IMG/VR virus record: IMGVR_UViG_3300021404_000007
Span: 1 to 64,000 of that record
Source: a virus
Taxonomy: Duplodnaviria > Heunggongvirae > Uroviricota > Caudoviricetes
Length of the DNA: 64,000 nucleotides
Reading direction: 5' to 3' (one strand)
The notes beneath the pieces are model-generated. The model did no database searches, was not told where the DNA came from, and saw only the letters and a list, made by a program, of their open reading frames with translations. Positions 1 through 64,000 of the stretch are shown piece after piece. Both the position numbers and the translations under genes were made by a program. Numbering within the stretch: the first letter of the stretch is position 1; each line of letters begins with the position of its first letter.

Positions 1-65
1 CCGGAGCGCGCCTTCAGGAGCGCCCAAGTTTTGGACCCCCTACCACCTGGGACAACACGCGGGAA

Positions 66-131
66 GCAACGCCAAACCCGTTGTGCCGCAAGGCATTTGG
101 GCAAACCCGTTGCGGCACAGTGCATTTGGCG
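66..131. repeat. Two tandem ~30-bp iteron-like direct repeats (AAACCCGTTG.G.C.CA..GCATTTGG).
   Basis: 68-98 and 101-131 are near-identical. Confidence 0.5.
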
Positions 132-605
132 CGTGGCGGCACGCTGGCCAGCAAATTTGCTGGCACCGGCACCGGCCAGCGGCACCGGCACGGCTGGCAG
201 TGTGTAGCGCGCTACCACATTGCGACGGGTAGGCGGCACAGCGCACAGCACCGGCACAGCATGGCCACCAGCGGCCAGCACAGCGCACAGCGTGCCAGCG
301 GCCAGCCTGGCAGCCGCTAGGCCACCAGCGGCCAGCACAGCAGGCCACCAGCGGCACTGCCAGCGCACGCCAGCGGCCAAAATGGGCCTGTTTTGTAGCA
401 ATGTTTGTACCAATTTTTGGCACCCGTTAAGCCGCCTACCTGGGAAAATGGCAAAAGCACCGCCCACCAGCGGCTAAACCGTCGCAATGTGGTAGCGCGC
501 TAGCGTATATTGGGTATTGCTAGCCCACCAGCGGCCAGCACCGGCCACCAGGCCGGTTAACCGGGCAGGCACCTACGCCAGCCCACACCAGTTAGGGGTT
601 ACACC

Positions 606-1052
606 ATGGCTAAGGCCACCAGCACCACCAGCACCGCCCGCAAGGCCACCAGCAAGGCACCGGCCAAACCAGCCCGTGCACTGCCCGTGCGCAAAGCGGC
701 ACAAACCGTTACCTGGCTGCCTAAAGGCAAGGGGCCACGCAATTGCGTGGGCACGGCTGGCAACCGCACCTACAAAATTACCGGCACGCCTGCAAGCGGC
801 TGGCTGGTAACGGCCAAGGTTGGCACCGGCCAGCCTAAGCCCCTAGCTGGTGGGCAACGGGTTACGTTTGCGGCTGCCTACGCGGCTGCCATTGCGGCCA
901 ACAGTGCGGCGGCACCCTTTGTGCCCAGCAAGGCCAAGGCACCGGCCAAGGCTGCCAGCAAGGCACCGGCCAAGCGTGCACCGGCCAAGGCACCGGCCAG
1001 CGTGCCAGCGGCCAGCACCGCCGGTAACGGCCAGCCCGGTAGTGCCGCGTAG
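606..1052 (+). CDS. Hypothetical Lys/Ala-rich (KAPAK repeat) histone-tail-like protein; possibly a spurious reading of the repeats.
   Basis: 148-aa ORF. The middle is protein-like, but codon usage is atypical and the ends fall on CCGGCCAAG repeats. Confidence 0.3.
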   Translation: MAKATSTTSTARKATSKAPAKPARALPVRKAAQTVTWLPKGKGPRNCVGTAGNRTYKITGTPASGWLVTAKVGTGQPKPLAGGQRVTFAAAYAAAIAANSAAAPFVPSKAKAPAKAASKAPAKRAPAKAPASVPAASTAGNGQPGSAA

Positions 1053-1530
1053 CTAGTGCGCACTACCCGCACCACCAGCACCGGCCAGCGTGTAACCCAC
1101 GCTGGCCGGTGCTGTGCCGTTTGCATGGTGGCCCCCGGCCAGCGTGCGCACAGCACAGCACCGGCCAAGGCATGTAGCGCACTACCACATTGCGACGGCA
1201 GCACAGCACCGGCCAGCGGCCAGCGTGCGCATGTAGCGCGCTACCACATTGCGACGGCAGCTAGCGGCACAGCTGTGCCGCACGCTGTGCGCACGCTGGC
1301 CGCTGGCCGGTGCGCTGGCACGCTGGCCGGTGCTGGCACGCCTGGCGGCACGCTGGCCGCGCGGCACGGCTGGCCGGTGCCACGCCAGCGGCCAGCGGCG
1401 CCACAGGCCAAGCCTCCCCAGCGCCAGCCGCGCTGGAAGCCCGCGCCGGCGAAGGCCTGGGCGCGGGAAGCGCCGGCGACGGCGCTGGAAGGTTCGCCCG
1501 GGAACGGGCGCGGGAAGGAGGTGAGAAGCA

Positions 1531-2019
1531 ATGACGGAAGGAAGGAAGCGGAACAAGAACCGTGGACAGAGCCGCCATTCCCTAGGGAAGCAGGTCGGCG
1601 AGGAACCAACTGGAATCGACGAGTCGGCCAGAGCGCGGATGAACGCGCCGCTGTTCGAGCAGCCGGGGACAAGTCAGCCGGGAAGGCCCAAGCAGAAGGC
1701 CTGGGTCAAGCGGGACCAGAGCCTGCCTGGAACGAGCCCCCGCGCAGAGCGGAGGCACCAGGACCAGGCGGCCATTGACCGGCTGGCGGCAATGAGCGAG
1801 GAAGAGGCCAGCGCGGAACTGGACCGCATGGTGGAGAACGAGAGGCGGGCCAAGGAGCGGAAGGCGAAGGGCATACCGGAGCCGAGGCTGCAGCTTGGAC
1901 GCCGGGACTACCAGTGGAAGTACTCCCGCGAGAAGGACGAGAACGGGGAGGTGGTGGCCGAGGAGGCCACCTACGAGGAGTACTGGGACGAGAACGGGCT
2001 GGACTTCAGGCCCGAATAG
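1531..2019 (+). CDS. hypothetical protein (charged, coiled-coil-like)
   Basis: 162-aa ORF with SD GGAAGGAGG 6 nt upstream of the ATG. Confidence 0.55.
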   Translation: MTEGRKRNKNRGQSRHSLGKQVGEEPTGIDESARARMNAPLFEQPGTSQPGRPKQKAWVKRDQSLPGTSPRAERRHQDQAAIDRLAAMSEEEASAELDRMVENERRAKERKAKGIPEPRLQLGRRDYQWKYSREKDENGEVVAEEATYEEYWDENGLDFRPE

Positions 2020-2111
2020 CCGGGACGCAGTCCGGGCCACATAGGAGAGGTATGAGCAGCGGGAAACGCCCGCGAGCACGGCGGCAAGGAGCCGCCGGCG
2101 ACTGGAAGGAG

Positions 2112-2231
2112 ATGGCAGTGAAGGAATGCGTGTGGATAGGCGAGTGCTGCTGGTGCGGACAAGAGGTGGGCTTCAACCACCTGTGCGAGGCGTACCTGGA
2201 CACGATTGGCGACGAGGAGATGGCGCTGTGA
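2112..2231 (+). CDS. small Cys-rich (CxxC) protein
   Basis: GGAGATGGCA start motif with an upstream GGCAAGGAGCCGCCGG box; its stop overlaps the next start (GTGA). Confidence 0.4.
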   Translation: MAVKECVWIGECCWCGQEVGFNHLCEAYLDTIGDEEMAL

Positions 2232-2581
2232 GCTGGTGGGAAGAGCCGACGCAGGCGCGAACGGTGCTGGTGAACGTGACGTACCAGGTTGAGGTGACCG
2301 TGGTGCACCCGGGACAGGACGACCGGCCGTTGGACGTGCAGACCCAGCGCGATGCCGAGATGGTGGTGCACGACGCGCTGCTCGCCCGCGATTGGGGCGG
2401 CTACACGATGCTGGGGAAGGCGTTCAGCCGGGCGAAGCTGAGCGGCTGGGATGCGGTGAGCGTGAAGATCGCGCACAAGCGACGCAGCACCGAGGCGGAC
2501 CGGCAACGACTGGAACGCGACGAGAAGTCGGTCAGGATCGGCAAGATGATGGCCGACAAGTGGGAAGCCGACCACAACTAA
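2228..2581 (+). CDS. hypothetical protein
   Basis: GTG start overlapping the previous stop (GTGA); in the frame of ORF 2126..2581. Confidence 0.55.
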   Translation: MSWWEEPTQARTVLVNVTYQVEVTVVHPGQDDRPLDVQTQRDAEMVVHDALLARDWGGYTMLGKAFSRAKLSGWDAVSVKIAHKRRSTEADRQRLERDEKSVRIGKMMADKWEADHN

Positions 2582-2696
2582 GACGTGAAAGGTCAAAAAC
2601 CGGGGTGGTACGAGCGGAAAGCCGCCGACCAGAGAACGCATGACCCCGACGGAAGCGTGGAGCTGGCAGAGCGCCGGTTCCCAAGGAAAAAAGGAG

Positions 2697-3158
2697 ATGG
2701 CAGTGAATGGAAAGAAGAAGTTGATCGTCGGAGGCGTGGTTGCCGGCGGTCTGATGATTGGAGCGGCTGGTCTGGTGCTCGGTGCAGGCATAGCGAAGGC
2801 CGACTTTCACCAGGACGTGCAGTTCATGGAGCTGCTGGACCAGCGCGGCATCGCGCTGACGAACAACAACACGTCATGGGGAACCGGCGTCTGCAACGGG
2901 CTGGACGAAGGGTTCACGCCCAAGCAGGAGGTTGACGCCGTGAGCACCAACTCGATGCTGACCACCAGCGATGCCATTTGGTTCGTGGTCAGCGCCGAGC
3001 ACGTGTACTGCTACCGACACTTCGGCCAGGACTACTTCACCAGCCAGCCGCTGATGCACGCGCCGAGGTTCGTGCCGCCGCCAGTGACGCAGGTGCCCAA
3101 CGACGGCATCGACCACGACACCGTGGTCAGCTACGACGGCAAGGGACACCGGAAATGA
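2697..3158 (+). CDS. DUF732-like membrane/secreted protein (N-terminal TM, conserved Cys pair)
   Basis: Preceded by GGCAGAGCGCCGG (2664-2676) and AAGGAGATGGCA. The protein resembles mycobacterial DUF732 proteins. Confidence 0.6.
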   Translation: MAVNGKKKLIVGGVVAGGLMIGAAGLVLGAGIAKADFHQDVQFMELLDQRGIALTNNNTSWGTGVCNGLDEGFTPKQEVDAVSTNSMLTTSDAIWFVVSAEHVYCYRHFGQDYFTSQPLMHAPRFVPPPVTQVPNDGIDHDTVVSYDGKGHRK

Positions 3159-3271
3159 GCCTGACCGTGTGGCTGGAGATCATCGCGGGCGTCGTGGTGT
3201 TCGGTGGCGCCGAGTACTTCGGGCAGTCGGCACTGGAACGCATCGACGCCGAGCGACACCGCAACGACTAG
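3155..3271 (+). CDS. small membrane protein (38 aa)
   Basis: ATGA overlap with the upstream stop; one hydrophobic helix. Confidence 0.4.
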   Translation: MSLTVWLEIIAGVVVFGGAEYFGQSALERIDAERHRND

Positions 3272-3281
3272 CGGTTGAGTG

Positions 3282-3310
3282 TGAGGGCCGGAGCATTTTG
3301 CTCCGGCCCT
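3282..3310 (+). terminator. stem-loop GGCCGGAGC-ATTTT-GCTCCGGCC
   Basis: Perfect 9-bp inverted repeat directly after the stop. Confidence 0.45.
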
Positions 3311-3352
3311 TGCGCTGAGCCGTGGCAGGAAGCCGCGACCGAGAAGAAGGAG

Positions 3353-3568
3353 ATGGCAATGAACACGACACAGGTTCAGGTGACCCAGCTGAAGCCGATG
3401 ACCAAGGAGCAGCTGCTCAAGCGGCAGATCAAGCGCATGCGAGCGCAGGAGATCGCGCTGACGCAGACCGGCGAAGGCTTCCGTGCCTCCTGCACGGCGC
3501 GCGTCATCGGTGAGTACCGACGCCTCCTGGAGGTGGAGCAGGCGAAGGCTCGCCGGCAGTCCGCGTAA
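3353..3568 (+). CDS. hypothetical protein (MAMNTTQ...)
   Basis: GGAGATGGCAATG start motif; upstream box GGCAGGAAGCCGCGACC. Confidence 0.55.
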   Translation: MAMNTTQVQVTQLKPMTKEQLLKRQIKRMRAQEIALTQTGEGFRASCTARVIGEYRRLLEVEQAKARRQSA

Positions 3569-3586
3569 CACGCGAAACCTCGCGTG

Positions 3587-3660
3587 CCAGAGCCTTCGGG
3601 CTCTGGGCTTCAACGTGGAATAAAAACCGGCAAAAGGAAAAAGTGAAGGAGAAACCAGTG
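3587..3660 (+). promoter_or_regulatory. Hairpin CCAGAGCC-TTCG-GGCTCTGG followed by an AT-rich island containing TTCAACGTGGAA (reverse complement of TTCCACGTTGAA).
   Basis: An AT-rich intergenic island in a 66% GC genome. The 12-mer is shared with 5831 and 11454. Confidence 0.45.
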
Positions 3661-3789
3661 GAACCAACAGAAACGCCGAGCGCGTGGCAATTGAAGTACC
3701 GAATCGAAAGCGCGCAGGAGCAAGTGGACGCAGGCGCGAAGGTCGAGGAGCGCCTGGTGGAGCTGCGCCGATTGGCTGGCGTGCGATGA
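3658..3789 (+). CDS. small hypothetical protein (43 aa)
   Basis: SD AAGGAG followed by GTG; the stop overlaps the next ATG. Confidence 0.3.
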   Translation: MEPTETPSAWQLKYRIESAQEQVDAGAKVEERLVELRRLAGVR

Positions 3790-4013
3790 GAAAGCTGACC
3801 GGAGCGCAGAAGCGCGTGATCGACAACGACGACGTGGCGTGGGTCGGCTGGGACGCGAAGAACCGGCCGGTGGTGAACGCCTACTACTTCGCCGGGTTCC
3901 TGCAACCGCGCGCGAAGGACCGGCGCAACGCTGAAGCGAAGCTGAAGACCTGGGCGATCAAGAAAGACGGTGACCCCACCGAAGTGTCAGAGCCCGTGAC
4001 GGGCATCGAGTGA
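3786..4013 (+). CDS. hypothetical protein
   Basis: ATGA overlap; 76-aa ORF. Confidence 0.5.
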   Translation: MRKLTGAQKRVIDNDDVAWVGWDAKNRPVVNAYYFAGFLQPRAKDRRNAEAKLKTWAIKKDGDPTEVSEPVTGIE

Positions 4014-4024
4014 AGGAGAAGGAA

Positions 4025-4366
4025 GTGGCAGATATCTATAGCGAGCCATACGGCGAGCCATACGTGAAAGGTCCGTCCATCGACAGCGAAGGCGGACAGG
4101 AATACCAGCGGGTTCACCCGGACGTGGCGAAGGCGCTGCGCGACCGGTTCGACGGCGGCTCAGCCTCGGTGTGGCACCCGGACAAACCGGGCGTGATCCT
4201 GAGCGACATCGAGAACTGGTGGGACGGACCACGCGAGGTGAAATACCTGGGCGACGGCGAGATGGAGTTCACCAACCCGTACAACGGCGACGTGGACAGG
4301 TTCAACCTGACCGGCTACTACGACCGCGAAGGCAACTTCACGGTGCGAGGCACAGAGCAGTACTGA
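4025..4366 (+). CDS. hypothetical protein (alternative GTG start at 4010)
   Basis: SD AAGGAG 6 nt before the GTG at 4025; the ORF frame is 4010..4366. Confidence 0.55.
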   Translation: MADIYSEPYGEPYVKGPSIDSEGGQEYQRVHPDVAKALRDRFDGGSASVWHPDKPGVILSDIENWWDGPREVKYLGDGEMEFTNPYNGDVDRFNLTGYYDREGNFTVRGTEQY

Positions 4367-4404
4367 CGGCAGAACGCCGCCAGAACGAGTGAGAGGAGAT
4401 TCCG

Positions 4405-4608
4405 ATGAAGCCGAAGAGAGCCCAGGTGGAGGAGGCACTCGCCACCGAGATTCGCAACGGCGACGTGGGCCGATGCTACGGGCTTGCACTCGCGCTGGCC
4501 ATCTTGGTGGATTCCAGCACCGACGAGGAGCTGTGGCGCGTCGCCGAGGCGAATGGCCTGATGGACGTGGCCGTCCCGATGTTCAAGTGGACCGTCGGGA
4601 GATCGTGA
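4405..4608 (+). CDS. hypothetical protein
   Basis: Preceded by GGCAGAACGCCGC (4369) and SD GAGAGGAG. Confidence 0.55.
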   Translation: MKPKRAQVEEALATEIRNGDVGRCYGLALALAILVDSSTDEELWRVAEANGLMDVAVPMFKWTVGRS

Positions 4609-4682
4609 CTGCAGGTTCGCCGACGGGTGGCACGTCGGCGTTCCTGTGGCCACGGCAGGAAGCCGTGACCGATGAGAAAGGG

Positions 4683-4853
4683 ATGGCAGATATGTGTAGT
4701 TGGGATTGCCCGAAATGCGGGGCGTGCGACCCGGATGTTGAGACGTTAACGACGCCGGGATTTACCGGAGCACCGATATACGTCATGAACTATTCGTGCT
4801 GCGGATATCAGGACGTGGACGCGAGCGCCGACAACATCGACGCGGCGCGATAA
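4683..4853 (+). CDS. small Cys-rich zinc-ribbon protein
   Basis: GGGATGGCAGATATG start motif; CPKCGAC...CCGY. Confidence 0.5.
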   Translation: MADMCSWDCPKCGACDPDVETLTTPGFTGAPIYVMNYSCCGYQDVDASADNIDAAR

Positions 4854-4938
4854 CCGAAATCAAAACCGGAAAAAACCTCTGGAAGGTCACCGAGCCCGGT
4901 CGTTAAGTCCCGACCGGATTTGAAGGAAAGGAAAGTCA

Positions 4939-5442
4939 ATGGATGATGCGCGCGATTATCAGATGGATCCCAGCCCGCCGGACGAACCGGAATGGATGGA
5001 GATTCCCGAAGTCCTGTTCAGCGAGCTGCTGGCAGCTTGCGATCCGGTTCCGCAGGTCATAACGGCCGAGCGGCGCAAACAGTTGGAGCGGCAGAAGGAT
5101 GCGGTGACCGACGTGAACCGCAGCCTGCTGGTGGCAATGGTCGAGTACTTCGACGGAGCAGACCTGTTCTGCGATCACGCCGTGGGCATCTGCTCATGCG
5201 TGGCGATTGCCGTGCATGAGGAGCTGAAGATGTTCCTCCAAGGGATGCTGACCTGCCGAGCGTGTAGCGGCGAAGGCATCACGTGGGACGAGGACAAGTT
5301 CAAGGTCGAGATCGCCAAGATTGCCGCGGCCGATGGAATCACCGAGGCCCAGGCGCGCGACATGTGCGGCGACGGTCCGGGGTTCGTCCAGTGCGAGACG
5401 TGCGGCGGCAACGGCGTCGTGCGCGTGAAGAAGGAGGGGTAA
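4939..5442 (+). CDS. hypothetical protein with DnaJ-type CxxCxGxG zinc-finger repeats (CRACSGEG, CETCGGNG)
   Basis: 167-aa ORF with an SD. The motif spelling matches the DnaJ central Cys-rich domain. Confidence 0.55.
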   Translation: MDDARDYQMDPSPPDEPEWMEIPEVLFSELLAACDPVPQVITAERRKQLERQKDAVTDVNRSLLVAMVEYFDGADLFCDHAVGICSCVAIAVHEELKMFLQGMLTCRACSGEGITWDEDKFKVEIAKIAAADGITEAQARDMCGDGPGFVQCETCGGNGVVRVKKEG

Positions 5443-5720
5443 TGCAGGCACTCAACCTCGTGGCCGGACTGCTTCTCATTGGCGTTGGGCTCACGGTCGC
5501 GTTCTTCCCGGTGTACTGGCTCGTGGTCAATCGACCCAAACCACCTCCGGCACCGCCACGTCCGATTGAGATCGTGAAGCTGCCGCCAGACTTCTGGTTG
5601 CCGGAAAAGCGCGCGGCACGGATGGAGCGGTACGCCCGCGAGGAGCGTGAGCAGCGGCGGCGTAACCGCGTCTACTCCAACGGTCGCATTGGCGTTCTTT
5701 TCTGGATGTTCCGGCGATGA
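5442..5720 (+). CDS. membrane protein (1 TM, Pro-rich, basic C-terminus)
   Basis: TAATG overlap with the upstream gene. Confidence 0.5.
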   Translation: MQALNLVAGLLLIGVGLTVAFFPVYWLVVNRPKPPPAPPRPIEIVKLPPDFWLPEKRAARMERYAREEREQRRRNRVYSNGRIGVLFWMFRR

Positions 5721-5809
5721 AGGAGTCATGCCACCACGTCTACCGCGTGGAGCGCCGGTGGTACGGACCGGTCTTGGTCTGCGTGCGGTGTGAAAAGGAG
5801 CGGCCATGA
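5717..5809 (+). CDS. tiny Cys/His zinc-ribbon-like peptide (30 aa)
   Basis: ATGA overlap; CHH...CVRC. Confidence 0.25.
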   Translation: MKESCHHVYRVERRWYGPVLVCVRCEKERP

Positions 5810-5906
5810 AGCTTGAGTGAAGCTTCAATTCCACGTTGAAATTAAAATTCAAAATTCAAAATTGAAGCTTTTTTTGTTCACAATTCAAACGCGAAAGGAA
5901 ATAGAG
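5810..5906 (+). promoter_or_regulatory. AT-rich island: hairpin AAGCTTCAATT...AATTGAAGCTT plus T7 (terminator-like) enclosing TTCCACGTTGAA and AATTCAAA direct repeats.
   Basis: Read directly from the sequence. Confidence 0.45.
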
Positions 5907-6179
5907 ATGGCAAAGAACATGCAGCGTATTGAGGACAGCGTTGACGACGAGGGTTACGTCGTGCACGGATACAGCCGGTGGGACTGCGAGAAGTGCGGAC
6001 AGGAAGTCCGGCGCTATCGCGGTTCCTACGACGCGAGCTGTGACTGTGGAGCGCAGTACAACGCGAGCGGTCAGCGTTTGCGCGATGACTGGCGCGAAAA
6101 CCCGAGCTGGGACGACGAGAACATCGGCGACCTCGAAGGCGATGAGATCGCCGCGCTGCGCAGAGCGGGTGAGCTGTGA
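5907..6179 (+). CDS. zinc-ribbon protein (CEKCGQE...CDCG)
   Basis: SD GGAAATAGAG; 90 aa. Confidence 0.55.
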   Translation: MAKNMQRIEDSVDDEGYVVHGYSRWDCEKCGQEVRRYRGSYDASCDCGAQYNASGQRLRDDWRENPSWDDENIGDLEGDEIAALRRAGEL

Positions 6180-6180
6180 C

Positions 6181-6348
6181 ATGCCGATCTTCAAGGAGGG
6201 CCAAATCGTCCAGTTCGGCAACATGCTGTTTCGCGTGGTTGGACCGGAGTGGAAGTCGCGCATGGATGGCAGGTGGGGAGTGATCCTGACCGACGAGCAC
6301 CGATCTTTCCGCGCGCCGGTCGCCAAGGTCAGCGCGGTGCAGAACTAG
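6181..6348 (+). CDS. hypothetical protein (55 aa)
   Basis: Start 2 nt after the upstream stop. Confidence 0.45.
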   Translation: MPIFKEGQIVQFGNMLFRVVGPEWKSRMDGRWGVILTDEHRSFRAPVAKVSAVQN

Positions 6349-6359
6349 CGTGAAGGACC

Positions 6360-7052
6360 ATGCGTGCGATGACGAAGGGACTGCTCGACTACTGGCTCAA
6401 GCCCGGACTTCGGACCGGCGAGGTGCTGTACGACTTATCCTGGCGTGGCTCAGGTCCGATGAACGGACAGCCGAGCAAGCGGCTGGTAGTCGAGCAGATC
6501 TTCGACAGGATCGGGCCGACGCAGATTGTGGAGACGGGCACCAACCGTGGGCTCACCACGGCGTACCTCGCGGGCTTCCCGGTTCGGGTGCACACCATCG
6601 AGCTGGACGAGCGGCTGTACGGCTACTCCACCATGCGGCTGCGTCACCACCACAACGTCACGCTGCACCTGGGCCGAAGCGTGGAGGTGCTGCGCGAGCT
6701 GAAGACGGAACCGCGGGTGCTGTTCTACCTCGACGCGCACGGCGATGCCGGGAACATGTGGGACAGCGTGGAGGTGCCGCTGCACGAGGAGCTGGTGGAG
6801 ATCTTCAGCCGCTGGCCCTCGCCGGTGGTTCTGGTGGACGACTTTCAGGTCCCGGGCGACAGCTACAGCTATCTCGACCGTGGACCGGGTCGGCGGCTCA
6901 CCCCGGAGATTCTCGGGGAGTTCGAGGGTCTGTCGCGCTGGTATCCCTCGGCGCCCGCCTATACGGAGCCGGGGATGAATACCGGCTGGATGGTCATGGG
7001 AAGCGACCACTCTGCGGTCCTGGACGGGATACACGGGCTGCGACGCGGGTAA
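6360..7052 (+). CDS. class I SAM-dependent methyltransferase (O-methyltransferase-like; motif I VETGTNRG, post-II FYLDAHGD)
   Basis: 230-aa ORF; the motif spacing resembles the caffeoyl-CoA O-MT / Methyltransf_24 family. Confidence 0.6.
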   Translation: MRAMTKGLLDYWLKPGLRTGEVLYDLSWRGSGPMNGQPSKRLVVEQIFDRIGPTQIVETGTNRGLTTAYLAGFPVRVHTIELDERLYGYSTMRLRHHHNVTLHLGRSVEVLRELKTEPRVLFYLDAHGDAGNMWDSVEVPLHEELVEIFSRWPSPVVLVDDFQVPGDSYSYLDRGPGRRLTPEILGEFEGLSRWYPSAPAYTEPGMNTGWMVMGSDHSAVLDGIHGLRRG

Positions 7053-7060
7053 GAGCGTGG

Positions 7061-7095
7061 TGCGAATACGCACAGCGCGCTGTGGTATAATGGTG
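7061..7095 (+). promoter_or_regulatory. promoter-operator module: 12-bp palindrome ACAGCGCGCTGT fused to an extended -10 TGTGGTATAAT
   Basis: Perfect palindrome 7072-7083 and TGGTATAAT 7083-7091. Related modules are at 12859, 15898, 37690 and 48925. Confidence 0.55.
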
Positions 7096-7161
7096 GCAGG
7101 CCCAACCATGCCCTGAAGCAGGTTGGGCCGAAGCTATGGCAGAACGCCGTAACGGAAGGAG

Positions 7162-7377
7162 ATGGCAATGGGAGGCGTAGTAGCGCGCGACCCGAACGGC
7201 AACAAGCTGGCCGAGCAGGACTATATCGAGGGCGGCTTTGAGCCCACGATGCTGGCCCTGAAGGCGAAGCTGGACGAGGCCAACGGCTGCGACAACCGCT
7301 TGATGCAAGGCGATGGACACGGTGGACCGATCCTGACGGGAGTCGCCGAGGTCGTCGGCCGGTGGGCGTTCCAGTGA
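7162..7377 (+). CDS. hypothetical protein (MAMGGVVARD...)
   Basis: GGCAGAACGCCGT box plus GGAGATGGCAATG. Confidence 0.55.
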   Translation: MAMGGVVARDPNGNKLAEQDYIEGGFEPTMLALKAKLDEANGCDNRLMQGDGHGGPILTGVAEVVGRWAFQ

Positions 7378-7553
7378 CGGACTACGACTGGCACAGCTGC
7401 CCGAAGTGCGGTGGTATCTGGCGGCTCAGCCCGTCGGGACCGCACCAGGAGTGGAGCTATGCGGATTCGGTGCGCGACGCCATGCGCCACGAGCCACGGG
7501 TGTGCATCGACTGCACGCTCAAGGAGCAGGGCGGGCCGTACGGCCCGATGTAG
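7374..7553 (+). CDS. zinc-ribbon protein (CPKCGG...CIDC)
   Basis: GTGA overlap. Confidence 0.5.
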   Translation: MTDYDWHSCPKCGGIWRLSPSGPHQEWSYADSVRDAMRHEPRVCIDCTLKEQGGPYGPM

Positions 7554-7591
7554 ACCACCCGGCAGAGCGCCGGTGGGGAAAGGAGTACGCG

Positions 7592-8443
7592 ATGAAGAGC
7601 ATGTGGACTGGGATGCTGGGATTCGGAATCGTGCAGATTCCGGTGAAGCTGTTCACGGCCACCGAGAACCATGATGTGGGGTTCCACTGGCACCACGGGC
7701 CGAAGTGCCTGGGGAATGTGGGTCTGGTCAAAACCTGCAAGAAGTGCCTGAAGCCGGTGGACCCCGGCGACATCCTCTCGGGCACCGAGGTGGACGGCAA
7801 GGTGGTGTTCGTCAGCGACGAGGAGAAGGCCAGCCTGGAAGCCGCGCAATCCAAGCAGATCGAGATTCTGGAGTTCGTGGGCGCGGGCGAGATCGATCCC
7901 ATCGAGTTTGAGAACACCTACTACGTGGGCACGGCCGAGGGCGAGAAGGCGTATGCGCTGCTGGCGCAGAGCATGGGCGGACTGACGGCGCTGGCCCGCT
8001 TCACCATGCGCGGCAAGACGCGGCGGGCCGCGCTGCGCGCCGTGGTCCGCGACGACCGGCTGGTGCTGATCCTGCACACGCTGCGCTGGCCGGACGAGGT
8101 TCGGGTGCCGGAGGTGCCGGGTCTGGGCGGCGATTACAGTGCGGCCGAGCTGAGGATGGCCAAGAAGGTTGTGCAGTCGATGGTGGAGAAGTACGACCCG
8201 AACGCCCTGGTGGACACCTACCAGGAACGGCTGCAGGAGCTGGTTGCGGCCAAGGCCGAGGGCGCCGAGTTCGTGGTAGAGCCCGCAGTGGAGTTGGACG
8301 CCAGTGACGTCAAGGACGTGCTGGCGCAGCTTGAGGCGTCAATCAGGGCGCATCCGGCTGGCAGGAAGAAGGTGGCCGCGAAGGCACCGGCTAAGAAAGC
8401 ACCGGCGAAGGCGCCGGTCAAGAGAAGGAAGGCAGTGGCATGA
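7592..8443 (+). CDS. ku: Ku (non-homologous end-joining DNA-end-binding protein) with a Lys/Ala-rich C-terminal tail
   Basis: The N-terminus MKSMWTGMLGFGIVQIPVKLFTATE matches the bacterial Ku signature (MRAIWKG.ISFGLV.IPVK...ATE). There is an internal CxxC pair and a KAPAKKAPAKAPVKRRK tail. It is preceded by GGCAGAGCGCCGG plus SD. Confidence 0.85.
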   Translation: MKSMWTGMLGFGIVQIPVKLFTATENHDVGFHWHHGPKCLGNVGLVKTCKKCLKPVDPGDILSGTEVDGKVVFVSDEEKASLEAAQSKQIEILEFVGAGEIDPIEFENTYYVGTAEGEKAYALLAQSMGGLTALARFTMRGKTRRAALRAVVRDDRLVLILHTLRWPDEVRVPEVPGLGGDYSAAELRMAKKVVQSMVEKYDPNALVDTYQERLQELVAAKAEGAEFVVEPAVELDASDVKDVLAQLEASIRAHPAGRKKVAAKAPAKKAPAKAPVKRRKAVA

Positions 8444-8592
8444 CCGTAGAGGAGATGGCAACCCGGTACGAGAGCCTGCGCCGTGCGGCGTCTGAGGCGA
8501 TCAGCGAGTTGCGGCGCTGGCAGGACGCCGACGACCCGGCCGACGTGAGCCATTCGATCGACAGCGCGATCCACATATTGGAGCGGGCGTGA
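8440..8592 (+). CDS. hypothetical protein (50 aa)
   Basis: ATGA overlap with Ku; GTGA overlap with the next gene. Confidence 0.4.
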   Translation: MTVEEMATRYESLRRAASEAISELRRWQDADDPADVSHSIDSAIHILERA

Positions 8593-8954
8593 GCACCCGG
8601 CGCGACCCGGCGGTGAAGACCGGGAAGTACCGGGGGTCGTGGGCGGTCTTCGAGGAGAACGCCCCGGTGGTCACCGGCCTCAGCCGCGACGAGGCCCGCT
8701 ACCACCGCAACCAGGTCATCAACCGGCGTGCGGAGGAGGCCCGGAAGCGGGTGGCCACCTGCGAGTACGAGTGGATCCGCAAGTGGGGTCGAATGCTGGG
8801 GTCGTATCAGTACTACATCGACGACCAGATCGCGCTGGCGCGCAGGGAACAGGCGCCGGCGAATGCCGTGCACAAGAACCAGGACGGCAGGTGGGTGACG
8901 ACGGACGAGATCACCAACGTGGAAGCACGGTTCGCGCTGGGGCTGCCGCTATGA
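8589..8954 (+). CDS. hypothetical protein
   Basis: 121-aa ORF, GTG start. Confidence 0.5.
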   Translation: MSTRRDPAVKTGKYRGSWAVFEENAPVVTGLSRDEARYHRNQVINRRAEEARKRVATCEYEWIRKWGRMLGSYQYYIDDQIALARREQAPANAVHKNQDGRWVTTDEITNVEARFALGLPL

Positions 8955-9145
8955 AGGACTGGCTGATGCAGAACTGGTTCGTCGGTTGGGTCGCGCTGGC
9001 GCTGTCGCCGATCTGGGTTGAGCTGCTGCGGCTGGGCGTGGTCCGGCTGTGGCGGGCGCGGGCCGTCCGGCGTAGGCGGCGGCTGCCGACCTGGGCGGAG
9101 CTGGAGCAGTTGCGCCGGGAGATGAATGCGCGTGGGTGGTTCTGA
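8951..9145 (+). CDS. membrane protein (64 aa)
   Basis: ATGA overlap; a TM helix and Arg-rich region. Confidence 0.45.
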   Translation: MKDWLMQNWFVGWVALALSPIWVELLRLGVVRLWRARAVRRRRRLPTWAELEQLRREMNARGWF

Positions 9146-9354
9146 TGATGGCCGACCGCCGCCGCGAGTTCAGCGGCACCAGCTCCACCGGCAGTCGTCA
9201 CGGGCTGCTGGCCGAGGAGAACAAGGAAGGCTTCCGGTTCACCGTAACCGGGGTCAACGGCAAGCGTCATGCCACAGTCAAGCTCAGCCGCGATGACGCG
9301 GCGGCACTGAGCGATTGGATTAGGAGAAGCAATGATGGACCTGGCAGAGCGTGA
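9145..9354 (+). CDS. hypothetical protein
   Basis: TGATG overlap. Confidence 0.4.
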   Translation: MMADRRREFSGTSSTGSRHGLLAEENKEGFRFTVTGVNGKRHATVKLSRDDAAALSDWIRRSNDGPGRA

Positions 9355-9526
9355 CCCACTGAAGGCGAAGCTGGCGGACAGGGTGCATGAGTTGGTGCGC
9401 AGTCTCGCAGTCGACGGCTTCGATGTTCAAGTGCTGCGGGCGGACAACCTGTGCACGCAGGTCAAGGTCAGGGGCGCGCAGGGACCGCCGCGCTGGTTCA
9501 CCGTGAAGCTGTCGGAGAACTACTGA
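9332..9526 (+). CDS. hypothetical protein
   Basis: SD AGGAGAAGCA followed by ATG. Confidence 0.5.
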   Translation: MMDLAERDPLKAKLADRVHELVRSLAVDGFDVQVLRADNLCTQVKVRGAQGPPRWFTVKLSENY

Positions 9527-9705
9527 TGGACGAGAACATCCTCGGCGTCAGCCAGCTATGGGCCGTCAGCTACCGCAAGCGTGAGGGTGGCCGGGCGACC
9601 AAGACGTTTGCCAACGAGGGTGAGGCCCGTGATTTCTACGGCTACGCCAGCGATGCAGACGCCGAGCTCTACGCCACACGGGTGTCGTGGGAGCAAGTGG
9701 ATTAA
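9526..9705 (+). CDS. hypothetical protein (59 aa)
   Basis: TGATG overlap. Confidence 0.4.
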   Translation: MDENILGVSQLWAVSYRKREGGRATKTFANEGEARDFYGYASDADAELYATRVSWEQVD

Positions 9706-9748
9706 CCGTGGACCCGGCAGAGCGCCGGTCCTAGAGAGGAGATGGCAA

Positions 9749-10057
9749 ATGACCGAGGTTCCCAAGCTGCTCCCGGAGAACCTACCGAGTAAGACCAAGG
9801 CACAGTTGATCGAGCTGTGCGAGCAGATGGCCCAGGACTGGCTGACGCTGAACGCGATCCACAACGCGCGGGCGGCCCACGCCGAATGGTGCAGCGAGTA
9901 CGAGGAGAGGCAGTACCACTACAACAAGGCGTTCAAGGTGCTGCAGCTGTTCCCTCGTAGTGCCGGGCTGCCGTTGACCGTTCTCGGGTTGTACGACTCA
10001 CGCGGTAACCCGCTGCGGCCAGGACAGTATGTCGGCGCCGCGCAGGCGAGGTTGTGA
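9749..10057 (+). CDS. hypothetical protein
   Basis: GGCAGAGCGCCGG box (9715) plus GAGGAGATGGCAAATG. The in-frame start is the second ATG. Confidence 0.55.
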   Translation: MTEVPKLLPENLPSKTKAQLIELCEQMAQDWLTLNAIHNARAAHAEWCSEYEERQYHYNKAFKVLQLFPRSAGLPLTVLGLYDSRGNPLRPGQYVGAAQARL

Positions 10058-10251
10058 TGGGTGACACGTCCACAGTGGTGGCGAGAATCCCGAACTGCGA
10101 CGTTTGCCGCCAGAGCGGGAAGGAGACGCCCGCCTACGCCGATGCGAAGCTCAACATCGGTCCTTGGGCGTACGTCTGCCGTGCACATTTCGACGGGTAC
10201 GGCTGCAGCCTCGGCCTCGGCCGGGGCCAGGAGTTGAAGCTAAGGAAGTAG
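10057..10251 (+). CDS. zinc-binding protein (CDVC...C...C)
   Basis: TGATG overlap. Confidence 0.5.
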   Translation: MGDTSTVVARIPNCDVCRQSGKETPAYADAKLNIGPWAYVCRAHFDGYGCSLGLGRGQELKLRK

Positions 10252-10281
10252 CCGCGGCACGGTGCCGCGACAAGGAAAGGG

Positions 10282-10677
10282 ATGGCAATGCCGAAGAAAG
10301 TACAGCCGACAGACCCGGCCACGAAGCCGACGGTGACGCTGCTGGCAACGATGCTGACAGAGCGGATGGCCGGTGACGAGATGAAGCTGGCGATCATTCA
10401 TGAAGTGGATCGCGGCCTCATGCAGGCGCAGGCCAGCGCGCTGATCTCGTATCTGGCCACGTTCAACCTGACGCCGGAGGCGGAGAAGGCGCGGGAGAAC
10501 GACGACCCGGTGACCGAGCCCGGCTTCTACAAGCACGAGGGCAAGGAGTACGAGGTGGTCACGGCGGATGCCGGACACCTGTACCCGGTGGACGTGGAGA
10601 CCGGACGATTCGCCAAGGGGTTGTTTCCCCGGCTGCGCGCCAGCGAGCGGGTGGCCCGGCTCAAGGTGGTGGGTTGA
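10282..10677 (+). CDS. hypothetical protein (MAMPKK...)
   Basis: GGGATGGCAATG start motif. Confidence 0.55.
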   Translation: MAMPKKVQPTDPATKPTVTLLATMLTERMAGDEMKLAIIHEVDRGLMQAQASALISYLATFNLTPEAEKARENDDPVTEPGFYKHEGKEYEVVTADAGHLYPVDVETGRFAKGLFPRLRASERVARLKVVG

Positions 10678-10856
10678 TGCCCGGCGTGCTGTACGAGGTG
10701 CCGGGGGAACGTGAGTTGCTGCTGGCCAAGATCGCGCGCGAGGAGCACCGACAGGAAGGCCGGCGCGACTTCATCGTGGAGATCCAGCGGTTCATCGACA
10801 CCAAGGACCGCGAGATCGCGAACCTGCGGGCCAGGTTGGAGCAGTTGGATGGCTGA
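10677..10856 (+). CDS. hypothetical coiled-coil protein
   Basis: TGATG overlap. Confidence 0.45.
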   Translation: MPGVLYEVPGERELLLAKIAREEHRQEGRRDFIVEIQRFIDTKDREIANLRARLEQLDG

Positions 10857-11214
10857 GCATCGCAAGGCATTCGACCTCGCGGTGGCCAGCGTGATCGTGA
10901 TCAACACCGGGCTGCTGGCGTGGGCGTGGCTGGACCCGGCACGCGAGGAGATCATCGACCACATCGAAACGGTGTGCCTGGCGTTCTTCGTGGTCGAGCT
11001 GGCGCTGCGGATACGCGGCCACGGGCTGCGGTTCTTCCGCACCGGATGGGGCGTGGCCGACACGCTCATCATCGGGCTGTCGTTGCTGCCGCTGCTGGGC
11101 GTCGATGTCTCGCTGCTGCGCGTGGCGCGACTGGCGCGGGTGTTCCATCTTGGCCGACACATCACGCACCTACGCCTGCTGCGTCTGATTCCGATGACAA
11201 GGAGGTCTGTATGA
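10849..11214 (+). CDS. isolated voltage-sensor-domain-like membrane protein (ion_trans S1-S4; S4 = LRVARLARVFHLGRHITHLRLLRL)
   Basis: Four predicted TM segments. The S2-like AFFVVELALRIRG, S3-like GWGVADTLIIGLSLLPLLG and an Arg-every-third-residue S4 are present, with no pore domain. Confidence 0.5.
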   Translation: MAEHRKAFDLAVASVIVINTGLLAWAWLDPAREEIIDHIETVCLAFFVVELALRIRGHGLRFFRTGWGVADTLIIGLSLLPLLGVDVSLLRVARLARVFHLGRHITHLRLLRLIPMTRRSV

Positions 11215-11447
11215 AAGCTGAGTTGATGTCGCGCACCTGCCAAATCATGTACCTGGCAGCCGCGCTGGCGAACCTGGTGCTGTTCTTCTATTTCCATGGA
11301 GACGGCAACAACATCGCCATCGCCGTGCTGCTCGGGGTGCTCATCATGAACCAGCGGGTGGTCGACCTCTGGCGCGGCGCATCCTTCGAGTGGCGAGCAG
11401 CCGCTGAGGCGTGGCGTCACGCAGCCGAGCGGACGGGGAGAGGGTGA
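11211..11447 (+). CDS. membrane protein (78 aa, 2 TM)
   Basis: ATGA overlap. Confidence 0.5.
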   Translation: MKAELMSRTCQIMYLAAALANLVLFFYFHGDGNNIAIAVLLGVLIMNQRVVDLWRGASFEWRAAAEAWRHAAERTGRG

Positions 11448-11506
11448 AAATTCCACGTTGAAACGCAAAATCCGGAAAATCTTGAAAATTTTTGAAGGTG
11501 GGCGAA
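11448..11506 (+). promoter_or_regulatory. AT-rich island with TTCCACGTTGAA and TTGAAA repeats
   Basis: Same 12-mer as at 5831 and (inverted) 3609. Confidence 0.45.
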
Positions 11507-11668
11507 ATGAAGTATCCAACGCCATGTGACGCCTGTGGAGCGCTGGTGGGTGAAGCGTGCCGCGAAGGCTGTCCGATCGCGCAGGTGCAAACGTCGCTCG
11601 ACGTAGACATGGGATCGGCAGAGCGCCGACCCAGTGAAGGGAGAAGTCACAATGGGATGGTTTGTTGA
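11507..11668 (+). CDS. small Cys-rich protein (53 aa)
   Basis: ATG after the AT-rich island; low-confidence start. Confidence 0.3.
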   Translation: MKYPTPCDACGALVGEACREGCPIAQVQTSLDVDMGSAERRPSEGRSHNGMVC

Positions 11669-11683
11669 GCCGGAGGTTGGCGT

Positions 11684-11998
11684 ATGAACGTCGACATCAT
11701 TCCGGAAGCGTTTTTGTGGTGCCGCGACGTGATGCACGCCTGGGACCCGTACACGGCGCGCGTGGCGCTCAACAAGGCTTCGCGTAGGCGCGAGATGCAC
11801 CAGGTGCTCATCTGCACGCGGTGCGGCACGCTCAAGACGCGGGTGATGACCCTGCAGGGCGAGACGTTGCGGAACAGCTACAGCTACCCGGACGGCTATC
11901 TGCAGAACGAGCAGGGTGCAATGACACCGGCAGACCGGGCGATGATCCGGCGTATCAACCTCAGAAAAGCCACCATCGTCGAGGCTGACAACGCATGA
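11684..11998 (+). CDS. hypothetical protein with a C-terminal CxxC
   Basis: GGCAGAGCGCCGA box at 11616; SD GGAGG. Confidence 0.5.
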   Translation: MNVDIIPEAFLWCRDVMHAWDPYTARVALNKASRRREMHQVLICTRCGTLKTRVMTLQGETLRNSYSYPDGYLQNEQGAMTPADRAMIRRINLRKATIVEADNA

Positions 11999-12345
11999 GA
12001 ATCAGCGCGAAGCCGGGTGAGGTGACGGTCGATATCGACGATCCGGTCCAGGCCGCCACTCTCATCAACGCCATATTGCACGGCGGCAAGAAGCAGAAGG
12101 CGCTGCCAGCGCCGAAGCCGAAGGTGCTGGCGCCGGCCGATGTCACCCTCACCAAGCAGATGCTGGAAACGTGGCAATGGCTGGTGGCGCACGACAGTGA
12201 GGGCGGCGTGACGTCTGCGCAGGTCGCAGCCGGGCTCAAACTCAACCAGTCGGCGGCAACGTGGCGGCTGAAGGAGTTGGTCGGAAAGGGCGTCGTCTAC
12301 CGGCTCAGCCGCGGCTACTACCGGCCCGGGGAGCGTGGTGACTGA
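11995..12345 (+). CDS. winged-helix DNA-binding protein (C-terminal MarR/ArsR-like wHTH)
   Basis: ATGA overlap; VTSAQVAAGLKLNQSAATWRLKELVGKGVVYRL. Confidence 0.5.
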   Translation: MRISAKPGEVTVDIDDPVQAATLINAILHGGKKQKALPAPKPKVLAPADVTLTKQMLETWQWLVAHDSEGGVTSAQVAAGLKLNQSAATWRLKELVGKGVVYRLSRGYYRPGERGD

Positions 12346-12620
12346 TGCACGGCGACGATTTGATCGAGGTCCAGCTCAAACAGCCGCACATGCAGATCAC
12401 GTTCCGGGTGGTGCGGGAAGACGGGTCCGCGTACGACGTTTACGCCGAATCGACGTCGATACGCGGCGCGCAGCGCGAGATCACCGGGAAGCTCATCAAA
12501 GACGGCTACCAGCCGCTCGGGCGATGGGACGGAACGGTGCGCAGATACCGGCGCCCGCTGGCCGGTCGAATCAAGGCAGCTGCGGCAGACGCCGTGGCTC
12601 ACGAAAGGAATGGGAAATGA
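12345..12620 (+). CDS. hypothetical protein
   Basis: TGATG overlap. Confidence 0.45.
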   Translation: MHGDDLIEVQLKQPHMQITFRVVREDGSAYDVYAESTSIRGAQREITGKLIKDGYQPLGRWDGTVRRYRRPLAGRIKAAAADAVAHERNGK

Positions 12621-12859
12621 CCGAACTGGACAGTGACGACGTGGCCAGCGCCTTCGAGAACGCTTTTGAGGCTATGGACCTGGGCCACCTGACGGCTATC
12701 GACGCTCTGACGCAGATCGCAACGGACATCGCCGGTGGCATCCCGGACGCGGCCGAGCGGCGCGCGTTCTTGGAGGCCTGCAACCTGCGTCGCGCCGAGG
12801 TGGACAAGGCCATGGACGCCATCTGCGCGGACATTATGGACTACACCCAAGGAACCTAA
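12617..12859 (+). CDS. hypothetical acidic protein
   Basis: ATGA overlap. Confidence 0.45.
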   Translation: MTELDSDDVASAFENAFEAMDLGHLTAIDALTQIATDIAGGIPDAAERRAFLEACNLRRAEVDKAMDAICADIMDYTQGT

Positions 12860-12880
12860 CAGCGCGCTGTGGTATAATTA
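12859..12880 (+). promoter_or_regulatory. palindrome ACAGCGCGCTGT plus TGGTATAAT promoter-operator module
   Basis: Same element as at 7072. Confidence 0.5.
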
Positions 12881-12932
12881 GGTAGCGGCGCAGCGCCGTG
12901 ACCAGGCAGAACGCCGGGAGAGGGAGATAGCA

Positions 12933-13115
12933 GTGGCTGACGATGAGAAGACCGCGTTGGACTTGGGCGCGATTGTGCGTGATCTCAAGACCGATTTCAA
13001 CGGCGATGTGCACGATGTCGAGTTGAGCTGGGGCACCAGCGACGGCAGATACGTCTGCCGCCAGCAGGGTGACAAATGGTCGTCGTTCTTCATACCCAAG
13101 GCGGCGACGAACTGA
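12933..13115 (+). CDS. hypothetical protein (60 aa)
   Basis: GGCAGAACGCCGG box plus GAGGGAGATAGCAGTG. Confidence 0.5.
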   Translation: MADDEKTALDLGAIVRDLKTDFNGDVHDVELSWGTSDGRYVCRQQGDKWSSFFIPKAATN

Positions 13116-13342
13116 TGTGGGACAGCTACGGCGAATACGTCGGCTGGCAGAACAGCGTGGCGCTGGCGAACGCCGGTAATGACTACGGGCCGCAGTTTGG
13201 TCCGGCCAATCCGCGCAGCTTCTACTACGAGCCGCAGCTGCTGGGCTGCGGCCACACCTCCGAGGACTGCGATGGCGTCGAATGTGGGCGGATCGTGCAG
13301 GAGCCGCCCGACCTGGACTACTGGCTTGGCCAGAACCCCTAG
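13115..13342 (+). CDS. hypothetical protein
   Basis: TGATG overlap. Confidence 0.45.
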   Translation: MWDSYGEYVGWQNSVALANAGNDYGPQFGPANPRSFYYEPQLLGCGHTSEDCDGVECGRIVQEPPDLDYWLGQNP

Positions 13343-13348
13343 ACCGGA

Positions 13349-13460
13349 CGCGCCCGTGCTCCCTGCCACGGCGCGGGCGCGTCCTCAAACCACCCCTCCG
13401 GCCCATCCCCCGGAGGGGTGTTTAGCGCCGGGGCGTCGATGAGAGAGGAAGCTCGTCGGC
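13349..13460 (+). terminator. three consecutive GC-rich hairpins
   Basis: GACGCGCCCG...CGGGCGCGTC; CCCCTCCGG...CCGGAGGGG followed by TGTTT; CCGGGGCG...CGCCCCGG. Confidence 0.5.
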
Positions 13461-13496
13461 GCCCCGGTGTATCAACCGAAAAAACGGAAGGAAATC

Positions 13497-13784
13497 ATGC
13501 CAAATGGATTAACGGCGACCGCCCCGATGGCGGTGCGCATCAGAATCAACGTGGCGCTGCGCAAGATGCCGTATAGCGGATTGCTGCCGTCGCCACCGCG
13601 CGGCGACGCGCTGCCGGACACCAGGGACGGCGATTCGGCCTATTACGAGTCGGTGGCCGAGTGGCTGGAAAGGCTGGCCGCGAAGCAGACCGAACACGTC
13701 GACAAGCACGAGGCCACCCGCAGCGAGCTGCTGGCGATGCGGACCCAGCGCGACGTGATCCGCGAGTTCCTGGGCACGAAATGA
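13497..13784 (+). CDS. hypothetical protein
   Basis: SD GGAAGGA. Confidence 0.5.
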   Translation: MPNGLTATAPMAVRIRINVALRKMPYSGLLPSPPRGDALPDTRDGDSAYYESVAEWLERLAAKQTEHVDKHEATRSELLAMRTQRDVIREFLGTK

Positions 13785-14185
13785 GCCCCGGCTACACCGC
13801 GGTGGTCATCCACCTGCCGAATAACGACGGCGTGGTGGAGATAGAGCGGATCACGGTCCCGGACGGTGATTTCGCCGGCCTGGGCTTCCTGCAGAAGATG
13901 GTCGGCGGCTACATCGAGCATGTGGCCAGCGCCGACGGCAGCCTCGACTTCTATTTGAATGAAGAAGGCAAGCTGCCGCCGAACAACCTGCCCATCAACA
14001 ACGTCGCCACTGATCTGCTGTGGGTCGTCAATCCGGCGTTTCGGGGCGTGGACGTCCTGGTGGGCAACGTCGTGCTCACGGGCCATGAAGGGCCGGAGAC
14101 GGCCAGCATCCCGGACGGGTGGTGGGAGCTACTGCAGCAGCAGAAGTGGCAGGTACCAGTGAAGTTCATCGAGGAGGGTAAATGA
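13781..14185 (+). CDS. hypothetical protein
   Basis: ATGA overlap; 134 aa. Confidence 0.5.
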   Translation: MSPGYTAVVIHLPNNDGVVEIERITVPDGDFAGLGFLQKMVGGYIEHVASADGSLDFYLNEEGKLPPNNLPINNVATDLLWVVNPAFRGVDVLVGNVVLTGHEGPETASIPDGWWELLQQQKWQVPVKFIEEGK

Positions 14186-14880
14186 CCGAACCGGAGTTCG
14201 ATCTCATCGAGTACGCGAAGGAGAAGGCGCGCGACAACGCCGAGTCGCTGGATGGGCCGGAGGACGACATCCTGCCGATCATGTTGTGGGTCGGCCCGCA
14301 TGGCATCGGGTTGATGCCGATGCACGAAGGCCTGCGGAACGAGCGCACCAAAGAGGCCATAGCGCAGGTGATGACGGCGACGCTGGCCGTCAGCCGCGCC
14401 ACGGCGGTGGTGATGACCACCACGGCGTGGATGGTGGTGGCACCAAGAGTGGAGGTCGGCGACCCGTTTAAGGACGTCAAGTTCCCGCTCAGCGAGAACC
14501 CGGATCGTACCGAGCATGTGGTGCTGATGTGCGTGAAGGAAGGAAAGGACATTCTCACCTCGGCGCCCGTGACCCGCTATCCGGACCGGCCGCCCACGCT
14601 GGGCGAGTGGGACAGCACGCCGCTGGGCACCAAAGACGGTGACAGCGCCAGGATGGGCGGGCGATTCGGCGACGCCATGCACCTGGGCATCGACTTCGCC
14701 AACAACATGCCGCCGGAGCTGATCGAGATTATCGAGGAGGGCTGGCAGGACGGCACGCAGGACGACCTGATCGGGCGGTTTTTGAAGGTGTACGCGGAAA
14801 CGAGGGGGATGCCGCAGACGCCCGCGGGCGTCATGGTCGTCGAGTTCCCGAAGGGTGACCCCAGCGGCTCAGGGGGGTAA
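14182..14880 (+). CDS. hypothetical protein (232 aa)
   Basis: ATGA overlap. Confidence 0.55.
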   Translation: MTEPEFDLIEYAKEKARDNAESLDGPEDDILPIMLWVGPHGIGLMPMHEGLRNERTKEAIAQVMTATLAVSRATAVVMTTTAWMVVAPRVEVGDPFKDVKFPLSENPDRTEHVVLMCVKEGKDILTSAPVTRYPDRPPTLGEWDSTPLGTKDGDSARMGGRFGDAMHLGIDFANNMPPELIEIIEEGWQDGTQDDLIGRFLKVYAETRGMPQTPAGVMVVEFPKGDPSGSGG

Positions 14881-14923
14881 ATCCGAGATTGGTCAGAGGC
14901 CCAAGCAAGAAGGAGGAAAACAG

Positions 14924-15094
14924 GTGAGCAGATTGAGGTGGCTGTGGCACAGGTACGTGCTGAAGCACGAAGTCGAACGGAAGGGAGCGATCCTGCCGGA
15001 CCGGCGCATCGGCGGCATCAACGTGTACGAGCAGGAGGTCTTCCGGGTGCCGATGGCGCACTGGGAGTGCTCCTGCGGCGAGACGTGGTTCTGA
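14924..15094 (+). CDS. hypothetical protein (C-terminal CSCG)
   Basis: SD AAGGAGGA followed by GTG. Confidence 0.45.
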   Translation: MSRLRWLWHRYVLKHEVERKGAILPDRRIGGINVYEQEVFRVPMAHWECSCGETWF

Positions 15095-15297
15095 TGGACG
15101 AACTGCAGTACCAGGACACCCCGGCAGACCCGAAGAAGTACCTGCCGAAGCAGGTGTGGCTGTACGAGGCGAAGCCCGCCAACGGGCGCTGGCAGGCACG
15201 CCAGAGCCTGAACGGGACGCTGCTCAAGTGCCAGTGGTTCGACACCGAGGAGCACGCGCAGGAGCAGTGCCGCAGATGGGAGCAGAAGCGCAAATGA
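15094..15297 (+). CDS. hypothetical protein
   Basis: TGATG overlap. Confidence 0.45.
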   Translation: MDELQYQDTPADPKKYLPKQVWLYEAKPANGRWQARQSLNGTLLKCQWFDTEEHAQEQCRRWEQKRK

Positions 15298-15476
15298 GGC
15301 ACAGCGTGGGCTACCGTGTCCGCACCTGGCGCTGGCGACGGTACTGGCAGCGGCGGGAGCGGGCGCAGTGGCCGAAGCCGCCGAGCGAGTATCAGCTGCA
15401 ACGGTTTTGGAACCAGGTGGTGCGCGAGACACGCGACGAGCGTGAGCACGCCCTGGAATCGCACAACTTGGACTAA
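15294..15476 (+). CDS. hypothetical Arg/Trp-rich protein
   Basis: ATGA overlap. Confidence 0.4.
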   Translation: MRHSVGYRVRTWRWRRYWQRRERAQWPKPPSEYQLQRFWNQVVRETRDEREHALESHNLD

Positions 15477-15487
15477 GGAGGTGAAAC

Positions 15488-15727
15488 ATGAAGACCTTGA
15501 ACCGCAACCGCACGCTGGCGCTGAAGGATGTCCGCCGGACCTTGGTGGCCATCGCTGAAGCGCCAACGCGCCTGGACCTGTACCGGGAGGCCGAAGTGCT
15601 GATGACGCAGGCGTTCTACCTGCGTGAGATGGCGACGGACACCATCACCAAGCGCGGCATTCTGTATCCGGCACACGACTGGGAGCACTACCGCGCGACA
15701 CTGAAGCAGGAGAGGGCGAGTGCATGA
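15488..15727 (+). CDS. hypothetical protein
   Basis: SD GGAGGTG. Confidence 0.5.
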   Translation: MKTLNRNRTLALKDVRRTLVAIAEAPTRLDLYREAEVLMTQAFYLREMATDTITKRGILYPAHDWEHYRATLKQERASA

Positions 15728-15876
15728 TCGACGCGCAGATGCTGGGCATGATCGTCAGCCAGATGATATTCGAGATGTTCGGCTTCGGGCCGAGCAGAAG
15801 CATCTGCGACGAGTTTGCCGAGAAGGTCATCCGGGAGGCCGAGGCTGTCAACTACCAGATAGAACTGCCTGAATAG
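15724..15876 (+). CDS. hypothetical small protein (50 aa)
   Basis: ATGA overlap. Confidence 0.35.
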   Translation: MIDAQMLGMIVSQMIFEMFGFGPSRSICDEFAEKVIREAEAVNYQIELPE

Positions 15877-15894
15877 TAACGCCACCCCCCTGCG

Positions 15895-15930
15895 AACGTG
15901 GTAGCGCGCTGTTATATAATGGTAGTTGCG
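15895..15930 (+). promoter_or_regulatory. GTAGCGCGCT palindrome plus TGTTATATAAT extended -10
   Basis: Variant of the promoter-operator module. Confidence 0.45.
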
Positions 15931-15981
15931 GTAACGCACAGGCCACCGGCATGACGCCGCTGGAGAAAGGTGGAGCAGCAG

Positions 15982-16539
15982 ATGACTGCACCCGAGGATG
16001 GCAAGAAACCAGAACCGGCCCCGCATGAGTCGGGGTTGAGAGCAGCGAGGAAGGAGAGGGCTGCCGCCACCAAGGCGGCAGCCAAGAAGGCGCCACCGCA
16101 CAACGTGACGCACATCAACAGCGCCAAGAGCGCGGCCAAGACGCCCGCGAAGAAGGCGGCAGCCAAGAAGGCGCCGGCCAAGAAAGCCCCGGCCAAGACG
16201 GTTGCAGCCGTCCCCAAGGCGCCGGTGCTGCGCGACGCGGACCACCCGTGGTACAGCCGCACCAGCTATACGGCGCGGCCCGGCCAGAAGCTGTATGAGG
16301 CGACGGGTGAAAGCGGCCAAATTGCCGTGCGGTCGTTCCCCACGGTGATGACGCACGCGGTGAGCGTGGCGTATGTGAACTACCCAGGCGAGAGGGCTGA
16401 GTACATCCGCAAGGGTGTGATCTACAGCTTCTACCCCAACGCCGAGGCCGCGGAGAAGATCGCCAGCAAGCTCAACAAGGACCCGGACCACGCCAAGGTT
16501 GTCGAGGTGCGCGAGTACAGGGGACAAGGGGAGAAGTAA
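15982..16539 (+). CDS. protein with an N-terminal Lys/Ala-rich (AAKKAPAKKAPAK) histone-H1/HupB-like tail plus a C-terminal globular domain
   Basis: 186 aa with typical high-GC codon usage. Confidence 0.55.
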   Translation: MTAPEDGKKPEPAPHESGLRAARKERAAATKAAAKKAPPHNVTHINSAKSAAKTPAKKAAAKKAPAKKAPAKTVAAVPKAPVLRDADHPWYSRTSYTARPGQKLYEATGESGQIAVRSFPTVMTHAVSVAYVNYPGERAEYIRKGVIYSFYPNAEAAEKIASKLNKDPDHAKVVEVREYRGQGEK

Positions 16540-16718
16540 TGACACACCCACACATTGAGAAGGCCGAGGAGCTGCTGGCCAAGGCAGCCACGCAGCTCTT
16601 CGAGGGCTCGATGGAGTGGCAGGAAGCCTTGGTGACCCTCCTGACGGCCAACACCGAGGCGACCCTGGCCGTGGCAATCGAGCTGCGGGCCCTACGACAA
16701 GGAGGGATGAGGAGCTAG
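16539..16718 (+). CDS. hypothetical protein (59 aa)
   Basis: TAATG overlap. Confidence 0.4.
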   Translation: MTHPHIEKAEELLAKAATQLFEGSMEWQEALVTLLTANTEATLAVAIELRALRQGGMRS

Positions 16719-17335
16719 TGGAAAACCCGTACTGGGATGCCGTGAAGGACCATGTGGTCACGGGCCACCTGTTCGGCGAGACCCAACAGGTGCAGCGATG
16801 GGACTTCAGCGGCGGCAAGCTCAGTATCGACGGCTACCCGGAGCGCAGCGAGTGGGTGCACAACTGCAGCTGGACTATCACGGATCCCGACAGCATCGAG
16901 TTCGTCGCCAAGTACGCGCAGGAGGGGTTGGTCGACCCGATGGCCGGGACCGGCTATTGGGCTTACGTGCTGGGCCAGCTCGGGGTCGATGTCGTGTGCT
17001 ACGACAAGGCGCCGGGGGACAACGAGTGGCACATCGACGGCAAGACACACGTCGACATGACCGCGATGGACGGCTGGGACTCGGTGGCGCTGCACCAGGA
17101 CCGGACGCTGCTGCTGTCCTGGCCGCCCTACGACGAGGACGTGGGCACCCGCATCCTGGCCGCGTACCAGGGCCAGCGCGTCATCTACATGGGCGAGGGA
17201 GTGGGCGGCTGCACCGGCGACTCGGACATGCACGACCAGCTCGACCAGTGGTGGCACGCACTGGACGAGCGGGTGCCCGTCCAGTGGGAGGGGCTGCACG
17301 ACCGCATCACCATCTACGAGAGGAGAGAGGTATGA
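16718..17335 (+). CDS. DNA methyltransferase, amino-MTase gamma-like (motif I DPMAGTGYW, motif IV SWPPY)
   Basis: GTG start overlapping the upstream stop. (D/N/S)PPY and FxGxG motifs are in I-before-IV order. Confidence 0.5.
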   Translation: MENPYWDAVKDHVVTGHLFGETQQVQRWDFSGGKLSIDGYPERSEWVHNCSWTITDPDSIEFVAKYAQEGLVDPMAGTGYWAYVLGQLGVDVVCYDKAPGDNEWHIDGKTHVDMTAMDGWDSVALHQDRTLLLSWPPYDEDVGTRILAAYQGQRVIYMGEGVGGCTGDSDMHDQLDQWWHALDERVPVQWEGLHDRITIYERREV

Positions 17336-17748
17336 CCCTGAAGGGCCCCGCGCCGAGGCCTTGTGAATCGTGCCCGTACCGGCTCGACGTGCCGTCCGGG
17401 GTGTGGAACGCCGAGGAGTACGAGAAGCTGCGGGACTACGACAACCCCCTGATCGCGCAGCCATGCGCCGTGTTCCAGTGCCACCAGACCGGCCGGGATG
17501 ACCGCAACGGGCGGCTGTGCGCGGGCTGGGTCGCGGTGCACGGTGACGACCTGCTGATCCTGCGCCTGGGTGTGGCGCAGGGTGGCATCGACCCGGCGGT
17601 GATGAGCTACAGCACCGACGTGCCGCTGTTCGAGTCCGGCACCGAGGCGGCTGAGCACGGTGAGCGGGACATCGAACACCCCGGCAAGCGGGCCAGGGAG
17701 ATGGTGGCCAAGATCGTGGCCAGCCGCGACGACGTGAGGTTCGGATGA
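17332..17748 (+). CDS. hypothetical Cys-rich protein
   Basis: ATGA overlap; 138 aa. Confidence 0.5.
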   Translation: MTLKGPAPRPCESCPYRLDVPSGVWNAEEYEKLRDYDNPLIAQPCAVFQCHQTGRDDRNGRLCAGWVAVHGDDLLILRLGVAQGGIDPAVMSYSTDVPLFESGTEAAEHGERDIEHPGKRAREMVAKIVASRDDVRFG

Positions 17749-17954
17749 GCCGGGCGTGGCGCCATGTCCGCTGCCCGACCTGTGGTGCGGCACCCGGTAT
17801 GCGCTGCCAGACCGAGACTGGACGGCCTGCCAACCAGCCGCACCTGTCACGGCACGACTTGGCCATCGAATACCTGTGGTCGAACGAACCCTTTCCGGAG
17901 TCGCACCTACGCCCTATCAAGACGGTCTACCTACCAGGAGATGCACATGAGTGA
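17745..17954 (+). CDS. zinc-ribbon protein (CPTCG...C)
   Basis: ATGA overlap. Confidence 0.5.
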   Translation: MSRAWRHVRCPTCGAAPGMRCQTETGRPANQPHLSRHDLAIEYLWSNEPFPESHLRPIKTVYLPGDAHE

Positions 17955-18156
17955 GACGTTGCCGCGCACCTTTGAGTGCGCGGTGTGCCACGAGACGTTC
18001 GAGGTCGACCCGGACTTCACAGCGGAGATGGCCCGTGCCGAATACGAGGAGCTGCACCATCAGCCCTTCCCCGGCATGGACAAGGTGGGCATCACCTGCG
18101 ACGACTGCGCCGTGGAGGTCATCGAGTGGGCGAAGGGGAAGGGGCTGCTGCCGTGA
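17947..18156 (+). CDS. zinc-binding protein (CAVC...CDDC)
   Basis: 8-nt overlap (ATGAGTGA). Confidence 0.5.
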   Translation: MSETLPRTFECAVCHETFEVDPDFTAEMARAEYEELHHQPFPGMDKVGITCDDCAVEVIEWAKGKGLLP

Positions 18157-18752
18157 AGACGGATCCGCACATGGGCATGAATGACGTACCCGACTGCCTG
18201 CGTAACCGGCCCTTCGACGAGCGGCGCAAGCTACCGGTCCCGTTCGTGCATGACACGCTGGACGGGCAGTGGGATTTCACCGCCGTCCTGGCTCAGCGGC
18301 TGGTGGACTGCATCAAGCACCGGCTCTGCGGCCAGTGTGGTGAGCCGCTGGGCTGGTGGATCGCGTTCCTCGGTGGCCCGGTGTCGGCATTGACGGGTGT
18401 TTACAGCGACCCGCCGATGCATGAGGAGTGCGGTCGCGCGGCGCTGAACCTGTGCCCGCACATCAACCGGGTCACCATGAAGCGCGCCACCAAGGGAACG
18501 CTGCCGGGACCGCGTACCCATGCACCGGAGGCGATCATGGACCGCACCCGCGTGTGGGTGCTGACGATCACCCGCGACTACCGGGTGGAGATGCAACCCA
18601 ACCGGGTGCCGCTGCTGGTCGCCAAGTCCATCAAACGTAGATACGGCTGGCGTAACCGTGAAGACGCACCGGGTCTGGTCGAGATGGCCGAGGCCGAACT
18701 ATTCGACGCCTTGGCGGTAGCCAGGGACTACGTGAGGAGGACCTACGAATGA
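18153..18752 (+). CDS. hypothetical protein (199 aa)
   Basis: GTGA overlap. Confidence 0.5.
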   Translation: MKTDPHMGMNDVPDCLRNRPFDERRKLPVPFVHDTLDGQWDFTAVLAQRLVDCIKHRLCGQCGEPLGWWIAFLGGPVSALTGVYSDPPMHEECGRAALNLCPHINRVTMKRATKGTLPGPRTHAPEAIMDRTRVWVLTITRDYRVEMQPNRVPLLVAKSIKRRYGWRNREDAPGLVEMAEAELFDALAVARDYVRRTYE

Positions 18753-19003
18753 AGACGCTCCCCCACATGGCGGTGGCGGCGGTCGCCGCGGCGCTGCCGG
18801 ACGTGGCGCTGCTGCTCGCGGTGCGCCGCCGGTGGCTGCCGCGCGACCATCCGGTCATCCGGGTCCATGCGTGGCTGCACCAGAGCGGCTGGGGGTTTGT
18901 CTTGGCCGGCTTGCTCGGCTGGGGGAGTCACCTCGTGGCAGATCGCCTGACGAGGCACAACACCGCACCCGGTGTGCGGTCGAGGAGAGGATGGAAATGG
19001 TAG
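18749..19003 (+). CDS. membrane protein
   Basis: ATGA overlap; 2 TM. Confidence 0.5.
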   Translation: MKTLPHMAVAAVAAALPDVALLLAVRRRWLPRDHPVIRVHAWLHQSGWGFVLAGLLGWGSHLVADRLTRHNTAPGVRSRRGWKW

Positions 19004-19362
19004 GCGAGACAGTCCCGCACGACGGCCTGATGATGACGGAAACCAGCACCGACGACGAGGTGCGGGTCATCAGGATCATCGGTCTGATCAACGGCGGCAA
19101 GACGGCGTTCGACGGGCAGTACCTGGTGCAGTACGACCCCGGCCGCGGCGGTGTGGAGCCGGTGACCGGCAGGCCGATGCTGTGCCACATGGTCACCCAC
19201 CCGGACGTGGAGCAGGCCACCAAGTACTCCGTCACGGACGCGGTCAAGGTGTGGCAGGCGGTGGACCCGCGCCACCCGGTGCGAGCGGACGGCAAGCCCA
19301 ACCGCCCGCTGACCGCCTTCAGTGTGGAGATCATGCCGCCGGACGCGGAGCCGTTCCTGTGA
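18991..19362 (+). CDS. hypothetical protein
   Basis: SD GAGGAGAGG. Confidence 0.5.
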   Translation: MEMVGETVPHDGLMMTETSTDDEVRVIRIIGLINGGKTAFDGQYLVQYDPGRGGVEPVTGRPMLCHMVTHPDVEQATKYSVTDAVKVWQAVDPRHPVRADGKPNRPLTAFSVEIMPPDAEPFL

Positions 19363-20117
19363 TCGTGCTGCTGCACAGCGGTGGACTTGACTCGCATGTG
19401 TGTTTCTTGATGCACCCAGACTGGAAGCCGGTGTACGTGGCACACGGCAGCGAGAACGAGGAGGCCGAGCTCAAGGCGCTGACCGACCTGCAGGAGCTGG
19501 ACCCGCGCTTCCGGGTGGTGGTGCTCCGGGCGGTGACTGGCGCCGCCAGGCACGACGGCCACATCGCCCACCGGAACCTGCTGCTGCTGACCACCGCGCT
19601 GGCCGTGTTTCCCATGGCGGAAGCCGTGGCCTTTGGTGCCCTGCTGGGTGAGGGATCGGGCGACAAGAGCCGGGCCTTCTGCCGTGCCACCGAGCGGGTG
19701 TGGCGGCTGAGCGAGGGCCGCAATGTCAAACTGTTGCGCCCGCTACGGCACATGACCAAGGCGCGTGCGCTGCGGCACGGTATGGCACTGCCGGGTGGAC
19801 GTGGGCTGGCTGTAACGACAAGCTGCTACCACGGCACGCACTGTGGGCGGTGTCAAGCCTGCTTCCGGCTGGGCATTGCCCGCTACCTGTGCGGGCTGGA
19901 CGCGGTGCCGCCGAAGCTACCGGCCGAGACGCTGGGGATACAGGCCACGCTGGAAGCGACCCCGGTGCGGCGCTGGCCCGCGCTGGCGCTGGCGAACGTG
20001 GACGTGCTGCGGGCGTACGCCCTCGCACGGCTGCGGCGGAACCTGGCCAAGCCGTACATCGGCGCCGGGCCACAGAGCTTAGGTCGGCATGGTGCCGACC
20101 GGGAGAGGGAGAAATGA
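19359..20117 (+). CDS. queC: 7-cyano-7-deazaguanine synthase QueC
   Basis: N-terminal PP-loop LLHSGGLDS; C-terminal Zn site SCYHGTHCGRCQACFRLGIA; 252 aa. Confidence 0.75.
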   Translation: MIVLLHSGGLDSHVCFLMHPDWKPVYVAHGSENEEAELKALTDLQELDPRFRVVVLRAVTGAARHDGHIAHRNLLLLTTALAVFPMAEAVAFGALLGEGSGDKSRAFCRATERVWRLSEGRNVKLLRPLRHMTKARALRHGMALPGGRGLAVTTSCYHGTHCGRCQACFRLGIARYLCGLDAVPPKLPAETLGIQATLEATPVRRWPALALANVDVLRAYALARLRRNLAKPYIGAGPQSLGRHGADREREK

Positions 20118-20401
20118 AACACGGTAACCGGAGCGAAGTGCAAAGCCGGGGGTGGTGGGTCAACTGGAAGTGGGCCGTGCTGATCATCGGCTGGGTATGG
20201 ATCATCGGTGTGTTCTGCGGCATGGCCGTGGCCCGCGCCGACGACGGTGACGACGACACCACCAAGGCCAGCATCTGCACGGCGTGGAACCTGGGGGAGT
20301 CGCCGGGGCAGATCGCCGATCAGCTGCACCAGGGCCAGCCGCGGTTTCCGATCTGGACGACCACCCGGCAGACCTGGGACACGTTGCAGGAGGGCTGCTG
20401 A
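20114..20401 (+). CDS. membrane protein
   Basis: ATGA overlap. Confidence 0.45.
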   Translation: MKHGNRSEVQSRGWWVNWKWAVLIIGWVWIIGVFCGMAVARADDGDDDTTKASICTAWNLGESPGQIADQLHQGQPRFPIWTTTRQTWDTLQEGC

Positions 20402-20406
20402 GTGAC

Positions 20407-21021
20407 ATGACGAATCCGGAGCTGATCCGTGCCGCACGGGCCAGCTTGTCCCAGCATTTCGACCGGCCTCCACTGGACATGGGCGTGGAGGCCGGGATCG
20501 TGTGGGCCATCGTGGCGTCGCCCGGCACCGGGGTCAACGGGTACGCGCTCGTCCCGGCCGAGGGCCACCCGTGGTCCACCGGGTTTCCGGGCGACGAGGA
20601 CATGTATGTCGACCGGGATCGATCACGTAAGAACCTACGGCTGTTCTGGGAGATCCAGAAGCGCAAGGGTGGCGGCACCGCGCCCGAGGACATGGGCAAG
20701 GTGTTCGAGGAGATGGCGCAGACCGAGGGCTACGAGAAGATGCCCAGCGACAACCTGGACGACTACCTCGTCGTGCACGGCGGCGTGACGTACTACCACC
20801 ACCCGTGGGTCGGGTTCGACACCGGGCACGCCTGGGATATCTGGGGACCGGAGTACGACCCGCACGGCATCAGCGCCCGGTTCGCGTCGGTGGACCACAA
20901 GTGGGACGTGCACTGGACACCGGAGCTGGTGGCCGAGGAAGCCAAGCGGCTGGCCCGGCAGCTGGCCGAGATTGGGGTGTTGGAGAAGAACTTGGAGATC
21001 GAGGAGGAAAAGGATCGGTGA
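20407..21021 (+). CDS. hypothetical protein (204 aa)
   Basis: ATG 6 nt after the upstream stop. Confidence 0.5.
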   Translation: MTNPELIRAARASLSQHFDRPPLDMGVEAGIVWAIVASPGTGVNGYALVPAEGHPWSTGFPGDEDMYVDRDRSRKNLRLFWEIQKRKGGGTAPEDMGKVFEEMAQTEGYEKMPSDNLDDYLVVHGGVTYYHHPWVGFDTGHAWDIWGPEYDPHGISARFASVDHKWDVHWTPELVAEEAKRLARQLAEIGVLEKNLEIEEEKDR

Positions 21022-21335
21022 AGGTGTGTCGCTACCCGCTAGACGTGCTGGGGCATCAGGTGCTCAAGCTGCCGCTGTCCACCCAGCCGCTGTCGGTCTC
21101 GCTGGCCTGGCGGAAGGAAGGGCTGATCGACCTGTGGGCGCTGGTGCCGGAGGTGGCACCGCTGGTGTCCTACGACTTTTACGTGGTGCCCAGCGACGAC
21201 ACCATGCCAGCCGAGCTGAGTAGGCATGGGATGCACGCGGTGGGTGAGATGTTCATCGGCACCGTCGTCACGCCGGGCCACCTGGTCCAGGGCGAAACCG
21301 ACGTGTGGCACGTATTCCTGGGGCCACCCCAGTGA
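21018..21335 (+). CDS. hypothetical protein
   Basis: GTGA overlap. Confidence 0.45.
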   Translation: MKVCRYPLDVLGHQVLKLPLSTQPLSVSLAWRKEGLIDLWALVPEVAPLVSYDFYVVPSDDTMPAELSRHGMHAVGEMFIGTVVTPGHLVQGETDVWHVFLGPPQ

Positions 21336-21374
21336 TAGAGACCTGCGGCAGGGAGCCGCCGGGGAAGGGAAGAG

Positions 21375-21710
21375 ATGAAGAAGTCAGAAATCATCAGGCA
21401 GGCGGCGGGCCGCGTGCGGCATGTGGCCGGTGGCCAGCGTGTCTGCTACTGCACACCGAGCCGGGAGATGGTGCTCAGCATCCAGGACGTCGCCATGAAC
21501 AACCTGCCGGTCGCCGAGCGGGCCGTGATCCCCAGCCTGATGGGGATGGTGGCGCAGAAGCTGCGCGAGGTGACCGGCCGCACCGGCAAGGGGGAGTCGC
21601 TGCGCGAGTTCGACACCGAGGACACCGACGCGGCTTACGCGCTGACCGACCGCGTTGTGGAGGAGGCGTTTGAGAAGGCAGCCGTGATGTACGAGGAGCA
21701 CGGAGACTAG
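21375..21710 (+). CDS. hypothetical protein
   Basis: SD GGGAAGGGAAGAG. Confidence 0.5.
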   Translation: MKKSEIIRQAAGRVRHVAGGQRVCYCTPSREMVLSIQDVAMNNLPVAERAVIPSLMGMVAQKLREVTGRTGKGESLREFDTEDTDAAYALTDRVVEEAFEKAAVMYEEHGD

Positions 21711-21718
21711 TGACGGCG

Positions 21719-21762
21719 CGGGCGCCGGTCCGGCTGACTGGGACCGGCGCCCGCGTCGCCCA
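21719..21762 (+). terminator. GC-rich hairpin GCGGGCGCCGGTCC...GGACCGGCGCCCGC
   Basis: 14-bp perfect inverted repeat after the stop. Confidence 0.45.
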
Positions 21763-21860
21763 ACCATAGACCTTGGCAAGAGAAGGACAACTGGTCCACT
21801 CAATGCCGGAGGAAAAGACCTGGGGCACAACGCCGCAGGCGATGAAGAAGAAAGGGCATC

Positions 21861-22670
21861 ATGCCTGAATCACCAACACAAGTCATCCGACGGGTCGGCA
21901 CCGAGAGGCTGCTCATCCCGATCATCGGCACAGCGCCGCTGATCATGCACCGTTGGAGCGAGAAGGCGCGGCGAGAGCTGCTCGAATCGCAACAGGGCAA
22001 GAAGAAGATCAAGACGCCGCTGGACCCGCAGGCCGAGTACGAGGCGTCCAGCTACCGCATCGAGGGTGTTGAGGTACCGATCCTAGGCCGGGACCCCCGG
22101 ACGCCGGTCGAAACCCACAGCACGGAATCGCAGGCGCGACGGAACGCGGAGGACGCTGAGCGTGGGCGTGACCCGCAGATGGCACCCATCGAGACCGTCG
22201 AGGGGCCCGTCTACGGGTTCCCCGCCCTGGCGTTCAAGAGCGCCACGGTGGAGACGTTCCGGTTCTTCGACAAGTCCGTGACCAAGGTCATGCTGCAGCA
22301 GTCCCTGTATTTCAAGGGCGTCTTCTCCAAGTCCGAACCGATGAGCCTGGTGCGCATCTACGGCGAGCCGCAGATGCGAGAGGACATCGTCACGGTGGGT
22401 ATGGGCACCCAGCCCCGCTACCGTGCGGAGTTCGAGGAGTGGCGAGCCGTGCTGGACGTGCGGTACGTGACGGCCACGCTGGACCCTGGCACCGTGCTCA
22501 ACCTGATTGAATCCGGCGGCATGTTCGTCGGGGTGGGCGAGTGGCGCCCGGAGAAGTCAGGGGAGTCCGGCACGTATGAGATCGACGACACCCGTGAGGT
22601 GGTGGCCGTGCAAGAGGGCGGCGACGAGACACCACTTGAGCCCACAACGGCAGCGAAGGCACGCCGGTGA
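21861..22670 (+). CDS. hypothetical protein (269 aa)
   Basis: Long ORF after a terminator; function not recognised. Confidence 0.55.
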   Translation: MPESPTQVIRRVGTERLLIPIIGTAPLIMHRWSEKARRELLESQQGKKKIKTPLDPQAEYEASSYRIEGVEVPILGRDPRTPVETHSTESQARRNAEDAERGRDPQMAPIETVEGPVYGFPALAFKSATVETFRFFDKSVTKVMLQQSLYFKGVFSKSEPMSLVRIYGEPQMREDIVTVGMGTQPRYRAEFEEWRAVLDVRYVTATLDPGTVLNLIESGGMFVGVGEWRPEKSGESGTYEIDDTREVVAVQEGGDETPLEPTTAAKARR

Positions 22671-23155
22671 GCGAGCCGCACGACGAACTGGAAACAGTCG
22701 GGCTGCCCAGCGTAGCCATCGCCGTGTTCGAGGACGCGGCGGATCGTGGTGTCCTCGATGGCGAACTGCTGCACGACGAGTTCGCGCAGGAGGATCATCC
22801 GCTGCACAACTACCTGGAGTGGGATGACGCCAAGGCCGCACGGGCTCACCGTGTCGACCAGATCAACGGCATGGTGCGCAAGGTCAAGTACCAGTGGTGG
22901 GTGGACGACCGGCCCAAGCGGGTGCGGCGCTTCATCTCGCAGAAGTACACCGGGAACATCGAGCGGCTCAACGGCTACACGCGCATCGAGGACGTGGTGC
23001 GTAACCCGCTGCAGACGAAGATCATGCTGCGGGAGCTGAAGAAGAAACTTCGGGAGCTGCAGGATCGCTACGGCGACTTGGAGGAGTTCACGGAGATGAT
23101 TCAGGGGCTGCTGCCCAACGGTGACGACGACGACGGGCAGGAGGCAACCGGGTAA
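22667..23155 (+). CDS. hypothetical protein
   Basis: GTGA overlap. Confidence 0.5.
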   Translation: MSEPHDELETVGLPSVAIAVFEDAADRGVLDGELLHDEFAQEDHPLHNYLEWDDAKAARAHRVDQINGMVRKVKYQWWVDDRPKRVRRFISQKYTGNIERLNGYTRIEDVVRNPLQTKIMLRELKKKLRELQDRYGDLEEFTEMIQGLLPNGDDDDGQEATG

Positions 23156-23162
23156 AGACCCT

Positions 23163-23203
23163 CGCGTGGCCCGTTCACCCTCGGGGCGGGCCACGCGAGC
23201 CTC
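23163..23203 (+). terminator. 13-bp stem hairpin CTCGCGTGGCCCG...CGGGCCACGCGAG
   Basis: Directly after the stop of 22667..23155; precedes the repeat expanse. Confidence 0.5.
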
Positions 23204-25760
23204 GGCTTGGCGGGCTTCGTCTCGGCGGGGCATGGCAGGGCTCGGGCGGCTCGGCTTGGCAGGCTGGGATGGCCCGTCCCGGCAGGTCCTGGCTTGGCGC
23301 GTCAGGCGTGGCAAGGAGGGCGGTACCGGCTGGGCGGTTCGTGGCTCGGCAGGCAGGTCCAGGCATGAATCGGCTCGGTGGGCCCGGCTCGGCAGGCAGG
23401 GCTTGGATGGCTGCGGTTGGAGGGCTTGGCGTGGCAGGCATGGCCAGTCCGGGGTGGGCTTTGCAGGGATGGCTCGGCGAGGTTGGCATGGCAGGCATGT
23501 CGTGGATGGCTTGGACAGCGCGGCCGGGCTCGGGTGGCAGGCCAGTCTTGGCGAGGACGGCGCGGCGCGTCCGGTCCCGGCAGGCTCGGCAGGGTGGGAT
23601 GGCCAGGAATGGTAGGCGTGGCACGGCAGGCTTGGCTAGCGATGGCGTGGCTCGAATGGCGAGGCCGGCTGGGCTAGGTCGGCTCGGCGGGGTCTGCTCG
23701 GCATGGCTGCCAGGGCTCGGCCCGGTCTGCTCGGCTTGGCTGGGCAGGCGGGTCTGGGCGAGGCAGGGTCCGCTTGGCGAGGCAGGTAGGGCTAGGCAGG
23801 TCTGGGCGAGGAGGGCTCGGCTTGGCGAGGCAGGCGCGGGAGGCATGGCGAGGTCGGCTGGGATGGCGGCGCTTGGAGGGCATGGCAGGCGTGGCAAGGA
23901 GTGGCTCGGCTTGGCTCGGTGGGCGTGGCAGGCATGGTTGGCGGGGCGCGACGTGGACGGCATTGGCGGGGCAGCGCCCGGCAGGCGAGGAGTGGCGCGT
24001 CTTGGCCCGGATGGCCGGGCAGCCTTGGCCCGTCCCGTCCCGGCGTGACGGCGCAAGGCCAGGCATGGCTCGGCACGGCAGGCGAGGTAGGCGAGGGCGG
24101 CTTGGGTGGCACGGCGCGGCGTGACCAGGCAGGCATGTCCCGGGTGGCATGGCGGTGGTCCGCACGGCTCGGCAGGCGTGGCGCGTCTTGGTTGGCTTGG
24201 AAGGCACGCTGGGCACGGCAGGGCAGGCTCGGCATGGTTGGCGCTGCAGGGATGGCGGGGCTTGTCCTGGGCAGGCGGGGCAAGGATGGGTGGTTGGCGC
24301 GGCACGGCGTGGCTCGGCACGGCAGGCTAGGCACGGCTTGTCCCGGGCGGCGGGGCGAGGACGGCTCGGCTCGGCAGGCTAGTCGAGGGCGGTTGGCGCG
24401 GTTGGCTCGGCAGGCACGGCATGTCTTGGGCGGCTGGGCTTGCTTGGCACGGCTTGGCATGGCAGGCGTGGCGAGAGGTGGCGCGGAGGGCTGGTCGCGG
24501 AGGGCGCGGCAGGCGAGGCTAGGCGGGGAAGGCGCGGGCGGCGGGGTCGGCGCGGCAGGCACGGTTGGCGAGGCTGGGATGGATGGCTTCGCACGGCAAG
24601 GCAGGCGAGGCTTGATGTGGCTAGGCCCACATGGCGCGGCTCGGCAGGCGCGGGAGGCATGGCGCGGGCGGCATGGCTTGGACCGGCACGGCGTTGGCAG
24701 GCACGGTCGGCGCGGCGGGGCGGGGATGGATGGCGCGTCCTGGTGGGGCCTGTCAGGCGCGGTGGGCTTGGCAGGGATGTCCGGTCTTGGAGCGCAGGCT
24801 CGGTAGGCGTGGAAGGCAAGGTCGGCGCGGCCGGGCAGGCTAGGCAGAGCGCGGATGGCTGGGCGTGGCGGGCCTCGGCTCGGCAGGCTGGGCAGGGATG
24901 GCAGAGCTGGTCCCGGCATCGGTCGGCTGGGCGCGGCGCGGCGTGGCAAGGCAGGCATGGAGTGGCACGTTTGGCGAGGCCGGGATGGCAGGCAAGGTAG
25001 GCCCGGTCCGCTTGGCTTGGCTGGGCAGGCGAAGCGCGGCTAGTCCGGTCAGGGCTTGGCATGGGAGGCCCGGCAGGTGAGGCGGGGCGTTGCTAGGACG
25101 GCAGTGCCAGGCTTGCCAGGCAAGGCGTGGATGGAGTGGACGGTTGGCGAGGCGCGGCAGGCAAGGTCCGTCCGGGCTGGGCTAGCTTTGCGGGTCGCGG
25201 CTAGTCCGGGCAGGCGGGGCTAGGCAGGGACGGGCTCGGAGGGCTCGGTCGGCGCGGCAGGGCGGGGCGGGGCGGGGCAGGCGCGGCTCGGCATGGTCGG
25301 CTTCGGATGGCTCGGCTTGGCAGGCATGGTCGGCTGGGATGGCTAGCGTTGGCGTGTCGCGGTCGGGCTCGGCGGTCTTGGCTAGGCCCGGATGGTTCGG
25401 GCGGGCATGTCCCGGCAGGCGACGCGAGGCAAGGTAGGCGTGGAAGGCATGGCGAGGCCGGGCAGGCAGGGCTTTGCTTGGTTGGCTTGGTTGGCGATGC
25501 CCGGCATGGCAGGCATGGCTTCGCTCGGCGAGGCAGGAACCGGCTAGGCGTGGCTGGGCTCGGCAGGCTCGGCCGGTCACAGCAACGGCAGGGCATGGCC
25601 AGGCGGGGCAGGCACGGCAGGGCAATGCTTGGATGGCGCGGCCGGGCTTGGCTGGGCGGGGCAGGCAGGTCAAGGCTAGGGCGGCATGGCTCGGCCCGGT
25701 TGGCAGGCGGGGCTCGGCGGTTCGGGGTCGGCTCGGCAGGGCAGGGCACGGCAGGCGCGA
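23204..25760. repeat. G-rich degenerate short-period repeat expanse, block 1 (GGCNNGGC words; period about 4-5 / about 9 nt).
   Basis: Dominant words are GGCAGGCATGGC, GGCTCGGC and GGCTTGGC. The + strand is about 49% G versus about 23% C. Open reading frames appear in all six frames (an artefact). Confidence 0.7.
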
Positions 25761-25774
25761 AAGGAACGAGCGTG

Positions 25775-26014
25775 ATGGAACACGATCTGAACGGGCGGCG
25801 CACGCCACAAGTGCTCACTGACGAGCACAAAGACGGGTCGCTGTGGATCAATCACCGCGACGAAATCTGGGCTTGGGTGCACGACGATTGGCGGATGCTC
25901 CGCAACAGCGGACTGTGGTCGGGAATCGGCCTCTATAGCGGCGAGTCGCAGATGCGCGCTGCTGGTCCGTTCACCGAAGTTGACTTCGCCAAGCTGTCGG
26001 GCGGGCTGGGCTAA
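25775..26014 (+). CDS. hypothetical protein (79 aa) embedded between the repeat blocks
   Basis: SD GAAAGGAACGAG followed by ATG. Normal composition; Trp-rich. Confidence 0.55.
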   Translation: MEHDLNGRRTPQVLTDEHKDGSLWINHRDEIWAWVHDDWRMLRNSGLWSGIGLYSGESQMRAAGPFTEVDFAKLSGGLG

Positions 26015-26470
26015 GCACGGTTGGCTTGGCAGGCAGGGCTTGGTAGGCAGGGCATTGGCAGGGCTTGGTAGGCGTGGCTCGGCAGCGGCTGGCAGGCAAG
26101 GCCCGGTGTTGGCCAGGCGTGACTGGTCTTGGCTCGGCAGGCAAGGCTCGGTCGGCTTGGGCTGGAAGGCCCGGCATGGCCGGGTAGGTCCCGGCAGGCA
26201 TGGCTCGGACGGCTAGGTCGGCTCGGCGTGGCCTGGCGCGGCAGGCATGGACAGGGAGTTGGGGCATGGCTGGTCGAGGCAAGTCCTGGCCTGGCCCGGC
26301 AGGCGGGGCAGCGGCTTGGCCCGAATTGGCATGGATGGCAGGGACGGCGCGGCACGGCAGGCGAGGCGTGATGTGGCCCGACGTGGCCTGGTTAGGCGAG
26401 GCGGGGTGAGGCCCGGCAGGCCCGGCTGGGCAAGGGGTGGCTAGGAAGGCCTGGCTCGGCTTGGCAGGCA
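26015..26470. repeat. G-rich repeat expanse, block 2
   Basis: Same GGC-periodic words as block 1. Confidence 0.65.
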
Positions 26471-26504
26471 TGGCAAGAAACAAGAAACAAGAAAGGAAGT
26501 ACAG

Positions 26505-26864
26505 GTGAGAGGCGAACTAACGATCAACGTGCGGAGGACTGAGCTGCTGGAAGCCCTGAAAGAGAACCGTGATCTGCACGGTGCCGCCTTCGAGAAGGCG
26601 AAGGCCGGCTACGTCAGGGTCGAGCGGCGGCACCTACTGGAGGCACTGGACCGGCTGGACCGGGGCGAGATGATCAACCGCATCCTCGGCAACGTGCCGC
26701 CGGAAAACCACACGTCGGACTACGACGACGCCATCGACATGATGATGTGGTCCACCGACGACATCGTGGAGCTGACGCAGCAGCAGTTCAAGCAGTACGT
26801 CAAGGACGACTGGGGCTGGAAGAACCAGTGGGTCACGTCCAACAGCATGTACCTGGAGGCGTAG
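26505..26864 (+). CDS. hypothetical protein
   Basis: SD AGGAAG followed by GTG. Confidence 0.5.
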   Translation: MRGELTINVRRTELLEALKENRDLHGAAFEKAKAGYVRVERRHLLEALDRLDRGEMINRILGNVPPENHTSDYDDAIDMMMWSTDDIVELTQQQFKQYVKDDWGWKNQWVTSNSMYLEA

Positions 26865-26872
26865 CAGCAGCG

Positions 26873-27529
26873 ATGGACCGGCCGTGCTCCCGGTGCGGGA
26901 AGGTGGAGCAACTGCGCCGGGGGCTCTGTCACGCCGACTATGAACGTGACCGCCGTGCTGGCCGCATCGAATCGCTGGTGTCGGCACAGCAGACCCGCAA
27001 CCACCTCGTGTGGTTGCGGGTCAACGGCTGGCGCTACCGGGAGATAGCGCGGGCCGCGGGCATCAACCGCTCCCAGCTGGCCAGGGTGTTCGCCGGGCGC
27101 CAGCTGATCAATGTCAAGACGGCCAACCGCATCTGCGCCATCGACCCGACCACCCGCTCCGAGTACATCAGGTTGGCCTGGGACACCCGGCGGGAGAACG
27201 CGGCCAGGCGTGCCTGGGACCACAGCTATGAGGGCTTACGGGCGTCGTTCGAGCAGCGCCATCCCGTCGTCGTTCCGGTACCCAAGCCGGGAGAGTGGAC
27301 GCGCGCCGCGCTGTGCGCGCAGGTGGACAACGAGATGTTCTTTCCGGAGAAGGGGGGCGCCACCCGGCACGCCAAGCGGATATGTCTCGGCTGCGAGGTG
27401 CGTGAGAAGTGCCTGGAGTTCGCCCTCGACAACGAGATCCGGCACGGCGTGTTCGGTGGCTTTTCGGATCGGGAACGGCTGCGGCTCGCCGCAGCGCGTC
27501 GCGGCCGGGGCAAGGACGGCGGCGCATGA
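26873..27529 (+). CDS. WhiB-like (Wbl) Fe-S regulator fused to an N-terminal Cys-cluster / HTH extension
   Basis: The C-terminus CAQVDNEMFFPEKGG...CLGCEVREKCLEFAL...GVFGG matches the Wbl signature. The N-terminus carries CSRCG...CHADYE and an HTH-like WRYREIARAAGINRSQLARV. Confidence 0.65.
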   Translation: MDRPCSRCGKVEQLRRGLCHADYERDRRAGRIESLVSAQQTRNHLVWLRVNGWRYREIARAAGINRSQLARVFAGRQLINVKTANRICAIDPTTRSEYIRLAWDTRRENAARRAWDHSYEGLRASFEQRHPVVVPVPKPGEWTRAALCAQVDNEMFFPEKGGATRHAKRICLGCEVREKCLEFALDNEIRHGVFGGFSDRERLRLAAARRGRGKDGGA

Positions 27530-27536
27530 TGGGGAG

Positions 27537-27722
27537 ATGTCCAAGATACGTCCCGACGCCCCGGTGTCCATTGGCTGTGCGATCTGCCTCAACACCCGGG
27601 GAACGCGCACGCCAGCGACCACGGTGGTGCATGGATACGCTGTTTGTGACCAGCATGTGGAGCTGGCCGAGCAACCTGGGTTCTCCACGTCGCTCATGGA
27701 ACGCCGGCTTAACCCGCTGTGA
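27537..27722 (+). CDS. zinc-ribbon protein (61 aa)
   Basis: CAIC...C; frame of ORF 27111..27722. Confidence 0.45.
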   Translation: MSKIRPDAPVSIGCAICLNTRGTRTPATTVVHGYAVCDQHVELAEQPGFSTSLMERRLNPL

Positions 27723-28105
27723 CCACCGACGTCTTCGACGACACCCCGGAGGGTGCGCCGCCGTTCCCGCGCACGCAGGCCAGCCTGCAGTCCGAGGCGA
27801 TGCGCAAGCTGCTCACCAGCAACGAGTACCGGGCGCTGCGCAAGCAGTTCCGCTTCGACGAGGAGCACCGCTGGGTGGGCAAGCGCCAGGGCGCTCCGTG
27901 CTGGCTGTGCGGCGGGGACATCGACTACCGGCTGTCCTACCCGCACCCGTACTCGTGGAGCCTGGACCACGCGCTGACCGTGAAGGAGCGGCCGGACCTG
28001 GCGCTCGACCGCAACAACTTCCGCAGCAGTCACCTGGACTGCAACCGGCAGCGCGGCACCGACGACCCGAAGCTGGACATCGGCAACCCCAGCGAGATTT
28101 GGTAG
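27719..28105 (+). CDS. HNH endonuclease
   Basis: CWLCGG...H..H...LDH...N...H.DCN motif order; GTGA overlap. Confidence 0.65.
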   Translation: MTTDVFDDTPEGAPPFPRTQASLQSEAMRKLLTSNEYRALRKQFRFDEEHRWVGKRQGAPCWLCGGDIDYRLSYPHPYSWSLDHALTVKERPDLALDRNNFRSSHLDCNRQRGTDDPKLDIGNPSEIW

Positions 28106-28159
28106 TGGAGTGCGCTGGCGTATATGCCCTGGTGGCCTGCCCAAGCAACCACACCACCC

Positions 28160-28215
28160 CACCCCCGCACTCCACGCAGCGGCCAAATAAGCGGCTGTTT
28201 TTACTGCGCTTTTGC
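28160..28215. terminator. conserved element CCGCACTCCACGCAGCGGCCAAATAAGCGGCTGTTTTT between convergent gene blocks
   Basis: A near-identical element lies at 43174-43213; the T-run follows it. Confidence 0.45.
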
Positions 28216-28482
28216 GGTGGCCGCTAGCCCATGGCGGGCTACGAGATCCCCACCGACATCACCAGCGCCCGGTATGCCGGAGCCCTGGTAGCTAACCGAG
28301 TTGGGCGCCTCGTCGCGGTTGAGGGCCAGGGACATGGTGATCCCGAGCCCGATGTGCGAGCGGCTGGTGTGCCAGTTGATCAGCGAGCCGCCCCAGCCGA
28401 TGGCCCGCAGCCGACCCAGCTCCTCGTACAGCTGGTCGACCGTAACTTCCTTGACCGTGAACTCCATGTGTAGTGGGTCCAT
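28201..28482 (-). CDS. hypothetical protein
   Basis: TAATG overlap with the upstream gene. Confidence 0.45.
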   Translation of the reverse strand: MDPLHMEFTVKEVTVDQLYEELGRLRAIGWGGSLINWHTSRSHIGLGITMSLALNRDEAPNSVSYQGSGIPGAGDVGGDLVARHGLAATAKAQ

Positions 28483-28670
28483 TACTCCGGCTTCCTCCAT
28501 ACTTCGTCGAAGGCGACCCGCAGGCAGTCCGGGCACACCCACCTCACTTTCACGCGCTCCATGCTGCCCAGCGCATCCCCCACCTCGATCTCCCCGGTGG
28601 GGGTTAGGGCGATGTGATCCCGCCAGTGTGTGCAGCTGGGATCGGCGCCGCTGAACGGCGTCTCACTCAT
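28482..28670 (-). CDS. zinc-ribbon protein (CPDC)
   Basis: ATGA overlap with the SPFH gene. Confidence 0.45.
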   Translation of the reverse strand: MSETPFSGADPSCTHWRDHIALTPTGEIEVGDALGSMERVKVRWVCPDCLRVAFDEVWRKPE

Positions 28671-29635
28671 GGCTTGGGCAGCTGAATGAGCGGGGTGCCG
28701 CCGATCTGGCCCGCACATCCGGCGGCGTCGTTCGGGCGGTGCTGCGCCACCGCCTCCTGGATGCAGTTGAATATCGCGATGGTCAGGTCCGGCTTGGGCT
28801 GCGACGCCCGCTGGATCGCCGCGTCACGCTGCTGCTCGGCGGTCTTCACGTCCTGCGCGGCGTTCATCGTCTCCTGCACCTTCTGGTTGTAGGCGTCGAT
28901 GCGCTGCTGGGTCTGCTGGTCGTAAAAGATGCCCTGAATACGCACGTCGATGATCTCGATGTCCTGGCCCACCGCGCCCTGCAGGTCGGCCTTTACCTCG
29001 TTGGCCATCCCCGGCAGGTCCGCGCCCTGCGCCGGTGCCGTCTGCTGCGCCGGTGCCCCCGGCTGGACGGCAGCCGCTGCCGCCAGCACCTGCGGGTTGA
29101 ACTTGGCGAAGGTCTTGCTCAGCGCTACCTGCTCCTGGCGGTCCACCAGCTGTTGCTTGATGGTGTCGAACACGTCCCGGCCACCGTAGTCCTGGAACAG
29201 CTTCGGGGCCGCGCCCTCCCGCAGCCGCCAGTTGAGGTTGGCGTTGACGTAGGCCATCGAGTTGTTCGCCAGCCGCACGCCGATGGCCGCCGGGTTGCCG
29301 TTGGCTCCGATGCCCTTGGCGGCGTCGTCGTAGCTGTTGGACTCGAACGCCTGCAACTGGATCGCTTCGCTCAGCTCACTGACCTGATCCCACGGTGCGT
29401 GCCAGCACGGGCCCGCACCGCACACGCCGATGGGCCTGCCGAAGTGCGTCTTGATTCCGACGTTGCGGGTGTCCACCCGGTCGTAGGCACTGATGACGGT
29501 GCACACCACGGCGAGGAAACCGGCCACGACGAACACCCCGGCACCGACCCAACGGGAGTCCGGGAAGGGCAGCGCGAGCAGAGCCAGCGCGGCCACCACG
29601 TACAGGAAGATGGCAACCATGAACCAACCAGGCAC
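28667..29635 (-). CDS. SPFH/band-7 (HflK/C-like) membrane protein
   Basis: N-terminal TM helices followed by a band-7-like core and a Gln/Ala-rich coiled-coil; SD AAAGGA plus GTG. Confidence 0.55.
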   Translation of the reverse strand: MPGWFMVAIFLYVVAALALLALPFPDSRWVGAGVFVVAGFLAVVCTVISAYDRVDTRNVGIKTHFGRPIGVCGAGPCWHAPWDQVSELSEAIQLQAFESNSYDDAAKGIGANGNPAAIGVRLANNSMAYVNANLNWRLREGAAPKLFQDYGGRDVFDTIKQQLVDRQEQVALSKTFAKFNPQVLAAAAAVQPGAPAQQTAPAQGADLPGMANEVKADLQGAVGQDIEIIDVRIQGIFYDQQTQQRIDAYNQKVQETMNAAQDVKTAEQQRDAAIQRASQPKPDLTIAIFNCIQEAVAQHRPNDAAGCAGQIGGTPLIQLPKP

Positions 29636-29636
29636 T

Positions 29637-30107
29637 CTATTTCCTTTCTAGAAAGCCCCAGCGCGCGCCGGAGCGGATTCGTGAGACTGTTGACTGGTTA
29701 ACACCGAAAATGTCGGCTAGCGCCTGTTGGCTCAGGGCCGACGATCTAATTACGAACGCATCGGCAGCGGTGAGTTTTGCGTGACCACGCTGCCGCTTGA
29801 CCATTTCTCGCATGTTCTGCCTCTGCGTCCCAGCATGTAGATGCGTGGGTTGTACGCAGATGGGCCGGTCACAGGAATGGAGCACCCGCTGCCCAGGAGG
29901 AATTGGTCCGTGGTAGATGCGGTAGGAAGCGTGGTGTGCCAACACGTTTTGGCGAGCTACCCAAAACTGCCCGTATCCACCCTCTCGATTTGTTGAGCCA
30001 GTCCAGTCCCAGCATCCTTCGCGATCGGATGGAGCAGGCGGTGGCTCTCCTGGCATAAACCAGGCGAACACTTCTGGCTCGCTCAGGCCAACTGGCCGTC
30101 GCGGCAT
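29637..30107 (-). CDS. HNH homing endonuclease with a C-terminal HTH
   Basis: GYGQFWV...HHASY...LHSCDRPICVQPTHL; upstream GGCAGAGCGCCGG box. Confidence 0.65.
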   Translation of the reverse strand: MPRRPVGLSEPEVFAWFMPGEPPPAPSDREGCWDWTGSTNREGGYGQFWVARQNVLAHHASYRIYHGPIPPGQRVLHSCDRPICVQPTHLHAGTQRQNMREMVKRQRGHAKLTAADAFVIRSSALSQQALADIFGVNQSTVSRIRSGARWGFLERK

Positions 30108-30203
30108 GAATAATCCTTTCGTCCCACTCCGGCGCTCTGCCGGATGCAGTTTATTGTACCGCGCTGTTAGAAAGGCTTATGTGACACCCGGAGGGTGTGT
30201 TGG

Positions 30204-30617
30204 CTAGTGCGGCTCCGGCTCCGGTTCGGGCTCTGGTTCCGGTTCTGGTTCTGGTTCAGGCTCCGGTTCTACCGGCGGGTCGACGGGTGGTTCCACCGGG
30301 GGCTCGACCGGCGGCTCCACCGGCGGTGCCTCGTCGCCCTGCCGCTTGCCGGTGGGGCGCCCGAGGAAGACGAACTTGCGGCTGCCCTGGATGAGGCCGG
30401 GGAGCACGTCGTACTGCACGCCGTTGACGTAGGCCAGCCAGTGCCCGGAGGCGTCGAACTCGAAGTCCTCCCCGGCGCCGATCACCTCGTTGGTCTTCAG
30501 CTCGGCCAGCAACACCGGGCCCATGTCACCGGGCTGCCCCAGCGTCCCTCCCTGCCAGAGGAGGCTGTTGTCCTCCTGGCGCCATACCAGCTGTAGACCT
30601 TCTCCGGCTCCGGACAT
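30204..30617 (-). CDS. protein with a C-terminal (PPVE)4-(PE)12 tandem repeat tail
   Basis: SD AAGGAAG; 12-bp and 6-bp tandem repeats at 30209-30330. Confidence 0.5.
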   Translation of the reverse strand: MSGAGEGLQLVWRQEDNSLLWQGGTLGQPGDMGPVLLAELKTNEVIGAGEDFEFDASGHWLAYVNGVQYDVLPGLIQGSRKFVFLGRPTGKRQGDEAPPVEPPVEPPVEPPVDPPVEPEPEPEPEPEPEPEPEPEPH

Positions 30618-30720
30618 CGCTCCACTTCCTTTGTGTCGGTTGCGCTTATCATGCGCCACACCTCTCCGACACACCGTGCGACACGGGGGCGGCGCGGACG
30701 AATAATGGGAAACTTGACGG

Positions 30721-31095
30721 GTGACGGAGTGCTGGAAGAGGGTGCTGGGCTGGCCCGGCTATGAGGTCAGCGACCAGGGCAACGCCCGGTCGGTGGACCG
30801 GATGGTGGACGGCAGGTACTCCCTCAACGGCAAGCAGAGCACCCGGTTCATCGCGGGCAAGCCGCTCACCCCGGTGCCGCACAAGAACGGCACGCCTGCG
30901 GTCAATCTCTGGCGCGGCAACGTGTGCACCCAGGTTCCGATCCGGCGGCTGATGCTGCTGGCCTTCGTCGGCCCACAGCCGCGGGGCATGGACGCGGTGA
31001 ACATCGACGGCGACACCACCAACAACGACCTGGGCAACCTGTGCTGGGACTGGAAGATGAGCGACCGGCGGCGCCGGATGGTTGGGCTGCGCTAA
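30721..31095 (+). CDS. NUMOD4-motif homing-endonuclease-associated protein
   Basis: WKRVLGWPGYEVSDQGNARS matches NUMOD4. Confidence 0.5.
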   Translation: MTECWKRVLGWPGYEVSDQGNARSVDRMVDGRYSLNGKQSTRFIAGKPLTPVPHKNGTPAVNLWRGNVCTQVPIRRLMLLAFVGPQPRGMDAVNIDGDTTNNDLGNLCWDWKMSDRRRRMVGLR

Positions 31096-31472
31096 TGCCC
31101 ATACGGCCGGAGAACAAGAATCGCTACCCGAAGAACTGGACGGACATCAGCAACTACATCCGGTTTGAACGTGCCGGCGGTCAGTGTGAGTGTGCGGGCG
31201 AATGTGGCCGGGGGCATCAGGGACGGTGCCCGAACCGGCACGGCCAGCCCGCGTACAACACCGGCAGCGTGGTCATACTGACCGCCGCGCACCTGGACCA
31301 CACACCGGAGAAGTGTGGGGAGGACGACCTGAAGGCGATGTGCCAGGGCTGCCATCTGGCCTACGACGCCGACCACCACGCGCAGACGGCACGGCGCACG
31401 CGCGAGCGCGAGCTGGCCAAGGCCGGGCAGCTGCCGCTGATCCCGATACTCGACCTACAGGAGCTGGAATGA
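31095..31472 (+). CDS. HNH endonuclease
   Basis: CECAGECGRGHQGRC...LTAAHLDH...CQGCHLAYD; TAATG overlap. Confidence 0.6.
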   Translation: MPIRPENKNRYPKNWTDISNYIRFERAGGQCECAGECGRGHQGRCPNRHGQPAYNTGSVVILTAAHLDHTPEKCGEDDLKAMCQGCHLAYDADHHAQTARRTRERELAKAGQLPLIPILDLQELE

Positions 31473-31542
31473 ATGCGTGGGTGGGCGTCTTCTCCGGGGC
31501 CATTCTGCTGGCGTTTCTGGTGGCCGCGCTGAGGAGCAGGTC

Positions 31543-31725
31543 GTGAGCATCGAGGCGTTGCGGGACATCGCCCGCACGGCCGGGGCCGAGCATGAGCAGC
31601 AGTACCTGCATGGCGGCTGCCCGGAGTGCGGCATCTTCTACGACCCGGAGTTCCCCTGGCAGCACACGGCCGGATGCAGCCGGGCCACCAAAGCCGAGCC
31701 AGCGCGAAAGGAACGCTATGCCTAG
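31543..31725 (+). CDS. zinc-ribbon protein (CPECG...C)
   Basis: GTGA overlap. Confidence 0.4.
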   Translation: MSIEALRDIARTAGAEHEQQYLHGGCPECGIFYDPEFPWQHTAGCSRATKAEPARKERYA

Positions 31726-31885
31726 CTTCCGTTGCCCGGACTGCGACCAGTTTGTGCCGGTGAAGTGGGATGCCAAGCAGCGATGCTGGAAGTTCTGGCC
31801 GCACGGCCCGAATGAGAAGCGGTGCACGGCCAGCGGGAAGCTGGCCCGGCCGCGTGGCGGCGACGCCAGTATGAACACGAAGTAG
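31718..31885 (+). CDS. zinc-ribbon protein (CPDC...C)
   Basis: SD AAAGGAACG. Confidence 0.45.
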   Translation: MPSFRCPDCDQFVPVKWDAKQRCWKFWPHGPNEKRCTASGKLARPRGGDASMNTK

Positions 31886-31912
31886 CGACCATTTGTTTGC
31901 CATTAGCAATAC
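31883..31912 (+). promoter_or_regulatory. conserved 27-bp element TAGCGACCATTTGTTTGCCATTAGCA (copy 1) plus an AT-rich promoter-like region with inverted repeat AATACT...AGTATT around TATAAT
   Basis: Copies at 33417 (forward) and 35813 (inverted). Confidence 0.5.
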
Positions 31913-31982
31913 TCACTATTATTGCTATAATAGTATTGTCTGGCAAAGCGCCGGGCATGAAAAAAGAGAGGATACTCTTGTA

Positions 31983-32426
31983 ATGAGCACTGAAATTGAG
32001 CGTCCGTGGGTTCCCACGGAGCTGCAGCCCTCCAAGAGGCACAATGACGAGGCTGCTCAGCTTCGTATTGCCTTCAGGGAAGCCTGGGAGATCAACCCTG
32101 AGAACTTCCAGGGCAAGCAGACCTCGGCGGACAATGATGAGTCGACACGCCTGGGCCTCATGGGATCGGTGGCGTTCGACAAGGCGGACGTTGCCCGGTT
32201 GCTCAGCAACCACATACGGAGTGCACATCCAGACTGGTCGACAGCAGCGCTGACCCCAGCCGCAATTGCGCGCCGCATCCACTGGGCCGCCGACGACGCT
32301 GGGGTGGCCCGGAATGCGATCATCGCCGCGAAGGCCGAGTACAAGTCTGTCGAGGCCCAGCCGGTGGACGAGCCGGGACCAGACTCCGATGGCGAGAATG
32401 AGTCGCCGGAGAACCCGGAGAGCTAA
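31983..32426 (+). CDS. hypothetical acidic protein
   Basis: SD GAGAGGA. Confidence 0.5.
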   Translation: MSTEIERPWVPTELQPSKRHNDEAAQLRIAFREAWEINPENFQGKQTSADNDESTRLGLMGSVAFDKADVARLLSNHIRSAHPDWSTAALTPAAIARRIHWAADDAGVARNAIIAAKAEYKSVEAQPVDEPGPDSDGENESPENPES

Positions 32427-32489
32427 GGCCTGGCGGCGGGGTGGGTGCGGGTGTCAGCTCGCGCCACCCCGCAACCGGAAGGAGGGTTA

Positions 32490-33422
32490 ATGGATATCGA
32501 GGAGTTTGTCCGGATCGAGAAGCGGATCGACGCCGCTGTTGAGCGTCAGGCCGAGGCGGAGGTATTGCACGCAGACGCCGTTCGAGAGGAGCTGCGCGCC
32601 CGTTGGGAGTCGGGAAGGGAGATGCTGGCCGAGCGCAAGGGGAAGCAGCTACCCAAGGGGAGGCTGGACAAACTAGTCGAGGCCACCGGCAAGAGTCAGC
32701 GCGAGCTGGGCTACCGGATGCAGTTTGCTGAGCGGTATCCCACCGAGGATGAAGTTTGCAGCGCGTTGCAAACTTTCACATCATGGCGGCAGGTGTGTAA
32801 GAGTTTGCCGAAGCTGAGTGATGCCAAGCCGCCGGCACCGAGGCCGCGCAAGAAGTCTGAGGAGATACAGCCCGAGGTGGCCGCTAAGCTAGACGCTGCC
32901 GCGAGGGAGGGCACCAGACTCAACGTCACAGAGACGGCCGCAGAGTTGGGGACATCGACAATGCCGGTGCGGGAAGCCTTACTCCGTGAGGAGGGTAGGG
33001 CCGAGGGGAGGGCCGAGGCGGGGCCGCTGGCTTGGGACACAATCCCGGGTAACCAGCGCGACAAGCTGGACAGGGCGAAGGCTTCCATTCGCCGGGAACT
33101 TGAGCGGGAGTTTCGCGCCCGGCTACTGGCGGAGGTCGACCAGTACAAGGCCCAGTGTGATGCCAACGTCGCAGCCTACAAGGCGAAGCTCAATGTCGAT
33201 GCTCAGCGTGAGAGGGCTCAGCGGGACGAGGAGCGGAAGCGCTACCAGTTGACCATCGAGGTCTACCGCGCCAAGGGTCTGATCACGCCGGATGAGTACA
33301 ACATCATCCGGTCCTGCCTGCACCCGGACAGCCGCGGCTCGGTGACCGACGAGAAGTTGGCGGCAGCGTTCCGCGTGTTCAATGATTCACGGATCAGGAC
33401 GCTGCTTGTCAAAGAAAAGTAG
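32490..33422 (+). CDS. hypothetical coiled-coil protein (310 aa)
   Basis: SD GGAAGGAGGG. Confidence 0.55.
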   Translation: MDIEEFVRIEKRIDAAVERQAEAEVLHADAVREELRARWESGREMLAERKGKQLPKGRLDKLVEATGKSQRELGYRMQFAERYPTEDEVCSALQTFTSWRQVCKSLPKLSDAKPPAPRPRKKSEEIQPEVAAKLDAAAREGTRLNVTETAAELGTSTMPVREALLREEGRAEGRAEAGPLAWDTIPGNQRDKLDRAKASIRRELEREFRARLLAEVDQYKAQCDANVAAYKAKLNVDAQRERAQRDEERKRYQLTIEVYRAKGLITPDEYNIIRSCLHPDSRGSVTDEKLAAAFRVFNDSRIRTLLVKEK

Positions 33423-33446
33423 CGACCATTGGTTTGCCATTAGTAT
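33417..33446 (+). promoter_or_regulatory. conserved element TAGCGACCATTGGTTTGCCATTAGTA (copy 2)
   Basis: Begins at the stop codon. Confidence 0.5.
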
Positions 33447-33461
33447 GTGCTAGAGTAATGC

Positions 33462-34364
33462 GTGTTCTACCGGGACTTGTCGGTACCTGGTGCTAACGTC
33501 AAACGCATGTCACATCCAACCATACTGCCTGGTACGCCCGAGCACTCTCGACTGATTTCACCATCCAAGATTCCCTCTATTTGCGGTATTTCCCGTTGGG
33601 AGTCTCAATACACCTGCTGGCACCGCATGAAAGGACTGCTGGACCCGAAGCCGCCGCAGGACATCTTCACCGTTGGCCTGGCGTTCGAGCCCGCGCTGGC
33701 CTACCTGTGGAAGTCGGAGAATCCCGGCTGGCGGCTCTCACCCGGTGAGGTGCAGTACGTCACCGACCGGTTCGGCTTCCCGGCCTGTGCCACCATCGAC
33801 CGGCGGGCCAGTAGGGGCAAGGCGCGCAAGGTGGTCGAGTTCAAGATCGCCCACCACACCGACGAGTGGGGCGACGTCAATCTTGAGGGCGACTGCCCGA
33901 CCGACTACGCCCTACAGGTGATGGCGCAGATGGTGCTCACCGGCCTCTACAAGCAGAACGCCGACCTGATGGTGATGGGCCCGTTCTTCAAGCACCGCAC
34001 CTACCACGTCAAGTACGACGAGGCGGTGGCCCGGTGGATGATCCAGGAGTGCCAGCGGTTCTACGCCAGCCTGGACGGTGACGTGCCGCCGGACCTGGAC
34101 GACAGCACCAGCACCTACGCGGCGGTGCGTGAGCTGCACCCGGACATCACGCCCGGCCTGAAGGTGGAGATACCCGAGGCGCTGGCGCAGGACTACCACA
34201 CCGCACACGCCGAGAGCAGTGCGGCCGAGCGCACGCTGCGCGGCCTGAAGTCGAAGATCCTGGCCACCGTCGGCAGCGCGCAGTACGTGGTGTGCAACGG
34301 CGAGGTGGTGGCCGCCCGGCAGCCGCACGCGAGGGGCGGCGTGGCGCTGGTGAGGAAGCCATGA
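33462..34364 (+). CDS. YqaJ/RecE-like PD-(D/E)XK exonuclease (alternative start ATG 33507)
   Basis: LISPSKIPSICGISRWESQYTCWHRMKG matches the YqaJ N-terminal motif. Confidence 0.65.
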   Translation: MFYRDLSVPGANVKRMSHPTILPGTPEHSRLISPSKIPSICGISRWESQYTCWHRMKGLLDPKPPQDIFTVGLAFEPALAYLWKSENPGWRLSPGEVQYVTDRFGFPACATIDRRASRGKARKVVEFKIAHHTDEWGDVNLEGDCPTDYALQVMAQMVLTGLYKQNADLMVMGPFFKHRTYHVKYDEAVARWMIQECQRFYASLDGDVPPDLDDSTSTYAAVRELHPDITPGLKVEIPEALAQDYHTAHAESSAAERTLRGLKSKILATVGSAQYVVCNGEVVAARQPHARGGVALVRKP

Positions 34365-34666
34365 GGGAGTACTACAACACCAACCGGGAGAGCGGGGACA
34401 CGCTGGCCACCAGTGTCACCCAGGCACGCAACCAGCGGCTCACCATCCTGGCGTTCTTCGAGCGCCACCCGGACACCCTCTTTGCGCCGCACGAGATACA
34501 GCGCCGGGTGTTGCCCACCGCGCCTCTCACGTCGGTGCGCCGGGCCATGACGAACCTGACCGAGGAGGGCCGGTTGGAGAAGACCCACGAGATGGAGCGC
34601 GGCAGCTACGGGAAGCAGGTACACCGCTGGCGGCTGCGCCAGGAGGAGTCCGAGTACCTGTGGTGA
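34361..34666 (+). CDS. winged-HTH DNA-binding protein
   Basis: ATGA overlap; between the exonuclease and RecT. Confidence 0.5.
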   Translation: MREYYNTNRESGDTLATSVTQARNQRLTILAFFERHPDTLFAPHEIQRRVLPTAPLTSVRRAMTNLTEEGRLEKTHEMERGSYGKQVHRWRLRQEESEYLW

Positions 34667-34824
34667 TTAGCACTCTGCGTTGGCGGCTGCCAAGTTCTAT
34701 GAGTTTTGTAGGTAACGACCGGATTACGGGCGTAGGTTCTCACTACCTCGACCTGTTTACCTGGTCGTCGCCCATTAAAAAACGTCACCGCATACGGCGG
34801 TGGAGTGAGAAAGGGTGATGAACA

Positions 34825-35784
34825 GTGTCAGAGAACACCACATCGGAAGTGGCGCCTGTTAGCCAGGAGCCCGAGTTTACCGTTGCTGAAATTACCGAGC
34901 CGACCACCGGCGCACTGCGCCGGCTGGAAGCCGAAGTGGCCGCGCTGGACAAGGCGTACCACTGGGCCAAGGCGATGAGTAAGACCACGATGGTGCCCGA
35001 GCACTTCCAGTACAACCACAAGCCACGGGGTTGCACGGACCCGCTGGGCGAGGTAGCTACCTACAACCTGGCCGCGGCGGTCATGTACGGCATCGAGATC
35101 GGCCTGTCTGCCATGCAGGCCGCGCAGAACGTCTTTGTCGTGCACGGCAAGCCCGCCGTCTACGCCCGCACGATGGCCGCACAGGTGCGTGCCGCCGGGT
35201 ACGTCATCGAGCCGGTGGAGGAATCCGACGAGCGGTGCGTGTGGAAGGGGCTGCGCGACGGCACCTGGGCCTTCTCGGAATGGAGCATCGAGCGCGCCGC
35301 GCAGGCGGGTTACACCGCCAACGAGCGGTACACGAAGAACCCGCAGGAGATGTTGCGCGCCAAGTGCATTGCCGAGGTGTGCCGCATCAAGTACCAGGAC
35401 GTGCTGCTGGGCATGGCGTACAGCGTGGAGGAGTTGCAGCTCGAAGAGTCCACCGTGCAGCGGGTGGTTCGCCAAGGCCCACGCGGCACCTCCGCGCTAC
35501 GTCAGCTGGCCTCGATGAGCAATGACATAGCCGCCGCGCCCGAACCTGCCGCTGGCCCAGAGCCCGAGACTGAGCCAGCGCCAGAGGGCAACGCGCCGAG
35601 CAGTGAGCAGCTTATCGAAATCCGCAAGCTCTACAAGGCCAAGGGCTTCACGGGGCAGGCCATGCTGGACGAGCTGACGCAGTACCTGCAGCGCGAGGCG
35701 CCCATCACCAGGCTCACGTTCCTCACCTTTGACGAGGCTGCCGACGTGATCGCGCACCTGACCGAGCCGGTGGCAGATGCGTAA
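34825..35784 (+). CDS. recT: RecT-family single-strand annealing protein
   Basis: 319 aa. The RecT-like core sits next to the exonuclease, as in the Che9c gp60/61 arrangement. Confidence 0.6.
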   Translation: MSENTTSEVAPVSQEPEFTVAEITEPTTGALRRLEAEVAALDKAYHWAKAMSKTTMVPEHFQYNHKPRGCTDPLGEVATYNLAAAVMYGIEIGLSAMQAAQNVFVVHGKPAVYARTMAAQVRAAGYVIEPVEESDERCVWKGLRDGTWAFSEWSIERAAQAGYTANERYTKNPQEMLRAKCIAEVCRIKYQDVLLGMAYSVEELQLEESTVQRVVRQGPRGTSALRQLASMSNDIAAAPEPAAGPEPETEPAPEGNAPSSEQLIEIRKLYKAKGFTGQAMLDELTQYLQREAPITRLTFLTFDEAADVIAHLTEPVADA

Positions 35785-35812
35785 CGGACAAACGGTTACG
35801 AATGCGGCGTAC

Positions 35813-35840
35813 ACGCGGTACGCTACTAATGGCAAACATT
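35813..35840 (-). promoter_or_regulatory. conserved element (copy 3, inverted): GCTACTAATGGCAAACA
   Basis: Reverse complement of TGTTTGCCATTAGTAGC. Confidence 0.45.
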
Positions 35841-35860
35841 GCGCAGGAGGTGTTAGTACC

Positions 35861-35910
35861 TATTACTGAAAGAAGCCGCGGCGCCGGGAGTGAGAGTCCT
35901 AAGCGCCGCG
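35861..35910 (+). terminator. rho-independent terminator AAGAAGCCGCGGCGC...GCGCCGCGGCTTCTTTT
   Basis: 15-bp stem plus T-tract. Confidence 0.65.
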
Positions 35911-35979
35911 GCTTCTTTTCATCCATCCATACAAGAGTGAGGATACCAGAGATGCGTTTAGAAGAAAGCGCAACACTCA

Positions 35980-36858
35980 ATGTGGTTTAACGTCGATGAC
36001 AAGCTACACAGTTCTCCCGGCTGCACCATGCTTCCTAAGCGGTCGCGCGCCCATGCCATAGGTGTGTGGACGCTCTGCGGCAGCTGGTCGTGCGATCACC
36101 AGACCGATGGTTACGTGCCCGATGAGGTATTCGAGGGCTTCGGTGGCACCCCACGGATTCGGCAGTATCTGACCGCCGCCGCGTTCCTCCGCGACGACTG
36201 CAGTGAGGTTGTACTTACGGCGCAGTCGTGCCGTATCCGAAGTGCAGACAAGGTACAGGCCGAGCGCAGTGCAACTGCAACGCGAGTGCATAACCACCGC
36301 ACTCGCACCAAGAATGGCGTTGACCTGGGGGAACAGGTCGGCGTAACGCCGTTACATGGTGAGAGTGGTAACGGTGCTGGGCCTCCGTTACCTGGCCCCA
36401 GTGGTCGTGGTTATGGGAATGGTTTGGTAACTAACCCACCACCTTCTCAAGCTGAGTTGTTACCTAAGTCGGGTACGGCACTAGCGCGACCGACGATGGA
36501 CATTTCCCGGCTGTGCGGCAACGACCCACAGCCGCCGCAACCGCCGCCGCCCGACCGGCACATCCCGGCAGAGGCCAACGAGCTGGTCAAGGCGGCGGTG
36601 CCCGCCTCGGTGTGGGGCAATCAGAAGACCCGCTGGGGTCTGCTGACGCAGACGGCCACGCTGCTCAACGGCGGTGCCGACGAGGCCGACGTGCGGGCGG
36701 CGCTGCAGACGTGGGTGTCGACGCCGGATGTCTACCCCGGCCATCTCCCGCACATGATGACCGAGGTCATCAAACGTCGCACCAACGGCAGAACGCTGCA
36801 GGGTGCCGATAAGAAGGCTGCCGATTGGCAGTCACTCAAGAGAAGGGATACCGAATGA
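35980..36858 (+). CDS. hypothetical protein (292 aa; start uncertain)
   Basis: Long ORF; weak SD. Confidence 0.45.
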   Translation: MWFNVDDKLHSSPGCTMLPKRSRAHAIGVWTLCGSWSCDHQTDGYVPDEVFEGFGGTPRIRQYLTAAAFLRDDCSEVVLTAQSCRIRSADKVQAERSATATRVHNHRTRTKNGVDLGEQVGVTPLHGESGNGAGPPLPGPSGRGYGNGLVTNPPPSQAELLPKSGTALARPTMDISRLCGNDPQPPQPPPPDRHIPAEANELVKAAVPASVWGNQKTRWGLLTQTATLLNGGADEADVRAALQTWVSTPDVYPGHLPHMMTEVIKRRTNGRTLQGADKKAADWQSLKRRDTE

Positions 36859-37421
36859 TTACCCGTAACAACGTCATCGACGCGCTGACTAAGTGCTCGG
36901 GCTACAACGCTCGCAACACGCCGGTTCCGAGCGACATCGTGGTGGAGGCGTGGTTGGAGCATTTCAGTCAATTCCCCGATGTGACCGGTCAAGACCTACT
37001 GGACGCGGTTCGTGATTACTTCACCAGAGAGCATGACGACCGGCTAGTTGAGCCGGTCACCATAGGCATCCTGGCCCGCAAGTATTCCGTAGACCGGGTA
37101 GAGCGCAGCGATCTGGATTCTGCGGAACGGCTGGCGCATGAGGCGCTGTGTGACTCCAAGGCTGCTGAGGAGGACTTGGCCATCGAGTCGGCTGCAGCCA
37201 TCCACCGGCATGCCGTCGAGAGCTACGCCCAGCGGTTCGGGATCAGCGGCGCCGAGGCCGAGGCGCGGATGAAGCGCAGCATGGACGCCCGCAACGAACT
37301 GGACGCCAAGGCCATCGAGGTGGCCCACCGCCGCCAGTCAGCCCCACCGGCTCCGGTGCCGTGCCCGGACTGCGGCAGCACCGCCGTGCCGTGCCCGTGC
37401 GAGGCCGACAGTGTCGGCTGA
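36855..37421 (+). CDS. hypothetical protein (C-terminal CPDCG...CPC)
   Basis: ATGA overlap. Confidence 0.5.
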   Translation: MITRNNVIDALTKCSGYNARNTPVPSDIVVEAWLEHFSQFPDVTGQDLLDAVRDYFTREHDDRLVEPVTIGILARKYSVDRVERSDLDSAERLAHEALCDSKAAEEDLAIESAAAIHRHAVESYAQRFGISGAEAEARMKRSMDARNELDAKAIEVAHRRQSAPPAPVPCPDCGSTAVPCPCEADSVG

Positions 37422-37510
37422 GAAGCCGCTGGCCGCTGCGTGCATCCAACCCGCTGCGCAGCGGCCAGCCCACCCCCGAAACGCCCCCACCGTCCACGAG
37501 GAGTCGAACA

Positions 37511-37684
37511 ATGACGTGCTGTGTATGCCTGAGTAATTACGCGGGGCCGTGCTCCATTTGCCCGGAGTGCCTGCTGACGATTTATCCCCACGGTGCGACC
37601 CACTGGCTGCGGCAGAGCTTCCGCAACCCGCTGGCCCCGGCGATGCCCGAATTGACACTGGCCAAGCCGCTGCTCCCGCTGTGA
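37511..37684 (+). CDS. Cys-rich zinc-finger protein (CCVC...CSICPEC)
   Basis: SD GAGGAG. Confidence 0.45.
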   Translation: MTCCVCLSNYAGPCSICPECLLTIYPHGATHWLRQSFRNPLAPAMPELTLAKPLLPL

Positions 37685-37720
37685 ATATGCTGTACCGCGC
37701 TACCGCATAGCGTGGTACAA
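37685..37720 (+). promoter_or_regulatory. nested palindromes TGTACC...GGTACA around an extended -10 TGGTACAAT
   Basis: Read directly from the sequence. Confidence 0.45.
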
Positions 37721-37770
37721 TGGTGCGGTAACCGCTACGGCAGTACGCCGAGCAAAGCTACACGCAGGAG

Positions 37771-38307
37771 ATGGCAGAAATGGGAGAAGGGGAGACCCCG
37801 CAGTTTGTTGCGCGCTACGCCAGCCAAGTCGTCACCGGCACCACCTTCGCCGAGGTAGGTGACACGCTGGCTGAGCGTGGTTTCGACATGGCACGCGCTA
37901 CGGCTACCGCCCAGGGCGTTCTGTTGGTGCCGCATACCGACCGCAGCCGCCAGGCAGCACATCTGTATCAAGAGCTGGTGCCGGTGGAGCAGGCGCCCAA
38001 GCCGGTGATCCCGGTGCAGCTGGACGTGGCCACGGCGATGCTGGCCGGCGCCGAGGTCGAGTCCGGGTTCCGTGACGGCGCGGCACTGGCCTGCCGTGAC
38101 TGCGGTGCCGTGCATCCCGAGGGGGTGGTCTGTGTCATCCCGATCATGTACGAGATGCAGTGCTGCACCGAGCGCACCTACCCGCACCACGGGCCGCATG
38201 AGCACCGTGTCAACGGCAGGGTGACACACCGCTGGGTGGAGGAGTTGGTCATCACCGACCTGGCTTTCAACGGCTATCAACCAATAGATGAGGAGGAGAT
38301 GGGATGA
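37771..38307 (+). CDS. hypothetical protein (alternative start 37780)
   Basis: CAGGAGATGGCAGAAATG motif. Confidence 0.5.
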   Translation: MAEMGEGETPQFVARYASQVVTGTTFAEVGDTLAERGFDMARATATAQGVLLVPHTDRSRQAAHLYQELVPVEQAPKPVIPVQLDVATAMLAGAEVESGFRDGAALACRDCGAVHPEGVVCVIPIMYEMQCCTERTYPHHGPHEHRVNGRVTHRWVEELVITDLAFNGYQPIDEEEMG

Positions 38308-38672
38308 GCAGTGCCTACCGACTAGAGGAGCAGTACACGGCGTGCAGCCGGGGCTGCTTCGCGTGCGGCCCGTTCGGTGAGCGGTTCTACAACCATGAGG
38401 GCACCGGCTGCTGCGGCAGCACGAAGTGCGATGGCACCGCGTGGAGTCGGCAGCTTAGCCAGTGGCTCAAGGTCGAGCGGCAGGTAGCCCTCCCGCTGTG
38501 GTGCGCGGCCGAGAAGGAGTGGGGTGAGCGGCTGGCCGCGTGGGTGGCTGCCGAGCAGGAGTACCTCGCGGAGCTACGCAGCCGCCCCGCCGCCCGCGTG
38601 CGCCATGTACGGCGCGAGGAGCAGTTCGACAAGGATCCGCAGAAGGTGCGCGCCCAGCAGAAGGCGCGATGA
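38304..38672 (+). CDS. hypothetical Cys-rich protein
   Basis: ATGA overlap. Confidence 0.5.
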   Translation: MSSAYRLEEQYTACSRGCFACGPFGERFYNHEGTGCCGSTKCDGTAWSRQLSQWLKVERQVALPLWCAAEKEWGERLAAWVAAEQEYLAELRSRPAARVRHVRREEQFDKDPQKVRAQQKAR

Positions 38673-38774
38673 GAAACCTCGGCGGGGTGTCCCGCCGATG
38701 TGGCCCCCGGCGGGGCTGGGTCTTGGAGCTGCCATCTTCTCCCTGGTCCCGCCGGGCTGGCCGGAAGGAGCAGC

Positions 38775-38945
38775 GTGACCGAAACCCCTGAGTTCGACAC
38801 CCTCGTCAACGCCGAGGGCAAGTACCGCTGGGTCTACAACAACCCCGTCACGGGTGAGCAGCGGGTGGGCCCGAAGCTGCACAAGACGAAGGCCCTCGCC
38901 ATCCGCGCCGGGAAGGAATGGCTGGCGACGAGGAAGAAGAAGTGA
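38775..38945 (+). CDS. hypothetical protein (56 aa)
   Basis: SD GGAAGGAG followed by GTG. Confidence 0.45.
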   Translation: MTETPEFDTLVNAEGKYRWVYNNPVTGEQRVGPKLHKTKALAIRAGKEWLATRKKK

Positions 38946-39142
38946 TCCCCGCAGTCGGGGCCACCGTGCGGGTCACGGGCATCATGCCCGACGACCCGTG
39001 CCCGATGGAGGTGGGTGCCACCGGCACCGTGCTCGGCATCGGTGCCGAGATACAGGGCCGCACGCAGATCGACGTCAAGTGGGCCAACGGGCGCACGCTG
39101 TTCCTGCTGGACACCGACCCGTTTGTGGTGCTGGATGAGTGA
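38942..39142 (+). CDS. hypothetical protein
   Basis: GTGA overlap. Confidence 0.45.
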   Translation: MIPAVGATVRVTGIMPDDPCPMEVGATGTVLGIGAEIQGRTQIDVKWANGRTLFLLDTDPFVVLDE

Positions 39143-39278
39143 CTTCATCGAGTGGGAGATCGAGGAGCCGGTGGTGCCGCCGTGCATCAACTGCGATGCG
39201 CCCGGCGATGTGCCGTGCGACGAGGACTGCGAGAACAAGGATTTCCGGGATGCCCAATTTGAGGAAGGCGAGGAATGA
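39135..39278 (+). CDS. small acidic Cys-rich protein
   Basis: 8-nt overlap. Confidence 0.4.
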   Translation: MSDFIEWEIEEPVVPPCINCDAPGDVPCDEDCENKDFRDAQFEEGEE

Positions 39279-39517
39279 GGAAACAAATGGATAGCCAGGA
39301 GCTGATCGCCACGATGCTCTCCCACGGTGACGTCAACGGCGCGGCTGCGGTCTTCGCGGCCGAGGTGCACAACCAGTTCCAGACCGACGACCTCAATGAT
39401 GCGGTCCGGATCATCAACGAATGCCTGCCGGACGACCCGCAGCTGCGCCGCAACGTCATCGCCAGGATGCCGAAGATAGAGGTGGTGCCCGGTACGCCGG
39501 ACCAGCCCGAAGCGTGA
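39275..39517 (+). CDS. hypothetical protein
   Basis: ATGA overlap. Confidence 0.5.
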   Translation: MRKQMDSQELIATMLSHGDVNGAAAVFAAEVHNQFQTDDLNDAVRIINECLPDDPQLRRNVIARMPKIEVVPGTPDQPEA

Positions 39518-39945
39518 TTACGCTCTGCCCACTCTGCGACGGCACCGTCACGGTGTTCGCTGACGGCAGAATGGCCAGCCACCGCACCAGCACGGGTGAG
39601 CGCTGTGCGCTCAGTCAGCGGGTGGCACCGCCGTGGGACGAGCGCAACACCCGCGAGGCGGTGCCGGGGCGCAGCGGCGGGCGGTGTGAGTGGTGCAAGA
39701 AACGGCGTGCGACCGAGATGCACCACCGCAAGAACCGCAGCCAGGGGGGTGAGTGGAACCCGGCCAACATCCTGCACCTGTGCAACGAGTGCCATCGCCG
39801 CTGCACCCTCAACCGCAGCTGGGGCCGTGCGCTCGGCCTGGTCGTCCGGCAGTACGAGAACCCGGAAACGGTGGTGGTGGTGTGCGAGGACCTGACCACC
39901 TTTCAACCCACGTCGATGGTGACGAGAAAGCGGGGGCGCCGATGA
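39514..39945 (+). CDS. HNH endonuclease
   Basis: CEWC...HH..N...N.LHLCNECH. Confidence 0.6.
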   Translation: MITLCPLCDGTVTVFADGRMASHRTSTGERCALSQRVAPPWDERNTREAVPGRSGGRCEWCKKRRATEMHHRKNRSQGGEWNPANILHLCNECHRRCTLNRSWGRALGLVVRQYENPETVVVVCEDLTTFQPTSMVTRKRGRR

Positions 39946-40166
39946 GGGGTATCGGCGTGCGGCAGCGCGCGATCCTGACCGCGATGGCCCGGCACGGCGG
40001 CGTCTGGCCAGCGGACTGGAAGATCCGCTACGACGAGCGGGCGGTGTTCGACAGTCTGGAACGCCGCGGTGCCATCGAGCGGGTGGATGCGGTGACGCCG
40101 TTCGACCGGGACTTCACCTACCAGTTCACAACCGAACCGCAACGAGAGAGGGAGAGGGTCTATTGA
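39942..40166 (+). CDS. hypothetical protein
   Basis: ATGA overlap. Confidence 0.45.
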   Translation: MRGIGVRQRAILTAMARHGGVWPADWKIRYDERAVFDSLERRGAIERVDAVTPFDRDFTYQFTTEPQRERERVY

Positions 40167-40390
40167 TCGGCGACGAATTGTTTGCCTGGCAGGTCCAGGA
40201 GCCCGATGGCCGGTGGTCGATGGTGGCAGCCGGTATCGACTCCGATACGCAGATGCCGTTGATCCACCGCAGCCTCGACATCATGGAGAGGTTTCGGCCC
40301 ATTGCGGAGCTGCACGCGAGGACGACGAACCAGCCGCTGCGGCTGGCAAAGTTCTCGCTGGCGACCGTGTTGGAGGGGCCGCGTGAGTGA
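40163..40390 (+). CDS. hypothetical protein (TTG start; uncertain)
   Basis: Frame of ORF 40163..40390. Confidence 0.35.
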   Translation: MIGDELFAWQVQEPDGRWSMVAAGIDSDTQMPLIHRSLDIMERFRPIAELHARTTNQPLRLAKFSLATVLEGPRE

Positions 40391-40703
40391 CGACTGGCTG
40401 CCCACCAACGAGGCGATGGCCTACCTGGGCGTGAAGCAGGCACAGAGCATGCCGATGTGGACGAACCGGCCACCGGCCAGCCGCCGGTCCGTCTCGCCCG
40501 GACGGGTGACGTACAAGCCCATCCGGGTGCAGAAGCGGGGCAACCGGAAGTTCTACTTCAAGCCCGATCTGGATGCCTACCTGGCGTTCCAGTCGGCTCG
40601 GGCCAAGAGCCAGGCGGCGCTGGCGCTGCATAAGCCGGTCCGGGTCTGCGCCGCGTGCGGCAAGCGGTGGCCGTGCCAGGAGTACAGGCAGGCCGAGCGA
40701 TGA
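40383..40703 (+). CDS. HTH DNA-binding protein (Xis/MerR-like)
   Basis: NEAMAYLGVKQAQS helix-turn-helix; 8-nt overlap. Confidence 0.5.
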   Translation: MSDDWLPTNEAMAYLGVKQAQSMPMWTNRPPASRRSVSPGRVTYKPIRVQKRGNRKFYFKPDLDAYLAFQSARAKSQAALALHKPVRVCAACGKRWPCQEYRQAER

Positions 40704-41143
40704 ACTACGGACTGGCCGGTACCAGTGCCTCGATGCTGGAATCCATCCGGGTGGAGCGCCGCTGCTGGGCCAACTCCAACAAGTCCGTCGCGCTGGCGTG
40801 CTTCGCCGTGCGCTGGCACACGCCGGGGCACCAGCTGGTCACCGACCAGAAGTCCTTCGACTTCGGCGAGCTGATCGAGCTGCCGGATGGCAGTGTGCCC
40901 ATGCTCACCGCCATCTTCGACCCGGATGCGGAGCCGCCGGACAACGTGATCCTGGCGCACGTCTACCTGCTGCGGGTCAACGCGGACGACGGGTTCCCGG
41001 ACGTGGTGGCCCGGCTGATCGTGCAGACCGAGCGCACCGAGCCGGACCAGCCGTTCGTGCTGAGCGGAGAGCTGGCCGAGAGCGGCGACAACATCTACCC
41101 GCTGGAGATCCACGAAGCACCCGTACCGGAGAGGGACCAATGA
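40700..41143 (+). CDS. hypothetical protein
   Basis: ATGA overlap. Confidence 0.5.
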   Translation: MNYGLAGTSASMLESIRVERRCWANSNKSVALACFAVRWHTPGHQLVTDQKSFDFGELIELPDGSVPMLTAIFDPDAEPPDNVILAHVYLLRVNADDGFPDVVARLIVQTERTEPDQPFVLSGELAESGDNIYPLEIHEAPVPERDQ

Positions 41144-41649
41144 ACCTGCCGCTGCCCTACGATGCCGAGTTCGCGTTCTGGCAGGCGTGCGCCGGGTCGT
41201 TCGGCGCCTGGGTGCCCGTGCAGCCCGTGTACGAGCACGCCGACATTTGGGACCGGCTGGTGGACCCGATCTTCGAGCGCCCGATGTACTTCGACCGGCA
41301 GGGCACGCCGATCACCATGCGCCAGTGGGCGCTGCTGCGGCAGCGGGGGCTGGACCCGGACGGCCACTTCGGGCCCAACTCCTACGTGCGCATCGGCGAG
41401 GACAAGATCGACGCCACCACCACCGTGTCCACGGTGTGGCTGGGCATGGACCACGGGTTCAACTACGGCATGGTCGAGCACTACCGTCCGGTCATCTTCG
41501 AGACCATGATCTTCGGCGGTGAGTACGACGACTACATGCGCCGGTACTGCTCCGAGGAGGAGGCGCGGGCGGGCCACGACGAGGCGGTGGGCGATCTGCT
41601 CGTCTGCCTGGAACCGTGGTGGCGGCGCGGCTTGGATCGCGATGAGTAA
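41140..41649 (+). CDS. hypothetical protein
   Basis: ATGA overlap. Confidence 0.5.
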   Translation: MNLPLPYDAEFAFWQACAGSFGAWVPVQPVYEHADIWDRLVDPIFERPMYFDRQGTPITMRQWALLRQRGLDPDGHFGPNSYVRIGEDKIDATTTVSTVWLGMDHGFNYGMVEHYRPVIFETMIFGGEYDDYMRRYCSEEEARAGHDEAVGDLLVCLEPWWRRGLDRDE

Positions 41650-42776
41650 TGGCCAGAATCCTGGTCCACCCCCAACGTGTCGCCCGCTATGGCGACCACT
41701 ATGCGCTGGGAACCCGGTGGCGCTGGTGGCGCTGCCGCCTGTTGCCCGACGAGCGCAACGAGCTGCTCTACCAGTCCTACGACGACCCGATGCAGCCGCG
41801 CGAGGCCAGCGTCATCTTCAACCGCGACGACCCGGTGGAGTTCGTTGACCCGCCGGCCGTGGTCATCACCGTGCTGTACCCGGAGCTTCAGGACATCAAC
41901 TACGGCAGCGGCGCCCTCACCACCATGATGACGCGCGGGCCGAGTGCCGAGTGCGACCTGGTGTGGCACCAGTGCCCCGGCCCGCGCTGGATGCCGCTGC
42001 CGGGCGACACCTGCCAGCTGGGGGAGTACCGGATCGAGTCGGTGGATCCCGGCAGCCGCCGCCCGCGCCACAGCACGCAGATGCTGCGGCACCCGCACCT
42101 GCCGGTGCTGCCCGCTCCGGAGGTCACCAGCAGTGTTGAGGAGACGGTGGCGCTCACCCGCCAGCAGATCGCCGCCATGTACGACGTGCCGCTGGCGGTG
42201 ATCGCGCCCGAGCAGGTGGCGCCCAGCTCGTCGCTGGACGCCTACCTGGACGCCATGCTGCGCGGCGTGGAGGAGTTCCGGGCGAACCAGATGCGCAACC
42301 CCACCATCGTGCTGATCAACCTGGAAGACTACCGGCGGATAGTGGAACTGGCGCGGCAGCGGGCTGAGCTGCTCTCCTTCATGGGCAACCCGCCGCAGGA
42401 CCTGATCGGCGACCGGCTGACCGTGTTCGGCTTGGAGGTGCGGGCCGAGCGGCTCATCCCTCCCGGCCAGGTGCTGCTGATCGGTGAAGGAGGTCGCACC
42501 ACCGTCACGGTGCGCCCGGACTACGCCCCCGGCGGCGTGCGTCCCCGGCGGATGCCGCCGTCAGCCGGTGTGCGTGCCAAGCAGTCCCTCTACCTCAACC
42601 CCGAAGACCAGGTGCTCGACGACATCGACCTGCTCGTCAATGAGCAGGTGCGCGGTGGCCCGGTGGACGACTACCGGGTCGACCGCTACCCGAAGTGCAA
42701 GCACTGCCCGCACCAATGGCACGGGCTGTGCTGCGAGCACTGCGACTGCCTGGGCGAGTTGGAGGAGGAGGTATGA
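41649..42776 (+). CDS. hypothetical protein (375 aa) with a C-terminal Cys/His cluster
   Basis: TAATG overlap; CKHCPHQWHGLCCEHCDC. Confidence 0.55.
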   Translation: MARILVHPQRVARYGDHYALGTRWRWWRCRLLPDERNELLYQSYDDPMQPREASVIFNRDDPVEFVDPPAVVITVLYPELQDINYGSGALTTMMTRGPSAECDLVWHQCPGPRWMPLPGDTCQLGEYRIESVDPGSRRPRHSTQMLRHPHLPVLPAPEVTSSVEETVALTRQQIAAMYDVPLAVIAPEQVAPSSSLDAYLDAMLRGVEEFRANQMRNPTIVLINLEDYRRIVELARQRAELLSFMGNPPQDLIGDRLTVFGLEVRAERLIPPGQVLLIGEGGRTTVTVRPDYAPGGVRPRRMPPSAGVRAKQSLYLNPEDQVLDDIDLLVNEQVRGGPVDDYRVDRYPKCKHCPHQWHGLCCEHCDCLGELEEEV

Positions 42777-43153
42777 GGGCACTGATCGGCGCCACCGCCG
42801 TCATCGGCTTGGTGGCCGTGGTGGCGGGGTGCGACGACGACAGCATCACGGCGCAGTGCGTGCAGGAGGACGGGCACTACTGGTGGGGGGATCACCCGAC
42901 GGTGGTGCGCGATGAGGACTGCACCAACCACGTCGCCGACGACAACGGGTTCTTCGTGTGGGGTGGCCATCAGTACCGCTACTACTACGGCAGCCGGGGC
43001 TCTCTCGGCTCCCGCCCGATGGGCGGCTCCCTGGCCTACCCCGGCGACGAGGACGAGGACGGCTACGCGCCCTCGGTGCGCACCGGCTCCGGCAAATCCA
43101 TCACCCGTGGCGGGCTGGGAGGTGCCGGGGGGCGGCCCAGTGCGGGCGGGTAA
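42773..43153 (+). CDS. putative lipoprotein (lipobox VAGC)
   Basis: ATGA overlap; signal peptide plus Cys. Confidence 0.5.
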   Translation: MRALIGATAVIGLVAVVAGCDDDSITAQCVQEDGHYWWGDHPTVVRDEDCTNHVADDNGFFVWGGHQYRYYYGSRGSLGSRPMGGSLAYPGDEDEDGYAPSVRTGSGKSITRGGLGGAGGRPSAGG

Positions 43154-43159
43154 CCCACC

Positions 43160-43245
43160 ACACCAGGCACCCGCCGTACTCCACGTAGGGGGCAAATAAG
43201 CCGGTGTTTTTTTGGCCTGCCTAGCTGGCACTATGCGGCCAGCGG
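43160..43245. terminator. second copy of the conserved element CCGTACTCCACGTAGGGGGCAAATAAGCCGGTGTTTTTTT
   Basis: Lies between the convergent + and - blocks. Confidence 0.45.
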
Positions 43246-43803
43246 CTAGGCCTCCATGTGCAGCTGCTGAATCAGCGAGATCTCGTACGGTTGCAGGTGC
43301 CCGCGGGTCGCCACTGTAGTCGTCATGGTGGCCGGCGACTTGACCCCGCGCAGCTTCATGCACGAGTGCTCGGCGGTGATTAGACAGGTGGCCCCGGACG
43401 GAGACAGCATGTGCATGAGGGAGTCCACCACCTGCTGCCCGATCCGCTCCTGCACCTGTAGCCGGGCGGCGTAGGCGTAGACCAGCCGGGTGAGCTTGGA
43501 CAGGCCGACGATGCGCTGGCCGGTGTGCGGGCGGTAGGCGACGGTGGCGCGGCCGAGGATGGGCAGCAGATGGTGCGCGCACGTGCTCTGTACGTCTATA
43601 CCCGCCTGGACGATGAGCCCCGGATCGCGCGGCGCCGGAAATGTCGTCTGAAGGTAATCCTCTGGATTCTCCTGGTAGCCCCAAAGCTGGTCCTTGAGCG
43701 ACTTGGCCACGCGAGCAGGAGTGTCGGCGGTGTGCTCGCCCTCGTCGACCCCCAGCGCGTCGAGAAGGAGCTTGACCGCGCTCTTGACGTCATCGGTTTC
43801 CAC
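43246..43803 (-). CDS. folE: GTP cyclohydrolase I (FolE)
   Basis: CAHHLLP active-site motif; T-fold size (185 aa). Confidence 0.7.
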   Translation of the reverse strand: METDDVKSAVKLLLDALGVDEGEHTADTPARVAKSLKDQLWGYQENPEDYLQTTFPAPRDPGLIVQAGIDVQSTCAHHLLPILGRATVAYRPHTGQRIVGLSKLTRLVYAYAARLQVQERIGQQVVDSLMHMLSPSGATCLITAEHSCMKLRGVKSPATMTTTVATRGHLQPYEISLIQQLHMEA

Positions 43804-44284
43804 AACGCATCTCCTGGTCCGCGTCGTTGTGCGTGAACAGTTGGTTGCGCTTGGTCACCGCCGCCAGCTCGGCGGCTCCCTTACTGGCGTACCGGCCGAG
43901 GTAGTAGGTGTGGTGGTTGTGCCGCACCACCGCCTCCCACGCTCCCCGGTGCCACCGCACGCCCCGGACCTGTGAGCGGCTGTTGCGCCGCTCCCCGGCC
44001 AGGTTCTCCATGTTCTGCTTGTGCGTCACCGGCCGCAGGTGGTCCGGGTTCACGCAGATCTTCGGGCAGTGCCGGTGGTGGTCCACCAGTCCGGTCGGCG
44101 GTGCGCCGTGCACGAAGGCCCAGGCGTTGCGGTGCGCCTGCCAGGTGCCGAACACCCGGTTGTCGAACTTCCCGTAGCCGCGGCCATCCACGCACGCCGT
44201 CCACAGCCAGCATCGGGTTCCCAGCACCGGGTTGATCGGACCCTGCTTGTTCACCTTCGCCCAGAACCGTTCGGCCGGTGTCAC
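43790..44284 (-). CDS. HNH homing endonuclease with an AP2 DNA-binding domain
   Basis: CWLWT..GYGKF...HHRHCPKICVNPDHL; GVRWHRGAWEAVV. Confidence 0.65.
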   Translation of the reverse strand: MTPAERFWAKVNKQGPINPVLGTRCWLWTACVDGRGYGKFDNRVFGTWQAHRNAWAFVHGAPPTGLVDHHRHCPKICVNPDHLRPVTHKQNMENLAGERRNSRSQVRGVRWHRGAWEAVVRHNHHTYYLGRYASKGAAELAAVTKRNQLFTHNDADQEMRCGNR

Positions 44285-44348
44285 GGCGCCCGCCCGTGTA
44301 ACGTCGCGCCGGTGATCCGTTGGCTGCGTTCCCTTTTCGACTCCACCA

Positions 44349-45056
44349 TCAGGTTCCTCGTTGGTCGCCGAACGCCAGTATTTGCAGCCGGTGCGAGCAG
44401 TTCACCCGTAGCCGGATCGATTCCTCGACAATGGCGCCGAATGACTCCTGGAGGTGAGCGGTGTCGGTACCTTCCGGCATCATCCAGACATTCCACCTTG
44501 GCCAGCCGTGCCGGTCGGCCAGCGACACGGCTTCTTTGACGTCCTGTGCGTTGCGCACCACGAACTTCAGGCAGGTGAACCGCAGCTTGATGTGCTGCGG
44601 CCACTCGGCCAGCTCGGGATTCTGGCCCGGCTTGTGCGTGGTGTTGGAGAGCTTGGGCGAGATGGAGTAGTGCCGGACGAACGTCTGCGTAGCCTCGCTC
44701 GGCGCCAGCGTGCCGTTGGTTTCCACCGAGATGAACTTGTCCTTGCCCGCCAGTGCGCGCAGCAGCACCTCCCACTCCGGATTCTTCTGGTGCATCAGCG
44801 GCTCGCCGCCGGTCAGGATGACCTCGTTGACCTCCGGGTCCACCAGCCGCACGATGCTGGCCGGGCTCATCCGGGTGATCTCCTCTTTCAGGTCGTAGAA
44901 GCGGGAGTCCCAGGTGTATGCCGAGTCGCAGACCCAGCCGCCCGCGTAGCCGCAGGAGAGGTTGCAGCCGCCGAAGCGGATGAACGCGCACAGGCGGCCG
45001 GCGCGCGGCCCCTCGCCCTGGATGCTGGTGAACGCCTCCACCACCGGCAGCGTCAT
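44349..45056 (-). CDS. queE: 7-carboxy-7-deazaguanine synthase QueE (radical SAM)
   Basis: FGGCNLSCGYAGGWVCD Cys cluster; 235 aa. Confidence 0.7.
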   Translation of the reverse strand: MTLPVVEAFTSIQGEGPRAGRLCAFIRFGGCNLSCGYAGGWVCDSAYTWDSRFYDLKEEITRMSPASIVRLVDPEVNEVILTGGEPLMHQKNPEWEVLLRALAGKDKFISVETNGTLAPSEATQTFVRHYSISPKLSNTTHKPGQNPELAEWPQHIKLRFTCLKFVVRNAQDVKEAVSLADRHGWPRWNVWMMPEGTDTAHLQESFGAIVEESIRLRVNCSHRLQILAFGDQRGT

Positions 45057-45511
45057 GTGCCCGCACCCGTCAGCACGACGTGCGGCAGCGGCCCGGAGTC
45101 GGATATCGACGGGAACCAGGTGGCCGTGTTGTCCGGCCCCTCCCGCAGCTCGACCGAGAGCAGCGGCGCCTTGGGCAGCGCGCGTCGGCTGTGCTTGGCG
45201 ATCTCGGCGGCGATGGCCTCGGTGGTGGGCTGCCCGATCAGCGCGTAGTACTTCAGCTTCCCGGCGCGCAGGTAGCCGATGAACTCGTCCTCGCGGTCGA
45301 TGATGAACCCGTGGTCGAACAGCGTGGCGATCATCGCGCGCAGCTTCTCTTTGACGGCGCCGAACTCCAGCGGGTCGCCGACATCCTGGGCGTAGGTCCA
45401 GGTGACGTGGAAGGTATGGCCGTGGATATTACGACATTTGGCGCCCGGCCCGGTGAGCCCGAGGATGCGATGCCCGGCGGCGAAGTGGGTACGTACCGAA
45501 ATGGTGCTCAT
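45053..45511 (-). CDS. queD: 6-carboxy-5,6,7,8-tetrahydropterin synthase QueD
   Basis: FAAGHRI...GKCRNIHGH motif; ATGA overlaps on both sides. Confidence 0.7.
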   Translation of the reverse strand: MSTISVRTHFAAGHRILGLTGPGAKCRNIHGHTFHVTWTYAQDVGDPLEFGAVKEKLRAMIATLFDHGFIIDREDEFIGYLRAGKLKYYALIGQPTTEAIAAEIAKHSRRALPKAPLLSVELREGPDNTATWFPSISDSGPLPHVVLTGAGT

Positions 45512-46413
45512 GAGTACACCTGCTCTCCCCGTGCCAGCTTGGCCACGGTCTCGATGTGCTGCGGATGGCCGTCCACCAGGTACAGGATCGGGCCGGTGAA
45601 ATCCTCTGCCCAGCCGCCGAGGCGACCCCACTTGGGCGACGGCACCGGGTTGTGCCGGTGGAAGTAGCGCAGCTGCTGCTCCTGCACGCTGGCCGAGAGC
45701 GCCGATAGCCGCACCATCATCAGCCGGTTGTGCGGTGCGCTGGTGGAGACTTCGCTCGGGTTCACCCCGTAGTGATCGCGCAGCAGGCACGCGATGTCCT
45801 GGCTGTAGGTGCCGCGCCCGTTCAGGTCGATGCTGTGCACCTTGCCCTGCCGCTGCGGGTCGCGCAGGTGCAGCCGCCCGTAGCGGTAGCTGGACCCCCA
45901 GCCGGAGGAGTCCACACTGAAGAACGGCAGCCGCAGGTGGCTCTTGTTGGCCAGCCCCCAGCCGTGGAACCGGACGTGCGGGTGGTTGTCCCGCGCGTAC
46001 TTGAAGCAGGCCACCATCCACCGGAACTTCTCCTGGATGCCCGCGTCGACCAGCGCCATGCCGCCCAGCCCGATGAAGTCCACGCCGCGCTCGACGTAGT
46101 AGTCCATGGTTTCCGGCCGCTCGCGCAGGTGGATGGTGGGTACACCGGGGATACCGGCGTCCACCATCTCGTTCCAGTTGTACTTGCTCGTCTCGGCGTT
46201 GCCGGTGATGTCGAGGCTGGCGATCCACGAGATGCGGTGGTGGTACATCTGCGCCCACGTCACCAGGTTCCTCGTCTCCACCGGCTTGCCCAGCGTGCGC
46301 AGGCTGACGGCGCCGGAGTCGGCGGCGATCCGGCACGGGGCCAGCCTGTCCAGGTCGTACTTGTGGTAGTACGCGAAGGACACCAGCAGGTTGCGCGGCG
46401 GTGCGATGGTCAC
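45508..46413 (-). CDS. dpdA: DpdA-like 7-deazaguanine DNA transglycosylase (TGT family)
   Basis: TGT-like fold, IAADSGAV and VDFIGLGGMA; position in the preQ0 operon; GTGA overlap. Confidence 0.55.
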   Translation of the reverse strand: MTIAPPRNLLVSFAYYHKYDLDRLAPCRIAADSGAVSLRTLGKPVETRNLVTWAQMYHHRISWIASLDITGNAETSKYNWNEMVDAGIPGVPTIHLRERPETMDYYVERGVDFIGLGGMALVDAGIQEKFRWMVACFKYARDNHPHVRFHGWGLANKSHLRLPFFSVDSSGWGSSYRYGRLHLRDPQRQGKVHSIDLNGRGTYSQDIACLLRDHYGVNPSEVSTSAPHNRLMMVRLSALSASVQEQQLRYFHRHNPVPSPKWGRLGGWAEDFTGPILYLVDGHPQHIETVAKLARGEQVYS

Positions 46414-46760
46414 GGTATCGCCCAGCTGATGTCGTCCGGCAGGTGCAGGTCGTCGGGCAGGTCCACGTCCTTGCGCCCGCTGATCACCACCGTGCCGTAG
46501 AAGTGCACCCAGCCGTTCACCGGCTCCGTGCGCCCGCTGGGGTTCAGTTCGTGCCACAGCTTGGTCGCGGTGTCGTTGCGCGGCGGCATTGCGCCACTCC
46601 AGATGTGGGTGTACCAGAACAGCACGTTGCCCACCTCGGTGCTGGCGCTGTCCAGGTCGGCGCCGATGATGCCCTGTAGCCGCTGCACGAAGCCGGTCAG
46701 GTCGAAGGGCTGCACCTCCAACGGACCGAGAATGGGGTGGATCACCAGCGCCAGCATCAT
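46410..46760 (-). CDS. hypothetical protein (116 aa) in the deazaguanine operon
   Basis: ATGA overlap with the GT gene. Confidence 0.5.
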   Translation of the reverse strand: MMLALVIHPILGPLEVQPFDLTGFVQRLQGIIGADLDSASTEVGNVLFWYTHIWSGAMPPRNDTATKLWHELNPSGRTEPVNGWVHFYGTVVISGRKDVDLPDDLHLPDDISWAIP

Positions 46761-47386
46761 CGCTTCAGCAGCTCGCGCATGACCTCGGGCTTGCCGTAGG
46801 CGAACTGGTACAACTTCCAGCGGCTGCGGGTGGTGGCCGCGGTGGGTTCCCTGTCGTTCTCGTGGTCGAACGACCAGGCGATGCCCTCCACCCGTTCCAC
46901 CGCCGCCAGTGTCTCGGCGGCTGCCTTGAACGCCTTGTCCTCGTAGCCCCACACCGCGCCGAAGCGCTCGTCGTAGCCGCCCAGCCACCAGAACAGATCG
47001 GACGCGCACACCAGGATGCCGCCGGCCGCGTCGTACTTGGTGAAGCACGGTTCCACCACGTACAGGTCGTCCAGGTCGTAGGCCACCGCCTCGGCTGGCA
47101 TCGCCCGGTAGCGGGTGAAGGGGTAGACCACGGCACCGCCGTTGGCCAGGTCCACCGCCCGCCGCAGCGCGGGCATCTCACACACCGTGTCGGCGTCCGC
47201 GATGATGACGATTTCCGCCGCCGCCGACTTCACCGCGTTGTTGCGCGCCTGGCTGCGGTGGAAGGGCTGCGTGGGTTCGCTGTCGCCGAGGTAGACCGGG
47301 TAGTCTGCCCAGAACTCCATGGCGCGGTAGAAGGCGGGCAGCCGGGTGGGCTGCGCCCGCCACGGGATGCAGACGGCAACCCGCAT
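46757..47386 (-). CDS. GT-A fold glycosyltransferase (GT2/GT7-like; DxD ADADT; WGYEDKAF)
   Basis: 209 aa; TGATG overlap with the ParB-like gene. Confidence 0.5.
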   Translation of the reverse strand: MRVAVCIPWRAQPTRLPAFYRAMEFWADYPVYLGDSEPTQPFHRSQARNNAVKSAAAEIVIIADADTVCEMPALRRAVDLANGGAVVYPFTRYRAMPAEAVAYDLDDLYVVEPCFTKYDAAGGILVCASDLFWWLGGYDERFGAVWGYEDKAFKAAAETLAAVERVEGIAWSFDHENDREPTAATTRSRWKLYQFAYGKPEVMRELLKR

Positions 47387-47955
47387 CAGATGCCCAGCAG
47401 GGCGTTCATCGCCGTGGTGTCGTTCTCGAACTCGTCCCGGTGCTTCTTCCACGCCGCCAGCGTCGGGGTGTCCACCACCAGCAGCAGGCGGCTCATGAAG
47501 TCCTCGTCGCCCAGCGGGCCACCCGCTTCGTTCTCCAACTCGTCCAGGTCCGGCGCACCGGCCAGCATCTCCTGCAGCATCTGCACGTAGTCCTCGTCGA
47601 AGCCGGTGCCTTCCAGGGTGTCGATCTTGAGCAACACCTCCAGCAGGGCTTCCATGTCCGGGCCGGGGCCAAGCTCGGCAATCCTGTTGTCCGCCAACAG
47701 GATCTTGCGTGCGCTCGTCTCGTCGGCATCCACCATGTCCACCCGTAGTGTCTTGAGTTTGAGGCCCTTGGCCGCCTGCCAGACGTGGTGCCCGGCCAGG
47801 ATGGTGCCGTCCTTGTTGACCACCACGCTGCGGTACTGGCCGTGCTGTTCCAGGCTCTCGGTAATGGCGTTCACGTCGCCACGGTTCGGGTTCTCCGGGT
47901 GTGGATGCAGCTTGCCGACAGGCATTTCCTTCTGGCCCATGAATGTGACTGTCAC
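47386..47955 (-). CDS. ParB-like nuclease-domain protein (possible DpdB analogue)
   Basis: HPHPENPNRGD ParB/Srx box. Confidence 0.55.
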   Translation of the reverse strand: MTVTFMGQKEMPVGKLHPHPENPNRGDVNAITESLEQHGQYRSVVVNKDGTILAGHHVWQAAKGLKLKTLRVDMVDADETSARKILLADNRIAELGPGPDMEALLEVLLKIDTLEGTGFDEDYVQMLQEMLAGAPDLDELENEAGGPLGDEDFMSRLLLVVDTPTLAAWKKHRDEFENDTTAMNALLGI

Positions 47956-48066
47956 AGGGGCAGCGTAGAGCTAACCCTCGATTCACCATGCGCGCCACGC
48001 CTGTTTGGAATCGGTTCGTCACATTGCCGTTTGTAGACACGCACAAGAACTGGGACAATTGGTGGT

Positions 48067-48261
48067 ATGTCCGAACAGAGCCAGGCGTACCTCGACATCG
48101 TGGGTGGTGTCGAGCGCAGCTGGCCGCGTGCCTATGACGGCGTGATCGCGCTTGTTTGCCCGAACTGCGGTGCCGACCCGATGGAGCTGTGCACCAACCC
48201 GATCACCCGGTTGCCGCGCAAGTCACCCTGCATCCTTCGGGTGGCCCGCGGCTGTGGCTGA
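48067..48261 (+). CDS. possible small Cys-rich protein; overlaps the repressor 3' end
   Basis: 64-aa ORF; weak. Confidence 0.25.
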   Translation: MSEQSQAYLDIVGGVERSWPRAYDGVIALVCPNCGADPMELCTNPITRLPRKSPCILRVARGCG

Positions 48262-48714
48262 CCGCTTACCGTCGCCCTCCCATGGGCGCGGCTTGCGCAG
48301 TATCGCCTCCTTGTAGACCAGCACCACGCCCGGCACCGCATCGGCCACGCGCTGCGCGACCATGCGGTGCCAGCTGGCGCTGAACTTCCCGCCGTTGTCC
48401 AGCTTGCGCTTCGGGTCGCTGCGGTACTCCTCGTCGGTGCGGTAGACGGAGAGCGTGGCCTCGCCGCTGCTGCGGGTTTTCAGCAGGTCCTGGTACTTGG
48501 CCACCAGGACGGAGACAACCTGGGCGGTCTCCTCGTACACATCGTCCAGGCGCCCGGCGAAACGGTTGGGGATGTCCTCGCCGCCGTTCTCCATCCGGGA
48601 CAGGCGACGGCCATCGCACATCAGGTAACGCGCCATCCACCCCTGGGACAGACCGAGATACTCGCGCATGGATCGGAACTCGGCGCCGGTGATGGCGGGC
48701 AGCGTTTCGGTCAT
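48223..48714 (-). CDS. XRE-family HTH repressor (candidate immunity repressor)
   Basis: N-terminal TGAEFRSMREYLGLSQGWMARYL helix-turn-helix; divergent from the cro-like gene. Confidence 0.6.
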   Translation of the reverse strand: MTETLPAITGAEFRSMREYLGLSQGWMARYLMCDGRRLSRMENGGEDIPNRFAGRLDDVYEETAQVVSVLVAKYQDLLKTRSSGEATLSVYRTDEEYRSDPKRKLDNGGKFSASWHRMVAQRVADAVPGVVLVYKEAILRKPRPWEGDGKRSATAAGHPKDAG

Positions 48715-48869
48715 GGCGTCACGGTAGCTTTCGCGCGGTGAGACACCATCTTGCCGTCCTTGCGGACCCGGACCCAGGCCCCGCACATCGGGCACTCCAT
48801 GGTCCAGGCACCGTGCGGCGCCCTCAGTGTAAGTTGTTGCGGTCCAGGACAAATCGGTCGTTGCGGCAT
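48711..48869 (-). CDS. zinc-ribbon protein (CPMCG), first gene of the leftward transcript
   Basis: Upstream GGCAGAGCGCCGG box (reverse complement at 48889-48901). Confidence 0.45.
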   Translation of the reverse strand: MPQRPICPGPQQLTLRAPHGAWTMECPMCGAWVRVRKDGKMVSHRAKATVTP

Positions 48870-48914
48870 GTCAAAACCCCTTCTCAGCCCCGGCGCTCTG
48901 CCGGGCCCAACCCT

Positions 48915-48950
48915 GAATATACCACAGCGCGGTGTGGTATAATAACGGTA
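48915..48950. promoter_or_regulatory. switch operator: inverted repeat TATACCACA-N6-TGTGGTATA carrying face-to-face -10 boxes (TGTGGTATAAT on + and TGTGGTATATT on -)
   Basis: Read directly from the sequence. Confidence 0.55.
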
Positions 48951-48977
48951 TGGCGCAAACGGGTGTGGTGTCGGCAG

Positions 48978-49226
48978 GTGGCTAACAAGCCGAAGCCGCC
49001 GCCCGACGTGGAGGAGCACTGGCGCAAGGTGCTCCGTGAGGCCACCGTCGAGCTGCAACGCAAGCGCGCCGAGGCATTGCGGGCCGAGCATTTCCAGCGC
49101 ATGTGCGTGCGCGATTCGTTTGACGCCGGCCTTTCCGTGACGCCCATTCGTGAGGAAACCGGGCTGACGGTGAGTCGCCTGTACCAGATCAAGCGGGGCA
49201 CGCGAGGGGGGTCCGGGGGGAAGTAG
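48978..49226 (+). CDS. Cro/Xis-like HTH protein
   Basis: TGLTVSRLYQIKRG; GTG start. Confidence 0.5.
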   Translation: MANKPKPPPDVEEHWRKVLREATVELQRKRAEALRAEHFQRMCVRDSFDAGLSVTPIREETGLTVSRLYQIKRGTRGGSGGK

Positions 49227-49271
49227 ACCTACGCGCGGCAGAGCGCCGCGCGGGGAGGAAGGGTTGGTGAG

Positions 49272-49535
49272 ATGTCAGATACGCCAATGCCGTGGGACAT
49301 TCCGGGCGCCCCACAGCCAGGTGACTACCTAACACGCGAGCCAGAAGACCACGTGCCCGGTGACAAGCGCCCCGGCACCTACGTCATCCCCGCACACCTG
49401 GCGCACGGCGACAAGGTCGCGCTGGGCGCCAACCGGGACGTGGCCACCGTGGTCGGCAGCCACGTGATGCCCGAGGACCGGGTGCTACTGGTGCTGGAAG
49501 TCCCGGCTGAAGCATTGTTCCGGTTAGAGAAATGA
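49272..49535 (+). CDS. hypothetical protein
   Basis: GGCAGAGCGCCGC box plus SD. Confidence 0.55.
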   Translation: MSDTPMPWDIPGAPQPGDYLTREPEDHVPGDKRPGTYVIPAHLAHGDKVALGANRDVATVVGSHVMPEDRVLLVLEVPAEALFRLEK

Positions 49536-49641
49536 GCCCCGCGGCGGCACTCCGGTTCCGGGTGGTGCCGGTCAAAACCAGCCGGGAACCTAACACCCTG
49601 CTGGTACCGGAGTGCCGTCGCGGCCACCGAGAAGGACAGAC

Positions 49642-49851
49642 ATGAAACTTGCCATCAGCCAAGCCGGGCGACTGCACCGGCCCGGCTGCCGACATGCGCT
49701 GGGCGCCCCGCCGTGGGAGTGGGCGTACGGCAAAAACCGCGTGGAGGCTCTGCAGGCCGCGCTTGACCACGGCTGGACGGCGTGTGCCCACTGCCGCCCC
49801 TTCAGCATCGAACGCGACCAGCAGCTGGAATCGAAAGGAAACGCCCCATGA
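49642..49851 (+). CDS. Ada-type Zn-binding-domain-like protein (HRPGCRHA...CAHCRP)
   Basis: SD GAAGGA. Confidence 0.45.
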   Translation: MKLAISQAGRLHRPGCRHALGAPPWEWAYGKNRVEALQAALDHGWTACAHCRPFSIERDQQLESKGNAP

Positions 49852-50039
49852 GCTACACCGATCCGGCCCCGTCTATCACCTGCCCGGTATGCAAGCGGAC
49901 CAGCTACCACCCGATGGATGTGGAGATGGGCTGGTGCGGCTACTGCCACGGCTACACGTCCCACGTCGATACGTTGGAGGTGGCCAAGCGGTTCCTGCGC
50001 GAGGCGGCGGCTAAGGCGCCCGATGTCACTGACGACTAA
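49848..50039 (+). CDS. zinc-ribbon protein
   Basis: ATGA overlap; CPVC...CGYCHG. Confidence 0.5.
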   Translation: MSYTDPAPSITCPVCKRTSYHPMDVEMGWCGYCHGYTSHVDTLEVAKRFLREAAAKAPDVTDD

Positions 50040-50268
50040 GCGAACGCTGATTGCCACGCTGGCGCTGGCCCTCACGATCTGGTGCGGGTACACGCTGGTG
50101 TCCTACGCCATCGAAACGCCGCACTGGATAGCGCGGATACCGTACAACCCGTTCTGGGGTCCCCTGCACGCCACCTGGGTCATCGCCAACATGGTGCTGA
50201 ATTGGGTGGTGGGACGCCTGTGGCTGCGCATCCTGGTGCTGATGATCACGCTGCGCGATGATGACTGA
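50023..50268 (+). CDS. membrane protein
   Basis: 2 TM. Confidence 0.45.
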   Translation: MSLTTKRTLIATLALALTIWCGYTLVSYAIETPHWIARIPYNPFWGPLHATWVIANMVLNWVVGRLWLRILVLMITLRDDD

Positions 50269-50506
50269 CGACGCCCGCTGGGAGCGCCGCTGCCGACACG
50301 TCTTCGCGCTGTTGCGCGAGGCCGGTATCGCCGAGCGGGAGCAACGCCTGAATCTGTTCCGCTGGATCGTGGCCGACCCCACCATCAGCAGCACCAACGA
50401 CCTGAACGAGCGGGAGCTGGTGCTGATCGCCGACATGCTCACCACCTGGAAGCGTGCCGGCGAACTGGAATCCAACGCACGAGAACACGCGAGAGGAGAA
50501 CTGTGA
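50258..50506 (+). CDS. hypothetical protein
   Basis: 82-aa ORF. Confidence 0.45.
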   Translation: MMTDDARWERRCRHVFALLREAGIAEREQRLNLFRWIVADPTISSTNDLNERELVLIADMLTTWKRAGELESNAREHARGEL

Positions 50507-50844
50507 GCGACGATCCGTTTCAGGGCGAGGAATGGGCTGGGTTTGCCGAGCATGTCATCGTAGAACTCATCCCGAAGATCGACCAGTCGGCCATTGCCAT
50601 CTCACTGGTGCCCGGCGGCAACAAGACGGACGTGAAGTTCGCCGTCGAGCTGGGCTTCATGATCATGCTGGACAAGCCCATCATCGCCGTGGTCGCACCG
50701 GGTGCCAAGGTGCCGCGCAAGCTCGCCAAGGTGGCCGACGAGATCGTGGAGGGCGACCTGGACGACGAGAACATGCAGAAGCGGCTGCACGCCGCCATCG
50801 ACCGGACCATCAAGAAGGCACAGAGGACGAAGAAGGATGGCTAA
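50503..50844 (+). CDS. nucleoside 2-deoxyribosyltransferase-like (DUF4406-type) protein
   Basis: GTGA overlap; VELGFMIMLDKPIIAV resembles the NDT-like core. Confidence 0.35.
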   Translation: MSDDPFQGEEWAGFAEHVIVELIPKIDQSAIAISLVPGGNKTDVKFAVELGFMIMLDKPIIAVVAPGAKVPRKLAKVADEIVEGDLDDENMQKRLHAAIDRTIKKAQRTKKDG

Positions 50845-51115
50845 GCCGGAGAACGTTCGGGTCTACCGCAAGGACACCGGCGAGACGGTGCACTGCGAGC
50901 TGCTCCACCAGGGTGTCGACGACGAGGGAATGGACAACTGGCTGGTGGCCGGGGTCGAGTTCCGGGCCGGTCTGGACGAGCTGCAGATCGACGTGCTGCC
51001 GCCCATGACCGGCATCAGCTTCGCCGGGCCCTTCAACACCGGATTCTCCATGCAGTACCAGGAGAAGGACGACGATGCCGGGGGAGAGGATGGCGATGAT
51101 GGGGTTCATCAATGA
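50840..51115 (+). CDS. hypothetical protein
   Basis: Overlaps the next gene by 40 nt. Confidence 0.45.
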   Translation, partial: AKPENVRVYRKDTGETVHCELLHQGVDDEGMDNWLVAGVEFRAGLDELQIDVLPPMTGISFAGPFNTGFSMQYQEKDDDAGGEDGDDGVHQ

Positions 51116-51395
51116 TCTCTTCGGGAAGCTGGAAGAGTACGGCGGCAACCCGCTGCAGCCGACCCAACGGTTACGGATCGACGGCTTACCGGCGGTGCCC
51201 GAGGGGTTTGAGTGGCTCGTCTACCGGGACCAAACCACCGGTACGGTGCATGTTGAGCTGTACGATCCCGACCCGATGGTGTGCAGCTACGGCCAACTCG
51301 ACAGCGGCGATCCTGACGACGTGCGCGCCTATGCCCAACGAATCTACGACGCGAGGTTCGATCGGTACGAGGAGAAGGACGACGATGCCGGGTAA
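51075..51395 (+). CDS. hypothetical protein
   Basis: TIR GAGGAGAAGGACGACGATGCCGGG. Confidence 0.45.
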   Translation: MPGERMAMMGFINDLFGKLEEYGGNPLQPTQRLRIDGLPAVPEGFEWLVYRDQTTGTVHVELYDPDPMVCSYGQLDSGDPDDVRAYAQRIYDARFDRYEEKDDDAG

Positions 51396-51606
51396 GCCGT
51401 TCTGGCGCCAGTTCCCGGACAAGTGCTGCGCCGAGGTCATCCGTGCCGGTGAGCTGCAACCGTGCGACAAGACCGCCATCGCTGTCACCGTCGATTCCGA
51501 GGACGGGCATTGGTGGCCGGTGTGCCCGCACCACTCGCGCGCCCGGCAGATGGTGCCGCTGGCCGATCTGATCGCTGAGTTGGAGCGCACGACACGTAGC
51601 GCATAA
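51385..51606 (+). CDS. hypothetical Cys-rich protein
   Basis: A second copy of the same TIR. Confidence 0.45.
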   Translation: MPGKPFWRQFPDKCCAEVIRAGELQPCDKTAIAVTVDSEDGHWWPVCPHHSRARQMVPLADLIAELERTTRSA

Positions 51607-51635
51607 GCAAGACGCGGCGGCTGGGATCGTGGAGC

Positions 51636-51845
51636 ATGTGCTCCATGCCCGGCCGTTTTGCTCACGCCAAGTGGATCCTCACCGCGCTCACCATAATCGT
51701 GTGCGCCACATGGCTCGCCACTTTCGTGGCCCGGATTCTCCACCATAGCTACGAGGGCAGCGCGGCGGTGGACACCGCAATGCTGCTGCTGCTCGGGTTC
51801 TGGTTCGGCTCCTCCGCGATGTCCCGCAAGGAGGAAGAAGCGTGA
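51636..51845 (+). CDS. small membrane protein (2 TM)
   Basis: 69-aa ORF. Confidence 0.45.
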   Translation: MCSMPGRFAHAKWILTALTIIVCATWLATFVARILHHSYEGSAAVDTAMLLLLGFWFGSSAMSRKEEEA

Positions 51846-52345
51846 CCGTCACATCGCTGGCGCTGCTGATCGGTATTGCGGCAGCCATCTTCGTCGTCGG
51901 GGTGGCCGCAGAGCAGGCGTGGATGCGCCGGCCGGGTGAGGAGAGTAAGACGCGCCCGTTGCTCACCCGGCGCCTCAACGTGGCGCTGTCGGTGTTCTTC
52001 ACCCTGGTGGCGCTGACGGTAAGCGTCGACCTGATCGTGCTGCAGAACAGGTTCAACCATTACGTGGACGTGACGCTGCCGCGTGACGCGGCGCTGGAAA
52101 AGTGCAACACGCAGACGATCACGGTGTTGGAGGCGTGGGTGCAGGACCAGATCAACCGCGACCGCAGCGTGGAGGCCCGCGACGAGGCCGAGCTGGCGGT
52201 GCTGGACCGGCTGATCGCGGCGCAGCAGCCGAACCTGGACGAGCTGGTGCGCTGGCGGGTGACGGTGGAGAACGACCGCACGGTGCGCGCCGCCAACAGT
52301 GCGACCGAGCCCAGCCTGCCGACCTGCCTGCCCGCCAAGAGCTAG
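51842..52345 (+). CDS. membrane protein (2 TM plus coiled-coil)
   Basis: GTGA overlap. Confidence 0.5.
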   Translation: MTVTSLALLIGIAAAIFVVGVAAEQAWMRRPGEESKTRPLLTRRLNVALSVFFTLVALTVSVDLIVLQNRFNHYVDVTLPRDAALEKCNTQTITVLEAWVQDQINRDRSVEARDEAELAVLDRLIAAQQPNLDELVRWRVTVENDRTVRAANSATEPSLPTCLPAKS

Positions 52346-52971
52346 TGCTGCGGACCTGGGGGTGGCCCCATAGCCTCTGTGGGCGGTGGCGGCGTTATTA
52401 CGCCCTGGTATACCTCAGCTGGTAGCGGCGGTGGCGGCGGTGGTGGACCTGGCGGTGGCCCGGTGCCGGGCGGGGGCGGCGGGGGTTCGTCCGGCGGCGG
52501 TGGCGGAGGTATGGGCTGTAGACCCTTGGGTGGCCACTGGTCCAGCGGGGTGGGTCCGGTCAGCGCGCCCGGCACCATCCAGCCATCGGGGATGACGTCC
52601 GGGTCCATCAGCCGCGGGTGGTCTGGTTCGCCGGGGAAAACGCGCCAGCAGTTCCAGACGTGCGCGATGGGCCCGAAGCCACCCCACTCGCAGTGGATGT
52701 GGCCGGTGGAGGCGAACTCGAAATCGCAGTAGCCGCCGCCCGCGCCGATCACGTTGACGCCGGTACCCACGCCGGGGCACAGGTAGAGCAGGCTCTCGTC
52801 GGCACCCAAGGAAGACCCGAGCAGCGCGCCGCTGACGACGCCACTGCCGATGCCACCGGGGATGATCGGGATGGGTGGCAGCAGCGGGTCAGCCTTGGCG
52901 TCCGGGCTGGTGAACATCAGGCAGCCCACGCACACGCCGACCAGGCCAACAATGAGCCGCCGCAGTCTCAT
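52342..52971 (-). CDS. secreted or lipo- protein with a poly-Pro C-terminal region
   Basis: Signal peptide and PPPPPPDEPPPPPP. Confidence 0.5.
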   Translation of the reverse strand: MRLRRLIVGLVGVCVGCLMFTSPDAKADPLLPPIPIIPGGIGSGVVSGALLGSSLGADESLLYLCPGVGTGVNVIGAGGGYCDFEFASTGHIHCEWGGFGPIAHVWNCWRVFPGEPDHPRLMDPDVIPDGWMVPGALTGPTPLDQWPPKGLQPIPPPPPPDEPPPPPPGTGPPPGPPPPPPPLPAEVYQGVITPPPPTEAMGPPPGPQH

Positions 52972-53195
52972 TCATCGGCCCAATACTTGCCGGGTCGTTC
53001 CTTTTCGATCTGCCGGCGAAGCCAGTCCACCTCGGCCGCGAGTCGCTCACGCTCTGTATCGGTTGGGGGCGGTGGGGCAGCGGAGCTTTTGCCGGAGAGT
53101 TTCAGCGTCATAAACGTGCTGATGATCGTCGCAAGCCCACTGCTGCCCAGCGCCCCTAAGAGCGCCGCGATGTCGGGAACCGATGGCGCAGCCAT
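52968..53195 (-). CDS. hypothetical protein
   Basis: 75-aa ORF; ATGA overlap. Confidence 0.4.
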   Translation of the reverse strand: MAAPSVPDIAALLGALGSSGLATIISTFMTLKLSGKSSAAPPPPTDTERERLAAEVDWLRRQIEKERPGKYWADE

Positions 53196-53500
53196 GAGAA
53201 CCAGGTATCACGTTTCACATTGCCTCGACTTAGTTTCTTCCACCGCGCTTCGTCGGGCGCCCACTCGAAATAGCAGCTGCGCCCGTACTGGTCGAGAAAC
53301 AAGACACCCAGCGCCATGAATATGCAGCCCATCGCGATATAGAACCAATTGCGCCAATCCCCCCAATACATCTCATTCCAGAACTCCCTGATGATGTGCG
53401 TCCTGCCGAACATGTAGCCGCTCCACCACAGGCAGAACAGCGCCGACCACCGGCCGCGTTTGATCGGCGCCCCGGCAAACCATTCCTGGCGCTGCATCAT
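53156..53500 (-). CDS. membrane protein (Trp-rich, 2 TM)
   Basis: ATGA overlap with the upstream gene. Confidence 0.45.
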   Translation of the reverse strand: MMQRQEWFAGAPIKRGRWSALFCLWWSGYMFGRTHIIREFWNEMYWGDWRNWFYIAMGCIFMALGVLFLDQYGRSCYFEWAPDEARWKKLSRGNVKRDTWFSWLRHRFPTSRRS

Positions 53501-53904
53501 CGCCGTCGTCCGATCACGCCGTCCTTGTCGAGGTCCACGCCGGTCACGTCCTCGGCGGTGGCCGTGTTCGATGTCAGCCACACCGCGATGGGCGTGATGA
53601 AGGCGATGGACACGGTGATGATGTGCGCCACGTTCTCCGGCCAGAAGTCCTGGCCGAGCAGGGTGTTGAGAATAATGAGCGCACCGCCGGCAATCGCGGT
53701 GACGGCCTTCCAGGAGGTGGCGATCACCAGCTGCCACTTCGAGGGTGGCTTCTCGTCCTCGTCCTCCTTGGGTACGGGCACCGGTGCTGGAGCCGGTGCC
53801 CGTCCACCGGGCGGACGGTAGCCCGGTTGGTCCTCCGGCCGGTCCGACTCATACGGCCCCGGCTGGTAGCTGGGCGGCGGGATGCCGCGTATCGGGGAAC
53901 CCAT
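53497..53904 (-). CDS. holin-like protein (Pro-rich N-terminus plus 2 C-terminal TM), immediately downstream of lysin A
   Basis: TGATG overlap with lysA. Confidence 0.45.
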   Translation of the reverse strand: MGSPIRGIPPPSYQPGPYESDRPEDQPGYRPPGGRAPAPAPVPVPKEDEDEKPPSKWQLVIATSWKAVTAIAGGALIILNTLLGQDFWPENVAHIITVSIAFITPIAVWLTSNTATAEDVTGVDLDKDGVIGRRR

Positions 53905-55358
53905 CAGCGTGGCGGGGTTCGGGGGAACTTGGAGGTGATGCTCTGAGTCGGCTTGTACTGCTCCGGGATCAGCGAGTAGACGTGCGCGGCCCACTCGTTA
54001 CCGGCGTCGACCTGCTGCTGGATCAGGGCAATGGCGCTCTGGTCGCCGATCATGGCGCGGTGCTCGATGAACATGGTGTGCACCATGCCGTCGTCGTTCC
54101 ACCACAGGTCGGCGGCAGCCCAGATCGCGCCCTCGCTGGGCGGCTTGTACTCGGACAGCGACACCCGCTTGCCGTAGATCGCGTCCCACACCGCGAGCAG
54201 CTTGTCGTGCTCCTCCTGGGTGAGTCCCGGCCCGGCCGGACCTGGCTCGGGTGGTACCGGCGTCGGGGTGGGCGGGGTCGGGGTGGGCACACCGGAGGGT
54301 GCCATCGCGCACAGGTAGCCCTTGGGCGGGATCAGGGTGGCCACCTGATCGAAGCTGCACCAGTACTCAAACGGGTTGAACCCGGAGTCGGCGATCCAGC
54401 AGGCCCGCTGGCTGGGGTTGTCGTCGTAGCCCATGCAGGACACGTAGTGGTAGACCACGCCGCCGCCGTAGCTCGGGCTGGTCGAGCCCTTGATGCCGCG
54501 TGGGTAGTTGGCCGGTGGCGCGACCCAGTTCATCACCAGCCCGTAGCCGCCGTTGATGCTGTTGGTCAGGTCGGCCCACAGCTTGTCCTTCTGCTGCTGG
54601 GTGGGCGGGTCCTGTTGTAGCCAGGTGGTCGCGTACTGCCCGTCCGGCAGGTACTTCTTCATCACCGGGGTGATCTGGTCGATGCTGTCGGTGCCGCCCT
54701 CGTGCGTGCCGATCTGATTCACCAGGTCCATCTCGGACACGATGATGCCGTGGCCGTTGAGGACGATCTGCGCGGCTGCCGGGCCGCAGTCCCAGTACGT
54801 CTCCTGCGGCACCACGCTGCTGTCGTACGGCAATACCACTTCACCCACGAGTTCCCCTCCTCCTTCACCATCAGGCGGGGCACCGCCGTCGCCGCAGTTG
54901 CCCGGCTCGGCCGGGCACGGCGCGTCCTTCAGCCTGGCGTAGTAGTCCTGGGCCTCCGGGTACCGCTCGTCGTAGCGCGCCGGGTAGGCGCTGCGCTGCA
55001 CCATGTCGGCCCAGCCGCCGGGGGTGGTCGCGTCGGTGTTGTAGTCCTGGTCGCCGATGCGCTGGTTGACCAGGCTGTCGTAGAACAGGCCGGCACTCTG
55101 CGCCGGGTCCATGCGTTGCGCGCAGGTGCCCCACCATTCGGCGCGCTGCTGGAAGACGCCCACGCTGTTGTAGTCGCTGCCCATGGCGTCGTATGGAAAG
55201 GTCAGGCTCTCCGGGTCGCCCTGGTTGGCGTACATCGTCAGGTTGGACTCCACCAGGCCAGTCGCTATGGCGATCTGGATGCCCTTCTGAGTGATGCCGC
55301 GGCGCTTACCCTCATGGATGATCGCAATGGCGATCCCGTCCTTGGTGTAATACGCCAC
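53904..55358 (-). CDS. lysA: lysin A (endolysin): N-terminal glycosidase-like, central C39-like Cys peptidase (YWDCGPAAAQIVL), C-terminal wall-binding region
   Basis: Multi-domain architecture typical of mycobacteriophage LysA; GTG start. Confidence 0.65.
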   Translation of the reverse strand: MAYYTKDGIAIAIIHEGKRRGITQKGIQIAIATGLVESNLTMYANQGDPESLTFPYDAMGSDYNSVGVFQQRAEWWGTCAQRMDPAQSAGLFYDSLVNQRIGDQDYNTDATTPGGWADMVQRSAYPARYDERYPEAQDYYARLKDAPCPAEPGNCGDGGAPPDGEGGGELVGEVVLPYDSSVVPQETYWDCGPAAAQIVLNGHGIIVSEMDLVNQIGTHEGGTDSIDQITPVMKKYLPDGQYATTWLQQDPPTQQQKDKLWADLTNSINGGYGLVMNWVAPPANYPRGIKGSTSPSYGGGVVYHYVSCMGYDDNPSQRACWIADSGFNPFEYWCSFDQVATLIPPKGYLCAMAPSGVPTPTPPTPTPVPPEPGPAGPGLTQEEHDKLLAVWDAIYGKRVSLSEYKPPSEGAIWAAADLWWNDDGMVHTMFIEHRAMIGDQSAIALIQQQVDAGNEWAAHVYSLIPEQYKPTQSITSKFPRTPPR

Positions 55359-55416
55359 GCTCGGATGGTCGCACGCTTATGCGACAGCGCAATGAATATT
55401 GCCGGTGTGTCGGGCC

Positions 55417-55620
55417 TCAACCACCTGTGAGGCGCGCCAGGATGGCCTGTTGCATCTGCGGCTGCATATGCTGCGCCATCATCGCGGCCACCGCACCGGC
55501 CAGCCGTTCGACCTTGCCGGTCTGCTCGGCGTGCAGCCACGCCATCAGGGCGAGGTCGTTCTCCAACTTGGTGATGCGGGCGTCGGTGGCCGATCCGTTG
55601 CGGGTCTGTGTTGCGGTCAT
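55417..55620 (-). CDS. hypothetical protein
   Basis: 67-aa ORF. Confidence 0.4.
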   Translation of the reverse strand: MTATQTRNGSATDARITKLENDLALMAWLHAEQTGKVERLAGAVAAMMAQHMQPQMQQAILARLTGG

Positions 55621-55811
55621 GGTTTGTCTGTCCAGCTTCCTACCTCGTCGTAGCTGGCGTAATGGCCACCGCGATCAATGGTCATCACGCCCCAGTCGTG
55701 GTTGCCGTTGGGGTCGGGGATGTTGGTGCGCACCGCGACCGCCTGGGAATCGGGGTCCTGCTTGACCGCGCCGGGCTGGTATTCAGGCGGCGTGGGGGTG
55801 GGGTTAGTCAT
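55617..55811 (-). CDS. hypothetical protein
   Basis: ATGA overlap. Confidence 0.4.
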   Translation of the reverse strand: MTNPTPTPPEYQPGAVKQDPDSQAVAVRTNIPDPNGNHDWGVMTIDRGGHYASYDEVGSWTDKP

Positions 55812-56184
55812 GTAACACCGGATCCGGGTTGAGGGGTTTGACTTCTTCTTCGGTGATGTCGTGCAGCGCGATGGTGCCGGGCTCGACCAGCACCAGCGGG
55901 TGCGCCAGCTTCTGTGCCGTGACGAAGTTGGGCCGATGGGCGTTGTGGCAGTAGATGATCCACGCCCACTCTCCGGCGGGCACGTCGATGACGGCGCGGC
56001 CACGCAGCTGCCCGGCCTGGTTCAACTCCCAGGTGATCGAGCCGCGCGCATAGTCGGTGGTGAAGATGGGCTCCTCGCCGTTGGACTTGATCGCGCCCGC
56101 GTAGGTGGGCCACACCACCGCCGAGAGGATGCCGTCGCCGAGCCCCGGCAGCACCGTGTCTGTTGGGAAAGGAAAATCCGTCAC
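55804..56184 (-). CDS. hypothetical protein
   Basis: GTGA overlap. Confidence 0.5.
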   Translation of the reverse strand: MTDFPFPTDTVLPGLGDGILSAVVWPTYAGAIKSNGEEPIFTTDYARGSITWELNQAGQLRGRAVIDVPAGEWAWIIYCHNAHRPNFVTAQKLAHPLVLVEPGTIALHDITEEEVKPLNPDPVLHD

Positions 56185-56390
56185 CGTTTCCCACCCAGCA
56201 CGTTCTTCATGATGTCGTTGATGATCTTGTCGTCGAACTTGCCGGGGATGATGCCGCCGACGGTGGTGGCGATGGCCTTCACCACCGCCTCGATCAGCAC
56301 CGGCATCTGTTTCTCAATGGCATCGGACACCGCCTTGGTGACGGCGGGGGCCAGCGCGGCGACCAGCTTGTCGATCAGCTTCTGCAACAT
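56181..56390 (-). CDS. hypothetical protein
   Basis: 69-aa ORF. Confidence 0.45.
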   Translation of the reverse strand: MLQKLIDKLVAALAPAVTKAVSDAIEKQMPVLIEAVVKAIATTVGGIIPGKFDDKIINDIMKNVLGGKR

Positions 56391-56749
56391 CAGGTCTGAG
56401 TGTAGGTCGGCGTGACAACCAGCTGGCCCTGCGCCGACATGACCACGCTGGTGATGCTGGCCTTGTCAATCATGGTGTTACCCGTGGCGGCACTGGCCAG
56501 CAGGATGAAGGTGTAGGTCGCTGCGGCCACGTTGATGGTGACCGCAGACCCGTTCGACACCCCACCGGAGCCAGCCGTCCAGGTGGTCTGCTGGCGGGCG
56601 TAGGTGGGGCTGCCGCCGGAGGCTTCGTTGGCCGGGGTGCTGGTGGTACCGGGGTCGCCGGTGCACACCCCGATCCAGGTTCCCAGCGCCGCGTAGGCAT
56701 TAGCGAGCGACTGTCTGGTAGTGGCAACTGCGATGGCCATAGCGGTCAT
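56390..56749 (-). CDS. hypothetical (tail-associated?) protein
   Basis: 119-aa ORF. Confidence 0.45.
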   Translation of the reverse strand: MTAMAIAVATTRQSLANAYAALGTWIGVCTGDPGTTSTPANEASGGSPTYARQQTTWTAGSGGVSNGSAVTINVAAATYTFILLASAATGNTMIDKASITSVVMSAQGQLVVTPTYTQT

Positions 56750-56794
56750 CCTCTCATTCGGTTACTGATTACCTGCGGATTTGCAGTCCATGTT

Positions 56795-57832
56795 TTAGGT
56801 CCATTCGACGCGGGTGAACCCGAGGCCGCCGACGCCGCGGGTGCCGTTGGTGGAGCCCACACCACCGCCACCTCCACCGCCACCGGGCGTGCCTCCGGTG
56901 CCGCCGTTGCCGCCGGTCGTCGCGCTTCCGCCGCCACCGCCGCCGCCGGAACCGGCGTTGGGTGCGACCGCGTTCACGGGGGAGCCACCCGTACCGCCGT
57001 TGACGGCCCCGGCCCCACCGCCCGCGACGGTGGTGGAGCTACCGCCCGCCGAGCCGGGAGTCGGGGTGCTCGGACCGTTACCACCGGCCCCACCGCCGCC
57101 CGGAATGTTGTTGGCGGCGGCGGCAGCGTTGGAGGGCGGGCTGGTGGTGGTGGAAGCGTTGGCTCCCGGGCTGCCGTTTCTCAGGACAGGGGTGAAACCC
57201 GAGGCGCCGGTAGCCGATGCCACGCCGCCAGCGCCGCCAATCGCCCCGGTGCTCACACCGTTGTTCCCCGCACCACCGACGCGGGCCTGAAGGAGGATGC
57301 CCACGGCGTTGGATTGGAACGCCACGGCACCGGCCACGCCGCCGCCGCTGACCGTGTAGGCGGGTCCGAGCGACGCGACGGGGATGAACACCCGGTCCAT
57401 CCGGCCACCACCGCCACCGCCCGCGCCCGCGAACGTACTGCTGGCACCGCCGCCGTTACCGCCGCCGCCGATGAGGGTGACCCAGCAGCCCTGAGTGCCC
57501 ACCGGCACCGGCTGGTTGCTGCGGGCGATGTTGTCCTCGGTGAACGGGGTGAACACAATGGTCGCGGTGGCCGTCAGCGACCCGCTACCGTCCAAGGGGG
57601 CCGGGACAGTGGAGTAGACCGGCATGACGGGGGCGTTCAGCACACCCGTACCCGAGAGGGCCGGGGCAGCCGACTGGCTGGGGACGACGTGGGCAGTGAG
57701 CGCGCCGGACCCGGCCAGCGCACCCAGCGCCGCGAAGCGTTCCAGGATCACTGCCGCAAGTGACCCGTTACCCGCCAGGGCTGGCTGGGCAGAGGCTCCG
57801 ATGAAGGCGTTGGCCGAGAGGGTGCCGCCCAT
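56795..57832 (-). CDS. glycine-rich minor tail protein (CWVTLIGGGG motif)
   Basis: Poly-Gly blocks; paralogue of the next gene; C-terminal ...FTRVEWT. Confidence 0.6.
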   Translation of the reverse strand: MGGTLSANAFIGASAQPALAGNGSLAAVILERFAALGALAGSGALTAHVVPSQSAAPALSGTGVLNAPVMPVYSTVPAPLDGSGSLTATATIVFTPFTEDNIARSNQPVPVGTQGCWVTLIGGGGNGGGASSTFAGAGGGGGGRMDRVFIPVASLGPAYTVSGGGVAGAVAFQSNAVGILLQARVGGAGNNGVSTGAIGGAGGVASATGASGFTPVLRNGSPGANASTTTSPPSNAAAAANNIPGGGGAGGNGPSTPTPGSAGGSSTTVAGGGAGAVNGGTGGSPVNAVAPNAGSGGGGGGGSATTGGNGGTGGTPGGGGGGGGVGSTNGTRGVGGLGFTRVEWT

Positions 57833-57833
57833 C

Positions 57834-59594
57834 TCACACCCACTCGATCAGGGTGTAGCCGGGTCCACCGGGTCCACCGGGTCCGGCGGTCGTTCCGGCT
57901 CCACCGCCGCCGCCACCGGCGCCCCACTGACCGCCGGTACCGCCCGTCCCGCCAGTGCCGTTCACCCCCGAGCCGCCACCGGCACCCGAACCACCTACTC
58001 CGGCACCGGCATTCGTCGCGCTGCCGCCGCCAGCGGCGCCGGGCGAACCACCCGCGCCCTGACCGCCGGCGCCGCTGGCTGGCGTCGTACCGACGTTGGC
58101 GACACCGCCGCCTCCACCGCCGCCCGCGCAGCCACTCCCGTTCGCTGCGCCCGCACTGGCCCCGCCGCCGGTGCTGGTTCCAGGGCTGCCGGTGCCGCCC
58201 GCCGTGCCGTTGGCGACGGGCACCCCGGTAATCCCGCTTGTGGTCGCGGTGCCACCGGCACCGCCGCTGCCGCCGCCGCCCAGACCGGCGTTACCTCCGG
58301 TAGCGCCACCGCCTGCGGTGAGGACGACGCTGCCGGAGGAGAACGACGATGCGGTACCGGCAACGGCCGAGCCACCCGGCGCACCGACCGCCACCGAATA
58401 CGTGCTGCCCAGGCTGGCCACCGGGACGAAGAACCGCTGGACCATGGCCGCGCCGCCGCCGCCGCCTCCGCCGCCGCGGTTCGTGCCCGCCTGCGAGGCG
58501 ATACCGGGACTGCCGCCGCCGCCGCCGCCGATCAGCGTCACCCAGCAGCCGGTGGCACCGGCCGGTCGTGCCCGGTTGGTCCACGGCTGGTTGGTCTCGT
58601 TGAACAGGCCGCGCACGGCGGCGCTCAGGGTGCCCACACTGGACAGCGCGGCAGGACGCGAGAGGGTCCGGACAGCGGTGGCGGTCAAGGTGCCGCCACC
58701 GGCCAGCGCGGGCGCTGCGCGGAAGAGTGGCAACACCAATGCCGACAGCACGCCCGCACCGGCCAGCGGTGGGGCGACGGTGTAGAGCTGCATGACGGTG
58801 ACGGCCACGGTGCCCTCGCCGCCGGTCGCGCCCGGCTGCGGGTAGATCTGCGAGAGCAGGGTGATCAGCGCGCCGTTGCCGGAGTAGCCGGCTGCCTGCA
58901 GATAGGCGCCGACCGCCTGCGCGCCCAGCGCACCGGAGCCGTAGAGGTTGGCCAGGATGGAGAACAGCTGGTTGGCCTGTGCCGCCAGCGCACCGTTGCC
59001 GGTGAGCGCGACCACGGCCTGATAGATCGGCACCACCACCCCGGCCGACAACGTGCCGCTGCTCAGCAGGTGCGCGGCCACCGGGGTGAGTACCGACAGG
59101 ATGGTGCCGACCAGCTGGCCGTTGCTGCTGAAGGCGGCGAGCTGGGTGTAGATCTGATACCACCACGCGCTCAGGCCGTCGCCCTGCGAGAACCCACCCT
59201 CGACAGCGGCGAACAGTGATCCCTGGCCGGAGAAGTCGGGCATGATCGCGGCCGGAATGGAGGCCCCGGCTTCCAGCGTGCCGCCGCCGGACCGGGCCAG
59301 CGCCAGCGCGTAGATCTGCAGGAACTGCGCGGCCAGCGCACCGTTGCCGGTGAGTGCGGCAGCCAGCGGGACGATGGGCGAGATGCCCGGTGCGGTGAGC
59401 GCGCCGCGCCCGGAGAACTGCGGGAACAGAGTCAGCTGCACCTGCATCACCTGGGCCACCAGCGAGCCGCTGCCGGTGAACAGCGCGTAGGTGCCGCGCG
59501 TCCAGCCCTGCACCGGGACGGTACGGGTGACAGGGCTGGTCGCCCACCCCTGCTGATTCTGGGCGGCCGACGCGGGGGTGGTGACCCAGGCCAA
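57834..59594 (-). CDS. glycine-rich minor tail protein (paralogue)
   Basis: CWVTLIGGGGGGS plus poly-Gly; C-terminal YTLIEWV. Confidence 0.6.
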   Translation of the reverse strand: MAWVTTPASAAQNQQGWATSPVTRTVPVQGWTRGTYALFTGSGSLVAQVMQVQLTLFPQFSGRGALTAPGISPIVPLAAALTGNGALAAQFLQIYALALARSGGGTLEAGASIPAAIMPDFSGQGSLFAAVEGGFSQGDGLSAWWYQIYTQLAAFSSNGQLVGTILSVLTPVAAHLLSSGTLSAGVVVPIYQAVVALTGNGALAAQANQLFSILANLYGSGALGAQAVGAYLQAAGYSGNGALITLLSQIYPQPGATGGEGTVAVTVMQLYTVAPPLAGAGVLSALVLPLFRAAPALAGGGTLTATAVRTLSRPAALSSVGTLSAAVRGLFNETNQPWTNRARPAGATGCWVTLIGGGGGGSPGIASQAGTNRGGGGGGGGAAMVQRFFVPVASLGSTYSVAVGAPGGSAVAGTASSFSSGSVVLTAGGGATGGNAGLGGGGSGGAGGTATTSGITGVPVANGTAGGTGSPGTSTGGGASAGAANGSGCAGGGGGGGVANVGTTPASGAGGQGAGGSPGAAGGGSATNAGAGVGGSGAGGGSGVNGTGGTGGTGGQWGAGGGGGGAGTTAGPGGPGGPGYTLIEWV

Positions 59595-59599
59595 GAGGG

Positions 59600-59887
59600 T
59601 TACCCGATCTCAGGCCAGTCGAGGGTGGGGGAGAGGTCGTTGTGCTGCGCGCCGTTGGGGTGGGTGACGCGCCAGATCAGGATGCCCTCCTCCTCCACCC
59701 GGTGCGCCACCATGCCGGTGGCCTCGTCGCGCCGGATGGTGCCCGGTGGGTCACCGGCCTGCGTGGCGTTCCACGCGGTCAGCACCTTCTGGATTTGCGC
59801 CGGGGTGAGTTCGTCGCCCACCTGCTCGGAGATGGCGGCCACCATGCTCGAGGTCTGGTTGGGGTCGTTCAGGTCGATGGTTGCCAC
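59600..59887 (-). CDS. hypothetical protein
   Basis: 95-aa ORF. Confidence 0.45.
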   Translation of the reverse strand: MATIDLNDPNQTSSMVAAISEQVGDELTPAQIQKVLTAWNATQAGDPPGTIRRDEATGMVAHRVEEEGILIWRVTHPNGAQHNDLSPTLDWPEIG

Positions 59888-59895
59888 CGTTCCTC

Positions 59896-62800
59896 CTAGT
59901 TGTAGCTCAGGTTCATCAAGGCGACCTCGAAGTAGCAGGAGGTCCCGGTGGCGTCGCCGGTCAGGCAGTTGCTCATTGCCGTGCTGGCCACCGTGCCCGG
60001 TGTCAGGGTGTCACCCGCCAGGCAGTAGACCAGCGCCAGGCCCTCCGCGCCGTTCGCCGAGTTAGCGGAGAACGAGCCGTCTGCGAAGGCGCCCCCCATC
60101 TGCCTGATGACTTGGCCGTTCTTGCTCAGGCTCGGATTCATCTTGGCGCCGCCGGGGATGTTGTTGACGTTGTAGCGCACGTTGACCAGGTAGGTGCCCT
60201 CGATGCCGATGGTCAGTGTGGCGTTGGCCGGGTTGAACGACATGTCGCCAGAGCAGAAGTCCTGGGTGTCGAAGAAGTTGGTGGCCAGCGTGGCGCTGCC
60301 GGTGGGTACGTTGACGGTGCCGCCGGTGCGGTAGGCGCGGAACGAGGAGCCCTTGACGGTGGGCGGCACGTTGTCGGCTGCGCTGACCGCCGAGCCGTCG
60401 CCGGGTGCCGCGTTGCCGCCGCCCACCACGTCGCCCATGAACCCCCACTTGCGGAACCCGGCGCCGAACTGGCTGGTGGTTCCGGTTTCGGTGTAGTCGA
60501 TGACCGGGGTGGTACCGGACAGCACCTGGTAGCGGCGCGGGTTGCCGCCCACCCCCGCCAGTAGCCAGATGGTGGTGTTGACCGGCATCGCGGTGGCGGC
60601 TTTGAAGATGGTGCGGGCGCCCGCCACCACACAGCCCAGCTCGGCGAAGTAGCCGAGGATGCCGTTGGTGGTGAACTTGGCGTACACGTAGTTCTGCGGG
60701 TTGGACAGGCTGCTGGCGCGGGCGACGAGATAGTTGGCGCCGGACTGGCCACCGGAGAAGCCGGGGCCGGAGGACACGGTGGCGCCGAGGCGCTGGTAGT
60801 CGCTGTCGGTGTCTTCGGTGTTGAAGATGAAGATGCCGGTCCGGTTGCCGTTGCCGGGGGTGGTCCAGTGCGCCACCCCGTTGTTGATGCCGCAGGTGGC
60901 CGTCCCGGTGCCGGAGTAGGTGGTGGTGAACACCGAGGGCAGCGTGCCGGAGTTGGGTAGGCCGTTGAAGTTGACCGCATCGAACGTGCCGGAGTTGTTG
61001 TTGCCGGTGGTGTTCTGCATCAAGCCCTGGATGGCTTGGCCGTTCTGCACCACCGAGTTGAAGATGCCGAACATGGCGCTGTTGGCGATGGCCTGGGTGA
61101 ACCCGCTGCCGTTGACGGTGGTGCCGCCGAAGTTGTTGGTAATGCCGTCGATGACCGAGCCCAGGTCCGGGATGTTGAGGTGGGTGAGCTGGCTGGTCGG
61201 GATCTGCAGGATGTTCAGCGCGCCGGTAATGATCTTGCTGGCGTCCAGGCCGGGTATGGAGATGGCGGGCAGCAGCGGGATGTTGACGATGTTGCCGAGC
61301 TGGCTGGCGTCGAACAAACCACCGGACCCGATGTTGCCCAGCCGGGTGGTGATCGGCGCCAGCGCCGCACTGATGGACGAGAAGCTGCCCAGGCCCAGGT
61401 TGTTGACCAGGCTGATGAGGTCGGTCTGCAGCGCCCGCGCCAGCACGGCGGTGTTGAGGTTGGACAGGGAGCCCACCAGCCCCGACGTGAACCCCTGATC
61501 GAACAGGTTGGTCTTGGTGATGCTGCCGTCATCCCAGTGCAGGGTTCCGGCGGTGGCCGCCGGTAGCACGGTGAGCTGCAGGCGCACGCTGTCCACGTTG
61601 TTGGGGACGGTGTAGCTGCCGGAGAGCTGAATCCAGCCGGAGCTGGCGGCCGGGCTGGAAATGATCTGCAGGTCGGTGGTGGACACCAGAGCACCGGCCA
61701 GGTAGGCGATGACGGACAGCTTGTAGCAGGCGCCGGTGCCGCTGGCGCCGCTCCACTCGACCCAGTGCGAGCAGGCCAGCACATGTGTGTTGGCCACCGG
61801 GGTCGGCGGGTCGGAGAGTAGCTGTCTCAAGGTGCCGTTGGCGATCACCTTGACCGAGCCGGTGCCGTCGGCGGTGTGCGTAACGGTGCTGTCCCACGTC
61901 CATGCCCCGGTCACGTCGTTCACGCTGGCGGCGGTGGCGTAGGTCGGGTTCGCCAGCATGTTGGGCGCGATGTTGCCCACGGACCCCACCGGGATCAGCG
62001 GCAGCAGCCACTGCTGGAACTGGCCGCTGACGATCTTGGTGGCGTCCAGACCGGGAATCTGCAGCGTGTTGAACAGACCAGTCACGATCTTGCTGGCGTC
62101 CAGGCCCGGTATCTGCAGGGCGTTGAGGACGCCGGTGACGATCTTGCTGGCGTCCAGGTTGGGAATCTGCGGGACGGTGAAAACGCCCGAGATGATTTTG
62201 GTGGCATCCAAGCCGGGGATTTGCAGGGCGTTGAACAGGCCGCTGACGATCTTCGATGCGTCCAGGTTGGGAATCTGGCCCGTCCCGAAGATGCCGGTGA
62301 TGATCTTGCTGGCGTCCAGGCCGGGCACGTTGCCGGGGAACAGCAGGCTGGTCAACGGGTTCAGTGGGGCCAGCAGGTTGGTCGGGTTGATCATGCTGGT
62401 GATGAAGTTCTCCACCGCCGTGACCTCGTTGAACAGGTCGGTGGCGAAGTCCGCCGGGTTGCCCAGCATCGCGGTCAGGTTGGTGAAGAACTGGTCCACG
62501 TCGTCGGCGGTGCCACTGCCCGGCGGGAAGCCCAGCGCCGCGAGGATGGCGTCGATGACATCCTGCGCGCCGCCGACGATGCCGGAGATGACATCCATCG
62601 CCAGGTTCTCGATCGGGATGAAACCCGTGACCCCGGCCGAGCCGGTGGCATCGCTGATCAGCATGGCGATCAGGTTGGTGGGCTTGATCATCGTGGTGAT
62701 GAGGTTGATGATCGCTTCCCCGGCATCGAACAGATCGGTGGCGATGTTGGCCGGGTTGCCCAGCATGTCCAGCAGGTCCGTGAACAGCTTGTTGACATCC

Positions 62801-63336
62801 TCGGTGGTGCCGCTGCCGGGCGGGAAACCGAGGGCGGCCAGGATGGCGTCGATGAGCGACTGTGCGCCGCCCACCACCTCCGCGATCAGGTCCATGGCCA
62901 GGTTTTCCAGCGGGATGAAGCCGGTCAGACCCAGCGATCCGGTGGCGTCAGCGATCAGCATCGCGATCATGTTGGTGGGCTTCAACATGGTCTCGATGAA
63001 GTTCTCGATGGCCGCGATGGGATCGAAGTTGGGGTCCAGCGGGTTCAGCTCGCCGAGGAACTTCATCACGTTGCCGAAGAAGGTGACGATGTTCTCGAAG
63101 GTGCCCAGCACCTCGCTGCCCACCTGTAGCGGATCGGTGGGCATCGGCAGCCCGAGGATGCCGCAGATGATCGTCTCGAACGCGGTGATCAGGCTGCTGC
63201 CGGGAACCTGGGCCTGCTTGCCGATGATGTCTTCGATACCGGCGTCGAGCTGTTGCAGCGGGCTCTTGTCAACCTGGAAGAGGTTGCTGCCCTGAATCGA
63301 ACCGCTGCCCGCAAAGAGGTCGACTGCCCCGGCCAC
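59896..63336 (-). CDS. large minor tail / tail fibre protein with 20-aa tandem (IPxLDASKIVxGxFNxLQ) repeats
   Basis: 1146 aa; repeats encoded by 60-bp tandem units around 62030-62340. Confidence 0.6.
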   Translation of the reverse strand: MAGAVDLFAGSGSIQGSNLFQVDKSPLQQLDAGIEDIIGKQAQVPGSSLITAFETIICGILGLPMPTDPLQVGSEVLGTFENIVTFFGNVMKFLGELNPLDPNFDPIAAIENFIETMLKPTNMIAMLIADATGSLGLTGFIPLENLAMDLIAEVVGGAQSLIDAILAALGFPPGSGTTEDVNKLFTDLLDMLGNPANIATDLFDAGEAIINLITTMIKPTNLIAMLISDATGSAGVTGFIPIENLAMDVISGIVGGAQDVIDAILAALGFPPGSGTADDVDQFFTNLTAMLGNPADFATDLFNEVTAVENFITSMINPTNLLAPLNPLTSLLFPGNVPGLDASKIITGIFGTGQIPNLDASKIVSGLFNALQIPGLDATKIISGVFTVPQIPNLDASKIVTGVLNALQIPGLDASKIVTGLFNTLQIPGLDATKIVSGQFQQWLLPLIPVGSVGNIAPNMLANPTYATAASVNDVTGAWTWDSTVTHTADGTGSVKVIANGTLRQLLSDPPTPVANTHVLACSHWVEWSGASGTGACYKLSVIAYLAGALVSTTDLQIISSPAASSGWIQLSGSYTVPNNVDSVRLQLTVLPAATAGTLHWDDGSITKTNLFDQGFTSGLVGSLSNLNTAVLARALQTDLISLVNNLGLGSFSSISAALAPITTRLGNIGSGGLFDASQLGNIVNIPLLPAISIPGLDASKIITGALNILQIPTSQLTHLNIPDLGSVIDGITNNFGGTTVNGSGFTQAIANSAMFGIFNSVVQNGQAIQGLMQNTTGNNNSGTFDAVNFNGLPNSGTLPSVFTTTYSGTGTATCGINNGVAHWTTPGNGNRTGIFIFNTEDTDSDYQRLGATVSSGPGFSGGQSGANYLVARASSLSNPQNYVYAKFTTNGILGYFAELGCVVAGARTIFKAATAMPVNTTIWLLAGVGGNPRRYQVLSGTTPVIDYTETGTTSQFGAGFRKWGFMGDVVGGGNAAPGDGSAVSAADNVPPTVKGSSFRAYRTGGTVNVPTGSATLATNFFDTQDFCSGDMSFNPANATLTIGIEGTYLVNVRYNVNNIPGGAKMNPSLSKNGQVIRQMGGAFADGSFSANSANGAEGLALVYCLAGDTLTPGTVASTAMSNCLTGDATGTSCYFEVALMNLSYN
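62030..62340 (-). repeat. about 5-7 tandem 60-bp coding repeats inside the tail protein gene
   Basis: Units: GATCTTGCTGGCGTCCAGGCCCGG... Confidence 0.55.
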
Positions 63337-63338
63337 GG

Positions 63339-63971
63339 CTACCCGCCTCGGGCGGGCGCGACCGGGGTCACTTGGACGAACACCTGGGCGTCCACCGGGT
63401 TGAACGTGTAGATGCCCTCCGCACCGTCGTTGTAGAGGTTGACGTAGATGGTGGCCTGCTGCGGGTTGGTGTGGTTGGCGGGCACCACCGCCAGCCCGTT
63501 CGCCGGGGTGATGGCGTTGGTCGGGTTACCCGGCGTGGAGTAGTGCGGCATGATGTTGACTTCGCCCAAGGTGTTGCCGAAGCCGCGGCCGACCTGCTGG
63601 CCCGTGGTCGGGTCGCCCAGCAGCACCTCGCAGCCGATCTGCAGCGGGTCCGCGCTCAGTTCCAGGCCGAAGGCACCGATGTGGCCCCACACAATCGGGG
63701 TCCACGGGAAGGGCTGGGCCGGCAGCACGAACGAGCCGATGGCCGCGCGCTGGGAGAGGCCGGAGAAGCTGGTGAAGGCGTTCTCCGGCATCGAGTACGG
63801 GCTGGGGATCAGCTGGCTGATCGACACCGGCACCCAGATGGGGTAGTTGTTCCCGTCCGTGGTGAAGCGGCCGGTGAAGCCCAGCACGTCACCGGCCACC
63901 GGCGGCGTGCTCAGGTCAACGTCGGAGGCCACCGCGATGGCCGGACCCGGACCCTGTGGGCCGGGCGGCAC
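63339..63971 (-). CDS. minor tail protein (tail genes continue beyond the window end)
   Basis: 210-aa ORF; GTG start 3 nt after an upstream stop. Confidence 0.5.
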   Translation of the reverse strand: MPPGPQGPGPAIAVASDVDLSTPPVAGDVLGFTGRFTTDGNNYPIWVPVSISQLIPSPYSMPENAFTSFSGLSQRAAIGSFVLPAQPFPWTPIVWGHIGAFGLELSADPLQIGCEVLLGDPTTGQQVGRGFGNTLGEVNIMPHYSTPGNPTNAITPANGLAVVPANHTNPQQATIYVNLYNDGAEGIYTFNPVDAQVFVQVTPVAPARGG

Positions 63972-64000
63972 GGCTAGCTGGAACAGCTGCGTGGGGAACA

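Follow-up and report, generated by a model that had tools for sequence, protein, structure and literature searches.

The 64-kb window, that is, the whole stretch of phage DNA analysed here, contains 10 exact matches to the box GGCAGARCGCCG, as compared with 0.02 expected by chance. Eight are on the + strand, at positions 2665, 4368, 7138, 7561, 9716, 11617, 12905 and 49237, and two are on the - strand, at 30130-30141 and 48891-48902. All 10 copies are intergenic and share the orientation of the downstream gene, including the two located in - strand blocks. The repeat flagged in the preliminary description, which reported such a box ahead of ten or more genes on both strands, is real. Its coordinates were correct to 1-2 nt, except for a copy placed at 30119, which was off by about 11 nt, and the span of 2664-12935 assigned to it was too narrow, as copies reach 49.2 kb. 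With degenerate members included, the family in the window comprises about 19 clear and 2 weak copies, and a motif scan gave no hits of at least 20 bits inside genes or in the antisense orientation. About half of the intergenic gaps of at least 38 nt contain a family hairpin; the remaining gaps have no unusual structure. The hairpin copies matched no Rfam family and none of the published actinophage repeats.

We found that all 10 exact copies adopt one common hairpin fold, in which the box supplies the loop (A-G-A-G-C/A) and the invariant stem top (CGGC/GCCG) of a stem-loop of 8-9 bp. From 5' to 3', the element consists of a variable lower stem of 2-4 bp, a mismatch or bulge, an upper stem of 5-6 bp closing with CGGC/GCCG, the pentaloop A-G-A-G-C/A, 3-10 purine-rich nucleotides, the Shine-Dalgarno (SD) sequence (often GGAG-ATGGCA) and the start codon. 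The stem is usually interrupted by a single mismatch or bulge at pair 5-6, and the predicted stabilities range from -9 to -22 kcal/mol. The box, initially described as a linear motif of 13-17 bp with a partial dyad, is thus only the apex of a complete stem-loop with a covarying lower stem.

Hairpins with the loop AGAGC were found on the + strand at 2657..2684 (9-bp stem with two G.U pairs, -15.8 kcal/mol, ahead of a DUF732 gene at 2703-3158), at 7553..7580, directly upstream of the Ku gene (7592-8443), at 9708..9735 (bulged C, beginning 3 nt past the upstream TAA stop), at 11609..11636 (bulged A, -15.6 kcal/mol, z -3.0) and at 49229..49256, where a perfect 8-bp stem (-20.7 kcal/mol, z -4.0) begins a few nucleotides past the stop of a small HTH gene (48978-49226). 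The same loop is present on the - strand at 30122..30149 (z -3.3), ahead of an HNH/HTH gene at 29637-30107 (-), and at 48883..48910, the leader of a leftward operon encoding ParB and 7-deazaguanine genes. The loop AGAAC occurs at 4360..4387, where the 5' arm overlaps the TGA stop of the upstream gene, at 7130..7157, and in a tandem pair at 12879..12924 together with the loop GCAGC (all +). Four degenerate copies noted previously are the same hairpin with other loops: AAGGA (core at 2083; hairpin 2075..2102, 21.6 bits), AGGAA (3324; 3316..3343, 24.1 bits, with a U-tract terminator-like hairpin upstream at about 3280), AGGAA (4654; 4646..4673, 26.7 bits, ahead of a Cys-rich ORF of 53-56 aa) and ACGGT (10256; 10248..10275, 27.5 bits), all on the + strand. 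Further + strand members are located at 20078..20105 (ATGGT, 20.1 bits), 21339..21366 (AGGGA, 25.6 bits) and 31934..31961 (AAAGC, 8-bp stem with two U.G pairs, 21.3 bits), along with a marginal one at 15940..15967 (ATGAC, 15.9 bits) and a weak one at 37731..37758 (AGTAC).

The lower stem has a different sequence in each copy and yet retains complementarity. Paired cells amounted to 84% in the 10 exact copies, as compared with 28-43% in slid controls, and to 87.5% in 47 copies from five genomes, as compared with 25-42%. Double-sided changes in these 47 copies numbered 71, against 30 +/- 4 in shuffles (0/500), a statistic that exaggerates independence because copies from the same genome are paralogues. 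The invariance of GGC/GCC is partly due to construction, as the family was anchored on this core. We therefore also selected GGC-N5-GCC sites on position alone (between genes and no more than 45 nt ahead of a start on the same strand), which avoids circularity. These sites (n=46) had 3.9 of 5 flank positions paired, as compared with 2.1 of 5 in 264 other sites (p = 9e-18), and their first loop base was A in 43 of 46 cases, against 22% elsewhere. Such compensatory upkeep of the stem points to selection on structure. Across the family, the first loop position is A in 48 of 49 copies, a strong strand asymmetry. On the sense strand, the stems contain about as many G.U as A.C pairs; wobble pairs therefore do not establish the sense RNA as the strand that folds.

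The distance from the end of the core to the start codon has a median of 23 nt (IQR 21-26, range 16-37, n=43), which bears out the proposed locking of the box to start codons, and the hairpin is placed upstream of the SD sequence. Its distance from the upstream stop varies from 1 to more than 200 nt, indicating that the hairpin belongs to the downstream gene. Extended -10 promoters were in excess of expectation in the counts made (6 vs 1.2 and 5 vs 0.25). They comprise TGGTATAAT at 12870-12878 and further elements at 7083-7091, 31923-31931, 37713-37721 and 48935-48943 on the + strand and at 30153-30160 and 48916-48923 on the - strand, and six of these seven predicted promoters have a family copy within about 50 nt downstream. 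Four promoter-proximal copies start about 3-6 nt past the -10 hexamer, at or beside the transcript start as predicted from the -10 element: the tandem pair (3 nt, and thus at the predicted 5' end), the - strand copies 30122..30149 (about 4 nt) and 48883..48910 (about 6 nt), and 31934..31961 (6 nt). The copy at 7130..7157 is the second hairpin in the transcript from 7083-7091, and 37731..37758 lies downstream of 37713-37721. A stable stem-loop begins at about the predicted transcript start of each of the six hairpin-bearing promoters, and at four of them this stem-loop belongs to the family. No fewer than 13 copies lie within operons. Purines make up 87% and T 6% of the 10 nt downstream of the hairpins, and no copy has a U-tract, whereas canonical U-tract terminators are used elsewhere in the phage. 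Strong terminators are present inside the block of + strand genes (3280 and 13351-13470).

A second element, GGAGATGGCA, has seven exact copies on the + strand and none on the - strand (0.17 expected per strand), and 25 copies with at most one mismatch, as compared with 5.5 expected. The exact copies, at 2108-2117, 2693, 3349, 7158, 8451, 9738 and 37767 (37767-37776), lie at gene starts, and for five of the seven a family hairpin is found no more than 45 nt upstream. The copy at 2108-2117 follows the hairpin 2075..2102, and that at 37767-37776 follows 37731..37758. Near-copies are present at 5903 and 12923, and GGGATGGCA is found downstream of the hairpins at 4654 and 10256. The start codon directly follows the 10-mer at four exact copies (as at 2118), after 1 nt at 9738 and after 3 nt at 37767, and no start follows the copy at 8451. 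The suggestion that the encoded proteins begin with MAM or MAV was mostly wrong, since GGAGATGGCA is an SD sequence (GGAG) with a conserved 6-nt spacer (ATGGCA), not obligatory coding sequence, and the next codon starts most genes. At 9738, the gene is read in a different frame from the embedded ATG, and the element reads ATG GCA TGA in relative L125 (position 550). In a few genes the embedded ATG is the sole possible start, as at 5907 in the window and in the Ku gene of L124 (MAKSMWTG).

Four related metagenomic phage contigs (Ku 54-84% identical) contained 28 more copies, and a fifth relative contained 3. A hairpin lies immediately upstream of the Ku gene in all six genomes (Ku 54-100% identical), that is, in the window and in all five relatives, and the layout of this leader is constant while the lower stems differ. 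Throughout the family, CGGC/GCCG and the loop A are retained where the lower stems have diverged completely. Loop preferences depend on the genome, with C at loop position 2 in L123 (p = 0.002), C/T at position 4 in L124 (p = 3e-6) and C at position 5 in the window and L122 (p = 1e-4). Duplication or gene conversion could also give rise to genome-specific loops, without any factor. From genome to genome, the hairpin with GGAGATGGCA stands ahead of unrelated genes. L122, which is 92-94% identical to the window, has a different gene order around the hairpin-bearing gaps near 4.85-5.9 kb of the window, and an inserted HNH gene in L126 is flanked by two hairpins.

The preliminary description likened the box to the SAS/ESAS motifs of Cluster K mycobacteriophages. 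The likeness holds for the layout, with GGAGATGGCA resembling SAS as a conserved ribosome-binding-site sequence and the upstream dyad resembling ESAS, but not for membership: the SAS consensus GGGATAGGAGCCC is absent, the hairpin lies upstream of the SD sequence and not on it, and its arms pair, whereas RNA pairing was reported to lack support in the ESAS repeats (PMC3203893). Like the present family, the Cluster K motifs and a SAS-like motif in Microbacterium Cluster EF are multi-copy, intergenic and in one orientation at the starts of non-structural genes; as of 2025, their function had yet to be tested (PMC3203893, PMC7302621, PMC12699233). SAS/ESAS are also two-part, with a dyad just upstream of the ribosome-binding-site sequence, and are kept across related phages ahead of unrelated genes. 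However, ESAS consists of 17-nt imperfect repeats with a 4-13 bp spacer, in contrast to the arms of 8-9 nt, 5-nt loop and clear compensatory change found here. The Microbacterium repeats of Clusters EC (18-bp asymmetric motif), EG (18-bp inverted repeat) and EI (30-bp repeat) are similarly oriented and sit in short gaps between genes, ahead of the RBS and 14-30 bp before the start codon, in 5-12 copies per genome and with unknown function (PMC7302621). Their sequences are absent here; the EC motif is not a dyad, and the EG repeat has invariant palindromic arms, whereas the window hairpin has a constant apex and covaries elsewhere. The 17-bp repeat TGTTCGGNNNCCGAACA of Cluster O mycobacteriophages, a group that also encodes Ku, is a short dyad with tens of copies per genome, often intergenic, for which the authors predicted a dimeric DNA-binding protein (PMC4351075). 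It too is absent here and, unlike the present family, has invariant arms, no orientation, a third of its copies within genes and no link to starts. Cluster A (L5) stoperators share a size of about 13 bp, asymmetry, short intergenic regions and orientation with transcription, but they are DNA sites for the immunity repressor, are conserved at all 13 positions and lack complementary flanks.

Small stem-loops in mRNA leaders are also found in the T4 RegA regulon, thrS operator domain 2, the coat-protein operators of RNA phages, lambda boxB, the ompA leader and T4 gene 32. Such leader stem-loops affect ribosome access, mRNA decay or polymerase behaviour; RegA targets are common to many early genes, and a defined bulge is frequent in operator stems. 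The present hairpin matches none of these post-transcriptional operators in sequence or loop type, no cognate protein was identified in the window, and, unlike in those systems, one hairpin is shared by about 20 copies per genome and its mechanism is inferred. We regard it as a new, structure-supported variant of the "start-associated" repeats of actinophages, and on our best reading it is a leader element common to about 20 early or non-structural genes in an uncultured phage of about 100 kb with a Mycobacteriales-type host.

The elements are tied to starts, oriented with their genes, intergenic and in clear excess over chance. An RNA-level role, as already suggested for the box, is the best reading. 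More specifically, we tentatively favour, at somewhat short of an even chance, the hypothesis that the box caps a leader stem-loop formed in the sense-strand mRNA, one that acts post-transcriptionally on the downstream gene and is probably read by a factor. Structure, covariation, orientation, a fixed start distance, closeness to promoters and conservation in relatives are what the data show; we infer the folding strand to be RNA, and likewise the existence of the factor and the direction of the effect. The hairpin would control translation or 5'-end stability of the downstream gene, and a sequence-specific factor, probably phage-encoded, would read the conserved apex and set ribosome loading and/or mRNA lifetime across the whole gene set, much as in the T4 RegA regulon or the thrS operator, with the hairpin itself as the operator. 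The invariant apex combined with genome-specific loops makes reading by a phage or host factor plausible; no RNA-binding protein or RNase was recognised among the approximately 60 window proteins scanned, and about 37 kb of the genome lies outside the window. Copies close to a promoter may double as the 5'-terminal stem-loop of the transcript and, if they behave like known 5' stabilisers, would additionally protect the mRNA against RNases that depend on the 5' end (RNase E, RNase J).

One possible alternative, to which we give a smaller but appreciable chance, is that the hairpin is a factor-independent cis element, a 5'-terminal or intercistronic stem-loop that guards the downstream cistron, whether at the primary 5' end or following cleavage between cistrons, against 5'-end-dependent decay by RNase E, RNase J or RppH-type pathways; its apex would then reflect shared ancestry and a stable GC clamp. 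Stem-loops at the 5' terminus are well known to stabilise transcripts, as in the ompA leader and T4 gene 32, and this precedent, the stable stem-loops at the predicted starts of all six hairpin-bearing promoters, the predicted stabilities and the lack of a trans factor among the scanned proteins are all in its favour. However, a mere stabiliser needs neither the invariant CGGC-A...GCCG apex, present in most stable hairpins of the positional class, nor the conserved interruption at pair 5-6, the tight 21-26 nt start distance or genome-dependent loop preferences. A version in which the hairpin insulates the RBS found no support.

It is improbable that the hairpin is a nut/boxB-like site recruiting a phage antiterminator from nascent RNA to RNA polymerase for terminator read-through in long early operons. 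Although it is a short pentaloop hairpin with a copy just downstream of six of seven promoters, in a gene block containing strong terminators, the operon-internal copies are locked to start codons and not to promoters, the loop begins with A and is not GNRA-like, E. coli-type boxA is absent, and no arginine-rich N-like protein is evident at the N-termini of promoter-proximal genes. Equally improbable is a DNA operator, in which a phage protein bound to CGGC-N5-GCCG, as a dimer on a palindrome or on a stoperator-like oriented site, would silence or block transcription at many places between genes. The 13-bp dyad core in short intergenic regions is oriented with transcription like L5 stoperators (PMC3203893, PMC4351075), the window encodes HTH and WhiB-like regulators, and Pope et al. 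preferred DNA-binding proteins for ESAS; but flanks that vary freely while remaining complementary are the signature of a folded single strand rather than of protein-DNA contacts, the centre of the site is its most variable part within one genome, the loop is asymmetric between strands, and the stoperator consensus is absent from the hairpin sites. Factor-independent terminators or attenuators without a U-tract ('I-shaped', as proposed for actinobacteria) are very improbable: the hairpins are GC-rich and intergenic, some directly past stop codons, yet they are followed by purines in a phage with canonical terminators, are tied to the downstream start and not the upstream stop, and occur directly past promoters and before the SD of genes needing expression. 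Finally, the hairpin and SD region might mark cassette boundaries, as a recombination linker or a REP-like mobile-element scar with little role in expression, which we likewise consider improbable. The unrelated genes behind the same hairpin and GGAGATGGCA, the altered gene order in L122 and the bracketed HNH gene in L126 agree with it, whereas the single orientation of all copies, their tight spacing to the downstream start and the compensatory maintenance of the stem do not; REP elements sit in both orientations and at gene 3' ends, and no transposase was seen. A cassette-boundary origin is in itself compatible with a role in expression.

The box GGCAGARCGCCG was present in 10 copies in the 64-kb window, as compared with 0.02 expected from dinucleotide shuffles, which bears out the excess over shuffled background anticipated in the preliminary description. 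The positions listed there were correct to within 1-2 nt, except that the copy placed at 30119 really lies at 30130-30141 on the minus strand. The flanks of the box were different in each copy, yet mutually complementary, as exemplified by the copies at 49237 (CGCGC-GGC-AGAGC-GCC-GCGCG) and 9716 (GGAC(C)C-GGC…GCC-G-GTCC). All 10 copies gave an identical minimum-free-energy fold, with a stem of 8-10 bp, a 5-nt loop and an energy of -9 to -21 kcal/mol. In an ungapped alignment of these copies, 84% of the stem cells paired, as compared with 28-43% when the 3' partner was slid, and the covariation score exceeded those of all 500 shuffles. A hairpin-only covariance model, R1, recovered the 10 box copies at 26-35 bits, with a graded tail of more intergenic copies carrying the loops AAAGC, ACGGT, AGGAA and AGGGA. 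The broader model R2 returned 17 sites in the window at 20 bits or more, and all 17 were intergenic and co-oriented with the downstream gene; no site fell within a gene or antisense, save for weak echoes from near-palindromic copies. Four boxes previously called degenerate matched the covariance models and are genuine variants of the hairpin. When weaker members are included, the window contains 19 clear and 2 marginal copies, distributed from 2.0 to 49.3 kb.

As a guard against circularity, we also selected sites by position only. In the window and four related phage contigs, we took every intergenic GGC-N5-GCC with a start codon on the same strand no more than 45 nt downstream. The 46 sites selected in this way showed a flank pairing of 3.9/5, as compared with 2.1/5 at the 264 other GGC-N5-GCC sites (Mann-Whitney p = 9e-18), and the loop started with A in 43 of the 46, as compared with 22% of the others. 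The modal flank pairing was 4/5 because of a recurrent single mismatch or bulge 5-6 pairs below the loop, in the form of C.A, A.C, A.A or a bulged base. Among 47 copies from the window and the four relatives, 87.5% of the cells paired, as compared with 25-42% when slid. The same copies contained 71 double-sided changes, as compared with 30 +/- 4 in shuffles, with none of 500 shuffles reaching this value, a significance that is overstated since paralogous copies are non-independent. Over 49 copies, the loop consensus was AGAGC/A, with A at position 1 in 48, G at position 2 in 28, A at position 3 in 34, G at position 4 in 33, and C or A at position 5 in 24 and 16, respectively; the loop was 5 nt long, rarely 6 nt, and the closing pair beside the GGC/GCC core was C-G in 41 of the 49. 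The family was anchored on GGC-N5-GCC, so that the invariance of this core is partly by construction. Paralogous and orthologous copies alike show compensatory change, a clear indication of a folded single strand under selection. The counts of G.U (about 14) and A.C (about 17) wobble pairs were similar, and we therefore dropped this asymmetry as proof of a sense-strand RNA.

The median distance from the end of the hairpin core to the start codon was 23 nt (interquartile range 21-26, range 16-37, n = 43), which confirms the suggested positional lock to start codons and places the hairpin 3-10 nt upstream of the Shine-Dalgarno (SD) sequence. The distance from the upstream stop codon to the hairpin was variable, from 1 to more than 200 nt. 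This combination of tight start spacing and variable stop distance indicates that the hairpin belongs to the downstream gene, and every copy was co-oriented with that gene. Gene calls in the window were made with our own GC3-based caller and corrected at five genes adjacent to hairpins or promoters, of which four have a hairpin before them, while those of the relatives were taken from the source database. No copy was found in the tail/lysis block at 52-64 kb. These data show that the hairpin set comprises about 20 early or non-structural cistrons, with the hairpin at a fixed distance upstream of the ribosome-binding site (RBS).

The second start-linked element, GGAGATGGCA, occurred in seven copies on the plus strand and none on the minus strand, as compared with 0.17 expected per strand, and in 25 copies as compared with 5.5 expected when one mismatch was allowed. 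It consists of an SD sequence (GGAG) with a conserved 6-nt spacer, and in most cases the start codon comes next. The ATG within it is mostly not the start: at 9738 it is not in frame with the gene, and in the related contig L125 a stop comes after it. In a few genes (window 5907; Ku of the relative L124), the embedded ATG is the sole available start. The element was also found in the relatives L122, L124, L125 and L126 before unrelated genes, usually but not always after a hairpin.

The window is part of a metagenome contig of about 101 kb (ENA ERZ27253674, k141_3123496), and the hairpin counts given for the window cover its 64 kb. No nucleotide-level relative was found among GenBank phages by megablast, and the best protein matches, to Ku and tail proteins of Mycobacterium or Gordonia phages, reached only 31-38% identity. 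The window encodes Ku, RecE/RecT, a replication initiator, a WhiB-like regulator, several HNH endonucleases, a DUF732 protein, a 7-deazaguanine pathway and mycobacteriophage-like minor tail proteins, a gene content suggesting that the host of this uncultured phage lineage is probably a member of Mycobacteriales. Five related contigs were reached via Ku homologues at 84, 67, 60, 55 and 54% identity, their sources being ERZ27236665, ERZ27236670, ERZ27237620, SRR29078197 and JGI 3300036828. The R1 hairpin was present in all five, nearly always intergenic and on the coding strand, and it lay directly upstream of Ku in all six genomes, with the same layout and different lower stems. Approximately half of the gaps of at least 38 nt carried the hairpin (26 of 54, plus three with a 6-nt loop). 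The gaps lacking it were no more structured than coding controls, so that it is the specific CGGC-A…GCCG hairpin that recurs, not hairpins in general, and the idea that every gap has some hairpin is false. The loop preference differed by genome (AGAGC/AGAAC in the window, ACAGC in L123, AGACA/AGACG/AGATG in L124 and AGAGN in L125; p = 0.002 to 3e-6). The hairpin was absent from the distant Ku loci L001-L003 (40% identity), and a scan of IMG/VR with a 15-mer core returned single-copy chance matches only. The combined pattern of hairpin and GGAGATGGCA gave six matches in GTDB genomes, 12 in JGI metagenomes and none in IMG/VR. None of these has multiple hairpins, so that they are at chance level or belong to an unrelated conserved gene.

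Seven promoters of the extended -10 type (TGNTAYAAT or GGTAYAWT) were predicted in the window, and a family hairpin lay within 50 nt downstream of six of them. At four promoters, it began about 3-6 nt past the -10 hexamer, at or next to the predicted transcript start (12879/12897, 30149 on the minus strand, 31937, and 48910 on the minus strand). The other two hairpin-bearing promoters had a different stem-loop at the 5' end, with the family hairpin after it; at all six, a stable stem-loop begins about 3-8 nt past the hexamer, their transcript starts being predicted. The seventh promoter (48935, plus strand) drives a small HTH gene, and the hairpin at 49237 comes after the stop of that gene. 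At least 13 copies are internal rather than promoter-proximal, and would need processing to serve as 5'-terminal stem-loops.

Short, oriented, intergenic start-associated repeats are known from actinophages of Clusters K (SAS/ESAS), EF, EC, EG and EI, with Cluster O as a looser parallel (PMC3203893, PMC7302621, PMC4351075). They have been catalogued since 2011, and their function was still untested in 2025 (PMC12699233); none of the K, EF, EC, EG and EI repeats has a demonstrated function or an agreed DNA or RNA level. Like the Cluster K SAS, the present hairpin occurs in one orientation, is intergenic and precedes non-structural genes only. The 13-bp SAS consensus GGGATAGGAGCCC had no match in the window with up to two mismatches, in agreement with the view that the family is SAS/ESAS-like but different in sequence. 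The SAS lies at the RBS, 3-7 bp upstream of the start, a position occupied here by GGAGATGGCA, whereas the hairpin core lies 5' of the SD sequence. The hairpin resembles the Cluster K ESAS in lying just upstream of the RBS element; however, the ESAS is a pair of inverted repeats, imperfect and 17 nt each, that lie 4-13 bp apart, as compared with arms of 8-9 nt around the short loop here, and its departures are reported not to preserve RNA pairing (PMC3203893), in contrast to the pairing and double-sided changes of the present family. The published actinophage repeat consensus sequences were absent from the window; the Cluster A stoperator consensus GGTGGMTGTCAAG gave five scattered matches with 1-2 mismatches, none of them at hairpins. 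No Rfam family reached the gathering threshold over the whole window, and matches within 2-13.2 kb were at chance level only, with none at a hairpin. REP/BIME elements occur in both orientations, typically 3' of genes, and are RAYT-linked, whereas the hairpins are single-orientation and locked to the downstream start; no transposase was found among the proteins scanned. Intrinsic terminators are ruled out, since these have a U-tract after the hairpin, whereas the 10 nt following the family hairpin are 87% purine and 6% T, and canonical U-tract terminators are present elsewhere in the window. The family lacks the sequence and geometry that define the repeats of Clusters K, EF, EC, EG, EI and O, and is a new family within a documented class. 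In the literature searched, it is the first of that class with compensatory change pointing clearly to a folded single strand.

We infer that the hairpin acts in the mRNA on the downstream gene. Tentatively, and with less than even confidence, we favor the hypothesis that a factor recognizes the invariant apex and would thereby set the ribosome loading and/or mRNA lifetime of the downstream gene, and that promoter-proximal copies would double as 5'-terminal protective stem-loops. No RNA-binding protein or RNase was recognized via Pfam and PHROGs among the scanned proteins. The main rival, that the hairpin stabilizes the transcript independently of any factor and would lengthen the mRNA half-life against RNase E or RNase J, appears doubtful to us. 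Insulation of the RBS is unsupported, as the hairpin does not measurably raise the predicted accessibility of the SD sequence and start (0.62 with the native hairpin and 0.61 with shuffled ones, p = 0.29). A nut-like antitermination site is improbable: lambda boxB has a GNRA-like pentaloop (GAAAA, GAAGA, GACAA), whereas the family loop is almost always A-first, and no boxB-like match was found in the window, nor any boxA by the E. coli consensus. Moreover, lambda has one nut site per promoter-proximal leader, whereas copies here accompany six of seven promoters and yet at least 13 are internal. Equally improbable is a duplex-DNA operator, of which the Cluster A stoperator, a repressor-bound site blocking elongation, is an example; the outer positions of the hairpin vary but stay complementary, variation is greatest at the site centre and the loop has a strong strand asymmetry, all of which argues against such a site.

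That the hairpins are purely recombination or cassette boundaries seems very improbable, although this reading has some support and can coexist with a role in expression. Gene order differs between the window and the 92-94% identical L122 around hairpin-bearing gaps near 4.85-5.9 kb, and L126 has an inserted HNH gene with a hairpin on either side. The least credible of the alternatives, with hardly any probability in our estimation, is that the hairpin is an attenuator. A more specific form of the factor hypothesis, which we consider unlikely, is that the hairpins are operators of a candidate phage-encoded, sequence-specific RNA-binding regulator, which would co-evolve with the loop in each lineage and switch about 20 early genes on or off post-transcriptionally. 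Such a regulator would parallel the RegA system of T4 in an actinophage, with a structured operator as its basis. An extension, more speculative, is that a neighbouring (GGCNN)n array is transcribed and might serve the same candidate factor as a sponge or as a platform for loading. The defined apex, interruption and start distance of the hairpin provide a concrete hypothesis that is testable by reporter constructs, and the covariance model is usable to seek the hairpin in other actinophages. If a dedicated factor reads the hairpin, it would represent a new post-transcriptional switch that acts globally on the early genes of a phage, and could also give mycobacterial genetics an expression element that is compact and portable.

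Several other features were observed in these genomes. The (GGCNN)n array is a degenerate pentanucleotide repeat on the plus strand, at about 23150-25760 and 25950-26480 (about 2.6 + 0.5 kb), between plus-strand genes. It contains 132 GGC/kb and 15 GCC/kb, 46 GGCA/kb and 1.2 TGCC/kb, and G makes up 47% of its bases. One GGC follows another at a spacing of 5 nt in 194 cases; a 5-nt period is incompatible with coding, and the "ORFs" in every frame are of low complexity and rich in G/R/A. CGGCAG, which the array shares with the 5' half of the hairpin, occurs 34 times. Window 1-2000 has an unusual composition, with an AT skew of 0.32 and several 12-30-nt tandem repeats, including GGCCAAGGCACC at 932-1014 and CGCTGGCACGCTGGCCGGT at 1291-1374. 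The intergenic stretch at 5810-5905 is very rich in AT and contains repeats of the AAATTCAAAATTCAAAATTGAAGC type. It is absent from L122, in which a family hairpin comes after the same upstream gene instead. At 4900-4925, a different hairpin, CCGGTCG-TTAAGTCC-CGACCGG, precedes a 167-aa gene starting at 4939, and the L122 orthologue has a family hairpin at the matching position. Three very strong hairpins lie next to each other at 13351-13500 (-87.5 kcal/mol, z = -6.7); one has a U-tract and one a perfect stem of 19 bp. They are probably an operon-boundary terminator cluster inside the plus-strand gene block. At 48916-48943, two divergent extended -10 promoters lie back to back, 12 bp apart, in a layout resembling a genetic switch; the leftward one serves a 52-aa zinc-ribbon-like ORF (48711-48869, minus strand) and the rightward one an 82-aa HTH protein (48978-49226, plus strand).

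Free-standing HNH genes were numerous, being found in the window at 27719-28105, 29637-30107 (minus strand) and 43790-44227 (minus strand), in L123 at 7602-7778, in L125 at 4699-5133 and in L126 at 1633-2217, the last being inserted between the usual hairpin and Ku, with a second hairpin on its downstream side. A 7-deazaguanine DNA-modification set of FolE, QueE-like, QueD-like and DpdA-like transglycosylase genes was located at 43246-47940 (minus strand) and 19431-20117 (plus strand), with a QueC-like gene elsewhere, suggesting that the phage DNA is probably hypermodified at G; the window encodes a glycosyltransferase and a ParB-like protein as well. Right after Ku, at 9703-16505, L124 carries large host-like genes, an unusual cargo for a phage, encoding a 1081-aa AMP-binding/reductase protein, a 947-aa MmpL transporter and an F420H2-dependent quinone reductase, which points to a mycobacterial-type host.

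Follow-up and report, generated by a model that had tools for sequence, protein, structure and literature searches.

The window analyzed here is a 64,000-nucleotide stretch of DNA from an uncultured actinophage with a genome of ~128 kb, whose hosts are mycobacteria-like (Mycobacteriales-like). Upstream of an ATG at 7168 lies a perfect 12-bp palindrome, ACAGCGCGCTGT, that runs directly into an extended -10 element, TGTGGTATAAT. Together they form the 20-mer ACAGCGCGCTGTGGTATAAT, of which a second, exact copy occurs at 12859-12878. Related sites are scattered over the window, and every copy with a promoter-like element is intergenic and co-oriented with its downstream gene.

7072-7083, unstranded: perfect 12-bp palindrome ACAGCGCGCTGT, putative operator, its centre 8 bp upstream of the -10 hexamer
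7081-7091, plus strand: extended -10 element TGTGGTATAAT, hexamer at 7086-7091, without a recognisable -35
12859-12878, plus strand: second exact copy of ACAGCGCGCTGTGGTATAAT, overlapping the stop codon of the upstream gene and followed by hairpins at 12885-12899 and 12902-12918
15901-15920, plus strand: promoter-like copy GTAGCGCGCTGTTATATAAT, with a left half-site of the left-end-repeat type
493-511, plus strand: promoter-like copy TAGCGCGCTAgcgTATATT, part of the inverted 25-bp repeat at the left end and preceding ORF 606-1052
30148-30167, minus strand: degenerate promoter-like copy ACAGCGCGGTACAATAAACT, upstream of the HNH endonuclease gene at 29637-30107, with a conserved hairpin directly after it
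48916-48943, unstranded: switch region, a 28-bp near-palindrome AATATACCACAGCGCGGTGTGGTATAAT with two back-to-back extended -10 elements and one shared central dyad
37690-37721, plus strand: variant site, a 29-bp imperfect inverted repeat TGTACC-N17-GGTACA that holds GTACCGCGCTAC and the extended -10 element TGGTACAAT
204-215, unstranded: palindrome GTAGCGCGCTAC without a promoter, contained in a left-end repeat of 25-33 bp
1174-1185, unstranded: promoter-less copy GTAGCGCACTAC, in a left-end repeat
1233-1244, unstranded: promoter-less copy GTAGCGCGCTAC, in a left-end repeat

All sequences quoted in a preliminary description of this DNA were found at their positions, including the palindrome with TGnTATAAT at 7072-7091 and 12859-12878. 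That description had also linked the left-end repeats at 204, 481 (inverted), 1174, and 1233 to the module through a shared palindromic core, and the core GTAGCGCGCTAC is indeed present, with the form GTAGCGCACTAC in the 1174 copy. The repeat at 481 is itself a promoter-like copy (TATATT at 506-511), whereas the other three are without any -10. Variants had been listed at 15898-15920, 37690-37716, and 48925-48943, and all three exist. The first consists of GTAGCGCGCTGT plus TATAAT at 15901-15920 and is identical in the 92% relative L020; the last belongs to a switch copy that reads ACAGCGCGGTGTGGTATAAT at 48924-48943 and is bidirectional, its minus-strand mirror being ACACCGCGCTGTGGTATATT. The site at 37690 lies outside the geometry of the other copies, with its palindrome centre ~19 bp from the hexamer versus 8 bp elsewhere.

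Database searches placed the phage at a distance from known isolates. A near-identity search with 6-9 kb of the window found no match among 50,697 phage records, and a distant DNA search picked up RecE/RecT of Mycobacterium and Gordonia phages, at 66-70%, and nothing else. Proteins of Mycobacterium/Gordonia phages share ~32% identity with the minor tail protein, and none of the isolates searched was near enough for comparing regulation. Queries with the XRE protein described below and with the tail protein returned no relatives from IMG/VR, and a Ku protein query returned only 35-41% relatives from IMG/VR and JGI metagenomes; the motif is absent from the one Ku relative that was inspected (L008). 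A genome-contig scan yielded one 34% homolog, in a Demequina MAG that has no switch region there. The exact motif GCGCGCTGTGGTATAAT had four matches in IMG/VR, on unrelated contigs of 38-63% GC, and these were dismissed as chance matches. Three related metagenomic phages (L014, L019, and L021) have 48-63% protein identity to the window.

To our knowledge, the dyad matches no actinobacterial transcription-factor motif, and none of the LexA box, the PafBC/RecA-independent promoter, CIRCE, ClgR, and SigH/SigE promoters fits the site. In Corynebacterium glutamicum, the SigA consensus comprises a -35 ttgnca and a -10 TAnnnT (PMC5483222). The window hexamers fit TAnnnT, with TATAAT occurring four times, TATATT twice, and TAAACT/TACAAT once. 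They are preceded by TGn, as TGTGGTATAAT/TGTGGTATATT, at 7081, 12868, 48933, and 48926 (minus strand), and as TGGTACAAT at 37713; TGn is not present at the 493 and 15901 copies. There is no recognisable -35 at 16-18 bp upstream; weak TGCGAA/GGAAC-like strings lie at 18-19 bp. Extended -10 promoters are able to function without a -35. A scan with a two-hexamer sigma-70 consensus called none of the sites because they lack a -35, and its outcome is uninformative rather than negative. As sequence and comparison show, the window holds at least seven strong, -35-less, extended -10 promoter-like sites of the housekeeping SigA type that Mycobacteriales-like hosts use (form TGnGnTAYAATgg), each joined at an unvarying spacing to a dyad of 10-12 bp, CAGCG|CGCTG.

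This fusion, not the palindrome by itself, sets the sites apart statistically. The preliminary description had proposed a search for the palindrome; the 12-mer alone, with two mismatches allowed, turned out not to be enriched in the window (nine matches vs. 6.1 expected). By contrast, the composite motif, defined as the core AGCGCGCT with at most one mismatch, exactly 4 nt, and TANNNT, occurs seven times against 0.29 ± 0.56 expected from 300 dinucleotide-preserving shuffles, in which the maximum was three. The relatives contain 10 composite sites where 0.41 would be expected. L014, L019, and L021 each carry three copies of CCAGCGCGCTGG plus TAnnnT, with the core (C)CAGCGCGCTG(G), and in them the hexamers vary (TAGGCT, TAAGCT, TACAAT, TACGCT, TAAACT, and TATACT) while the palindrome is invariant. 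Since these genomes are only ~50% identical at the protein level, such invariance implies selection on the sequence itself. Across 16 sites from four genomes, dyad positions ±1 to 5 are mirror-symmetric in 81-100%. Differences between site types are symmetric as well: the outer dyad pair, A..T in the window, is C..G in the relatives, and the left-end GTAGCGCGCTAC copies depart from the promoter type by symmetric changes.

The palindrome might simply belong to the promoter, either as a GC-rich spacer or upstream element that RNA polymerase reads, or as the relic of an ancestral bidirectional promoter composed of two back-to-back extended -10 elements, with no separate regulator involved. It is always fused to a -10 at a distance that is fixed per genome and there is no -35, as this explanation would have it; the switch copy truly consists of two mirrored -10 elements, and the L014 site at 17108 and the window site at 12859 carry an opposite-side TANNNT at 2 nt. 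The distance between dyad and hexamer, however, is 4 nt in the window and 2 nt in the relatives, and this 2-bp shift, with the dyad sequence unchanged, is hard to reconcile with direct contact by RNA polymerase. Furthermore, the half farther from the promoter has been kept as an exact mirror copy, a feature superfluous for a one-directional promoter; the hexamer is less conserved than the dyad; and the -10 is missing altogether from the three left-end copies at 204, 1174, and 1233. We therefore regard an origin of the palindrome in the promoter itself as unlikely. The invariant palindrome, the shifted spacing, the symmetric changes, and the promoter-less copies favor a site for a dimeric protein. 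A promoter element, too, would be expected to keep one dyad/-10 distance throughout a genome. DNA modification with 7-deazaguanine and restriction sites were likewise considered as causes of the palindrome and rejected because they leave its fixed link to the -10 unexplained. GCGCGC is not among the strongly avoided hexamers.

Candidates for the protein that would bind the dyad are encoded on both sides of the switch region.

48223-48714, minus strand: XRE/HTH_31 protein of 163 aa, candidate regulator, predicted Aca2/YdiL fold
48711-48866, minus strand: 51-aa Cys-rich ORF (phrog_6601), function unassigned, opening the leftward operon ahead of the XRE gene
48978-49226, plus strand: 82-aa HTH protein (phrog_686), rival candidate regulator, whose gene is the first on the right side of the switch

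The operon with the XRE gene has its leftward -10 at 48921..48916, immediately next to the dyad at 48924-48935, and the rightward hexamer is at 48938-48943; one dyad copy covers both promoters of the XRE/small-HTH switch. The layout is identical in L007. It is the same in L005, L006, and L017, which have back-to-back -10 elements flanking an AGC-NN-GCT dyad and XRE proteins 61, 62, and 44% identical to that of the window, respectively; the 51-aa ORF is missing from these three genomes. AlphaFold2 modeled the XRE protein with a pLDDT of 81.4 as an N-terminal HTH plus a C-terminal dimerisation domain, as in the Aca2-type fold. In Foldseek, the best full-length structural matches were SO3848 (2ox6, E 1e-4), Aca2 (7ezy/7vjq/7b5j, E 0.002-0.01, target-normalised TM 0.70-0.80 over ~130 columns), and YdiL (1s4k). 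The Aca2 DNA-binding residue R30 aligns with an invariant arginine. At the sequence level the relationship is fainter: HTH_31 is the sole Pfam match of the window protein, which does not match PF08965 (Aca2/YdiL), and the PF08965 scores of two of its homologs, P0009 (16.1 bits) and P0006 (15.0 bits), stay below the gathering cut-off of 23.8. A profile comparison with Aca2 from the PDB gave an E of 0.048.

The preliminary description had nominated the XRE protein as the regulator. A dyad copy at its promoter and its Aca2-type fold speak for that proposal; the dyad, on the other hand, does not track XRE divergence in a simple manner, given that the 61-62% relatives have AGCTAGCT and the 44% relative keeps AGCGCGCT. 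The missing co-variation would be understandable if the dyad were an operator for another binder, namely the 82-aa HTH protein, some regulator whose gene lies beyond the window, or a transcription factor of the host that the phage would exploit. An HTH match (phrog_686) was obtained for the 82-aa protein, whose putative recognition helix, RLYQIKRG, is nearly invariant across all relatives, and the window shows only part of the ~128-kb genome. The single-sequence AlphaFold2 model of this protein is unreliable (pTM 0.43). Against another binder, Aca2-type autoregulators use inverted repeats over their own promoters, exactly as the XRE gene is arranged, and no further HTH regulator was found among the ~50 window proteins scanned. 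Another binder is thus an improbable but by no means negligible alternative. On this comparative evidence, the XRE protein at 48223-48714 is the most likely candidate for the dyad's regulator, a conclusion weaker than that of the operator role itself, and the palindrome probably serves as the docking site for a phage-encoded relative of Aca2, the anti-CRISPR controller.

Taking these findings together, we slightly favor, as the best reading, a set of -35-less SigA-type promoters, each with a dyad operator for one dimeric phage HTH regulator. A dimer seated on the dyad, at about -26 to -15, would mask both spacer and extended -10 and thereby block RNA polymerase. At 48916-48943, the two back-to-back -10 elements have a single dyad precisely midway, and a dimer bound there would silence the regulator's own operon, by negative autoregulation, as well as the divergent operon; the same regulator would also shut the other promoter copies across 50 kb. 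The preliminary description had spoken of SigA-type promoters overlapped by operators for a repressor. Promoter-like sites with a dyad resembling a protein site are borne out by the sequence; the term "repressor" we infer solely from where the sites lie. Counting against this reading, an operator shared by both divergent promoters yields no differential switch, and the 37690 site departs from the common geometry.

A second set of features lies in the predicted leaders of the transcripts and at gene starts.

7099-7129, plus strand: leader hairpin 1, 9+3-bp stem, at the predicted transcript 5′ end
7135-7151, plus strand: leader hairpin 2, of the conserved start-associated type, core GGCAGAACGCC
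7158-7167, plus strand: GGAGATGGCA, motif of ribosome-binding site and spacer, immediately preceding the ATG at 7168
48886-48908, minus strand: conserved hairpin GGCAGAGCGCC, XRE operon leader
49231-49253, plus strand: conserved hairpin with an 8-bp stem, top-scoring under the model (28.5 bits), intergenic within the rightward operon
2077-2099, plus strand: conserved start-associated hairpin
2659-2681, plus strand: conserved start-associated hairpin
3318-3340, plus strand: conserved start-associated hairpin, loop variant GGCAGGAAGCC
4362-4384, plus strand: conserved start-associated hairpin
4648-4670, plus strand: conserved start-associated hairpin
7555-7577, plus strand: conserved start-associated hairpin, upstream of the Ku-like gene
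9710-9732, plus strand: conserved start-associated hairpin
10250-10272, plus strand: conserved start-associated hairpin
11611-11633, plus strand: conserved start-associated hairpin
12899-12921, plus strand: conserved start-associated hairpin, leader of the 12859 promoter
15942-15964, plus strand: conserved start-associated hairpin, leader of the 15901 promoter
20080-20102, plus strand: conserved start-associated hairpin
21341-21363, plus strand: conserved start-associated hairpin
31936-31958, plus strand: conserved start-associated hairpin GGCAAAGCGCC
37733-37755, plus strand: conserved start-associated hairpin, leader of the 37690 variant promoter
30125-30147, minus strand: conserved start-associated hairpin, leader of the HNH gene

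The fold previously described for the hairpin at 7099-7129 was reproduced, and the whole leader of the 7072 promoter folds at -29.7 kcal/mol (z = -2.99), with none of 200 shuffles as stable. The sequence of the hairpin is not conserved at the other promoter copies, some hairpin is present there too, and the differences in L015/L016 fall solely outside the paired bases. It had been reported as a one-off. Instead, it exemplifies a general two-hairpin leader, whose second hairpin recurs ~19 times. This conserved hairpin, CGGC-ARRRN-GCCG, has about 19-21 copies, every one in sense orientation; they lie 3-16 nt ahead of ribosome-binding sites, mostly away from promoters. It is found in the XRE operon's own leader and at ~18 other gene starts, and GGAGATGGCA has seven exact copies. 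Among 31 instances, 83% of cells are paired compared with 68% in shuffles, and 45 double-sided changes were counted where 19.7 were expected, a number reached in none of 500 shuffles; the compensatory changes are clear across five genomes. Rfam covariance models gave no matches at the gathering score, and at E ≤ 5 only chance-level, unrelated ones. The conserved hairpin upstream of the ribosome-binding site is a new candidate cis-regulatory RNA for actinophages.

Start-associated elements have a counterpart in the Cluster K phages, whose SAS/ESAS reportedly consist of a motif containing the ribosome-binding site directly before many starts, with an inverted repeat just upstream, always in the sense orientation. 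The window elements share the ribosome-binding motif at start codons, the inverted-repeat element upstream of it, and the sense orientation. They differ in sequence: the window has GGAGATGGCA plus CGGC-loop-GCCG, a hairpin with compensatory changes, in a different phage group, and the 13-bp Cluster K SAS, said to be GGGATAGGAGCCC, was not matched by GGAGATGGCA, although its position is similar. The conserved hairpin may also illuminate the unexplained "start-associated sequences" of Cluster K.

By analogy with Aca2, and with less weight than its proposed action on DNA, the XRE protein may also bind the leader hairpin CGGC-ARRRN-GCCG and so add control of translation, while the variable 5′-terminal hairpin (e.g., 7099-7129) would most likely shield the transcript 5′ end from degradation. 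In its fullest form, this amounts to a two-layer regulon run by a single Aca2-fold HTH protein, closing at least seven consensus SigA promoters at the DNA level via CAGCGCGCTG and controlling the translation of ~20 cistrons at the RNA level via the hairpin, an unlikely scenario. Mimicry between the two targets was considered and discarded, as CAGCGC/GCGCTG is reused in just three of 16 promoter-proximal hairpins, all in relatives, which is too few; no convincing shared sequence was seen between leader hairpin and DNA dyad.

Aca2 represses its own promoter via an overlapping inverted repeat, autoregulating the acrIF8-aca2 operon of Pectobacterium phage ZF40, and binds 5′ UTR hairpins; multi-operon Aca regulons have been predicted (PMC6765145; PMC13551039). 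The window resembles this system in that an HTH protein of the same predicted fold is encoded in an operon whose strong housekeeping promoter overlaps an inverted repeat, and in its structured 5′ UTR hairpins ahead of the ribosome-binding site. As in Aca regulons, several neighbouring operons are preceded by DNA/RNA motif pairs, and RNA motifs are also found between genes of an operon. Unlike the Aca2 site IR1 (TTCG-N6-CGAA), however, the window dyad is a contiguous 10-12-bp GC palindrome, and it is compact (NCAG-N4-CTGN, 12 bp) and shorter. The window sites also span at least 50 kb and at least seven promoters of a large actinophage rather than a single anti-defence locus; the PF08965 match is below threshold; and no anti-CRISPR gene was identified in the window, where the phrog_6601 ORF precedes the XRE gene.

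Other phages offer partial parallels. In mycobacteriophage L5 (Cluster A), gp71 recognizes asymmetric 13-mer operator/"stoperator" sites that are orientation-dependent, lie mostly in transcribed regions, and block elongation. As in L5, where the early lytic promoter is included, many copies of a short site are spread widely, in the window putatively for one phage regulator; the window sites, by contrast, are palindromic and fused to a -10. The repressor c of Streptomyces phage phiC31 binds 17-bp inverted repeats near conserved early promoters that are not SigA-like. In the window, too, a high-GC actinophage combines a repeated, putatively early promoter family with inverted repeats that may be repressor sites, but the phiC31 repeats are not at a fixed position relative to the -10. 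The immI region of phage P22 has an operator for Arc, a ribbon-helix-helix protein, between the divergent Pant and Pmnt. It parallels the switch region, in which a single putative operator likewise lies between overlapping divergent promoters, both of which one repressor could shut; unlike the window dyad, the Arc site has no genome-wide copies. The Ku-encoding Cluster O mycobacteriophages possess a 17-bp repeat, TGTTCGGNNNCCGAACA, with >30 dyads and 8-9 promoters per genome, the strongly predicted SigA promoters including a divergent pair (PMC4351075). The window phage likewise encodes Ku and has many short dyads plus SigA-like promoters with a divergent pair, but dyads and promoters are separate features in Cluster O and many of the dyads are inside genes.

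If the preferred reading of dyad operators for one phage HTH regulator is true, one protein could control many operons at once, early genes included, and would be an easily testable candidate regulator. It would be a natural case of an Aca2-type protein controlling dozens of genes and not one anti-defence operon, and the module, a consensus extended -10 with a 12-bp operator, would provide a compact, portable promoter-operator cassette for Mycobacteriales hosts. Should the two-layer version also apply, the dual DNA/RNA recognition of Aca2 would extend beyond anti-CRISPR loci to a whole early gene set.

The module also marks a mosaic junction. In L014, L019, and L021, a single copy lies between the homologs of 6369-7052 and 15970-16539, whereas in the window three copies in the same interval flank 8.8 kb of additional genes. 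This difference in copy number is what one would see if the module were mainly a recombination or mobility feature, a portable promoter cassette that travels along with gene cassettes and whose palindrome has no regulatory role of its own. Consistent with mobility, the homing-type HNH gene has its own copy, and two copies agree over precisely 20 bp, beyond which their flanks are unrelated. Invariance of the palindrome at ~50% protein identity, however, implies selection on its sequence, and any regulatory site present in several copies would be expected to recombine as a side effect, making mobility as the main function very unlikely. We consider instead that the module, because it is repeated, doubles as a recombination point. 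The repeated module marks sites of gene-cassette gain and loss and shows in a specific case how phage genomes become mosaics.

The sequences quoted in the preliminary description of the palindrome and its adjoining extended -10 were all found in the window where it had placed them. A search of the window gave nothing beyond expectation for the bare 12-mer with two mismatches (9 matches, 6.1 expected), whereas the composite motif, in which a core (AGCGCGCT, one mismatch allowed) is followed after exactly 4 nt by TANNNT, occurs at seven sites against 0.29 ± 0.56 expected from 300 dinucleotide-preserving shuffles, none of which held more than three.

494, 7074, 12861, 15903 and 48926, plus strand: composite sites
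30165 and 48933, minus strand: composite sites

All of these sites are intergenic and co-oriented with the next gene, the minus-strand copy at 30148-30167 lying upstream of an HNH endonuclease gene. Two module copies share an exact 20-bp identity within unrelated flanks. The variant reported at 37690 is present but differs in geometry: its related palindrome, GTACCGCGCTAC, is part of a 29-bp imperfect inverted repeat and stands some 19 bp from the hexamer.

The -10 parts of the module copies read TGTGGTATAATGG, TGTTATATAATGG and CGTGGTACAATGG; a longer -10 consensus, tgngnTAyaaTgg, is reportedly that of Patek and Nesvera. The accepted SigA -10 consensus in Corynebacterium glutamicum is TAnnnT (PMC5483222). 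A two-hexamer promoter scan of the window did not call the module sites because they have no -35. Extended -10 promoters can function without one. Across the whole window, which has a G+C content of 65%, many 6-bp palindromes are strongly avoided (GCCGGC, 31 vs 109 expected; CCCGGG, 9 vs 56; ACCGGT, 7 vs 51; CGATCG, 5 vs 33), consistent with restriction avoidance, and this makes a conserved 12-bp palindrome more striking.

Protein searches identified metagenomic relatives, one of them on a 127.9-kb contig. L007, L015, L016 and L020 are near-identical to the window and carry the same sites, while L014, L019 and L021 show 48-63% protein identity to it. Each of the latter has three copies of (C)CAGCGCGCTG(G) followed by TAnnnT, intergenic and co-oriented, and the composite sites in these genomes number 10 against 0.41 expected. 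Here the palindrome is invariant and the hexamers vary (TAGGCT, TAAGCT, TACAAT, TACGCT, TAAACT, TATACT). The gap from core to hexamer is always 2 nt in these relatives and always 4 nt in the window. At the two ends of the 12-mer these relatives have C..G (CCAGCGCGCTGG) and the window A..T (ACAGCGCGCTGT), a symmetric change. In the 25-bp left-end repeats the sequence is GTAGCGCGCTAC, changed symmetrically at positions 5 and 6 relative to the promoter type; a -10 is lacking in three of the four copies. Mirror symmetry at positions ±1 to 5 from the centre holds in 81-100% of 16 sites from four genomes. Given that a one-directional promoter needs no mirror image of its proximal bases, that a 2-bp shift would be hard to reconcile with a direct RNA-polymerase contact, and that the promoter-less copies would otherwise be purposeless, we favour on sequence grounds a role for the dyad as the site of a dimeric DNA-binding protein. 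If the hexamer is taken as -12 to -7, the window dyad lies between about -26 and -15. Both the spacer and the extended -10 would be masked by a protein at this position, which would be the usual one for repression by occlusion.

The first 1500 nt of the window are repeat-dense, with a T-poor top strand (AT skew 0.32). Around a 148-aa Ala/Lys/Pro-rich ORF (606-1052) and an AT-rich patch (about 375-450) lie numerous copies of GGCCACCAGCGGCCAGCAC and CACCGGCCAGCG, oriented both ways; the region may serve as an origin, in packaging or as an array of protein-binding sites.

The switch copy of the module, a 28-bp near-palindrome (AATATACCACAGCGCGGTGTGGTATAAT), comprises two back-to-back extended -10 elements, 16 bp apart, with the dyad exactly midway.

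Leftward operon from the switch: a 51-aa Cys-rich ORF, then the XRE gene
48223-48714, minus strand: XRE-family HTH gene
Rightward operon from the switch: first gene encodes an 82-aa HTH protein (phrog_686)

Relatives in which the XRE protein has 61, 62 and 44% identity to that of the window share this layout, each with an AGC-NN-GCT dyad between back-to-back -10 elements. The switch dyad is AGCTAGCT in L005 and L006, and AGCGCGCT with an overlapping CGCTAGCT in L017. A single dimer at the switch would cover both divergent promoters, and the predicted result is negative autoregulation as well as repression of the rightward operon. The predicted start of the rightward promoter falls approximately at an ATG (48950), 6 nt past TATAAT, where a possible leaderless 11-codon ORF (48950-48985, MAQTGVVSAGG) overlaps the GTG start of the 82-aa HTH gene.

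The putative recognition helices are conserved in both the XRE protein and the 82-aa HTH protein, so co-variation cannot separate the two. The structure model of the XRE protein (pLDDT 81.4) matched SO3848 (2ox6), Aca2 (7ezy, 7vjq, 7vjo, 7b5j) and YdiL (1s4k) over its full length, with TM scores of 0.61-0.80 to the Aca2 structures (normalised to target length); plain HTH domains matched over about 50 residues only. Searched against the PDB, the XRE-family profile matched Aca2 at E 0.048, and the DNA-binding arginine R30 of Aca2 aligned with an invariant arginine of the family. Two XRE homologs gave sub-threshold matches to Pfam Aca2_YdiL, and the XRE protein itself does not reach the sequence threshold of that family; it is by fold that the protein belongs to the Aca2/YdiL family. 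Aca2, a dimeric autorepressor, recognises an inverted repeat that overlies the strong promoter of the operon encoding it (PMC6765145). Motif pairs have also been predicted ahead of several adjacent operons, as have RNA motifs in the gaps between genes of one operon (PMC13551039). Although the window dyad is shorter than IR1 of Aca2, the arrangement around the XRE gene fits the Aca2 pattern, and for this reason we rank the XRE protein first as the candidate regulator. Comparative evidence supports in outline the earlier reading of the module as a promoter overlapped by an operator, while the XRE repressor that it had thought plausible is put forward as a hypothesis.

The hairpin at 7099-7129 folds as had been described, and a G+C-rich hairpin of unrelated sequence lies within a few bases of the predicted start at every promoter copy in the window and its relatives. 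Such placement would suit protection of the transcript 5′ end, for which 5′-terminal stem-loops have an established role. A second hairpin is conserved in sequence: GGCAGARCGCC occurs in 10 exact copies, all on the sense strand and 28-37 nt upstream of start codons, and in 23 matches with one mismatch (8.2 expected). Among 31 instances from five genomes, picked by core motif and closeness to the ribosome-binding site and not by lower-stem pairing, the upper stem CGGC/GCCG is almost invariant and the lower stem shows compensatory variation: pairing holds in 83% of cells (68% in shuffles), and double-sided changes number 45 against 19.7 expected, a value reached in none of 500 shuffles. A covariance model set 19 window copies and two further candidates apart from background, all sense-strand and most within 2-22 kb; Rfam gave no match to this hairpin. 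The hairpin is followed by a ribosome-binding site that is often exactly GGAGATGGCA, a start-associated sequence as the term is applied to Cluster K phages (25 window matches with one mismatch, 5.5 expected).

2108, 2693, 3349, 7158, 8451, 9738 and 37767, plus strand: seven exact copies of GGAGATGGCA (ribosome-binding site and spacer), directly before start codons

A role at the RNA level, in which the Aca2-like protein may bind the conserved hairpin, is likewise a hypothesis. Repeated operators at phage promoters are well known; what is new is the combination of a consensus promoter that lacks a -35 and is fused to a 12-bp dyad, a candidate regulator of Aca2 fold and a covarying hairpin ahead of many ribosome-binding sites, and this combination is common to a previously undescribed group of large actinophages.

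7592-8443: Ku-like protein
33.6-35.8 kb: RecE and RecT
43.2-47.9 kb, minus strand: 7-deazaguanine/queuosine-type cluster with a DpdA-like transglycosylase and a ParB-like protein
2697-3158: DUF732 protein, 153 aa, by family match
Right end of the window: minor tail genes

The window had no close DNA match among 50,697 phage records. Its tail protein is about 32% identical to Mycobacterium and Gordonia phage proteins, and DUF732 is a family typical of mycobacteria; together these observations identify the source, as judged from sequence, as an uncultured phage of a Mycobacteriales-like host.

In L014, L019 and L021, one promoter module lies between homologs of genes 6369-7052 and 15970-16539, which in the window are 8.8 kb apart with modules at 7072, 12859 and 15901. 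Judged by eye, the L014 leader seems chimeric: the first hairpin resembles that at 7099, and the second half the leader of 15901. From the single versus three modules and this leader we infer that the repeated module marks cassette boundaries, the expected outcome of recombination between repeats.

L015 encodes an identical 227-aa protein (6369-7052 in the window) with the same promoter region, and carries a 194-aa NUMOD4/HNH endonuclease gene (1633-2217) between a 69-aa gene and Ku; the matching window position (7362-7553) holds only a 63-aa ORF. Window HNH genes lie at 29637-30107 and 43790-44284, and this phage group appears to have actively mobile homing endonucleases. The 7-deazaguanine DNA-modification gene set (43246-47940, minus strand) encodes GTP cyclohydrolase I, a QueE-like radical SAM protein, a DpdA/TGT-like transglycosylase, a glycosyltransferase-like protein and a ParB-like protein, with an HNH endonuclease inserted within it. 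Apart from this set, gene 19359-20117 (plus strand) is 60% identical to an L019 gene called QueC by Pfam.

Other repeated sites were also found. The near-palindrome TTCCACGTTGAA (four matches, 0.4 expected, three of them at 3608 (minus), 5829 and 11451) occurs in AT-rich intergenic regions with A-rich leaders (AAAACCGGAAAA), occupying gaps without a AGCGCGCT promoter, and may be a second class of regulatory site. Three exact copies of GTTTGCCATTAG (0.01 expected; 31895, 33432 and 35826, the last on the minus strand) flank the lower-GC block bearing RecE and RecT; two of them belong to a longer repeat, CGACCATTKGTTTGCCATTAG, adjoining -10-like TATAAT/TAGAGT, and the block gives the impression of a module that was acquired separately and has control sites of its own. 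The codon-usage gene caller accepted no ORF in 23155-26505 (3.3 kb, 72% G+C, strong GC skew), which may hold an unusual (e.g., Gly-rich) gene or coding of different composition. A 121-aa protein (10849-11214) matches an ion-transport family (Ion_trans, E 7.5e-16). Short Cys-rich, zinc-ribbon-like ORFs of 30-60 codons, skipped by the gene caller, lie in many "intergenic" gaps (4693-4853, 11507-11600, 17749-17946, 37510-37684, 48711-48866 and others), the 51-aa ORF upstream of the XRE gene being one of them.
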